The position numbers and the translations under genes were made by a program. A DNA stretch of 48,684 nucleotides from Octopus bimaculoides (taxonomy: Eukaryota), in contig NC_068987.1 in assembly GCF_001194135.2 (NCBI RefSeq), positions 108,226,309 through 108,274,992 on the forward strand, in the 5' to 3' direction. This document shows positions 1 through 48,684 of this stretch, one piece after another (the first letter of the stretch is position 1; every line of letters begins with the position of its first letter). The notes beneath the pieces are model-generated. The model searched no databases and was not told the origin of the DNA. It saw only the letters and a list, made by a program, of their open reading frames with translations.

Positions 1-35
<35 letters not shown>

Positions 36-223
36 CAAAGTTACATAAAACGTACACAGACGTATATATTATTATATGTATGTGCTTATATATGTATACA
101 TTAATATGATGCATACTTATATATGGTATCCAAGAATAATTAAGGTGTTAGTGTGTGTGAGCGTGTGCGTGCATGGTATGGATGCATATATTTATAAATA
201 TACTATTTTTTAACAACTAACCG

Positions 224-323
224 GTAATCATTGTTTGCTCAGGTGGAAGAGCTGAACGCATTCTACTCAGAAACTTTAGTATGCGGTAACGAAGGTTCGC
301 ATTCCTCAGCAGATGATGATTAC
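224..323 (+). ncRNA. Panhandle Pol III ncRNA candidate, copy A (vault-RNA-like)
   Basis: TATAAA 193-198. 5' GTAATCATTGTTTGCTCAGG pairs with 3' CCTCAGCAGATGATGATTAC (19/20 including 3 G-U). A-box TTGCTCAGGTGG, B-box-like GGTTCGCATTCC, TTTT at 329-332. Confidence 0.7.
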
Positions 324-784
324 AAAAGTTTTATTTTAGTGTTTGTGTTATTTATATAAAAATATTGATGCATTTTCATTGAAAATTATAAAAGTGAAAT
401 GAAATTAATTTTTCGCCATTTGTTTTGGAATAATTAATAACTTAAAATAGGCAAGCCAAATTTAGAATCAAATATCTCGCAAATGAACGACGTTTTATAA
501 TATTGCGGTTACCCACAATATTCTGAAAGATTTCGTTAATTTTTTTCATTATTAATAATAATTAAAGGACAATAACCGAACATTAAAACTCTTAGTAGCA
601 TAGGTAACCGATTTTCCCAGAGAGTTCTACTTCCATTCGATTTGGAATAATAATTAAACTATCCTTTCTATTTTGTATAATATTTACATAGGTTTGTATT
701 TTGTATCACAGTTACACGTCGAATTGTAATATTACAAATTATAACACTAGTTTGAAAGAATTTGCATATACTAAAAAACAAATT

Positions 785-890
785 CTGGCAACCATTATTT
801 CTGAATGAATACGAACTTTCCTTGCAGAGTGATAAAAATACCAATGAGAATGCCATTGTTTCTTCCTCCGTGGTAAACATTGCTTAACAG
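785..890 (-). ncRNA. Panhandle ncRNA family copy A2 (degenerate stem, possible pseudogene)
   Basis: Minus strand: TTTATAAA (914-921), GGAGGAAGAAAC A-box-like end, AGTTCGTATTC, 3' AATAATGGTTGCCAG followed by a T-run. Terminal pairing has several mismatches. Confidence 0.5.
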
Positions 891-1279
891 TTCATCGTAC
901 ATAAAATAGCACATTTATAAATATATGAATCTATATATATATATATATATATATACATAATAGTTACAGAGGCAACAGATATTAGGGCAAGGTCAAAAAT
1001 GTCGAGTCATTATTTTGAACAAAAAAATCAAATTATTACTGCTGTTTCTGAGATATCCCAGAGTATGGTATATTCTGTCACACCCTGGGATATCCCAACA
1101 ACAGCTGTAAAACTTTGATTTTTTCAGTAATACTGATGTATATGATTTGAGATGTTTGCTTTGCCTTAACGTTTGTTGTCCTCTTTAATATAGGAAATCT
1201 GCAATGACTCCATAACTACCGTCATAGCTACAACATTAAAGCCCTATTAATATTACAGTTTCTAAAATTCGTTTGAAAG

Positions 1280-1764
1280 ATATCGCACATACTAACGAAA
1301 AAATAATAATAATAATGGGTAGCCCTTATTACTAATGGATTACGAACCTGCATTTCAGAGTATTAAACTCTGGAACTAGAAGGTGCTTGTCTCTTCCATC
1401 TTGGCAAACAAGAGTTACTTGACATCGTTAAGCAAAATAGTTTATTATACATATATTCATTCGTAACTATGCATACACACATACACACAGACACACACAC
1501 ACACAGACACACACACACACACAGACACACACACACAGACAAACACTGCATGACGTATATTGCACATGTACATGTATATAAATGCATGCAATATGCTTGT
1601 GAGCGTACATACGATCGCATTTATCTATATAAATATGTGTCAATTACATTTGATTGGGTATGCGGGCGTGTGTGTCCATCAGTGTTTGGATGTTGTATGG
1701 GAGTATGCATACGTAAATGCGTGTGCAGATAGGTGTATATATGTATATATATATATATATATAT
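1280..1764. repeat. Segmental duplication (paralogue at ~5660-6124)
   Basis: Colinear from copy B/F through GATCGCATTTATCTATATAAATATGTGTCAATTACATTTGATTGGGTATGCGGGCGTG to the gap edge. Confidence 0.85.
1319..1418 (-). ncRNA. Panhandle ncRNA family copy B
   Basis: Minus: GTAACTCTTGTTTGCCAAGATGGAAGAG...CAGAGTTTAATACTCTG...GGTTCGTAATCC...AATAAGGGCTAC. TATAATAAA upstream (1441-1449); T6 downstream (A-run 1298-1303). Confidence 0.65.
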
Positions 1765-2655
1765 NNNNNNNNNNNNNNNNNNNNNNNNNNNNNNNNNNNN
1801 NNNNNNNNNNNNNNNNNNNNNNNNNNNNNNNNNNNNNNNNNNNNNNNNNNNNNNNNNNNNNNNNNNNNNNNNNNNNNNNNNNNNNNNNNNNNNNNNNNNN
1901 NNNNNNNNNNNNNNNNNNNNNNNNNNNNNNNNNNNNNNNNNNNNNNNNNNNNNNNNNNNNNNNNNNNNNNNNNNNNNNNNNNNNNNNNNNNNNNNNNNNN
2001 NNNNNNNNNTATATATATATATATATATATATATATTCATATGAGTTTGTGCATAGACATGTATATGTATGCTGTATATTTTATGTATGTGAAGGTATGA
2101 GCAATTGTAGCAAGACCTTGGATCTGTAAAATGAATTTAGAAGTATTTTAACTTTGAATTTTTAATTTGTAATCATTAATTTAATAAGGGATATTTACAT
2201 TTATTTATAGATTGCTTATGCAATTATTTGGCAAATTAGCTGCTTCTTCCGCTGTCTAGTCAGCTTACTGATTAGGTGCACTGGATGGTAGACCAGGGGT
2301 CTCCAACTTGGGCCATATTCCCTAGTTATTACTTCCCGTAACCCATAATTCCACATTCCTACTTTAAAAAAAAATTATGGACCATTTTCACACAAAGCGT
2401 CTTATTTTTTAAACGTCCAAATAGGTTTCTTTCTTAATATTTTTTCCATAATATTTATTTTTGTAATCTAACATAGTGTCCCAAGCGTCTTCGAGGCCCT
2501 TACAAAATATACCGCTGTCCCATCTTAACGAGTATAACAGTTAAAATAGCCGGTCTTTTGGTTTTCAATTTCAACTCACCAATTATAAAGAACGCTGTTT
2601 TCTGTTTCCTTTATATATATACATAGACATATTTGCATATATATATATATATATC

Positions 2656-2705
<50 letters not shown>

Positions 2706-2927
2706 TGTATATATATCCATATACATAGATACATAAAGCGTACACAGGCGTATATATAATGATATGTGCGTGCGTATATATGTATACATTAATATTATGC
2801 ATACTAATATATGGTATCCAACAATAATTTGGGTGTAAGTGTATGTGTGTGCGTGTGTGCATACGAGTGTGCGTGCAAGGAATGGATGCATATATTTATA
2901 AATATAGTATTTTGTGACAGCAAACCG

Positions 2928-3027
2928 GTAATCATTGTTTGCTAGGGTGGCAGAGCTACCCGCATTCTACTCAGAAAGTTTAATACGCTGAAACGAAGGT
3001 TCGTATTCCTCAGCAGATGATGATTAC
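2928..3027 (+). ncRNA. Panhandle ncRNA family copy C
   Basis: TATAAA 2897-2902, A-box TTGCTAGGGTGG, GGTTCGTATTCC, 19/20 terminal pairs, ATTTT downstream. Confidence 0.7.
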
Positions 3028-4199
3028 TAAAAAATTATTTTAGCGTTTGTTTTATTTATATAAAAATATTGATGCATTTTCATTGGTAATTATAAAAGTG
3101 AAATGAAAGTAATTTTTGATTTGAGATATTTGCCTTGCCTTAACTTTTGTTGTCCTCTTTAATATAGTAAATCTGCAATGGCTCCATAACTACCGTCTCA
3201 GCTACAACAATGAAGCCCTAGTAATGTGTTACAGCACTTAACTAGCGTAAGTAAGAGTTTAGATCACCTGTGAACTAAACCCCTATGTGACATTTCAATA
3301 AACATCTGTAAATGTACAACCATGCAGATTTCTGAGTCCCTCAATTTTTTTCTATGATATAACTCCTGTACATCACCTCCAAACCTTCCTATATATATAT
3401 ATATATATCAAATTGAAATCAGATGGTAACGATACATATAAAGAGATAACTTTAACTCGCTCAGACGAAGCAGGTCGCTTTAGATAAAAGCCAGGATTGA
3501 GAACTGAAGCAGAGAATCTGAATGTCTTAGACTGTGCAGTGATACACCTAAGAGATGGCGGGTACTCGGGCAATTCTACAATACTGTATCTAATTTTGGT
3601 TTCATTCATGCAAACTAGCAGCGTGTCACAGACTGAATGTCAGAGTTAGAGCACGATCACCTGCATATATTGCAAGCGGTGGAGCAAATTTTTTTGTCAC
3701 ACATTTGTTTGACCGTTGGTCACATATTTTTCTAAATATTATGAGCTGGGGCCGACTCTGCTCATATCTTTAGTGACCAGGTCTTCGTGACGAATATGAG
3801 CAAAAATAGCCCGAAACCCAGCTTGTCCCGCGATCCTGTCATCTGCTGTAATTTGATAATGGTTCGCTCAACTGTTAAGAATATATATGTGAAGAACACA
3901 CCTATGACCAGGTGGCGGAAGACCTGCTTTGCGATAAAAAAGTTGTAACATTGACAAGCCATATTTATTTGGTGACGAACTTACATACGCACATACACAC
4001 ACAATCAACACACACACATCACAAACACAGACAAACACACACATTTCTACATATATCTGATGTACATATCCTATCGAGCATAATTCTGTCGAATATTGTT
4101 ATACCTCGCCGTTCACAAAGCGCATCAGTTTGTCTTAGTTCTTCAAATGAAACTACCACTTTGGCTTGGCGAGCAGGCTGACATTCACTTGATGAGGCC

Positions 4200-4342
4200 T
4201 ACACATTTACTTCTGAGTGGGTTAGAAGAACGTGAAATAAAATGTCTTAGTGAAAAACACATAGCACCTTCTGCTCCGAATAAAATTCATTATGTAGCGA
4301 ACGTGATTGCAGTATTTTATCCAACCGTCTACGTGTCTTCAT
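4200..4342 (-). mobile_element. Degenerate tRNA-derived SINE
   Basis: Similar to 25420-25555 and 21990-22095 and to the heads at 8858 and 19306. Confidence 0.5.
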
Positions 4343-4427
4343 ACACACATACACACATACGGAAGTGGAGGGTGTGTGTGGGGGTTTGCATATATTTATA
4401 TATTTATAAATTTGTGACACGAGAACA

Positions 4428-4528
4428 GGTAACCACTGTTGGCTGAGGAGGAAGAATCGGCGCTTTCTAATTAAAATGTTCAGCTCGGTGAAACGTACGT
4501 TCGTATTCCTCAACTGATAATGGATGCC
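4428..4528 (+). ncRNA. Panhandle ncRNA family copy D
   Basis: TATATA 4397-4402, A-box TGGCTGAGGAGG, CGTTCGTATTCC. Stem 4428-4448/4508-4528 has 18/21 pairs (4 G-U). CTTTTGTTTT follows. Confidence 0.65.
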
Positions 4529-5115
4529 AGACTTTTGTTTTACTAATATAATGTCGAAGTTTATAACTGATAAATTTTCATCCAAAATCATGTAAATTCA
4601 TATGATTCTATCGTCTCGACATCTCTCTTAAAATAATTCGTAACTTAAAATACGTAAGCAAAATTTAGTATCAGATATTTTACAAATAAACAGATTTTAT
4701 GAACAATATTTGAAATTAAGTTTTAATATACAACCTCATACAGAAAAGATAAACACTAGCCCCAAGTCGAAGGATATAGAGATGTTACAGTCATTTGTAA
4801 TACTGCAGCCTTCCATCACATCCTGAAAAATTTCGCCAATTATATATTATTAATCATAATCAAAAGCTAATGACTGATCATTAAATCACTTAGTATCATA
4901 GGCAATTGAAATTCTCAGATAGTTATACCTGCATTCGATTTGTCATAACAAGTAAATTATTCTTTGTATTTTGTAGAATAATTATATTGCCATTTTAATT
5001 CTTTTGCAGTTGTTATTATTTTTTTATTTTTTTGTATCCCGAGCCATTGGCAATATTACGGTTTATAGTATTATTTTGAAAGGCGTCGCATCTACTGAGA
5101 AAAAATAATAATTCG

Positions 5116-5218
5116 GGTAACCATTATTGTAACAGGAATACGAACCTGCATCTCCGAGTATTAGACTCCTGAAACTACAAGGCTCTTCGCTCTTCCATGT
5201 TGACAAACAATAATTACC
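5116..5218 (-). ncRNA. Panhandle ncRNA family copy E
   Basis: Minus: GGTAATTATTGTTTGTCAACATGGAAGAGC...GGTTCGTATTCCTGTTACAATAATGGTTACC. T6 downstream (5100-5105). Upstream module present but TATA degenerate (GTATACG). Confidence 0.65.
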
Positions 5219-5699
5219 TGCTAGCGTTCACCAAAATAGAATACGTATACATATATGCATCCATACCTATGCATACACACACACACACTACATTACGTGT
5301 ATGTATTATTGCATGTAAACATACATATGATCAAACATCTATATATGTGTATGCGTGTGTGTTGACGATGCTGTGTGTATGGTGGGACTGGGAAGGGATT
5401 ATCCATTACGGATTGCTCTAACGGAACCAAACGGTCAACGCGGAAATCTATGTTCAAAAGATGGAACGACTTACCATGGCTATTCTGAAATATTTCGCGA
5501 TATTTATTTTGTTAATCATAATCAAAGGCTAATGAACGATCATTAAATCACTTATTATGATAGGCAACTGGTATTCTCAGAGGGTTCTACATGAATTCGA
5601 TTAGTCATAACAACTAAATTATTCTTCGTATTCTGTATCATAGTTATATTTTACTTTCTATTTCGCACATGTTAACAAAAAAAAAAAAAAAATACAACG

Positions 5700-5801
5700 G
5701 GTAGCCCTTATTGCTAACGGAATACGAACCTGTATTTCAGAGTATCAAACTCTGAAACTAAATGGCGTTTGTCTCTTCCATCTTGGCCAACAAGAGTTAC
5801 C
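5700..5801 (-). ncRNA. Panhandle ncRNA family copy F
   Basis: Paralogue of B. A-box TGGCCAAGATGG, 9-bp internal hairpin TTTCAGAGT/ACTCTGAAA, GGTTCGTATTCC, long T-run downstream (A-run 5677-5692), TATAATAAA upstream. Confidence 0.7.
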
Positions 5802-7198
5802 TGACATTGTTATGCAAAATAGTTTATTATAAATATATGTATTCATAACTATGCATACACTTACACACACAAACCCTCTGCATGACGTATATTACACATA
5901 TACATGTATATACATGTATATACATGTATATACATGTATATACATGCATGCAATATTCATGTAGGCATACATACGATCGCATTTATCTATATAAATATGT
6001 GTCAATTACATTTGATTGGGTATGCGGGCGTGTGTGTCCATCAGTGTTTGGATGTTGTATGGGAGTATGCATACGTAAATGTGTGTGTACATTGGTGTAT
6101 ATATGTATATATATATATATATATNNNNNNNNNNNNNNNNNNNNNNNNNNNNNNNNNNNNNNNNNNNNNNNNNNNNNNNNNNNNNNNNNNNNNNNNNNNN
6201 NNNNNNNNNNNNNNNNNNNNNNNNNNNNNNNNNNNNNNNNNNNNNNNNNNNNNNNNNNNNNNNNNNNNNNNNNNNNNNNNNNNNNNNNNNNNNNNNNNNN
6301 NNNNNNNNNNNNNNNNNNNNNNNNNNNNNNNNNNNNNNNNNNNNNNNNNNNNNNNNNNNNNNNNNNNNNNNNNNNNNNNNNNNNNNNNNNNNNNNNNNNN
6401 NNNNNNNNNNNNNNNNNNNNNNNNNNNNNNNNNNNNNNNNNNNNNNNNNNNNNNNNNNNNNNNNNNNNNNNNNNNNNNNNNNNNNNNNNNNNNNNNNNNN
6501 NNNNNNNNNNNNNNNNNNNNNNNNNNNNNNNNNNNNNNNNNNNNNNNNNNNNNNNNNNNNNNNNNNNNNNNNNNNNNNNNNNNNNNNNNNNNNNNNNNNN
6601 NNNNNNNNNNNNNNNNNNNNNNNNNNNNNNNNNNNNNNNNNNNNNNNNNNNNNNNNNNNNNNNNNNNNNNNNNNNNNNNNNNNNNNNNNNNNNNNNNNNN
6701 NNNNNNNNNNNNNNNNNNNNNNNNNNNNNNNNNNNNNNNNNNNNNNNNNNNNNNNNNNNNNNNNNNNNNNNNNNNNNNNNNNNNNNNNNNNNNNNNNNNN
6801 NNNNNNNNNNNNNNNNNNNNNNNNNNNNNNNNNNNNNNNNNNNNNNNNNNNNNNNNNNNNNNNNNNNATATATATATATATATATATATACAAATATTTT
6901 CAGATTTCTTCTATACATATATATATATGTATACACAAATATTTGCATATATATACGTATATATATATCTATATATATATATATATATCCATATACATAG
7001 ATAATAAAACGTACACAGGCGTATATATAATGATATGTGTGTACGTATATATGTATACATTAATATTATGCACACTTATATATGTTATCCAACAATAATT
7101 TCGGTGTAAGTGTACGTTTGTGCGTGTGTGCATGCTTGTGTGCGTGCAAGGTATGGATGCATATATTTATAAATATACTATTTTGTGATCCCAAACCG

Positions 7199-7298
7199 GT
7201 AATCATTGTTTGCTAAGGTAGCAGAGCTGAACGCATTCTTCTCAGAAAGTTTAGAACGCTAAAACGAATGTTCGAATTCCTCAGCAGATGATGCTTAC
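7199..7298 (+). ncRNA. Panhandle ncRNA family copy G
   Basis: TATAAA 7168-7173, TTGCTAAGGTAG, TGTTCGAATTCC, 18/20 terminal pairs, TTTATTTT downstream. Confidence 0.65.
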
Positions 7299-7757
7299 TA
7301 AAAATTTATTTTAGTTTTTGTTTTATTTATATAAAAATATTGATGCATTTTCTTTGAAAATTATAAAATTCAAATTAAAGTAATTTTTCGTCATTTGTTT
7401 TAGAATAATTAATAACTTAAAATAGGTGAGCAAAACTTAGAATCACATATCTCGCAAATGAATGAGGTCTTATAGTATTTCGTATACCCACAATATTCTG
7501 AAAGATTTCGTTAATTTTTTCATTATTAATAATAATTAAGGACAATAACCGAACATTAAAATTCTTAGTATCATAGGTAATCGATTTTCCCAGAGACTTC
7601 TACTTGCATTCGATTTGGAATACTAATTAAAGTATCCTTTCTATTTTGTATAATATTTACATAGTTTTGTATTTTGTATCACAGTTACACGTCGAATTGT
7701 AATATTACAAATTATAACACTAGTTTGAAAGAATTTGCATATACTAAAAGACAAATT

Positions 7758-7863
7758 CTGGCAACCATTATTTCTAAAGGGATACGAACTTACGTTGCAG
7801 AGTGTTAAACATACCAATTACAACGCCATTGTTTCTTCTTCCGTGGTAAACATTGTTTAACTG
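7758..7863 (-). ncRNA. Panhandle ncRNA family copy H (degenerate, paralogue of A2)
   Basis: Closely similar to 785-890. TATA mutated (TTTAGAAA), B-box-like AGTTCGTATCCC, weak terminal stem. Confidence 0.45.
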
Positions 7864-8228
7864 TTTGTCGTACATAAAATAGCAGATTTCTAAATATATG
7901 GACCCATAACAATGCACACAAACACAGCAACACACCCCTATACTCCGCACACGCACTGCATTGAATATGTTACTTTTGTATACGTACACAAAATTATACA
8001 TTAATGCATATATGCATACACGCATACGTACACACATATCTATAGACTTTGAGCTAGTCCACTCAGCTGTAAATGGGTATCTCTGTGGTGGAATAACACT
8101 CAGATTAGGAAAATGAGGTGCTGCTCGCCTATCCAGCCAGGTGGTGTGATACGTAAGCTTAAACAATGCAAAGCGCATCGTGTCTAACAATGTATAACAA
8201 CACCCGATAGTTTATTGGTAAATACCAC

Positions 8229-8284
<56 letters not shown>

Positions 8285-8797
8285 NNNNNNNNNNNNNNNN
8301 NNNNNNNNTATATATATATATATATATATATGCATAATAGTTACAGAGCCAACAAATATTAAGGCAAGGCAAACATCTCAAGTCACTGTTTTTGATTTGA
8401 GATGTTTGCCTTGCCTTAACGTTTGTTGCCCTCTTTAATATAGGAAATCTTTAATGGATCCATATCTAACGTCTCAGCTACAACAATGAAGCCCTAGTGA
8501 TCTGTTACAGCACTTATCTAGCGTAAGTAATAGTTTAGATGACCTGTGAACTAAACCCGTATGTGATATTTCAATAAACATCTGTAAATTTACAACCATC
8601 CAGATTTCTGAGTACCTTAATTAATTACCTTAAATAGGATATTTATGCATATATGCATTCATACCTATGCATACACACACACACACACTACATTACGTGT
8701 ATGCATTATTGCATGTAAACATACATAACATTACACTTTTATATATGTGTATGCGTGTGTGTTGACGCATTATGTATTATTAAGTATATATATTTGT

Positions 8798-8832
<35 letters not shown>

Positions 8833-8857
8833 CGCGTGTGTTTATGTGTTAACGTGT

Positions 8858-8962
8858 GAGGACATGTGGAGGAGCGGATGCGTTATTGCACACATGATCA
8901 CTATGTTATGGGTTCGATTCAGGACAAGGCAGCGCCCCGTGTACTTGAGTCAATCGCCAAAT
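8858..8962 (+). mobile_element. tRNA-derived SINE head (duplicated with the unit; copies 19306-19410 + and 16702-16807 -)
   Basis: GAGGACATGTGGAGGAGCGG...GGGTTCGATTCAGG B-box. The three copies share flanking sequence. Confidence 0.6.
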
Positions 8963-10060
8963 ATTATTTAGACAAACGACATTCGTCAGAGGAATTATAA
9001 ATAAATATTAGAAGGAATGGTATTTTCAAAAACAATCACGAGTGGCAACCTTATTATCAACCGTAAATGCAAATGAATAAATTATATACATCCAATATAA
9101 AGTATGTACATATATATATATATATATANNNNNNNNNNNNNNNNNNNNNNNNNNNNNNNNNNNNNNNNNNNNNNNNNNNNNNNNNNNNNNNNNNNNNNNN
9201 NNNNNNNNNNNNNNNNNNNNNNNNNNNNNNNNNNNNNNNNNNNNNNNNNNNNNNNNNNNNNNNNNNNNNNNNNNNNNNNNNNNNNNNNNNNNNNNNNNNN
9301 NNNNNNNNNNNNNNNNNNNNNNNNNNNNNNNNNNNNNNNNNNNNNNNNNNNNNNNNNNNNNNNNNNNNNNNNNNNNNNNNNNNNNNNNNNNNNNNNNNNN
9401 NNNNNNNNNNNNNNNNNNNNNNNNNNNNNNNNNNNNNNNNNNNNNNNNNNNNNNNNNNNNNNNNNNNNNNNNNNNNNNNNNNNNNNNNNNNNNNNNNNNN
9501 NNNNNNNNNNNNNNNNNNNNNNNNNNNNNNNNNNNNNNNNNNNNNNNNNNNNNNNNNNNNNNNNNNNNNNNNNNNNNNNNNNNNNNNNNNNNNNNNNNNN
9601 NNNNNNNNNNNNNNNNNNNNNNNNNNNNNNNNNNNNNNNNNNNNNNNNNNNNNNNNNNNNNNNNNNNNNNNNNNNNNNNNNNNNNNNNNNNNNNNNNNNN
9701 NNNNNNNNNNNNNNNNNNNNNNNNNNNNNNNNNNNNNNNNNNNNNNNNNNNNNNNNNNNNNNNNNNNNNNNNNNNNNNNNNNNNNNNNNNNNNNNNNNNN
9801 NNNNNNNNNNNNNNNNNNNNNNNNNNNNNNNNNNNNNNNNNNNNNNNNNNNNNNNNNNNNNNNNNNNNNNNNNNNNNNNNNNNNNNNNNNNNNNNNNNNN
9901 NNNNNNNNNNNNNNNNNNNNNNNNNNNNNNNNNNNNNNNNNNNNNNNNNNNNNNNNNNNNNNNNNNNNNNNNNNNNNNNNNNNNNNNNNNNNNNNNNNNN
10001 NNNNNNNNNNNNNNNNNNNNNNNNNNNNNNNNNNNNNNNNNNNNNNNNNNNNNNNNNNNN

Positions 10061-10566
10061 NTATGTATAAAAGAAAATAATATTCTTTCATTGTGACACA
10101 TTCTGTAGATTTTACTACACTCTACACCCATTGCAACGTATGTTTCTGAAAGTAGCGTTTTTCTGATTACAATCTTACCGTGAAATCCGGTTTTGTGCAG
10201 CTCCCGGCGAACACAATTTGTTGACATTTGTGTCTCGAAGTGGTCATCTACTCTGCAGCAGTTTTGAGATCTATAATTGTGTGGCTCTTTCGAACAATTC
10301 CCGTAAGTATTCAACGATCCCTATACTCTTTATTCTATCTTTTACTCTTTTACGTGTTCAGGCATTTGACTGCGGCCATGCTGGAACACCGGATTTAGTA
10401 GAGCAAATCGACCCTAAGACTAATTCTTTGTAAGCCTAGTACTTATTATATCGTTCTATTTTCCCGAACCGCTATGTTACGGGGACGTAAACACACCATC
10501 ATCGGATGTCAAGCGATGTTGGGTGTACAAACACAGACACACAAACATACACACACATACATATAC

Positions 10567-10623
<57 letters not shown>

Positions 10624-11092
10624 NNNNNNNNNNNNNNNNNNNNNNNNNNNNNNNNNNNNNNNNNNNNNNNNNNNNNNNNNNNNNNNNNNATATATGTGTG
10701 TGTGTGTGTATGTATATAAATACATATGCATATATACGACAGGCATTTTTTAGTTTCCGTCTACGAAATCCACTCACAAGGCTTTGGTCGGCCCGAGGCT
10801 ATAGTAGACGACACGTGCCCAAGGTGCTACGCAGTGGGAATGAACCCGAAACCATGTCGTTGGTAGGCAAGCTACTTACTACCCAGCCACTCCTGTGCCT
10901 ATCTGAATGTTTTGGTTCTTTTCCGGAGTTTTGCTTCTGCGCGGACGTTTTTCCCCCTTTCTCAAAGTCTGTCATTACCTTCGAGACAGTACCTCTGGAT
11001 TCACTAAACATTTCACCCATTTTCGTTACACAAGCGCCTGCCATACAACCACCAACAATTTGACCTCTTTGAAAGTCCGATGGATAAGTCAT
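10061..11092 (-). mobile_element. Tc1-family transposase pseudogene (N-terminal HTH part), split by a SINE
   Basis: MTYPSDFQRGQIVG...SRGTVSKVMTDFEKGGKTS...SGKEPKHSDR (11092-10898) continues after the SINE as DR*ILTGIVRKSH...VRRELHKTGFHGKIVIRKTLLS (10324-10090). These are typical Tc1 motifs. Confidence 0.8.
10325..10902 (-). mobile_element. tRNA-derived SINE, family 1 (resembles Octopus OK-type; name from memory)
   Basis: Head AGGAGTGGCTGGGTAGTAAG..GGTTTCGGGTTCATTCCC, central GCCTTGTGAGTGGATTT.GTAGACGGAAACT, internal (TA)n, tail GCATGGCCGCAGTCAAATG. Confidence 0.8.
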
Positions 11093-11573
11093 TTTAATGA
11101 ATTTTAATTACCTTTTTCTCATAGTATCTGAAAAAAAAGAGAAATTTTAGCAAAACCTATGAAGCAACAGTAATAATTAATCAAAAACATAAAAATAAAA
11201 AATGACCAGTTTTATAGATATTTCAGAATTATGATGCTATAATGCTAGGTGTTTCCATTATTTTTTCAAACCTCTATACAAATATAAGCATATATATAAT
11301 GCATGTATAAATATAAATATACATGCATATGCATACATCTATATACGTCGAAATCTTATCGTAAGGGTAGTAATTTTTGAAAGTTGTGTACTAATGAATT
11401 TAAGGAGATATTATTAAATAATAATAATACTTTGTTTAACTCCCTTGATGAACGGAAAATTAAATGTAGACATTTATATAAGTTTATATAATAAGTTTAG
11501 CTAAGTATGTATATATATATATGTGTGTGTGTGTTTGTGTGTGTGGTTGTGTATGTATATATATATACATATA

Positions 11574-11613
<40 letters not shown>

Positions 11614-13066
11614 CTAATTATAGTAGTGATAAATTGTAATCATTAAGTGCCTATTAATTACTACGAACATATTTTTAGTGAATATCATAAATTAATGATT
11701 AAATGATACTATGATTTTTATAAAATATATAATATAAATGTTTTAATTAATGTAATGTAAATATATTAATTTATAGTATTTTAGCTTCTTTGGTATATAT
11801 TATATAATTTATGTATTTTAATTTTAAGTTATTATACTCTAAAATTATTTAGATTTTAAAATTTCCAAGAAATGTTTATAATACAGTTAATTTTTTATTA
11901 TGATTAAAGCTAAAATACATTTTGATTTTATAAATAAAATTTACATACATGTTTATATATCTCTTTATTCTATTACTTTCTTTTACGCATTATTTTCACG
12001 CGACAATTAGTATAAGGTTTAAAATTTTAGTTTAAACTAAAGCTTCGATAAGATAAGTATTGCATTTATTTTCAGTAATATTGTTAAATGTTTTTTCTTT
12101 TATTTATTGGTAAAATAAATATTTTTATATAAATACGTTGATATTTATTGTTAGTCGATATATATATATNNNNNNNNNNNNNNNNNNNNNNNNNNNNNNN
12201 NNNNNNNNNNNNNNNNNNNNNNNNNNNNNNNNNNNNNNNNNNNNNNNNNNNNNNNNNNNNNNNNNNNNNNNNNNNNNNNNNNNNNNNNNNNNNNNNNNNN
12301 NNNNNNNNNNNNNNNNNNNNNNNNNNNNNNNNNNNNNNNNNNNNNNNNNNNNNNNNNNNNNNNNNNNNNNNNNNNNNNNNNNNNNNNNNNNNNNNNNNNN
12401 NNNNNNNNNNNNNNNNNNNNNNNNNNNNNNNNNNNNNNNNNNNNNNNNNNNNNNNNNNNNNNNNNNNNNNNNNNNNNNNNNNNNNNNNNNNNNNNNNNNN
12501 NNNNNNNNNNNNNNNNNNNNNNNNNNNNNNNNNNNNNNNNNNNNNNNNNNNNNNNNNNNNNNNNNNNNNNNNNNNNNNNNNNNNNNNNNNNNNNNNNNNN
12601 NNNNNNNNNNNNNNNNNNNNNNNNNNNNNNNNNNNNNNNNNNNNNNNNNNNNNNNNNNNNNNNNNNNNNNNNNNNNNNNNNNNNNNNNNNNNNNNNNNNN
12701 NNNNNNNNNNNNNNNNNNNNNNNNNNNNNNNNNNNNNNNNNNNNNNNNNNNNNNNNNNNNNNNNNNNNNNNNNNNNNNNNNNNNNNNNNNNNNNNNNNNN
12801 NNNNNNNNNNNNNNNNNNNNNNNNNNNNNNNNNNNNNNNNNNNNNNNNNNNNNNNNNNNNNNNNNNNNNNNNNNNNNNNNNNNNNNNNNNNNNNNNNNNN
12901 NNNNNNNNNNNNNNNNNNNNNNNNNNNNNNNNNNNNNNNNNNNNNNNNNNNNNNNNNNNNNNNNNNNNNNNNNNNNNNNNNNNNNNNNNNNNNNNNNNNN
13001 NNNNNNNNNNNNNNNNNNNNNNNNNNNNNNNNNNNNNNNNNNNNNNNNNNNNNNNNNNNNNNNNNN

Positions 13067-13099
<33 letters not shown>

Positions 13100-13371
13100 G
13101 TGCGTATTTGTATCTGAGACTGTATGTGGATGTATGTGTGTGTGTTTGTAAATACATGTACTTTGTTAATGTTGCAAAATTATCACAAAACTTTTACTCA
13201 GTCTTGCACATTCCCATTCAACGAACACTTGCGATTATAACTTCAGTACAAGAGATCACTCTCCTTTTGGTACTCGACTAGTATTTTTTCCAACTCGTTT
13301 TGCACTTCGTGGCACACCTGTTTTTAGGCGTGTTTGTTTACGTATGTATGTATGTATATGAATATAACCAC

Positions 13372-13424
<53 letters not shown>

Positions 13425-13895
13425 TATATGCATGTGTATATGTATATACACACAGTATATATTTCTATACATAAGTATANNNNNNNNNNNNNNNNNNNNN
13501 NNNNNNNNNNNNNNNNNNNNNNNNNNNNNNNNNNNNNNNNNNNNNNNNNNNNNNNNNNNNNNNNNNNNNNNNNNNNNNNNNNNNNNNNNNNNNNNNNNNN
13601 NNNNNNNNNNNNNNNNNNNNNNNNNNNNNNNNNNNNNNNNNNNNNNNNNNNNNNNNNNNNNNNNTATATATATATATACATATATATAAACACATATATA
13701 TACCGATAGATAGATAGGTACATTAATACATATGCGTATTCTCATGTATATATGCATGCACGCATTTATACATGCGTATATGAATGTATACATCTGTAAA
13801 ATATGACAGAGGAGTACTCGCGAGCGTGTCTGTGTGTGTGTCTGTCTGTCTGTGTGTTTGTCTGTGTTTGTGTGGGTGTATCTGTCTTTGCGTAC

Positions 13896-13930
13896 GTATG
13901 GATGCATATACTTATAAATTTACTATTTTG
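13896..13930 (+). promoter_or_regulatory. Representative upstream promoter module of the ncRNA family
   Basis: GTATGGATGCATATACTTATAAATTTACTATTTTG. Variants occur at a fixed distance upstream of nearly all copies, usually preceded by a (TG)n tract. Confidence 0.6.
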
Positions 13931-13943
13931 TGACAAGAAAATC

Positions 13944-14045
13944 GGTGGCCACTCTTTGCCAAGGTGGAAGAGACGTGAGCGTTTTTATTAGAGAGTTTAG
14001 TTCGCTGAAGCGAAGGTTCGTATTCCTTGAAAGAGAGTGGTCATC
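13944..14045 (+). ncRNA. Panhandle ncRNA family copy I
   Basis: TATAAA 13913-13918. GGTGGCCACTCTTTGCCAAGG pairs with CCTTGAAAGAGAGTGGTCATC (19/21, 3 G-U). A-box TTGCCAAGGTGG, GGTTCGTATTCC, TTTTGTTTT from 14050. Confidence 0.75.
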
Positions 14046-14469
14046 TGCATTTTGTTTTACCTATAAATAGATATGAAGTTAAAGATTATAATCCATGCAT
14101 TTTCGTCCACAATCACCCAAAAAAGTCAATTATATCTACTTTTTTTTAGATCTATTTGTTTTTAAATAATTGGTAATTTAAAATACGCCAGCAAAATTTA
14201 GGATCTGTTACTTCAGAAATGAACGCAATTTTCTGAGAAATATTTTAAATTTGCGTTTAAAATACAGCGTCATACAGAGAATATAAACATCAATGTCACC
14301 TAGAAGGTTATATAGACGCTACATAGTCGTTTTTAATATTACTGCTTCGCACACTATGCTCAATGATTTGGCCTATTTATAATATTGAAAGTAAATAAGG
14401 ATTATGAGAAAACATTAAAACTCTAAGTACAATAGGGAATCGATTTTCTCAGAGTTCTCACTTTAGCTT

Positions 14470-15240
14470 TAGTAATACAAGTGCGGTGGTGAAATCCTTC
14501 ACCGTCTTCCATTCATATATCAATGCATACCTCTCCGGTCTTTGCACCAAGTAATACAGTCGTAGCTCTCTCAGTCTCTCCTAGTAGCCCAGTCTTTCCA
14601 TTGATGCAAACTTTCTCATGTAACATAATTGATCTACCTCACGTTCTGCTGTTAATTTGTCACTGTAGGGTGTGAACAGTTGAGAGCAGTAGCCCAAGCA
14701 AGTGAGGAAAAATATCCTCCACAGAGCCTGTATAGTGTCAGGGTTCTTTGTTTTAAATGTCCTCAGAATCCACCCGAGTATTCTCTTGCACACTGCCACA
14801 ATCTTGGTGATATGCATGTGGAACGAGGCGGTTTTGCTAATATCAATCCTAATTTTATGCACTGTATATGAGACTGCGATTGCCACTTCTTTTAACCTAA
14901 ATTATCGCTGTTGCGGGTTCTGAGCACTAACTAGCTTCGATTTTGCCTACATGAAATTGCCCGTTGATTTCCTGAGCATATTTATACGTAGTATCTAGGT
15001 ATTTCAAGGGAAGATTAGCATCAGAAGATTCATTGACAGCTTGTAGAACTTATGCGTTGTCGGCATAGCTAGTAAGTGCGGCTGTCTGGACTAGGATAGT
15101 ATTTGTATGACATCTTAAATGTCAAGAGCCAGGAATGACAGCTAATGGATCCCTCTCCAAATAAACACAAAAAGAGATTGGTGTGCCTCGGGAAACCGTA
15201 CTGGGACCGCTGTTGTTCATGGTTCGTCTTTCAGACATCC
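14470..15240 (-). mobile_element. LINE reverse-transcriptase C-terminal fragment with an inverted segment (15105-15240)
   Basis: Minus: ALTSYADN (15056-15067, degenerate YADD), ILGWILRTFKTKN..LGYCSQLFTPY..ERLRELRLY..PERYALIY. Plus strand 15135-15240: TANGSLSK*TQKEIGVPRETVLGPLLF. Confidence 0.8.
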
Positions 15241-15774
15241 ATTATGGTTAGGATATATTATGCCATCCTTCATGTTTTTTTTTCTTTCGCCCTATTTATA
15301 TGAAAATATGAAATCAAGGTTTGTACTTGATGCATTTTCACCAAATGTCAAATAATGTCGAACAATTCTACATTTGTATTATTTGTCTCAAAATAATTAA
15401 TAACTTCTTTGTATTCTGTATAATAGTTCCATAGTGTTTTATTTTGTATCACAGTTATATAGCCGTTTCTAATAATGCAGCTGATGACACTATTTTGAAA
15501 GAAAATCGCAAATAGTTGATCCTTAACGCCTGTTCTTGTACTACACATGTAAATGCTTCTGTCTTTATCTTCAGGTTACACTTCCTCATCCATAGCCACT
15601 GGGATTATATATCCCCCTTGGCGTTCGCATCTCTTGCAAACTGGCCGTACATTTTTTCAACTTACCTGATCTTTTTTATTTATGGATGTTCTTTTCCCCT
15701 GTAAGTATTTCTTTAAATATTTGTCAATTTTTAAGCCGCCCCACTATTTCACATGCTTCAATAAAGGTTCCACG

Positions 15775-15776
<2 letters not shown>

Positions 15777-15829
<53 letters not shown>

Positions 15830-15851
15830 CATTGTTGTTGTTGTTGTTGTT
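15777..15851. repeat. (ATT)n/(GTT)n microsatellite
   Basis: Directly visible. Confidence 0.95.
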
Positions 15852-15951
15852 AGAGAATTGTTGAGCTGTAGCCAACTGATAAATCTTAATCACCTGGTTA
15901 ATCAATCACACAGACACTGACAGCACCTACACACACAGCACACAGACATAC

Positions 15952-15985
<34 letters not shown>

Positions 15986-16419
15986 CATATATACATATGT
16001 AGATTAGCTGAGTTAGAGATTAAAATTATTGTCTGAGAGATAAAATTACCCATTATTCTTCCGGTATATTACCTACGTTTAACCATGGGTATTCATAGGC
16101 AAGCATATTATGCCTATAAAGTATAGGCAAAAATAAAACAAGGATAAACATGAGTTTATCAGGAATCAAATTTTAAAGGAAAGAGAAAATGGAGAAGAAT
16201 TGTTGAAAATCAATTGACTTACATCAATTTTATTATTTATTAATACTGACACACAGACAGACAGACACACATACACACACATATAAGTACATAACTTATA
16301 TTGAATGTATATAATTTAATCATTTGCCTTTACGGCTTATAATTCGCTTACCACTCTTGATGTTATTTTCATAATACTATCCCTTCTAATATCTATTTAA
16401 AATTAGTTTCTCGCACGTC

Positions 16420-16497
16420 ATATGGCGTAGTGGTTAGTAATTTCCGACTTCGATTCCAGGCAATGGCCTGTATAATAATAATAATAATAATAATAAT

Positions 16498-16531
<34 letters not shown>

Positions 16532-16675
16532 TCGAAAAATACCTTAGGAATGAGACCACACGTTCGAAATTTCCCAAAGACACCTGATGAAGGCTGGAGG
16601 GTATATCAACCGAAACGTTGTGTTAACAACAAACAAGATGAGGACAAATATCCGTCAAATGTAAATAATGTTAAT
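16420..16675 (+). mobile_element. SINE-like element: truncated tRNA-like head, (AAT)n, Penelope-like 3' tail
   Basis: TGGCGTAGTGGTTAG..TTCGATTCCAGG, (AAT)n 16472-16529, then CCTGATGAAGGCTGG..CCGAAACGTTGTGTT and an AATGTAAATAATGT end. Confidence 0.65.
16579..16624 (+). ncRNA. Minimal type I hammerhead ribozyme motif (degenerate)
   Basis: Stem I GACAC/GTGTT, core CTGATGA 16584-16590, extra A, stem II GGCTGG/TCAACC (one mismatch), GAAA 16612-16615, palindromic ACGT stem III, GTT site. Confidence 0.55.
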
Positions 16676-17010
16676 TTCCCGTATTTCGTTTGTTTAAATA
16701 GTGTCTGGTGACTTACTCAAGTACACTGGGCGCTGCATTGTCCTGAATCGAACCCATAACATAGCGATCATGTGTGCAATAACTCATCCGCTCCTCCACG
16801 TGTCCTCACATATAAACAAATAAACACATGCACTCTCTCTCACACAGAGATAGACACACACATGTATAAATATTAATGCATAATGTGTTAACACACACGT
16901 ACACACACACATATATAGTTGAGATCAATAATTCATGCACGTAATGCAGTGTGTGCGTATAGGTATGGATGCATGTATGTATAAGTATTCTATTTTGGTG
17001 ATCGCTAGCA

Positions 17011-17053
17011 GGTAACTACTGTTTGCGAAAATGGACGAGAGAAGAGCCTTAGT
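17011..17053 (+). pseudogene. 3'-deleted copy J of the panhandle ncRNA family
   Basis: Upstream module GGTATGGATGCATGTATGTATAAG..CTATTTT and 5' arm GGTAACTACTGTTTGCGAAAATGG..GAAGAGCC are present, then the sequence joins directly to downstream flank. No B-box or 3' arm. Confidence 0.6.
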
Positions 17054-17236
17054 ATATGCGATATCTTTCAAAATAATATTATAAAGCGTAATATTACAAA
17101 TGACTTTGCAACTGTGATCCAAAAAATAAATTGAATGGACAATGTAACTATTATATAAAATACTAAGAATAATTTACTTGTTAAGAGAAATCCAATGCAA
17201 GTAGAACCCTCTGAGAGTTTAAATTGCTTACAATAT

Positions 17237-18412
17237 TGATGCGACCACCGAAAAACAAATTAATGTTATATCCCTATCTCCCGAGCTGGGTTTGAAACCG
17301 TATTCTGGTTGTTGAGGACAAGGGTATTCCTTTGTCCTGTCAACAAGCACAGCTATTTTTAGCGTAAGTGTGATCGATGACTCTTTCCGATCACCGAAAG
17401 TTCAGAAAAACAAGCTAAGGAATTGTACTGAACTGACCCAGCTTTGGAGGGAGTAAGGTAGCACTATCGAGCTACGGTATGTGTGATAAATACGACAGCG
17501 AGATTTGGGGGACGGAGGAATTGGCGCGAGCGGTCGGCCAGAGCAGTTGGCATCAAGCAGTTGGCGAAGCAGTTGCCGAGAGAGTTGGAGAGAGTTGGCG
17601 AGAGCAGTTGGCATCGAGGAGTTCGCGCGAGCGGTTGGCCTCGAGGAGTTGGTGGACGGCAGTTGGATGAAGAACGAGAGCCAGTGAAGATGAACAGTGA
17701 TAAGTCTGACAGAGAGAGGCCGAGAGAGAGAGAGAGAGAGAGCCTATGGTCAGCAGGTACGAGTCAGCAGAAATGCATAGAGTCTCAGAGAGAGAGGGAC
17801 AGAGAGAGGGAACTGTGCGGCAGGCAACAGATTATAGTAGTCAGTTGGTTAGTTCTTGTGATTATAGTGGGAGCTTTGAAAGAAAGGAAATTCTTGCGGT
17901 GAAGGTTTGTTTAAATATTCTTTAAAATGTACTTTGTCGTTACATGTTTTAAAAGAAGGAAAGAACTTCGTTAACTTTCGTTAACTGTGATGTTAACTGA
18001 AAAGAAAAGAAAAGAACTTTGATGTGACATGTTGTTCAAGGAAAAGAAAAACAACGAAGTGAAATAACTTTTAATTGACTTGATTACGAACTCTTGATTG
18101 TAAACTTTGATTATGTAATGATTGTAAACTTTTGATCATGTTGCATGCGCTATTGTTATATGTTAATGAATTATTGTTACGCAATGCTCTGTTTTGTATT
18201 GATGATATATTGTTTTGCTAAGAAGAAAAAGTTAGTTTCACTACGCAACGCATGGTCTCCGTGTCATTTCTTCCTCTTTTTGCCTGTTGTCTTCGTTACG
18301 TGCTCCGGCTGGGCTTAGTTGTGGCGAACATCCCGACTCACTGAGCGTCGACGTTCGCGCGCGCGAGAGTTTTCTCTTCGTTGAGGTGCTTCGCGTGCGG
18401 GTGTTCGTAACA
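17237..18412. mobile_element. Solo LTR (Ty3/Gypsy-like), 1176 bp
   Basis: Termini TGATGCG...CGTAACA, 4-bp TSD ATAT at 17233-17236 and 18413-18416. It interrupts a spacer that is contiguous in paralogous units. Confidence 0.7.
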
Positions 18413-18841
18413 ATATTAATTGATTTAATCTTCGGTCATTAGCCTTTGATTATGATTCATAATATAAATTTGGCTAAATTTTTCAGAATATTTTGGGAAA
18501 CCACAATTTTACAAATGACTGTAACGTCTTTACATCCTTTGACATGGCACTAGTATTTAGCTTTTCTGTATGAGGTTGTATATTAAAACTTAATTTAAAA
18601 TATTGTTCATAAAATCTGTTAAACGATTATTAAATCACTTAGTATCATAGACAATCGATATTCTCAGAGCGTTCTACCTGCATTCAATTTGTCATAACAA
18701 CTAAATTATTCTTTGTATTTTGTATAATAGTTACATTCTCCTTTAACTTTTTTTTTCTATGATGGTTGTATAGCTATTTGTAATATTGCGGTTTGGAATA
18801 TTATTTTGAAAGATTTCGCCCGTACTAAAAAAAAAAAATCT

Positions 18842-18943
18842 GGTAACCATTACTGCAACAGGAATACGAACCTGCATCTCCGAGTATTAAACTTTGGAAC
18901 TACAAGACACTTATCTTTTCCATCTTGGAAAACAATAGTTACC
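18842..18943 (-). ncRNA. Panhandle ncRNA family copy K
   Basis: Paralogue of E. GGTAACTATTGTTTTCCAAGATGG...GGTTCGTATTCCTGTTGCAGTAATGGTTACC, T12 downstream (18827-18838), TTTAAATA upstream. Confidence 0.7.
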
Positions 18944-18995
18944 TGCCAGCGTTCGGTAAAATAGTATATTTAAACATATATGCATTCATACATAT

Positions 18996-19038
<43 letters not shown>

Positions 19039-19551
19039 CGCACACACACACACACACAGAGACTCACATACACACACATAGACACAAACTGCATTACGTA
19101 TATTACTCATGTACATGCATGTATGCATTATTGCATGTAAGCATACATGCGATCTCATTTGTATATATGTTTGTATGTATGTATGTATGTATGTATTCAT
19201 GTATATGTGTGCGTGTGTGTGAACGCTTCATGTATTGATGTGTAAGCATGTGTGCGTGTGAGATAGAGAGAGAAAGACAGAGTGTGTGTTTATGCGTTTA
19301 TGTGGGAGGACACGTAGAGGAGCGTATAAGCTATAGCACACATGATCGCTATGTTATGGGTTCGATTCCGGAGAAGACTGCGCCTCTTGAGTAAATCACC
19401 AAACACTAATTAGACAAACGAAATTCGTGAAATTATTTATAAATAAATATTAGAAGGGATGGTATTATTAAAATACCATCACGAGTGGCAAACGAATTAT
19501 CAGCCGTAAAGGCAAATGAATAAAATATATACATTCAATATACGGTATGTA

Positions 19552-19596
<45 letters not shown>

Positions 19597-20689
19597 CAAA
19601 GAATATATATACATGTATACACACATATATGTACATACTTACATCTACATGTGTATATATATGCATATCAGGGTACAGGACGTTAGAACAATAAACTACA
19701 GACAACGGNNNNNNNNNNNNNNNNNNNNNNNNNNNNNNNNNNNNNNNNNNNNNNNNNNNNNNNNNNNNNNNNNNNNNNNNNNNNNNNNNNNNNNNNNNNN
19801 NNNNNNNNNNNNNNNNNNNNNNNNNNNNNNNNNNNNNNNNNNNNNNNNNNNNNNNNNNNNNNNNNNNNNNNNNNNNNNNNNNNNNNNNNNNNNNNNNNNN
19901 NNNNNNNNNNNNNNNNNNNNNNNNNNNNNNNNNNNNNNNNNNNNNNNNNNNNNNNNNNNNNNNNNNNNNNNNNNNNNNNNNNNNNNNNNNNNNNNNNNNN
20001 NNNNNNNNNNNNNNNNNNNNNNNNNNNNNNNNNNNNNNNNNNNNNNNNNNNNNNNNNNNNNNNNNNNNNNNNNNNNNNNNNNNNNNNNNNNNNNNNNNNN
20101 NNNNNNNNNNNNNNNNNNNNNNNNNNNNNNNNNNNNNNNNNNNNNNNNNNNNNNNNNNNNNNNNNNNNNNNNNNNNNNNNNNNNNNNNNNNNNNNNNNNN
20201 NNNNNNNNNNNNNNNNNNNNNNNNNNNNNNNNNNNNNNNNNNNNNNNNNNNNNNNNNNNNNNNNNNNNNNNNNNNNNNNNNNNNNNNNNNNNNNNNNNNN
20301 NNNNNNNNNNNNNNNNNNNNNNNNNNNNNNNNNNNNNNNNNNNNNNNNNNNNNNNNNNNNNNNNNNNNNNNNNNNNNNNNNNNNNNNNNNNNNNNNNNNN
20401 NNNNNNNNNNNNNNNNNNNNNNNNNNNNNNNNNNNNNNNNNNNNNNNNNNNNNNNNNNNNNNNNNNNNNNNNNNNNNNNNNNNNNNNNNNNNTCAAAGGA
20501 TTTACTTGACCTAAATTTATTCAGAACAATTTCAATCACTACTATTTCAATCACAACGGGTTACTTTTAGGTCTCTTGACCATTTAAAATCCGCTGGTAA
20601 CGAACTGCTTCGAATTTGTACCCATTAAATTTTATATTTTTTCCTGAGCCCATTCATAAATGGCATCTATACCTTTTCTTAGAAGACAA

Positions 20690-21130
20690 GCATCAGACGG
20701 TTCTTTCACTGCTTGTAAGAAGACAGGCAACCACTCTCCCAGTATTCCGCTTATGCCGAGTCTCTGCAGTTTGTAGCATTGTCAAATGCCTTTGCAAGTT
20801 TGAGATATATCACATCAAAATCTAAGCAAATCATTATTTTCTTTCAACATTCAGTCATAGTCTTTCAAATGCTGCGTCAGGCAGCTTCATCCTGAGCAAA
20901 GCCATGCTTGTTGTCAGGTAGTAATCAGTTTTTCTTGACGATGCGTTCCATGATATGGGAGGTTAGAGTGACAGCTCTATAATTTTTAACATCTACTCTG
21001 CTATCTTTATGGATAAGAAATATTATACCTTCCTTTAAAGTTTTTGAGGAAATTTCCCAGATGCGAAGAATCTCTTGAAGGAATCTAAAGTGGTGCTGCT
21101 AGAGCTCCTTTGCATTTCTTTAGAACGAAA
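20690..21130 (-). mobile_element. LINE RT N-terminal fragment (pseudogene)
   Basis: Minus frames give KEGIIFLIHKDSRVDVKNYRAVTLTSHIMERIVK..LLPDNKHGF..DFDVIYLKLAKAFD..LGISGILGEWL, i.e. degenerate RT domains 0-3. Confidence 0.75.
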
Positions 21131-21810
21131 GCTAGAAATCCATCATACACATATTACTCATGTATACGTACATAAGAATGCATTAATGCATGTATTCAAA
21201 CATATGTACACATACAATTTGCCATAACAATTAAACTATCCTTCCTATTTTGGATAATATTTCCATATCTTTTTTATTATTATTTTCGTATCACAGTTAC
21301 ATAGCCATTTCTATTATTACAGCTCATAACAATTTTTTGAAAGATTTTTGAGAGATTTTTTTCCAATGAAATATAAAATCTGGTGGGTGATATGTAGTGC
21401 ATATTAATATATTTAATTCTTTATTGCGGACCACTACAGTGTGATAGACTGAGTTTCAGAATGACAGCAGGAACACCAGTATAAATTGTAAGCAAGAGAA
21501 GCAAATATTTTGTCATGCATCTGTATGACCTATGGTCGCTTTCTTTTCTACATATGGCTCACTGGAGCGGACTCTGGCCATCTCCCTAGCGACTGGGTGT
21601 TTGTGGTGAATATGAGCAAATCTAGCTGGAAGCCTAGTTAGTTTCGCTATCACGTCGTCTGCCGAAAGGGGGTGGCGGTTCGCTAGCTTGCTTGCAATAT
21701 ATGCAGGGTGCAGAATGCACCTATAACCAGCTGGCAGAATATCTGCCTTGGTTTTAAAACAGTAATATCATTGAACAGCCATATTGATTTGGCGATTCAT
21801 TTTACTTAAT

Positions 21811-21850
<40 letters not shown>

Positions 21851-21869
21851 AATATTATGGTATAAACCA

Positions 21870-22095
21870 TAGGTCTATCGGATGTTGTTATGCATTGCTG
21901 GTGACAATGCGCATCGCATTGTTTTAGCATTTAAATGATGCTACAACGCTGGCTATGCGAGCAGCCTCACGTTCTCCTGCTGAGGCGTATCCATCTACAG
22001 CTGATTGGACCGGAAAGTGTGAAATGGGTTGTTTTACTGAAGAACACAAGGCGCGCCTGATCGGAGCCATGATGTAGCGATCGCTCTCTGAATAT
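21870..22095 (-). mobile_element. Degenerate SINE (3' part similar to 8055-8215)
   Basis: rc of GTCCA.TCAGCTGTA.ATGG.TA and AACAATGC..AGCGCAT tail; absent from the paralogous unit upstream of copy D. Confidence 0.5.
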
Positions 22096-22470
22096 ATCGT
22101 ATAGTCAATCACATGAGTTCACACGCACAGACAAACGCAAACAACACGTACGAACAGAAACGCTCACATATAAAAACACTTTCACACACCCAATAACATA
22201 TATAGAAATACATAATACACATATATACACACACACATATAGACAGACAAACAGACAGACAGACTGATAGATAGATAGATAGGTAGATAGATAGATAGAT
22301 AGATAGATAGCAAGAAAGATATGCGTGTGCGTATGTATATATGCATGCAAGCATTTATAAATACATATATGAAGGTATACATGTGTAAAATGTGAGGTGT
22401 GTGTATGTGTGTCTGTGCACACGTATGGATGCATATACTTATAAATTTACTATTTTGCGACAAGAGAACC

Positions 22471-22572
22471 GTTGACCATTGTTTGTCAAGGTAGAAGAGC
22501 CGAGAGCGTTCTAATTAGTGAGTTTAATTCGTTGAAACGAAGGTTCGTATTCCTTGATAGAGAGCGGTCAAC
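22471..22572 (+). ncRNA. Panhandle ncRNA family copy L
   Basis: TATAAA 22440-22445. GTTGACCATTGTTTGTCAAGG pairs with CCTTGATAGAGAGCGGTCAAC (19/21). GGTTCGTATTCC, TTTTGTTTT from 22577. Confidence 0.75.
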
Positions 22573-22994
22573 TAAATTTTGTTTTACCTATAAATACATA
22601 AGAAGTCAAAATGTATAATACATTCATTTTCATCCACTATCATAAAAAATCAAATAGATCTACTTTTTAGAATTTATTTGATTTCACATAATTAATAATT
22701 TAAAATACGCCAGCAAAATTTAGAATCAAATATTTCAGAAATGAACGGTGTTTTCTGAGAAATATTTTAAATTTGCGTTTAATATACAGCTTCATACAGA
22801 AAAGATAAGCATTAATGCCAAGTCGAAGGATATATAAATGCTACATAGCCATTTGTAATAATATAGCGTCGCACACAATTCCGAATGGTTTCGGCTTTTT
22901 CATTTTATTGAAAGTAGATAAAGGATTATAAGCAAACATTAAAATTCTTACTATCATAGGCAATCGATTTTTTCAGAGAGTTGTCCCACAAACT

Positions 22995-23060
22995 TTTGTA
23001 ATGCAAGAGCGGTGAACTTCTCCACGATCTTCCGTACATATATCAATGCATACCTCTCCT
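22995..23060 (-). mobile_element. Short LINE 3' fragment duplicated with the ncRNA unit
   Basis: Matches 14480-14535 (..CATATATCAATGCATACCTCTCC) at the same position in the spacer. Confidence 0.55.
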
Positions 23061-23355
23061 ATGTTCTATATATTCTGGGATCACATTAAAGCTTTGCGGG
23101 GGGGGGGTGCTATTTTATTTGAATTTTCACTATTAGGTAACTAATTTCATATAACTAACTTCACAATTTGGTTAGTCATAACTTATTGGGAATTCCTAAG
23201 GACAAGATTCTATGTAAGGCAGTTCGGTATTCTCGCTAATTGCGCAAAAACCGTTTTTAGGGTTACATACTTTGTATTGCTGTTATTGGATTAGCGAAAC
23301 AATTATGAGAACGGAACCAAGGCATTCCCGGGAATTACCGGGTACGTCAACCAGA

Positions 23356-23390
<35 letters not shown>

Positions 23391-23514
23391 TCATGTCTGA
23401 GGGTGCACCGTAGAATCTGCATTACAAGAAACTAGAGTCAAAGAATCTTATAGCTACAAAAATCACATTCTCTAATCGCTGACACAGGAAAAAACTTATT
23501 CCCTCGCAGCGAGC

Positions 23515-23550
23515 GGCATCCATATAATACCTGCGCTAACAATAGTTACC
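23515..23550 (-). pseudogene. Internally deleted copy M of the panhandle ncRNA family
   Basis: Minus: intact upstream module (GGTATAGATGCATATACTTATAAATAGACTATTTT), then GGTAACTATTGTTAGCGCAGGTA fused to TTATATGGATGCC, a 3' arm like that of copy D. Confidence 0.55.
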
Positions 23551-23855
23551 TGTTCGGCTTTCACAAAATAGTCTATTTATAAGTATATGCATCTATACCT
23601 AAGCACACATACACACACACACACACACAAATACACACTGACCGCATTGCATGTATGACTACTATATAACTACATATAAGTATGCATAAATACATGCATA
23701 CTTACATACATACGTACACGCAGATATGAAGGGGTTTTTTTCTCTGGAGGGGGACGATTTTATGCTCCATTATTAGACTATTTTCCTTAGTCATGGCACG
23801 GCGATCGACAGAAGCACGATGGTTATACAAAGATACCATTATTATTATTATTTAC

Positions 23856-24030
23856 AGGATGGTCTTAACCCGTTGATGTGGAAGTTTCCAAGGATAGTCT
23901 GGACAGGTTTCTCTCTGAGATACCAGAGGAACCCACATCGAGGCAGGTAACCCCAAAAAGAGCAGCTTCTTCCAACTCGCTACTAGACCAGGAACACTAT
24001 CGGAAACAACACCGAGTAATTACAGGTTGT
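23856..24030 (+). mobile_element. LINE ORF2 extreme C-terminal fragment
   Basis: VDVEVSKDSLDRFLSEIPEEPTSRQ..RAASSNSLLDQ resembles the LDxFLxxIPDxP..AAxSNSL end of CR1/L2-like ORF2. Confidence 0.6.
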
Positions 24031-24430
24031 GTTCTAGCATCATATCTGCACGAGGCTGAAACCAGTAAAAGGAAATACATATATATAGCTATATTAAGAC
24101 TGACAGCGAGATATATATAGAAGCAACACAGAATCTTAACACGTAATTGCCAACCAGGTGTGGCGTCCTATATGGGACAGTGATACTGACGTTTATAGAC
24201 CCATGCTGGCCTGTCTTCTCGCCGGCTATCAACACATATTCTGTGTCGGATTAGTATTTGCGAGATGAGGTCATCGCTCCTATAACTAGCCTTACGTGAT
24301 ACACACGGTCTCGAGTTTCTGTGTGGTTACAACTCCTCAGCGTATATATATATACATATATATATGTTATGGACCATCATATATTATAAACCCGTTGATG
24401 CATCATATCCGCCCGAGGCTGAAACAAGTA

Positions 24431-24535
<105 letters not shown>

Positions 24536-25107
24536 ACCTAAATATTATCGATGAACGCTGCATTATTCGTGTAGCAGAAGCCCAGTATATCTTTCCTTCT
24601 TAGTCGGTGAAGCACTATATACTCCATAATGAATATGTTTCCGATGTCAAGAAGAGATTCTGCAATAACATAGCCGTGTAAAAGCGTTCCTCAACCCATT
24701 CTCTATTAGGAAGGATGAAGTCCCTTAGGAAATGTATCTGCAGTCTGTCATCGAGATTGGTTAACGCTTCTATCATTTTTTGGAGGCTCTTCTCAAATGA
24801 ATTCCCATGAAATGTAAAACCTGGTAAGCCATATGTACTTCATATTGATTCTTTTTTTGTCTCATGTAAACTACTAGAGACTCATAGAATGAGTTTGAGT
24901 GTGACAGCAGGACAACAATTACATATTGCAAACCGTGGAGCATATATTTCATCATATATTTATCTATCCTTTCTGTTTTGGATAACAGTAAAATTGCTTT
25001 CGTTTTTGTGTTTTTTCTTTACATCACAGTTACATAGCTACCTCTAATATCACATCTTATAACACTATTTTGAAATATTTTGCACATACGAAAAAAAAAT
25101 ATATCAC

Positions 25108-25209
25108 GGTAGCCATTATTCTTCAAGGAATACGAACCAGCATTGCATAGATTCGAATGCTCTAAATATAATTCGTTCGGTTCTATCACCTGCGCTAACA
25201 ATGGCTACC
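25108..25209 (-). ncRNA. Panhandle ncRNA family copy N
   Basis: Minus: GGTAGCCATTGTT pairs 13/13 with AATAATGGCTACC. A-box TAGCGCAGGTGA, GGTTCGTATTCC, TATAAA (25235-25240 rc), T9 downstream (25091-25099). Confidence 0.75.
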
Positions 25210-25419
25210 TGTTCGTTGTTTGCAAAATAGTCTATTTATAAGTATATGCATCCATACCCAAGCACACACACACACGCTCTCACCGCATTGCATGTATTAC
25301 TATTGTATAAATACATATAAGTATGCATTAATATATGCTTCACGTTGTCTTAGCTTTCAATTGATGCCACCACGCTGGCCAGGCGATCAGCGTTACAATC
25401 TCTGATGAGGCTTAACCAT

Positions 25420-25555
25420 TTACTGCTGAGTTGGTTGGAAGAACGTGAAATGAGGTGCCTTACTCATGAATACAAAGCGCCGCTTGCTCCGGAATCGAGC
25501 TCATGATGTAGCGATCTTGAGTGTAATACTTTATTCAGTAGTCCACGTGCCTTCA
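25420..25555 (-). mobile_element. Degenerate tRNA-derived SINE
   Basis: rc head GAAGGCACGTGGAC..GAGCTCGATTCCGG; similar to 4200-4342. Confidence 0.55.
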
Positions 25556-25572
25556 TAGGCACACACGTATAT

Positions 25573-26056
25573 TTTTTGACTTGTTTCAGTCATTTGACTG
25601 CGGCCATGCTGGAGCACCGCCGTTAGTCGAGCAAATCGACTCCAGGACTTATTCTCTGTAAGCCAAGTACTTATTATATCGCTCTCTTTTGCCGAACCGC
25701 TAGGTTACGGGGACGTAAGCACACCAACATCGGTTGTCAAGAGATGTTGGGTGAGCAAACACAGACACACAAACATATACACACACATACATACACACAC
25801 ATATATATATACATATATACGACGGGCTTCTTTCAGTTTCCGTCTACCAAATCCACTCACAGGGCTTTGGTCGGCCCGAGGCTATAGTAGAAGACACTTG
25901 CCCAAGGTTCCGCGCAGTGNNNNNNNNNNNNNNNNNNNNNNNNNNNNNNNNNNNNNNNNNNNNNNNNNNNNNNNNNNNNNNNNNNNNNNNNNNNNNNNNN
26001 NNNNNNNCATGACGTTGGTAAACAAACTACTTACCACACAGCCACTCCTATGCTTA
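25573..26056 (-). mobile_element. tRNA-derived SINE, family 1
   Basis: High similarity to 10325-10902 and 47610-47963. Confidence 0.85.
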
Positions 26057-26106
26057 GCTACTTACCACACAGCCAGTACACCCCCAACACACACACACAC
26101 ACCCCC

Positions 26107-26155
<49 letters not shown>

Positions 26156-26613
26156 TCATTCAGCTAGAATGCATGATATCCCCCTCAGTTTGTCCTGGTT
26201 TTACAGCAATTTCTTGTGCGTATTGTTTTGTACCGACTAGCCTGATCGGTGTCGTTTCTTTAACATTCGTGAGCTATAGTTACATTTAACCGAAAATTCA
26301 TTTTATATTAATTGTATTTTACATATATCTTATTACAGTCTGTGAAAATAATATATTAATTACGTTGGTTCTCTGATAATTAATGTGTTTTCGTTTTTCG
26401 GTCAAGCATTAATTTTCATTTATGTAATCAATATTTTGAGTGAGATACATTTCTTATTTCTCTGTAAAGTATAGCTTTCTCTTTCCAAACATTCATCTTA
26501 ATGATTTTGTTCGAAAAATACAGGAAACTCTGTTCAAATATATTCACCTTCAAAATATATTTGCCCTGAGTCTTCTTCACAAATCATTTTCACGAATACA
26601 GTTTATAGTAGTT

Positions 26614-26830
26614 TAGGCGGCGAGCTGTCATAATCGCTGGCGCACTGGTAAAATGCCGTGAGATGTTTGTTCCGGCTGTTTACATTCTGAGTTTAATCTC
26701 AACAAAGGTAGCGTTGCCTTTCATCCTTCCCTATTCATTGAAATAAAATACCAGTCAAACATTTGAAATGATTTACTCGTTTAACCCATTAATTCATACT
26801 TAAGACCTTGTTTCTATTGTAAAAACAAAT
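26614..26830 (+). mobile_element. tRNA-derived SINE, family 2 (degenerate)
   Basis: AGGCGGCGAGCTG..AATCG..TTCTGAGTTTAATC..TTGCCTTTCATCCTT. Confidence 0.65.
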
Positions 26831-27721
26831 AATTTATAGTATGTAGTAGCTGTAATACTTTATATATAAGGGATTGACAAATCATTAGTTCGATAGAGAA
26901 AAATGATTTGTGATTTACCGGCAAGTTGATCACTGTTTATGTCATATAGTATTCGACTTTGGTTTTTAACTTTCCGGAATGATGAGCAGAAGCCGATCGC
27001 TATTGAACTGATATAATCGACTCAAGTCTCGGGCCTTTGTGCTTAGATAAAAAAAATAATCTGAGTTCAAATCACACCACAACCAAGTTTACTTTTCCTC
27101 TTTTCGAGAATGTTAAAACATGCTGCAAGTCACGTTCTCCTCCAGATTGTTCTCCTCTCCCAAAATTTCTTACCTTGGGCCAAATATTAGTAGAAATAGT
27201 AGAATAATTTTATTAGTATTTATCAATATTTAGCCAAGTATTACTAAAATTTTGAGGTCACATGGTACTATAATTTAAGCAAAGAGCATTTTAAAGAAAT
27301 TACCTCTTTCTAACCTAATGTAGTTGCTATTGTGATTTCAATATCTTATTTCTGTGTACGAGAATATAATCATTATAATAATATGCTAAGGTTCCTAGTT
27401 GCCTGAAGAGTGTGTTCATAGACTCAATTGTATTGATCGATATTATATACAAATAGCAAATTCAGAAGAAGGTATGAACATCGTACAATCAAGTGTTCTT
27501 CATCTAAAAATTGTATCTGAAATATCAATCAAGACTTTGCATACAAAATTAATGCCTGTTAACACGGCATCAGAAATGGTAAAACTGACGTTAATCCAAA
27601 AGGTAAATATATAATTACGAACTGAGAATTACATATCTCAGAAAATTTGACAATCCAGTTGCCTATAACTCACCAGCAATCACTGATAACAAAACGCACG
27701 CAACTAAATTAATTTAACTAG

Positions 27722-27766
<45 letters not shown>

Positions 27767-28174
27767 GTGTATATATATATAATGTATGTATGTATGTGTG
27801 TAAATATATATATATATATATATACACACATACATACATACATTATATATATNNNNNNNNNNNNNNNNNNNNNNNNNNNNNNNNNNNNNNNNNNNNNNNN
27901 NNNNNNNNNNNNNNNNNNNNNNNNNNNNNNNNNNNNNNNNNNNNNNNNNNNNNNNNNNNNNNNNNNNNNNNNNNNNNNNNNNNNNNNNNNNNNNNNNNNN
28001 NNNNNNNNNNNNNNNNNNNNNNNNNNNNNNNNNNNNNNNNNNNNNNNNNNNNNNNNNNNNNNNNNNNNNNNNNNNNNNNNNNNNNNNNNNNNNNNNNNNN
28101 NNNNNNNNNNNNNNNNNNNNNNNNNNNNNNNNNNNNNNNNNNNNNNNNNNNNNNNNNNNNNNNNNNNNNNNNNN

Positions 28175-28222
<48 letters not shown>

Positions 28223-28467
28223 TGTATCATAGCCAGCTATGGATTCTAATGAAATGATACCAACATACGGATCCTCCTCGTATACGGTACTGCACATGGA
28301 TTTTTAAATACTTGTTTTTGTGCAATTTAAATTGCACTACATAAACATACCAGCCAACCTATATACATACACACATACATGCATACATGCATACATACAT
28401 ACATAAATACGTAGGTGTGTGTGTGTGTTCTTACATACACACATATACACGCGCGTACATATGCACC

Positions 28468-28874
28468 TCTTTTCTTTTAGTCTTTTCGATTTATTTGTAT
28501 CAGTCAATAGGCTGCGGCCATGCTGGGGTACAGCCTACAGGAATATTAGTCGAACGAATCGAACCCTAGTATTATTTCTCCTTTAAATGCCTCGTACTTA
28601 ATTTATCGGCCTCTTTTGCTGCTGAACATCCTGGTTACGGAAACCTAAACATGCTATCACCGATTGTCAAGAGGAAGCGGGGAACAAACTCAGGCAGAAA
28701 CACACACGACGGGCTTCTTTCAGTTTCCATCTACATAGACACTCTCGTGTCTTTGGTCGGCCCGAGACCAGAGTAGAAGACGCTTGTTCTAGGTACCATG
28801 TCGTGGGGCTGAAGCCAAAATGATGTGATTGAGAAGCAAGCTCCTTCTTACCACACAGCCACGGCTGCGCCTAT
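28468..28874 (-). mobile_element. tRNA-derived SINE, family 1 (diverged)
   Basis: GCTGCGGCCATGCTGG, GACGGGCTTCTTTCAGTTTCC, TTACCACACAGCCAC motifs. Confidence 0.75.
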
Positions 28875-28989
28875 ATTTCTGCTATTTTGACACGACATAA
28901 CATGTTCAGTTTTTTGTTAATTTCATTTCTAGGAAGAACATGTATATTACACGTGTGTGCTTGTGTGTATGTGTGTTTGTGCGCATGTT

Positions 28990-29150
28990 ACTGTGTACTT
29001 GTGCGTCCTGCGACTTGCTTATGGATCACAGGGTACCGGGTTCAGTCCCACTGCGTGGCACCTTGGGCAAGCGTCTTCTTCTATAGCTTCGGGCCGACCA
29101 AAGCCTTGTGGGTGGATTTGGTAGACGGAAACTGAAAGAAGCCCGTCGTA

Positions 29151-29187
<37 letters not shown>

Positions 29188-29612
29188 NNNNNNNNNNNNN
29201 NNNNNNNNNNNNNNNNNNNNNNNNNNNNNNNNNNNNNNNNNNNNNNNNNNNNNNNNNNNNNNNNNNNNNNNNNNNNNNNNNNNNNNNNNNNNNNNNNNNN
29301 NNNNNNNNNNNNNNNNNNNNNNNNNNNNNNNNNNNNNNNNNNNNNNNNNNNNNNNNNNNNNNNNNNNNNNNNNNNNNNNNNNNNNNNNNNNNNNNNNNNN
29401 NNNNNNNNNNNNNNNNNNNNNNNNNNNNNNNNNNNNNNNNNNNNNNNNNNNNNNNNNNTTACGTCCCCGTAACTTAGCGGTTCGGCAAAAGGAACCGATA
29501 GAATAAGTACTAGGCTTACAAAGAATAAGTCCTGGGGTCGATTTGCTCGACTAAAGGCGGTGCTCCAGCATGGCCACAGTCAAATGACTGAAACAAATAA
29601 AAGAGTAAAAGG
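28990..29612 (+). mobile_element. tRNA-derived SINE, family 1
   Basis: GGGTTCAGTCCCACTGCGTGGCACCTTGGGCAAG..GGAAACTGAAAGAAGCCCGTCG..GCATGGCCACAGTCAAATGACTGAAAC. Confidence 0.85.
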
Positions 29613-29620
29613 ATATAAAC

Positions 29621-29874
29621 CAGTGTTTCTCAACCATTTTCTTCTTAAATATTAACCTCTTTGTTGATTATTTTTCTCGGGCGGATCCTCCTAGCCATTT
29701 AATGTTCAAAACAATCATATATTTTTATGATTAAATATTATTTTTTAAAAAATATTAGACGTTATATGTATTATAGAAGTATAACTAATTTATTGCAGAT
29801 CAATTTTAATAACAAAATCTTATATAGACCCCTCCCCATCCCAGGGCCATATGAATCCCAGTTCAGGACCACTG
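29621..29874. mobile_element. hAT-type MITE, 254 bp
   Basis: TIRs CAGTGTTTCTCAAC / rc CAGTGGTCCTGAAC (11/14). 8-bp TSD ATATAAAC (29613-29620) vs ATATAAGC (29875-29882). Confidence 0.65.
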
Positions 29875-30715
29875 ATATAAGCAAAAAGGAGAAAGCGAGA
29901 ATCCTGTGACAGTCCACTGTTAGTCTTGTTGTCAGAAAATTAGTTAATCTAAATATCCTGGAAAAACCAATAATCAATGTTGCCATAATTTACAAATTGC
30001 AATTACGAAAAAGAAAAAAATAAACAACTAAATCGAACTATTTTGGTGACTTAAAACCTTAATTCGACCAATAGAAATGGAAGGAATTATTGCCGGTATT
30101 TATTTTAGATCGTTACTCTTGCGAATTGAATATGCATATCGATCTTGATATTATCCTCCACAGATATGTAGCTGGAAACACAAATACACTTTATATACTG
30201 AGATCGATACAGCTCTGTGCCTGTGAAAGAAATCAATATTCCGAGATTGAATGGGTCAAATATCTTTTTTTTATTTCAAATTATATAATTTTTTTTCTAA
30301 TTAAATATAAGATGAACAGAATTTTACCAATTACCAGTGAATTGCAGTAATTCATGAACTTAGCAAATTTGACCTACGTCTCAATTATAGATCAAACATT
30401 TTCACAAAATATTAAAATCTTCCAAGCATGAATATCACACTATTGACGTTCTTTGGTCGGATAATTTTTGTTTAAAGATTTGAAAATAATTAAAAAAAGA
30501 ACAATGTGAGATGTATGAAATGCGGCAAAAGAAACAACGTAATATTTATTTGCTGAAACCGGACAACAGAATGCATTTTCGATTTCCACATCAAGACGCA
30601 TCGCTTGAGTTATACAAATAACGATATTGGACTAATCATTAATAGCGCATACTCATATTTTTTCTTCTATAATATGTTCTAAAACAATGTGGGAATATCA
30701 TTAAAGATTCGTTTC

Positions 30716-30950
30716 AAGACGGTAAGCTGGCTGAATCGTTACAGTGCCGGATGAAAATGCTAATGTCTAGCAGCATTTCTTCTGGCTTTATCTGATGCGT
30801 CCAAACACTTCCGAGGTTGACTTTGCAGTTCATCCTTTCGTGGTTGATACAATAAATACCAGTTCGGCGACTGGAGTCAAAGTCGTCGACTAACTCCCTC
30901 CCGCTAAAATTTAGACCTTGTTCCTATGTTACGAAGAATTGTGCCTTTGA
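30716..30950 (+). mobile_element. tRNA-derived SINE, family 2 (degenerate)
   Basis: AAGACGGTAAGCTGGCTGAATCGTT..GAGGTTGACTTTGCAGTTCATCCTTTCG..ATACCAGTT. Confidence 0.7.
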
Positions 30951-31045
30951 TAGAAACATTATTTCCAGATAACGGAATCATTATTATACAATCACAACGC
31001 TGTTATTAATGTAACTTTTAAAATGATTTCAAGTACGATCCCAGT

Positions 31046-31430
31046 GGAGGCGCAATGGCCCAGTGATTAGGGCAGTGGACTCGCGGTCATAGGATCGCGG
31101 TTTTGATTCCTAGACCGGGCGTTGTGAGTGTTTATTGAGCGAAAACACCTAAAGTTCCACGAGGCTCCGGCAGGGGATGGTGGCGAACCCTGCTGAACTC
31201 TTTCACCACAACTTTCTCTCACTCTAACTTCCTGTTTCTGTTGTGCCTGTAATTCAAAGGCCCAGTCTTGTCACACTGTATCACGCTGGATATCCCCGAG
31301 ATCTACGTTAAGGGTACACGTGTCTGTGGAGTGCTCAGCCGCTTGCATGTTAATTTCACGAGCAGGATGTTCCGTTGATCGGATAAACTGGAACCCTCGA
31401 CGTCGTAACCGACGGAGTGCCAACAACAAC
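31046..31430 (+). mobile_element. Full-length tRNA-derived SINE, family 3
   Basis: GGAGGCGCAATGGCCCAGTGATTAGG..GGTTTTGATTCC head, (CAA)n tail, 14-bp TSD AGTACGATCCCAGT (31032-31045) / AGTACAATCCCAGT (31431-31444). Confidence 0.85.
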
Positions 31431-32349
31431 AGTACAATCCCAGTATTTGACTGATATTAGTAGTATCAAGTCTGAATTCTATGATTGCTATATGCTGCAA
31501 GACAAGTTTTGATTGAGCAAATCTCTGGTCAAAGGAGTTCCAAAATGATCTAACCGTTTTCTATATTGTAGTAATGTTAACCAATGCATTCTATATTTAT
31601 GAAAGTAGAGGTTAAATCAGTATGTACAACTTGAAGGTAAAACAGAATATTTCAGGTATTTAAATCACGAGTGCTCAATAATTAATCGGTTGCAGAATGT
31701 TCGTAATGGTTGTGATACATCCTGGTAAACACCCGGAATATTTATAAGGTAAGTCCGTGTTATTGATATTACATTGTAGATTCAGGCAGGTGATCATAAA
31801 TAAAATTCCGAACTGGATGGAAGGAAGGAAAAAGGTGTACTGGCAGTCCCTTACAGCTATTTTAAGTGTAAATGTGCAGTTCTTGCACTTCGTTGCAAGA
31901 CGTCTGCAACCAGAATTTTCCATCTTCTGAGGAAATGTGAGTTAGGATTTAGTGGGAACGAAACCATATGAGCTGGGGGTGGGGGAAGTATACCAAAAGA
32001 AATATTACTTGAAATTTACATATATACACATACATATATAAATACATACATATACATATATATACATATATATATAAAGTGTAGTATATTGCCACTTAAG
32101 TGTGGCTGACCCCTAGGGGTGGATGTTACTGTTGCTTTTAGCCCCAGGAGGACATCTCCTCCAGCTGGCTTATCGACACACGACTGTGTCCTGTTTGCCA
32201 AGGGAGTTATCCCTCTCACCACGACCAGCAGCACGAACGTATCCGGATTTCAGGGTTATTTCCCTTCTTCGGCGTTCGACAGCTGATGACCTTGGTGAGA
32301 GAGAAAAACCTGGCAAAATCTTATATCTTCTTTTCCAGTNNNNNNNNNN

Positions 32350-32389
<40 letters not shown>

Positions 32390-32845
32390 GTGCCTGTGTC
32401 TGTGTGTGTGTGTGTGTGTGTGTATGTCTGTGTCTGTGTGTGTGTTTCTGTGTATATGTGTGTGCGTGTGCATGTACATATATAGTTTTGTATATGTGTG
32501 TATGCATATACGTACGTATGTTATATGTGTGATATGTATATCTTTGCTTTCATGTCTGTTCCCATCACCACTACTGTAAACAAACGAACAGCAGTCGATG
32601 TTGGTTAGTTTATGTCCCGATAACTTAGCATCTTGGCAATAAAGATGAATATCAGATAGGAACCGAACATAAAAATTAATAGTGCTTGATTAAACCCTTC
32701 AAAGTGCTGCTGCACCATGGCCGTAGTTCAATGACAGAAACAAGCAAAACCTTAAAAGATGAGACATAACAAGTTGAAGGCCGAAATCGCTTGTTCCTGC
32801 GCAAAGATTCGTATCAAGAAAGACAAATTGTTTCATAAATCATGG

Positions 32846-33253
32846 TATAGGCTTAGGAATGGTTGTGTGGTAAGTGGCTTGCTTACGAACAACATGGTTC
32901 CGGGTTCAGTCCCACTGCGTGGCACCTTGGGCAAGTGTCTTCTGCTATAGCCTCAGGCCGACCAAAGCCTTGTGAGTAGATTTGGTAGACGGAAACTGAA
33001 AGAATCCCGTTGTATATATGTATATATATATGTATGTGTGTGTGCATGTTTGTGTGTCTGTGTTTGTCCCCCTAACATCACTTGTCAACCGATGCTGGTG
33101 TGTTTACGTCCCTGCAACTTAGCAGTTCGGCAAAATAGTCCGATAGCATAAGTACTAAGTTTTACAAAGAATAAGTCCTGGGGACGATTTGCTCGACTGA
33201 AAGGCGATGCTCCAGCATGGCCACAGTGAAAATGACTGAAACAAGTAAAAGAG
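32846..33253 (+). mobile_element. Full-length tRNA-derived SINE, family 1
   Basis: Head GGAATGGTTGTGTGGTAAG..GGTTCCGGGTTCAGTCCC through tail GACTGAAACAAGTAAAAGAG. Confidence 0.85.
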
Positions 33254-33684
33254 TATATCACTATGAGTAACATAGTAAACGTACTGAGTAGACAAAGGCT
33301 TTATAAAGAAAACCTGTGCAAGATCTCATTTTGGAACATAACTGCACGACTACTTATGGAAGCGAGAGGATGCAAGAAGTAAGGTACAAATTTCAGGGAT
33401 GATAATAGACTGAATAACAGCTTCTAAAGACAGAGTAAAGTTTTGTCATTTCTAGGTCACGAGTAAGTGCGAAATCCTCAATCCTGAACTCAACCTGCCG
33501 TCCTGTTGTTTAACATAATTACAGATACCGCTCCTGAAATTTAGGGACTACAATAGGGTACTATGACAGTGCAGCAGCAGCCAACACATCGACCTTCAAC
33601 TCTCCTGTACTTTTGCACTAAGTCTTCACTTTTTAGCTCACCTCCGCTGTTTACAGCAGTGCTTTAATATAACGTGTGTAACTT

Positions 33685-34157
33685 GTGATCGTTGAATTGA
33701 CCATGAGAGAAAGTTGCCATGGTGATTCCTACTCGGAGGCCTACGCAAAGTTACAGAAAGTGTATGGAGACGAGTGTATGAGCTGTACCCAAGTGTACGA
33801 GTGGTTCAGACATTTGCTAAATGGCCGAAAAAGTCTTGATAGTAACAGGCGTTCTGGGAGACATGCAGCCAGCAGAACTGAGAAAAAATATCGCAGAAAA
33901 ACATCGAAGAAAAACATGTACGTGCAGATGTGATGGGGGAAGTCTTCGAATCAGCATCCGAGAGTTATGAGAGGATGTGCAGAATAGCTACGGTTCAGTT
34001 CAGTCCATTATCACTACAGATCTGGCTACAAAATGCGCATCTGCCATGCTTGTGTGAAACAGCTTTCAGCAAACCAAAAAGACACCCGTGTTTCAGTTGC
34101 ACAAAATATCTTTGATTGTGTCGAGAACGATGACAACTGTTTGAAAACTTTGTGTAG
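33685..34157 (+). mobile_element. Mariner transposase pseudogene (N-terminal HTH region)
   Basis: EAYAKLQKVYGDECMSCTQVYEWFRHLLNGRKSLDSNRRSGR; frameshifted LRISIREL..SYGSVQSIITTDL..KQLSANQKDTRVSVAQNIFDCVENDDNCLKT. Confidence 0.8.
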
Positions 34158-34159
34158 GC

Positions 34160-34395
34160 CTCTGGGTAGATATTGCCAAGCTTTTGGCAAAATTTGATGC
34201 AGATACTCTGCTGACTGGTGCCAAACTGTATCGGCTTTGCCTTTCCCTTGGATAAAATCGGTGGCGTCGAGAAGGGAGTCTGGTATGTATGGAGGACTAG
34301 TGGTCTTCCACGAACAACCTTGATCAGACTTGCGTCTAAGAGGGGGACTTCCTAGGTGCATGGTCATTCATCACCGAAGGCGGTCTTTACCCTTT
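34160..34395 (+). mobile_element. Unclassified interspersed repeat truncating the mariner copy
   Basis: GC-richer block TTTGCCTTTCCCTTGGA..GGTCATTCATCACCGAAGGCGGTCTTTACCC. The family is recalled from octopus repeats and could not be verified here. Confidence 0.35.
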
Positions 34396-34624
34396 ACATT
34401 TTTAACATTTAAAATACATACAAATGAAATATAGGAAATTAAAAACACACAAGCGACTAAGTTTTAAAAATCTTGGTGATAAATGTCACTATAGATAAGG
34501 GCAAATTTAAGAAAGTGCCAGTGGTTGTGGATGTATTTAGCTGCGTGTAGAGTCTGAGCATGCACCTAGAGGTGGCCAGATAAAATTTGATGTTTATTTA
34601 TGAATTATGCCTATGAATGTATGT

Positions 34625-34661
<37 letters not shown>

Positions 34662-35548
34662 NNNNNNNNNNNNNNNNNNNNNNNNNNNNNNNNNNNNNNN
34701 NNNNNNNNNNNNNNNNNNNNNNNNNNNNNNNNNNNNNNNNNNNNNNNNNNNNNNNNNNNNNNNNNNNNNNNNNNNNNNNTTATTATCATGATTGTTTTGG
34801 GGTTTTTTTTTCTTTATTTGAGGCAGCCTGTTTTCAAATAAATATCAGTCAAAGACCAAAATCGATGTAAGCGACTTATCCCTCCCGTAAAATGTCAGGC
34901 CTTTTGCCTATGTAGAAAGGATTGTTCTTCTTTTTCTTCTTCTTCTTCTTCTTATTATTATTATTATATTTTAGTCTCATTTCGGAGCATTTTAGTCACT
35001 AGCTGGGTCTCTACCCGGGACGTATATCTTTTATAACGGTAGGAATTTTCTCGGGCGATGAGCTGTTGACGTTAATGCAATCTTTTGGACATCATGTATA
35101 TTTGATTTTCCAGCTATTTTATCAATGTAGATTGAAAACCATTTTTAACCATATTTAGTTCTCCTACTGCTCCCGGTAGATTAACTGTTTTCAGTTTCCA
35201 CATTCTGCTTTATCTCAAGGTCCTTGTATTCAGCTAACTCTCCGAATTCTCTGACTGAGATTTTTCAAACAGCTGCTCCTGTCATGTCTATTAGATGGCA
35301 AGCAATTTCTCGATGATCTTTGATAATATCAGGACTATTGCCATTTATTTGTCTGTCAAAATGGATGGTAAAAGGCTACACAATATGAGTTCAAATTCGA
35401 GAGTGAGAAATGCCGCTGAGATCAACTTTACCTTTCATTCTTTCGGAGACGATAAAATAATCACCAGTTGAGTAATAGGATCGATCTAATCGATTTATCC
35501 CCTCCCCGAACTTTCTGGTCGTGTGCCAAAATTATTATAATAATATTA

Positions 35549-35620
<72 letters not shown>

Positions 35621-35635
35621 GTTGTTGTTATTATT
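35549..35635. repeat. (ATT)n microsatellite
   Basis: Directly visible. Confidence 0.95.
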
Positions 35636-35815
35636 AAGACGGTGAGCTGGTAGAATCGTTAGAACTCCGGACATGATACTTAGCGGCATTTTATCCGTCT
35701 TTACGTTGTGAGTCTTAATTCCGCCGAGGTCCACTTTACGTTTCATTCTTTCAGGGTCGATCGACTAAGTACCAGTTGAGTAATGGTGTCAGTGTAATCA
35801 ATTTGCCCCTCTTAA
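35636..35815 (+). mobile_element. tRNA-derived SINE, family 2
   Basis: AAGACGGTGAGCTGGTAGAATCGTTAG..CCGCCGAGGTCCACTTT..GGGTCGAT..GTACCAGTTG. Confidence 0.75.
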
Positions 35816-35928
35816 CTTTTTAGACCGGTCGGGTTCAATTTTAGTATTCTCGTTTTAGAGAGCAGTCCAGTTTATTTCAGATATTCCCGTTTTTAATAAT
35901 CTCTGGCTAATCGCTGAGAGGACGTTGG

Positions 35929-36950
35929 CGTGGTCGTTAGTGTTTTGTTTGGGTTAGTGAGATGGAGGTGTGTACGCTTCATGTGGGTGCTGTTGTTGCT
36001 TGACTTTTATTTGTTGAATTGTTGGATTGTTGTTACCTGAGATTGGTGAACTTGCCGTATTTTGGTTTTCTTCCCCTTTTGTGGGTGGGTTATGAACGGT
36101 ATGGAGGGTGCACCGGTGCAGGCGGGCAGTTTTGCTGCGGTGGCTGGCGGAGGCCTGTCAGCGGCGGTGCTGCAGGCTGGCGGAGTTGAATTGCAGGAGA
36201 GGGACTGTAAGAAGTGTAATGCTTTATTGAGAGGTGGGAGGTGGTCTGACCCCCCACCAAAATGTCCGAGGAGGAAAGGAGGGGAAAAAGGAAAGAAGAA
36301 ACAGAGTGAAAAACACGAGAACACGGATGAGAGGAGAAAAAACGTAAAGACAACAAAAGTGAGTGAGGAACGAACGCAGAAACCATCAACTGGCAAAGAG
36401 GAAGGAGTACAGAAGAGAAAGGAAAATGAAGGAGAGAAGATAGCAACAGGGAGTGAGAGAGACAGACAGAGACAGAAATGCCAGTGGCAGAGATTGGTGA
36501 GAAGAGAAGGAAAAACATAAGAACAATGGTGCAATACCCAAAAAGTGTAGAGATAGAGAGGAGAATTGCCAAGATGAAGAACGTTATCAGAGGGAAATTG
36601 GCGTCCAAAGCGTATAACGAATGTTTTAAGGCTGTTTTGTTGGAAAAACAAAGAGGAGAGAAATTGAAGGAGTTGTTTGGTGAAAGAATAGAGATGACAG
36701 GAATACAAATTTTTTACGACGAATTGCCGCCAGTGGTGGCCTTCGAAGAGTTAATAAAGCATATGTAATAAACCAACAGATACAAGACCGATATGAACTG
36801 TTCGTTTAAAAACAGTAAAATAGAACTACCATTCCATTCTCATTTTCATTATATCCAAAATTGTGTTTTTATGTACCCCAGTGTATTATTCTTTTTTTTT
36901 TTGTTTTGTCCCTTCTCTATTGATGCCTTGAGTGCCTAATTAAAGAAATA
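35929..36950 (+). mobile_element. Internally deleted non-LTR retroelement derivative with an ORF1-like K/E/R-rich frame
   Basis: 10-bp TSD AGGACGTTGG (35919-35928, 36951-36960). ORFs 36062-36520 (SFAAVA, CKKC) and 36478-36768. 3' end TGTCCC..CCTTG..TAAAGAAATA. Confidence 0.55.
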
Positions 36951-38407
36951 AGGACGTTGGTGTTACCACGGCGGAGGTTTGTGCTCTCTGAGTGCTTTTG
37001 TTTTATTATTAGTATTATTAAACACTGGCTATCAGATATTAGTATCAAATTTACCAGCCCCAGTCTGTAAACTTTGTTAATTGTGTGCAATATACCTCAC
37101 TATTTAATATAGGAGTACCGATTTTATACTTTTGTTTTCAAATTTTTAAAAAGCATTTTTAATCTATTTCGGAAATTTCTTTTATATGTATATATATACA
37201 CACACANNNNNNNNNNNNNNNNNNNNNNNNNNNNNNNNNNNNNNNNNNNNNNNNNNNNNNNNNNNNNNNNNNNNNNNNNNNNNNNNNNNNNNNNNNNNNN
37301 NNNNNNNNNNNNNNNNNNNNNNNNNNNNNNNNNNNNNNNNNNNNNNNNNNNNNNNNNNNNNNNNNNNNNNNNNNNNNNNNNNNNNNNNNNNNNNNNNNNN
37401 NNNNNNNNNNNNNNNNNNNNNNNNNNNNNNNNNNNNNNNNNNNNNNNNNNNNNNNNNNNNNNNNNNNNNNNNNNNNNNNNNNNNNNNNNNNNNNNNNNNN
37501 NNNNNNNNNNNNNNNNNNNNNNNNNNNNNNNNNNNNNNNNNNNNNNNNNNNNNNNNNNNNNNNNNNNNNNNNNNNNNNNNNNNNNNNNNNNNNNNNNNNN
37601 NNNNNNNNNNNNNNNNNNNNNNNACATACATACATACATACATGTACGTTACAAGCACATAAACTAATATAGACTTTATTTTCCATTTACCTATATATGT
37701 AATATAGCAGACCTAATTATTTTCACGATTTGTATAACAATTTCAGCGCTAGAAAAGTACACCTTTCTCTTAGACGTATATTACTTTAATATATGAAGAA
37801 AACTAAAAACAAAAAAAAAATGTCTTATTCATACTTCAAAAGCTAAATATTAAAAATTGTATCCACGCATCGAAAATCTTCTTTACCAGACTTTCATTAT
37901 GATCGAAAAAAAAAAAAATTAAATAAATTTAAATAAAATCATAGAAAAGTATAATAAATTTGTTTATTTAACTAACAGCTACCTTTTACTTTTTTGTTTG
38001 AAGTTTAAAATGTGTCTGACCTATGCGAATTCTTTTTTTTAAATATTTAATAACTTATAGACCTTCACATCTAATTGCCTTTATTTTATGTATACATCTA
38101 ATAAAAGCAAGTTATTATAGCAGCGTGAAGCTCTCCGGGATTTGTTTGACCATAAATGCGTATGTCTACCTATAGTTGTTTTTTTGTTTTTGTTGTTGTT
38201 ATTGTTTAATCACCTCAGGTCAGCCCTAATTGATCGATGCTATGAATGAAGACTTTCCAGCCTTGATCATCCCTGCTAAATTTCAGGTTTAAAGTTGCTC
38301 CCATGCTGCTTAAGAACAGTCAGGTTTGATATTAGGGAGAATGTTGTGACTCCCTCGCTGGCTGGTGTCTACCTGTAGTTTTATCTGTCTAATATTTGCT
38401 TATCAAA

Positions 38408-38825
38408 TGGCAGAATCGTTAGCACGCCGGACGAAATGCTTACCGGTATTTCGTCTGTCTTTACGCTCAGAGTTCAAATTGCACCGAGGTCGACTTTGCC
38501 TTTCATCCTTTCAGGGTCGATAAATAAAGTACCAGTTAAGCACTGGGGTCGATGTAATCGACTTAATCCCTTTGTCTGTCCTTGTTTGTCCCCTCTAGGT
38601 TTAGCCCCTTGTGGGCGATAAAGAAATAAAAAAGAAATTAGCACGCCGGGCAAAATGCTTAGCGGTATTTCGTCTGAATTCACGTTCTGAGTTCAAATTC
38701 CGCCGAGGTCGATTTTGCCTTTCATCCTTTCGGGGTCGATAAATTAAATACCAGTTGGGTACTGGGTCGATCTAATCGACTGGCCCCCTCCCCAAATTTC
38801 GCACCTTGTGCCTAGAGTAGAAAAG
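38408..38825 (+). mobile_element. Two tandem family-2 SINE bodies inside one 17-bp TSD
   Basis: TSD AATATTTGCTTATCAAA at 38391-38407 and 38826-38842. Two 5'-truncated bodies with different tails. Confidence 0.8.
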
Positions 38826-38842
38826 AATATTTGCTTATCAAA

Positions 38843-39048
38843 GGCGCTGAGCCGGACAAAATGCCACTAAACATGTTTAGTGGCATTTTGTCCGTCTTTT
38901 CATTCTGAGTTCAAATTCTACCGAGTTCAATTTGCTTCTCATCCTTTCGTGATTGATAAATCAAGTCCCGCCTGAATACTGGGATTGATATAATTCACAA
39001 TTTCCCACTCCCGAAATTACTCATCTTGTACCAAAATTTGAAACCAGC
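38843..39048 (+). mobile_element. Older family-2 SINE
   Basis: TTCTGAGTTCAAATTCTACCGAG..TCATCCTTTCG..ACTGGG.TTGAT..CTTGTACCAAAATTTGAAA. Confidence 0.7.
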
Positions 39049-39251
39049 GTTTACTTATCAAAGTGGAAGTGAGTTTATGCGTATTTGTGCACGGTTTTAT
39101 ATATGTATTCATAACATATATGTTTTACGTATGCATGCATGTATGGCATTAATCTGTTTTATTTCAAGCTCTCTTGCCAATAGAGAAAAGTCGGTTTCTA
39201 AGGGTATTTTTGTATGTATATATCTCTATACACGTGCAGATTCACATATTT

Positions 39252-39456
39252 TGTATGTATGTATGTTTGTATGTATGTATGTATGTTTGTATGTTTGTAT
39301 GTATGTATGTATGTATGTATGTATGTATGTTTGTATGTATGTATGTATGTATGTATGTATGTATGTTTGTATGTATGTATGTATGTATGTATGTATGTAT
39401 GTTTGTATGTATGTATGTATGTATGTATGTATGTATGTATGTTTGTATGTATGTAT
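39252..39456. repeat. (GTAT)n microsatellite with periodic GTTT variants
   Basis: Directly visible. Confidence 0.95.
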
Positions 39457-39841
39457 ACACGATATCTGGTAAATAATCATGAATATTTGAACTAGTTAAG
39501 CACTTTTCCATTTGGTCACAGATGCATCTAATTTGAAGCCAGTTGCATATTTTCTATGTATTCAGAAATACAAGTGAAAATCGGCCATCAAAGTGGACAA
39601 CTAATGTATAAACGAATGCAGATGTACATGCTATAATGCTTTCATCTCTAAAGAAGACGATGACAGACAGAAAAAGCTCAAATTAATAATTGTTTCCAAT
39701 TTGAGCACAAGATCAGCAGTTATTGAGGAGAGGCGGCCAGTCGAAACTATCACCTGCCATACCTCTACTGGTGCTTTACCTATCTCAGAGAGTTGAAAGG
39801 CAGAGGCAGGCTCGGTATATGAACGTAGATTGTAATGATCT

Positions 39842-39873
<32 letters not shown>

Positions 39874-39899
39874 TTCTTTCTGCAGTAGATACAAGGCCA

Positions 39900-40080
39900 G
39901 AAATTTTGGTTAAAGGAAGATAGTCAGTTACGTTGAACCTACACCTCAAATGGTACTTGTTTTATCGACCCCGAACGGATGAAAGCCAACGGTGATATGG
40001 GTGGAATTTGAACTCTGAAAGGAAAGACGGACAAAATGCCACTTCAGCATTTTGTCCGGCGTGCTGTTTCCTCATCGCCT
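39900..40080 (-). mobile_element. tRNA-derived SINE, family 2 (degenerate)
   Basis: GGTACTTGTTTTATCGACCCCGAACGGATGAAAG..GGAATTTGAACTC is the reverse complement of the family-2 body. Confidence 0.7.
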
Positions 40081-40174
40081 TCCTAATTTTAATAGAGATA
40101 ACACTTAACCATTCACCTTTTAATATCCACGCAATTCTTGCTATTACTATTATGATTATTATTAATGATTATTA

Positions 40175-40209
<35 letters not shown>

Positions 40210-41416
40210 GCAATGTTAAACTGTCTATGCACATATAAAATTTTGTCCTACTGTGTTTGTGTGTTTACAAATATGTTAGTGCGTTTGCTGTTTGATTGCA
40301 TCAGATCTATTTTCTTTCTTTTATTTATTTTTTTTTCACGTATACCGAAATGAGTTTTATTATTTCAAATGTATAGAGTGTCGATATGTTTGTGTTTGAA
40401 TTCTTGTATGTGATTACCTTAGTATGTATCTGTTTATATTTGTGTATTTATTGTTTCATTTCAATTAACTTAGGAGTTCAGTTATTTTAATTTGCAAATT
40501 ATTAAATTGTCAATGATAATAAAATTTTCATAAATGCTACCATTGTGTTAGCAGCATATTTCATGTGCGCTTTTTGTGGTGATTTTGTTTTTTGCATTTT
40601 CAAAGTCAAAACATATTTCAGAATATTATGAAATGTATAGGCGCATGGATGACTGTGTGTTGGGGAAATTCGCTTCACAACTACGTAGTTTTTAAGTTCA
40701 ATTTTAGTGCACGGCGCTTATGCCTTGTGAGAGACTTTATTTAACAGAAAAAATACGTAAGGTACTTTCATATGTGCGCGTGCGTGCGTGCGTGCGTGTC
40801 TATGCAACGCATCCAATGTAATATTAAATCAAAATAGTCATGTATGTATCATACTTAATGCATATACACCATTAATATGCTAGTTACTGCGGTATTCGTC
40901 TTGAGATAATCCCTCTTATACACGTGCTGTGATGAAAAACGCAACAAATATCGGTGGGTGACTTAGAAATAGCCCCTAACAGCAACCAGTAAGAATGCTA
41001 AACGCATTTCGTCCTTTTGGGGTTCTTTTCAATAACATATGCTTGCCGCAAGCGGAGTATAAGCTTTGTATATACATGTATTATAATATATAGATAGCTG
41101 CTTTATCTTACAATTGCCTCCATCGTGTATACCTGATTTTTATACAACTGGGCTATTATTCGCTATGTGAGTGAATGTTTCAGTCACTGCTTCTAACAAC
41201 GGAGATGAGGAATTCTCGTCTAGGTTGGTGCCTGGCTGCGAATAACCGTCATTGAAAAGCCCCCAAAAGGATGAAATGTATGAACACAGTTTATACAGAA
41301 ATACGATACATAGCACATTAAATAGCTACTTCTAAAAATGGCGTGGTGAGCGTTAAGTTTAATTCATCCATACCTTAAGGTGTATATATGTATGTATATA
41401 TGCAGGTATGCATGTA

Positions 41417-41508
<92 letters not shown>

Positions 41509-42409
41509 TATAATTAAAGGTAGGAACATTTCCTAGACTATATGCTGAAAATAGACGCTAAATCGTCTCACCTCTTCAGAAATCACAAAGTTACTAACGT
41601 GACGAAATCGAGAGGCAAGCTAACGGCAATTAATAATAATATGGATAGCACTGGATTAGCTAATTTCTGGATTTACCCAATGGCATTTCCTTATCATTGC
41701 TGCCTCTGCGAACATTTCGACATCGAACGTGTGACACACTTGTGCACCTGTACAAGCAATGCCGATTTCGTGGAGGTAGTGAGATAATACACGGCTCGTA
41801 CATTCGGTTAACTATAGACAAATTATTTGTGCATGTCGATCAGCAAAATTATGAACAAGTATGCATCGAGTTTGACAGGAGAGTACGTTATATAAATGTG
41901 CGTGTATGTGTGCGTGCGCGCACTCGCATGTGTTTGTTCACGTGTCTCTGCATGTATGTCATCGGTTAAAAAATGATATAATGAGTTTATGTCCCATAAC
42001 TTAGATGCAATTCATCAAAAAATTGAACATGCTAATAAGTACGGTGTCGATTTGATCGAAAAAAAATCTTTCAAAGCAATGCCCTAGCTTGGCCGCAGTC
42101 TTCTAACTGGTACAAGTAAAATAATAATTTAAATAGTATGTTGTTTTTTCTTTCAGTCATACAAATTAACGTATTTAAAGTTGCATAGTCTACAATGTTA
42201 TTTCAATTACACATTCTCCTTATCTGAAATTGATAACAATTCTTATATAATGTAATATATTGATAAATTTTTATGTTGCACTACCCTGATATATACATAT
42301 AGAAATACTTTTTAATGACTAATTTACACTTTTTGCTTTTAATTTTTGTAATTCTGTTAGATAGACTATTGCAAAAAATATTTGCATGCTACCATTATTA
42401 ATTTCGAGT

Positions 42410-42444
<35 letters not shown>

Positions 42445-43356
42445 NNNNNNNNNNNNNNNNNNNNNNNNNNNNNNNNNNNNNNNNNNNNNNNNNNNNNNNN
42501 NNNNNNNNNNNNNNNNNNNNNNNNNNNNNNNNNNNNNNNNNNNNNNNNNNNNNNNNNNNNNNNNNNNNNNNNNNNNNNNNNNNNNNNNNNNNNNNNNNNN
42601 NNNNNNNNNNNNNNNNNNNNNNNNNNNNNNNNNNNNNNNNNNNNNNNNNNNNNNNNNNNNNNNNNNNNNNNNNNNNNNNNNNNNNNNNNNNNNNNNNNNN
42701 NNNNNNNNNNNNNNNNNNNNNNNNNNNNNNNNNNNNNNNNNNNNNNNNNNNNNNNNNNNNNNNNNNNNNNNNNNNNNNNNNNNNNNNNNNNNNNNNNNNN
42801 NNNNNNNNNNNNNNNNNNNNNNNNNNNNNNNCATGTATTTTTTATTACTAATCCATTTTGCTACATTTAAATTTCTTTTTAAATTTATATTGTACAAAAT
42901 TTATCATAAAAATAGAATTTCTACAATTTCATTCGTCGCTCATTTACGTTTGTCTTGCAAGATATTTTGTTCTTATTTTCATAATTTTTCTTTCTTTCTT
43001 TTTTGTATTTTATTATTATCTTTTTTTTTTTTGCTTAAAGAACGGTAAATTTTATTTCCACAACATTTGTTGAAAATCTCCATTTTTTGTTTAAATTATC
43101 AGATTTTTTTATAGATATATTTACATTGTCAATAATCCAGTATCCACTTTAGAGACATATTTGCTTTTGGTGTAATACTTTCCATTTTATTTGTTTATTT
43201 ATTGGTTTAATATACTTGTTATCATAATAGCTAAGAGGTTTAAGCTAGTTTTTTTTTAAGATATTATGAATCTGGCTTTTATTGGATTTTTAAGTGGTTT
43301 ACGAATCAAATATATACATATATAAACACACACAAACACACATATGCATAAATCAT

Positions 43357-43392
<36 letters not shown>

Positions 43393-43536
43393 TTATACAT
43401 ATATATATATATATGCACACGCGCAAACTCGCTATAATAAAGATACCGTATTTAACGTCTATATTTGGAATTTCGGGCTGTCTATTGTAATATTTTAGTT
43501 CATATTCTTGAATTAGCTTCCATGTATATTGCATGC

Positions 43537-43577
<41 letters not shown>

Positions 43578-43800
43578 TACATGCATGTAAGTGCATATGT
43601 ATGTGCATATATATATGTATTTGCATACATATATATATATGTATTTATATGTATATACTTGTATTATAGTATATATTATAGCATATCGTATAAATGTGTT
43701 GGACATGACAATGCGTTCTCAATGCGTTTATAAATTACAGCATATCTGTTTTTGATGAAACAACATGAAAGAATAGAGTAGAGACAGAAAGAGACTGTTT

Positions 43801-43813
43801 GAGAGAGAGAGAG

Positions 43814-43866
<53 letters not shown>
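43801..43866. repeat. (GA)n microsatellite
   Basis: Directly visible. Confidence 0.9.
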
Positions 43867-43867
<1 letters not shown>

Positions 43868-44257
43868 GGAGTGTACTGTGAAAGTTAAGGAATGCGTATA
43901 AGATAAAGAAACACAGAGAGAAACATATCTTGAGATAATTGCCACATCTTGGCAGCATTCTAAGTGTTATTGAATGAATAGTATTTTTTTCTTATTCTCC
44001 ATATAACAAATTATAACCTGATATAACTCAATGTAACCTAACAACATTGACCTTGACGACATCTACTAACTCTCCTCAATCTTCGTCGGGAAAATATTGA
44101 ATGATTTCTTTACCGAAGTTGATGGGCGACATTCCGACTAATATGCTCATATACCGTGACATCTGGAATCTGTTCGTGTTACTGAACGCTACTTCTAATG
44201 ACAGTGAATCAGCAGGCCTAGACTTACTTGGGCGTGGGGCTAAAAATCAATACTTAC

Positions 44258-44350
44258 CAGCCATCTTTACTTGGAGGATCTCCCGACGACAATACTCAGA
44301 GTCATCGCGAAAGGGTTTAACTAATCCGCTTTATGACGCAGTCGTCTGAT
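44258..44350 (-). other. Possible first exon ending ATG GCT G followed by a canonical donor
   Basis: Minus: ..CCAAGTAAAGATGGCTG|GTAAGTA (ATG 44264-44262, GT at 44257-44256) in a repeat-free, CG-richer block. The exon start is not defined. Confidence 0.3.
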
Positions 44351-45583
44351 TTATCAACCTGCTTTTTCTTTAATTTGCTTGAATGGATACAGACTTTTAG
44401 GATGTGGCGTCATCTTGTGGCTAGGAAGTTAAGTATTACATTGGCACGACATCTGCCTTATTGTATTCACCTTCACATGATAAAATATTGTTTATTCAGT
44501 AAGCGATGATATTTGCATGTAGAAGTAAATCATATGTGTGCATGTGTGTATGAGTGTATGTGTCTGTGTGTGTTTACACGCACACGTTCCTGTTAAGCAT
44601 TGAAAAATGTCACTTATGACGGAGCGGCGTCTCGTTCAGGTGGGGACTCTATAAGCCAATGAAACCGGGAAACTGCCTCCTTATGAGCCAAGCATGGCTT
44701 GAGAATGAACAAACAACAACAAACAAAATTCAAGAATGCACAAACAAGATGATACATTTGGCCAAATGTCTCAAGAATCCAAAGACGTTAAGACTCGATT
44801 ATATAGTCTGGTATATTAATATTCAAGATAGATATGGGAAATAAACCAAAACTTTTGAAATGAACTAAACTAAAGAACTTAAACCGCCGAACTCTTAATT
44901 CATCCCTCTTTTCTCTTCATTTTGTCCATACGTCATAAGTTCTGAATGCACGCAACCCATGACCCTCAATACAGTTGATTCCAGGATCACCTGACCAGAA
45001 TTAATCGATTGAGTATTACATAAGCAAACTCTAAAAACTACAACGACAGTCGCCTGAGGACTTCGAACGAGAATCTTTTAGCATTGACTAAAACAAACTC
45101 AGCTTTGAATAAATAATATTATTTCGCTTTAGATAATCGTATTAAGTATTTTTTTCGCTTAATTGCAACTCACATAAGTGTAAATCTCTATTCCAATACA
45201 TACAAACTACAAACATACAAACTACAAACATACGTACATATAGATAAGTATGTATCTATATGTATGTATATGTATATATATATATATATNNNNNNNNNNN
45301 NNNNNNNNNNNNNNNNNNNNNNNNNNNNNNNNNNNNNNNNNNNNNNNNNNNNNNNNNNNNNNNNNNNNNNNNNNNNNNNNNNNNNNNNNNNNNNNNNNNN
45401 NNNNNNNNNNNNNNNNNNNNNNNNNNNNNNNNNNNNNNNNNNNNNNNNNNNNNNNNNNNNNNNNNNNNNNNNNNNNNNNNNNNNNNNNNNNNNNNNNNNN
45501 NNNNNNNNNNNNNNNNNNNNNNNNNNNNNNNNNNNNNNNNNNNNNNNNNNNNNNNNNNNNNNNNNNNNNNNNNNNNNNNNNNN

Positions 45584-45620
<37 letters not shown>

Positions 45621-45979
45621 TGTGTGTGTGTGTGTCTGTGTCTCTGTGTGTGTGTGTGTGACATTTAATTATAATTATTAAATTTATTGTTCTCAGCTCT
45701 GTACGTTAGGTTTTTATGTTTCTTTCTTGTGACTCGTTGTTTTTTTTCTATTATTCTGAATATTATTTTATCAATTCCATACATTCTTAATTATTTCATA
45801 ACATATTCTATCGATTATATATCGCTTATATTATATTACATTATATTGTATTATACATTAAATATTTCATTACAGTAGGCATTATATATTTTATATTATA
45901 CTCTTTACACACGCTCAGCAACACATACATACATACATACATACATACATACATACGTACAATATGTATATAAAAATAA

Positions 45980-46152
45980 TCGATGTTGATGTGTTTACGT
46001 GCCCGCAACTTAGCGGTTCGGCCTATGAGACGGATAGAAAAGTATTAGTCGTAAGAAATATGCCCTGTGATCGAATTGTTCAACTAAAAGTCCTTCGACG
46101 TGGTGCTCCGGCATGGCCGCATCTAATGACTGAAACAAATAAAAGAAAAGAA
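45980..46152 (+). mobile_element. 3' part of a family-1 SINE (similar tails at ~32590-32760 and ~41960-42122)
   Basis: GATGTTG.TGTGTTTACGT.CCCG.AACTTAGCGGTTCGGC..GCATGGCCGCA..GACTGAAAC. Confidence 0.7.
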
Positions 46153-47609
46153 GACGTAAACGATATACATACATGCATTCATACATACATATATAAATAT
46201 TTATGTATATNNNNNNNNNNNNNNNNNNNNNNNNNNNNNNNNNNNNNNNNNNNNNNNNNNNNNNNNNNNNNNNNNNNNNNNNNNNNNNNNNNATATATAT
46301 ATATATATATATATACATATATACACACATATTTGCTGTACCTGCTGAGTAGGTCCAGTGATTATAAACTAATGGACGTATAAATATTACGATCTTCTAC
46401 CTTCTTGTATATCTTCGACATGATTCCTCTTTAGAATTTTGGTATTCTATAATCACTGGTAGCTCTGCCATATCAATTCTTGTTGATGTGTGAAGAATTC
46501 GTCAAAAGTCAAACATTCTACATGTTGCTTGTAACTAATAATTATTGAAATTCAAACGACAGAGGTTTAACAAAATTGTTAAAACAGCGGAAAAACTTTG
46601 TGCTTTTAGATTAAGGTACCTTTTATGTGATAAATAAGGTGCTTTTTATGTGCTTTTTAATTAAGGTGCCTTTTTAATCGAGGTACCTTACAATGTAAAA
46701 TCAAATGGTGCAGGTGTTAACATTGTTGTATTTCCTGCAAACGAGATCGACAAGTTGTCAAGTGCTGGGATATTTGAATTGGCTGTAATTTCTCTGCGCC
46801 CGAAATGTACAACCTTGACCCAAATTTTTAAAATCGATTATTACCGAATTATTTTGGTCCTTTTTTCTCTGATCCACATCTTTTTCCAAATTACTGGTCA
46901 AAATTGTTATGATTCATATTTCCATACATCTTTTCCGTTTGGCCATGGTATACAAATGTTATTTCTGCAAACTTCCTCTAGTTTCACAGTGTTATAAGTT
47001 TGAAGACTAGTGGATGCATGGACAAGAAATTAATATACAGACAAATGTATATAAACACATCCAAGCACATCCATTCAATTCGCATTTATATCACGATATC
47101 TTTCTTTGTAGTGTAAGGAAGAAAACCCACTAAAGCATCATAGGAAATATCTAAGAAATAGCATTTATAAATAAACAGAAATATTTTAATTACGTGACTA
47201 TTCCAGTTTCTGCTTTATACTCGACATCACTCAGAGAATTAAGTCTTTGTTTGTATCTAAGTTCATGCAGTTCTTTTGTCTGGGATAACCCTGGCTTTAG
47301 CAGAGTAAACAGCTGTTCAAGTATTTCATCGAAATCCAACCATCCGATAACGGAAGCACATCACGGCATGCCTAATTTCCATGATGTTACAAGCAGTATT
47401 AAACAGCAGCAGTCAATTCTTAACCGTTGGAAGCTATAGTTGCTAGTTTATTATTGTATAACTTTGATGATATATCTAACAAAACTTACAGGGCGGTATT
47501 TGATAGCCGCAAAAGTCTGGAATTTAGGTTTCTCCCGTGGCTGTATTGGTACCAATGGGAATCTTGGTCGCGTGAGTATATTTCTTATCGTTAATTTAAT
47601 AGAGATCCA

Positions 47610-47963
47610 TTTACTCTTTTACTTGTTTCAGTCATTTGACTGTGGCCATGCTGGAGCACCACCTTTTAGTCGAGCTAATCGACCTCAGAACTTATTCTTT
47701 GTAAGCCTAGTACTTATTCTATCGGTCTGTTTAGCCGGACCGCTAAGNNNNNNNNNNNNNNNNNNNNNATATATATATATATATATATACATATATACGA
47801 CGGGCTTCTTTCAGTTTCCGTCTTCCAAATCCACTCACAAGGCTTTGGTCGCCCCGAGGCTATAGTAGAAGACACTTGCCCAAGATGACACGCAGTGAGA
47901 CTGAACCAGGTAGCATGTGGTTGGAAAGCAAGCTACTTACCACACAGCCACTCCTACGCTTAT
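47610..47963 (-). mobile_element. tRNA-derived SINE, family 1
   Basis: Near-complete match to 25573-26056. Confidence 0.85.
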
Positions 47964-47964
47964 A

Positions 47965-48076
47965 GATGAAAGGCAAAGCCGACCTTGGCGGAATTTGAAC
48001 TCAGAACGTAAAGACATACGAAATACCGCTAAGCATTCGCCCGGAGTGCTAACGTTTCTGCCAGCTCTCCGCCTTA
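47965..48076 (-). mobile_element. Family-2 SINE head abutting the family-1 SINE
   Basis: rc TAAGGCGGAGAGCTGGCAGAAACGTTAGCAC..TTCTGAGTTCAAATTCCGCC. Confidence 0.8.
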
Positions 48077-48684
48077 CCATTTGGTAAGTTTGGTTAGAGT
48101 AAAACTGCCAGTGTAGTTTATATACCTTTGAGGCTGCAGGATCGCACTCATCGTGCCGGATCCTTAAAAATGAAAGAAAAGAATAGGAAAAAAATATTAA
48201 TTGTTTTCTGAAGAACTCAAGGCGTTCTTAATTTCCTCTGGAACAAAACTTATAATTATTATTTTTCATTCGGCCCAACTAGATACAGGATGGGTGAATA
48301 GGGAATACTCATTGTACTGAGCAATGGAAGCAATTAATATGTCGAATGTTAAAGTACTAAGAACTACTACAAATTCGAATCCACTTGTGTTCATTGTACA
48401 TGTATGCGCGCGCGCATATGCGTGTGTATGCGTGTGTGTATGTGTGTGTGACTTTGTGTGTGTACGTAGATATACATTTCTGTCTATAGGAGTACCTGTC
48501 CTGACGAAGCTTATCAGATATAATAATATGAACTGCACGTGGTATTTCTTAGGCAAACCAGGTAGAAATACCAACAATTAGCTCACCCACATAACTCTCC
48601 CAGGAAATGATATAATATATATATATATACACACACATATATACATGCATATATATATACACATATACACATGCATATATATAT

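Follow-up and report, generated by a model that had tools for sequence, protein, structure and literature searches.

We found that the first 25 kb of the window (the whole stretch of 48,684 nucleotides analyzed here) holds a cluster of putative small-RNA genes, with 13 full copies and three remnants of one family, all located within 158-25274. Three 21-bp stems in this region (D, I, and L), described earlier in a sequence-only reading, are probably the closing helices of these clustered non-coding RNA genes, whose units resemble independent RNA polymerase III genes with hybrid promoters. The copies are diverged, and each RNA gene is ~110 bases long with RNA polymerase III-type signals. A family model built from the 13 copies scored its members at 91-107 bits and the rest of the window at no more than 24 bits. 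The units are listed below, with z referring to folding relative to dinucleotide shuffles.

158-332, + strand: c295p, subfamily a; RNA body 223-324; upstream block 158-222 with TATAAAT at -30; T4 located 5 bases past the stem; 99.7 bits; z -3.95
773-953, - strand: c806m, subfamily b, decayed; RNA body 787-888; three uncompensated changes in the 5' arm, distal promoter replaced by a (TA)n tract; z +0.81
1298-1484, - strand: c1337m, subfamily c; RNA body 1318-1419; 102 bits; z -2.38
2862-3041, + strand: c2999p, subfamily a; RNA body 2927-3028; 107 bits; z -4.73
4363-4536, + strand: D; RNA body 4428-4528; arms 4428-4448 and 4508-4528; 91.8 bits; z -2.74
5100-5283, - strand: c5135m, subfamily e; RNA body 5116-5218; upper stem register-shifted with single-base bulges; z -5.13
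5677-5866, - strand: c5719m, subfamily c; RNA body 5700-5801; T16 terminator; 105.5 bits; z -4.85
7133-7312, + strand: c7270p, subfamily a; RNA body 7198-7299; z -2.64
7746-7926, - strand: c7779m, subfamily b, decayed; RNA body 7760-7861; TATA box mutated to TAGAAAT; z +0.23
8641-8664, - strand: remnant, promoter block alone, RNA body absent
13879-14053, + strand: I; RNA body 13944-14045; arms 13944-13964 and 14025-14045; internal T5 at RNA bases 39-43; 106.9 bits; z -4.36
16963-17084, + strand: remnant, promoter and first ~40 RNA bases fused to the downstream flank of the family (internal deletion); 22.3 bits
18827-19008, - strand: c18861m, subfamily e; RNA body 18842-18943; T12 terminator; 100 bits; z -2.77
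22406-22580, + strand: L; RNA body 22471-22572; arms 22471-22491 and 22552-22572; 103.5 bits; z -5.43
23514-23598, - strand: remnant, truncated to promoter and 5' arm
25091-25274, - strand: c25127m, subfamily g; RNA body 25108-25209; T9 terminator; 95.5 bits; z -4.22

All evidence comes from 13 paralogues of ~7 lineages at one locus. Each copy, together with its promoter and T-run, resides in an unbroken block of the assembly at least 222 bases from the nearest run of N, so the assembly gaps bear on nothing but copy number, spacing, and relative orientation, leaving the stems unaffected. A block of 65 bases upstream of the RNA is conserved in all 13 copies (spanning about -65 to -22), and 12 of them have a TATA-like box at -30/-31 as its last element. 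Based on the position of this box, transcription would start at the first G of the 5' arm, and all copies but one (12 of 13) begin with this base. Every copy has a downstream run of 4-16 T, starting 4-15 bases past the 3' arm. The RNA bodies of 102 bases, with ends that pair over 14-27 bp, contain a box-A-like motif (TTTGCCAAGGTGG, RNA bases ~12-24) and an almost invariant box-B-like motif (GGTTCGTATTCC, RNA bases ~72-83); by inspection, one inserted base is needed for each to fit its consensus. Of all segments, box B evolves most slowly (0.92 changes per column vs. 2.24 in the centre), and both it and the loop adjoining box A vary less than the stem. Internal T-runs (T5 in I and c806m; T4 in c18861m) may cause an early polymerase III stop. 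Hybrid polymerase III promoters are known from selenocysteine tRNA, 7SL, and rodent 4.5SH/4.5SI genes (PMC10137851). In those genes, too, a TATA-like element around -30 is joined by box A and/or box B inside the gene; however, the RNA examined here forms no cloverleaf, is unrelated to 7SL, and has no Rfam match.

The predicted transcript would be about 105-125 bases long and fold as a panhandle, starting with a 14-bp terminal helix, followed by an irregular extension of 5-9 bp in a subfamily-specific register and a variable apical domain of ~55 bases. Its 5' end would be blunt and paired, and its 3' overhang would have ~8-23 bases and terminate in U. In other polymerase III RNAs, a paired 5' end with a short 3' overhang protects the ends and binds La, and the same geometry is the 'minihelix' recognized by exportin-5 and double-stranded-RNA-binding proteins. 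Adenovirus VA RNA, EBER, and nc886, which are minihelix RNAs associated with exportin-5, La, or double-stranded-RNA-binding proteins, also have a terminal helix of >14 bp, a paired 5' end, a short U-rich 3' overhang, and internal A/B boxes. However, these RNAs are viral or mammalian and have no sequence similarity to the family; any functional analogy is conjectural. Most likely, the panhandle RNA would be a scaffold for a small RNP, much like vault or Y RNAs, and specificity among paralogues would come from the variable apical domain.

Regarding the stems, D has 18 pairs (four G-U), and I and L have 19 pairs each (three G-U each); the earlier coordinates, arm sequences, and pair counts of all three were reproduced exactly. 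The same is true for the five double substitutions that separate D from L (position 2, G-C to U-A; position 4, A-U to G-C; position 14, G-U to U-A; position 17, U-A to C-G; and position 18, G-C to A-U) and for position 11, which is G-U in D and C-G in I. The earlier range of 1-4 G-U pairs holds for all but one copy, with an actual range of 1-5 in the ungapped 21-bp register. The five changes between D and L represent only two lineages, and positions 14, 17, and 18 belong to the upper stem, which is non-significant when tested alone. Among all 13 copies, 78.8% of the 21-bp helix is paired, and shifting the partner by 1-3 columns lowers this to 34-57%. Changes on both sides were found at 12 pairs, a number that none of 500 shuffles reached.

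A lack of covariation after accounting for phylogeny had been named beforehand as an outcome that speaks against selection on RNA structure. In our tree-aware null, the parsimony changes of each column were re-dealt onto the branches of a neighbor-joining tree. The lower 14 bp exceed this null (P ≤ 0.001), with 89.6% paired vs. 80.1 ± 2.9% (P = 0.001), double changes at eight pairs vs. 3.0 expected (reached by none of 2,000 simulations), and a covariation score of 0.384 vs. 0.210. Compensatory changes are distributed on at least four separate branches: one-step double changes occurred at positions 4, 5, 6, 8, 9, and 11, and position 2 changed stepwise from G-C through G-U to U-A, across four lineages. 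The upper 7 bp have no significant covariation in the fixed register under the same null (P about 0.3), and an all-against-all mutual information test singles out none of the individual stem pairs. The stem sequence varies among subfamilies with pairing retained, and the energy of own arms is -20.6 kcal/mol vs. -14.5 kcal/mol when arms are swapped in from other subfamilies. Eleven of the 13 copies, representing six lineages, are folded more stably than their dinucleotide shuffles (z from -2.4 to -5.4), and the two copies of subfamily b (c806m and c7779m) fold no better than shuffles.

One alternative is that the arms are a DNA-level feature, either terminal inverted repeats of a miniature element or a protein-bound palindrome in which both arms match one recognition sequence. 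The presence of two inverted 21-base arms around ~60 bases, in many copies and in both orientations, is consistent with this explanation, and Watson-Crick covariation by itself cannot separate DNA-level from RNA-level selection. However, the strands differ: pairing in the lower helix reaches 89.6% on the TATA/oligo-T strand, compared with 73.1% on the antisense strand (a gap of 16.5 points), with 35 G-U cells vs. five A-C cells, and 11 of 13 copies share one G-U pair that DNA would carry as a fixed mismatch. Moreover, target-site duplications are absent. The copies are homologous over the 65 upstream bases and, for several subfamilies, over hundreds of downstream bases as well; such homologous flanks indicate that the copies arose by segmental duplication rather than by insertion of a repeat unit. 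Taken together, a DNA-level origin of the arms is extremely improbable.

Equal stability on both strands was the other outcome named beforehand, and the sense fold is the more stable one in all 13 copies, with the better z-score in 11. In the minimum-energy folds, end-to-end helices comprise 244 pairs (43 G-U) on the sense strand vs. 172 (13 G-U) on the antisense strand. Approximately half of the 7.7 kcal/mol difference between strands is attributable to composition, because the shuffled G+U-rich sense strand also folds ~4 kcal/mol better. Counted as events in the lower 13 positions, the G-U excess is modest, with 10 changes to G-U vs. three to A-C (one-sided binomial P about 0.05). The lower-stem covariation, the preference for own arms, and the gap between sense and antisense thus support the earlier proposal of selection on RNA structure, not on a DNA inverted repeat, since the helix is maintained by compensatory and G-U-tolerant changes on the strand that carries the TATA box and T-run.

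Several other classes were considered and rejected. For a miniature inverted-repeat transposable element, no duplications are present at the arm ends, and the 65 upstream bases are conserved in all copies. For a tRNA or a tRNA-derived SINE, ARAGORN found no tRNA, and the flanks are homologous among copies. A microRNA precursor is a hairpin of 60-80 bases with a small terminal loop, and the arms here enclose ~60 bases. Matches to Rfam microRNA models (E ≤ 10 in 150-7950) were weak, located on microsatellites, and never on the copies.

Concerning identity, the family has no match to any RNA family catalogued in Rfam 15, and a search for orthologues found none. Vault RNAs, which are polymerase III transcripts with boxes A/B tied to the major vault protein particle, are described as 80-150 bases long, with conservation confined to boxes A/B, a T-run terminator, a panhandle, and clustered genes, and are often missed by homology methods (PMC8824774), such that the lack of an Rfam match is not decisive. 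The family agrees with this architecture, having internal A/B boxes together with upstream elements, a T-run (13/13), an end-paired panhandle of a compatible length, a variable centre, and clustered paralogues. However, boxes A and B are generic polymerase III elements, and box B of the family (GGTTCGTATTCC) has an extra base. The Rfam Vault model (RF00006), which takes in mollusc, annelid, and flatworm members (PMC8824774), had no match at the gathering score in the whole window, and none even at E ≤ 10 for copy L alone or for 150-7950 (nine copies). Furthermore, TTACTTCG, which immediately follows box A in the vault RNAs of lophotrochozoans and vertebrates and serves as a search key (PMC8824774), is missing after box A in every copy; a search for GGTTACTTCG with up to two mismatches gave 13 matches vs. 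22 expected by chance, none adjoining box A. Judging from these sequence features, the family is unlikely to be the vault RNA of this host. An identity as a homologue of Y RNAs or nematode stem-bulge RNAs (RF00019 and relatives), with candidate Ro60 binding via the terminal stem, appears highly improbable. The family has an upstream TATA at -30 (type-3 geometry), ~100 bases, a conserved end helix, a variable loop, an oligo-U tail, and clustered paralogues, all traits listed for Y RNAs (PMC4726728). Nevertheless, the Rfam Y_RNA and sbRNA models have no match in the same searches, and internal A/B boxes are not a known feature of Y RNA genes. The Ro60 site consists of a 7-bp lower-stem helix in which one C bulges out across from a 3-base bulge; in Y RNAs, the upper stem further contains a paired A/GUG-CAC/U motif, and the loop contains UUAUC (PMC4726728). 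In contrast, the lower stem here is a continuous 14-bp helix that aligns without gaps, with neither bulge conserved; the paired GUG-CAC motif occurs in no copy, and UUAUC (TTATC) occurs only in the decayed c806m. A lineage-specific polymerase III panhandle class that is neither vault nor Y RNA, with genes diverging ~2x as fast as flanks and a terminal helix kept by compensation, is a tentative possibility.

The divergence patterns bear on two further explanations. Between distant subfamilies, only the promoter and RNA can still be aligned, and the flanks are saturated. In recent duplicates, the genes are conserved no better than the flanks, and some pairs diverge ~2x faster. This equal or higher divergence of the genes, the three remnants, the decayed subfamily b, the internal T5 in I and c806m, and the disruptive nature of the latest stem changes (e.g., G-A in c295p and U-C in c7270p) may suggest that the cluster is mostly a graveyard, with one or a few once-functional genes now drifting neutrally and covariation left from past selection. 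However, the 11 well-folding copies of six lineages retain TATA, box B, and terminator in register, the promoter and RNA outlast the flanks between subfamilies, and fast gene divergence is also expected from transcription-associated mutation, as at active tRNA genes. We therefore consider a graveyard quite unlikely. The other explanation is that the RNA mainly serves as a small-RNA precursor, from which the ~21-bp terminal duplex would be excised, with the stem sequence as the diversifying functional part. Small-RNA fragments have been reported from vault and Y RNAs, the stem length approximates that of a small-RNA duplex, and the stem sequences vary by subfamily with pairing kept in genes that outpace their flanks. 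However, Dicer substrates typically lack a large apical domain or a blunt, triphosphorylated 5' end, such that the 60-base apical domain and 5' end predicted here would be atypical, and conservation of box B and the loop adjoining box A exceeds that of the stem. A role mainly as a precursor is thus very unlikely.

If transcribed, these polymerase III panhandle genes would represent a small-RNA gene family new to Rfam 15 and a candidate vault-like or Y-like RNA for a lineage where homology searches fail. Separately, a collection of 5.8 billion protein sequences contains almost no relatives of the repeats of the source eukaryote. A fast-diverging, lineage-specific class, if true, may indicate either very high germline transcription, with transcription-driven mutation as at tRNA genes, or diversifying selection; in the latter case, the targets would be the stem and apical sequences within a guide-like or decoy-like RNA family. 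Genes that outpace their flanks may mark transcription-associated mutation at loci other than tRNA genes. The graded divergence of the 13 paralogues provides a built-in comparison that points to box B, the lower helix, and the loop adjoining box A as the key parts of the RNA.

Our preferred reading is that the window contains a cluster of predicted, unannotated small-RNA genes of the polymerase III type, in which the closing helix appears to be kept paired at the RNA level. The family was located by a nearly invariant motif, GTTCGTATTCC, and an upstream block, GTATGGATGCATATAYTTATAAAT. We built a covariance model (R1) from the alignment (A2) of the 13 copies and ran it unfiltered over the whole window. 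These copies scored 91-107 bits and all else scored 24 bits or less. The sub-threshold matches were either antisense strands of true copies or three remnants:

8641-8664, minus strand, promoter alone, without an RNA body
16963-17084, plus strand, copy with an internal deletion
23514-23598, minus strand, truncated copy

All family members lie within 158-25274, and none was found in the remaining 23 kb of the window. A neighbor-joining tree of the 13 copies has about seven lineages (D, I, and L were named in the sequence-only reading; other names give position and strand, with p for plus and m for minus):

lineage a: c295p, c2999p, and c7270p
lineage b: c806m and c7779m
lineage c: c1337m and c5719m
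lineage e: c5135m and c18861m
lineage I/L: I and L, grouped
lineage D: D, a single copy
lineage c25127m: c25127m, a single copy

The copies appear to have arisen through segmental duplication rather than insertion, because the 65 bases upstream of the gene are homologous in all 13, hundreds of flanking bases can be aligned both within and between several subfamilies, and no target-site duplications were found at the copies. N runs are contained in or touch none of the copies. The nearest assembly gap to any copy is 279 bases away, upstream of I, and the smallest clearance (222 bases) is to the left end of the window. Stems, promoters, and terminators are unaffected by the gaps, which make it uncertain how many copies there are, how they are spaced, and how they are oriented to one another; more family copies could be hidden inside them. 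(TA)n and (TG)n microsatellites are abundant, and the sequenced stretches have a G+C content of ~36%. Many gaps adjoin (TA)n tracts (e.g., at 1765, 6125, 9129, 12170, 27853, and 42445), and (TG)n tracts lie directly upstream of most family copies.

A TATA-like box is located at -31/-30 from the first paired base in 12 of the 13 copies, and D carries overlapping TATA-like sequence at this position. Twelve copies have G as their first base, and all 13 have a run of 4-16 T that starts 4-15 bases past the last paired base. Two internal segments were recognized by inspection: TTTGCCAAGGTGG (RNA bases ~12-24), which we take to be box A-like, and GGTTCGTATTCC (RNA bases ~72-83), presumably box B-like, each with a one-base insertion compared to the consensus. 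Together, the upstream TATA box and internal boxes have the geometry of a putative hybrid promoter, whose polymerase we infer to be polymerase III. Ranking the segments by parsimony changes per column gave the following order of constraint:

box B, 0.92 changes per column
lower stem (first 14 bp of the 21-bp terminal helix), 1.4-1.6
loop next to box A, 1.4
upper stem (remaining 7 bp), 2.0-2.7
centre, 2.2

Individual copies deviate from this layout. Internal T5 runs are present in I (13982-13986) and c806m (about 834-838), and a T4 run in c18861m (18929-18932); such runs could stop polymerase III transcription early. The TATA box of c7779m carries a mutation, and a (TA)n tract stands in place of the distal promoter of c806m.

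The terminal stems of D (4428-4448/4508-4528; 18 pairs, 4 G-U), I (13944-13964/14025-14045; 19 pairs, 3 G-U), and L (22471-22491/22552-22572; 19 pairs, 3 G-U) are exactly as the sequence-only reading described them, and all substitutions that it listed were found in the sequence. Its further claim that these stems covary was borne out for the lower stem after allowing for phylogeny. The 21-bp helix is 78.8% paired, compared with 34-57% after a 1-3 column shift of the partner, and has 12 double-change pairs, a number equalled in 0 of 500 shuffles. For the lower 14 bp, the pairing is 89.6% (30-65% with a slid partner), and the 8 double-change pairs were equalled in 1 of 500 shuffles. In the tree-aware null, the root state and parsimony change number of each column were fixed and the changes were re-dealt by branch length (2000 replicates). 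Against this null, the paired fraction of the lower 14 bp was significant (P = 0.001), and its double-change pairs and covariation score were each equalled in 0/2000. The test gave P <= 0.0005 for all 21 bp and P of about 0.3 for the upper 7 bp alone. By parsimony, six one-step, two-sided changes kept the pair in the lower 13 positions:

position 4, A-U to G-C, in I/L
position 5, A-U to G-C, in c25127m
position 6, C-G to U-A, in lineage a
position 8, A-U to C-G, in lineage c
position 9, U-A to C-G, in I/L
position 11, G-U to C-G, in I/L

Together with a stepwise change at position 2 (G-C to G-U to U-A), the pair-keeping changes are spread across four lineages. The same reconstruction includes about ten disruptive events, and the latest stem changes are disruptive. 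In an alignment-free duplex test, the 5' arm of each copy paired at a mean of -20.6 kcal/mol with its own 3' arm, vs -14.5 kcal/mol with 3' arms taken from other subfamilies; lineage b is the exception, with a decayed 5' arm and a 3' arm still near the consensus. In an all-against-all, background-corrected mutual information ranking, which is dominated by subfamily signal and uninformative at n = 13, the stem pairs do not stand out individually (best ranks 26, 35, and 101 of 5253). With 13 paralogues in seven lineages, the power is too low for single pairs to reach significance. The evidence for covariation is collective and presupposes the proposed helix.

The sequence-only reading had also described strand-biased G-U pairs and attributed the stems to selection on RNA rather than on DNA repeats. 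Scoring these 14 lower-stem columns in the reverse complement as well gave 73.1% pairing for the antisense strand vs 89.6% for the sense strand, namely that of the TATA box and T-run, with covariation scores of 0.207 vs 0.384. One stem position is unpaired on the antisense strand in 12 of the 13 copies. The lower-stem cells contain 35 G-U vs 5 A-C, and position 11 is G-U in 11 copies. In terms of events, the bias is modest (lower stem, 10 vs 3; overall, 11 vs 5). Over all 21 positions there are 38 G-U and 18 A-C, and in the ungapped upper 7 A-C exceeds G-U (13 vs 3), an excess that is partly a register artefact of lineages c and e. The end-to-end helices of the minimum-energy folds total 244 pairs (43 G-U) in sense and 172 pairs (13 G-U) in antisense. 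As for folding stability, the two strands are unequal: the sense strand folds more stably in 13/13 copies and 7/7 lineage means, by 7.7 kcal/mol on average. Shuffled sense strands likewise have an advantage of about 4 kcal/mol over shuffled antisense strands, and therefore roughly half of the strand difference is due to composition. The z-scores are still better for the sense strand in 11 of the 13 copies (means of about -3.2 vs -2.3). The better-pairing strand is also the one set independently by the TATA box and T-run. Taken together, these strand results support selection acting on RNA.

Among the 13 bodies, 11 fold better than dinucleotide shuffles (z of -2.4 to -5.4). At minimum energy, the RNA folds into a panhandle closed by its two ends; this fold has been lost in lineage b (z of +0.8 and +0.2). 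No gaps are needed to align the lower 14 bp of all copies. In lineages a, D, I/L, and c25127m, the upper stem continues in register to CAAGG/CCTTG-type pairs. A single 21-bp register shared by every copy was rejected in the upper 7 bp, because lineages c and e are displaced there by 1-3 bases, with single-base bulges; in these, GGAA is paired with UUCC of box B. The apical ~55 bases form hairpins that differ by subfamily. A hairpin around box B resembling the T-arm of a tRNA was rejected as well; by inspection, its 4-bp version is confined to I, L, c5135m, and c18861m, among which one pair changes from A-U to C-G. The predicted inner helix between GAG (columns 29-31) and GUUC of box B has one-sided variation only.

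Rfam 15 gave no match on any copy in the window at the gathering score, and none at E <= 10 for L alone or on the nine copies in 150-7950; the sole matches at relaxed score were microsatellite-type microRNA noise, off the copies. ARAGORN found no tRNA. Metagenome contigs scanned with the RNA-body and promoter patterns yielded no match and no orthologues. In the full-text literature, three family-specific strings were absent among the matches listed, and those shown were of the generic 12-mer AAGGTGGAAGAG. The vault RNA covariance model includes mollusc, annelid, and flatworm members (PMC8824774). The family agrees in architecture with the published description of vault RNAs (PMC8824774); however, it is not matched by that model, and the vault TTACTTCG after box A is absent from the copies. 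Similarly, its promoter type, size, and terminal stem agree with those of Y RNAs and stem-bulge RNAs (PMC4726728), but it lacks the bulged-C Ro60 site, the paired GUG-CAC motif, and the conserved UUAUC. By analogy, the family would work like these panhandle polymerase III RNAs, but on these tests it does not qualify as a member of the vault or Y family. The predicted RNA may be vault-like, may be Y-like, or may represent a lineage-specific family.

In the duplication 1-950/6976-7925, the spacer is about 94% identical and the two genes are 86-88% identical (26 mismatches in 204 gene bases vs about 28 in 448 spacer bases). Between lineages b and e (522-953 vs 4820-5283), the RNA is 59-63% identical and the block 130-300 bases downstream is 77% identical. 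The genes thus diverge faster than their flanks in these comparisons; this could result from transcription-driven mutation, from diversifying selection, or from the downstream block being constrained. The block, ~170 bases long, lies 130-300 bases 3' of five minus-strand copies:

522-690
4820-4988
5482-5650
7495-7663
18569-18737

Its identity between subfamilies (69-83%) exceeds that of the preceding spacer. A second RNA gene in this block is unsupported, with a consensus fold of only -5.5 kcal/mol.

Other repeats were also observed in the window. Two non-microsatellite long hairpins, at 1022-1124 (46-base arms, 83% complementary) and 8350-8428 (36-base arms, 92%), share sequence with a 234-base repeat (3113-3346/8389-8622), and together these may represent a miniature transposable element. 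A Tc1/mariner-type transposase remnant at about 10098-11092 (minus strand) has a weak Pfam HTH_Tnp_Tc3_2 match and two homologues only among 5.8 billion proteins. An interspersed repeat (10357-10591/25585-25819; copies 88% identical), which may be a SINE, is the source of the recurring ...FSFRL.NPLT.LWSARGYSRRH... reading frames.
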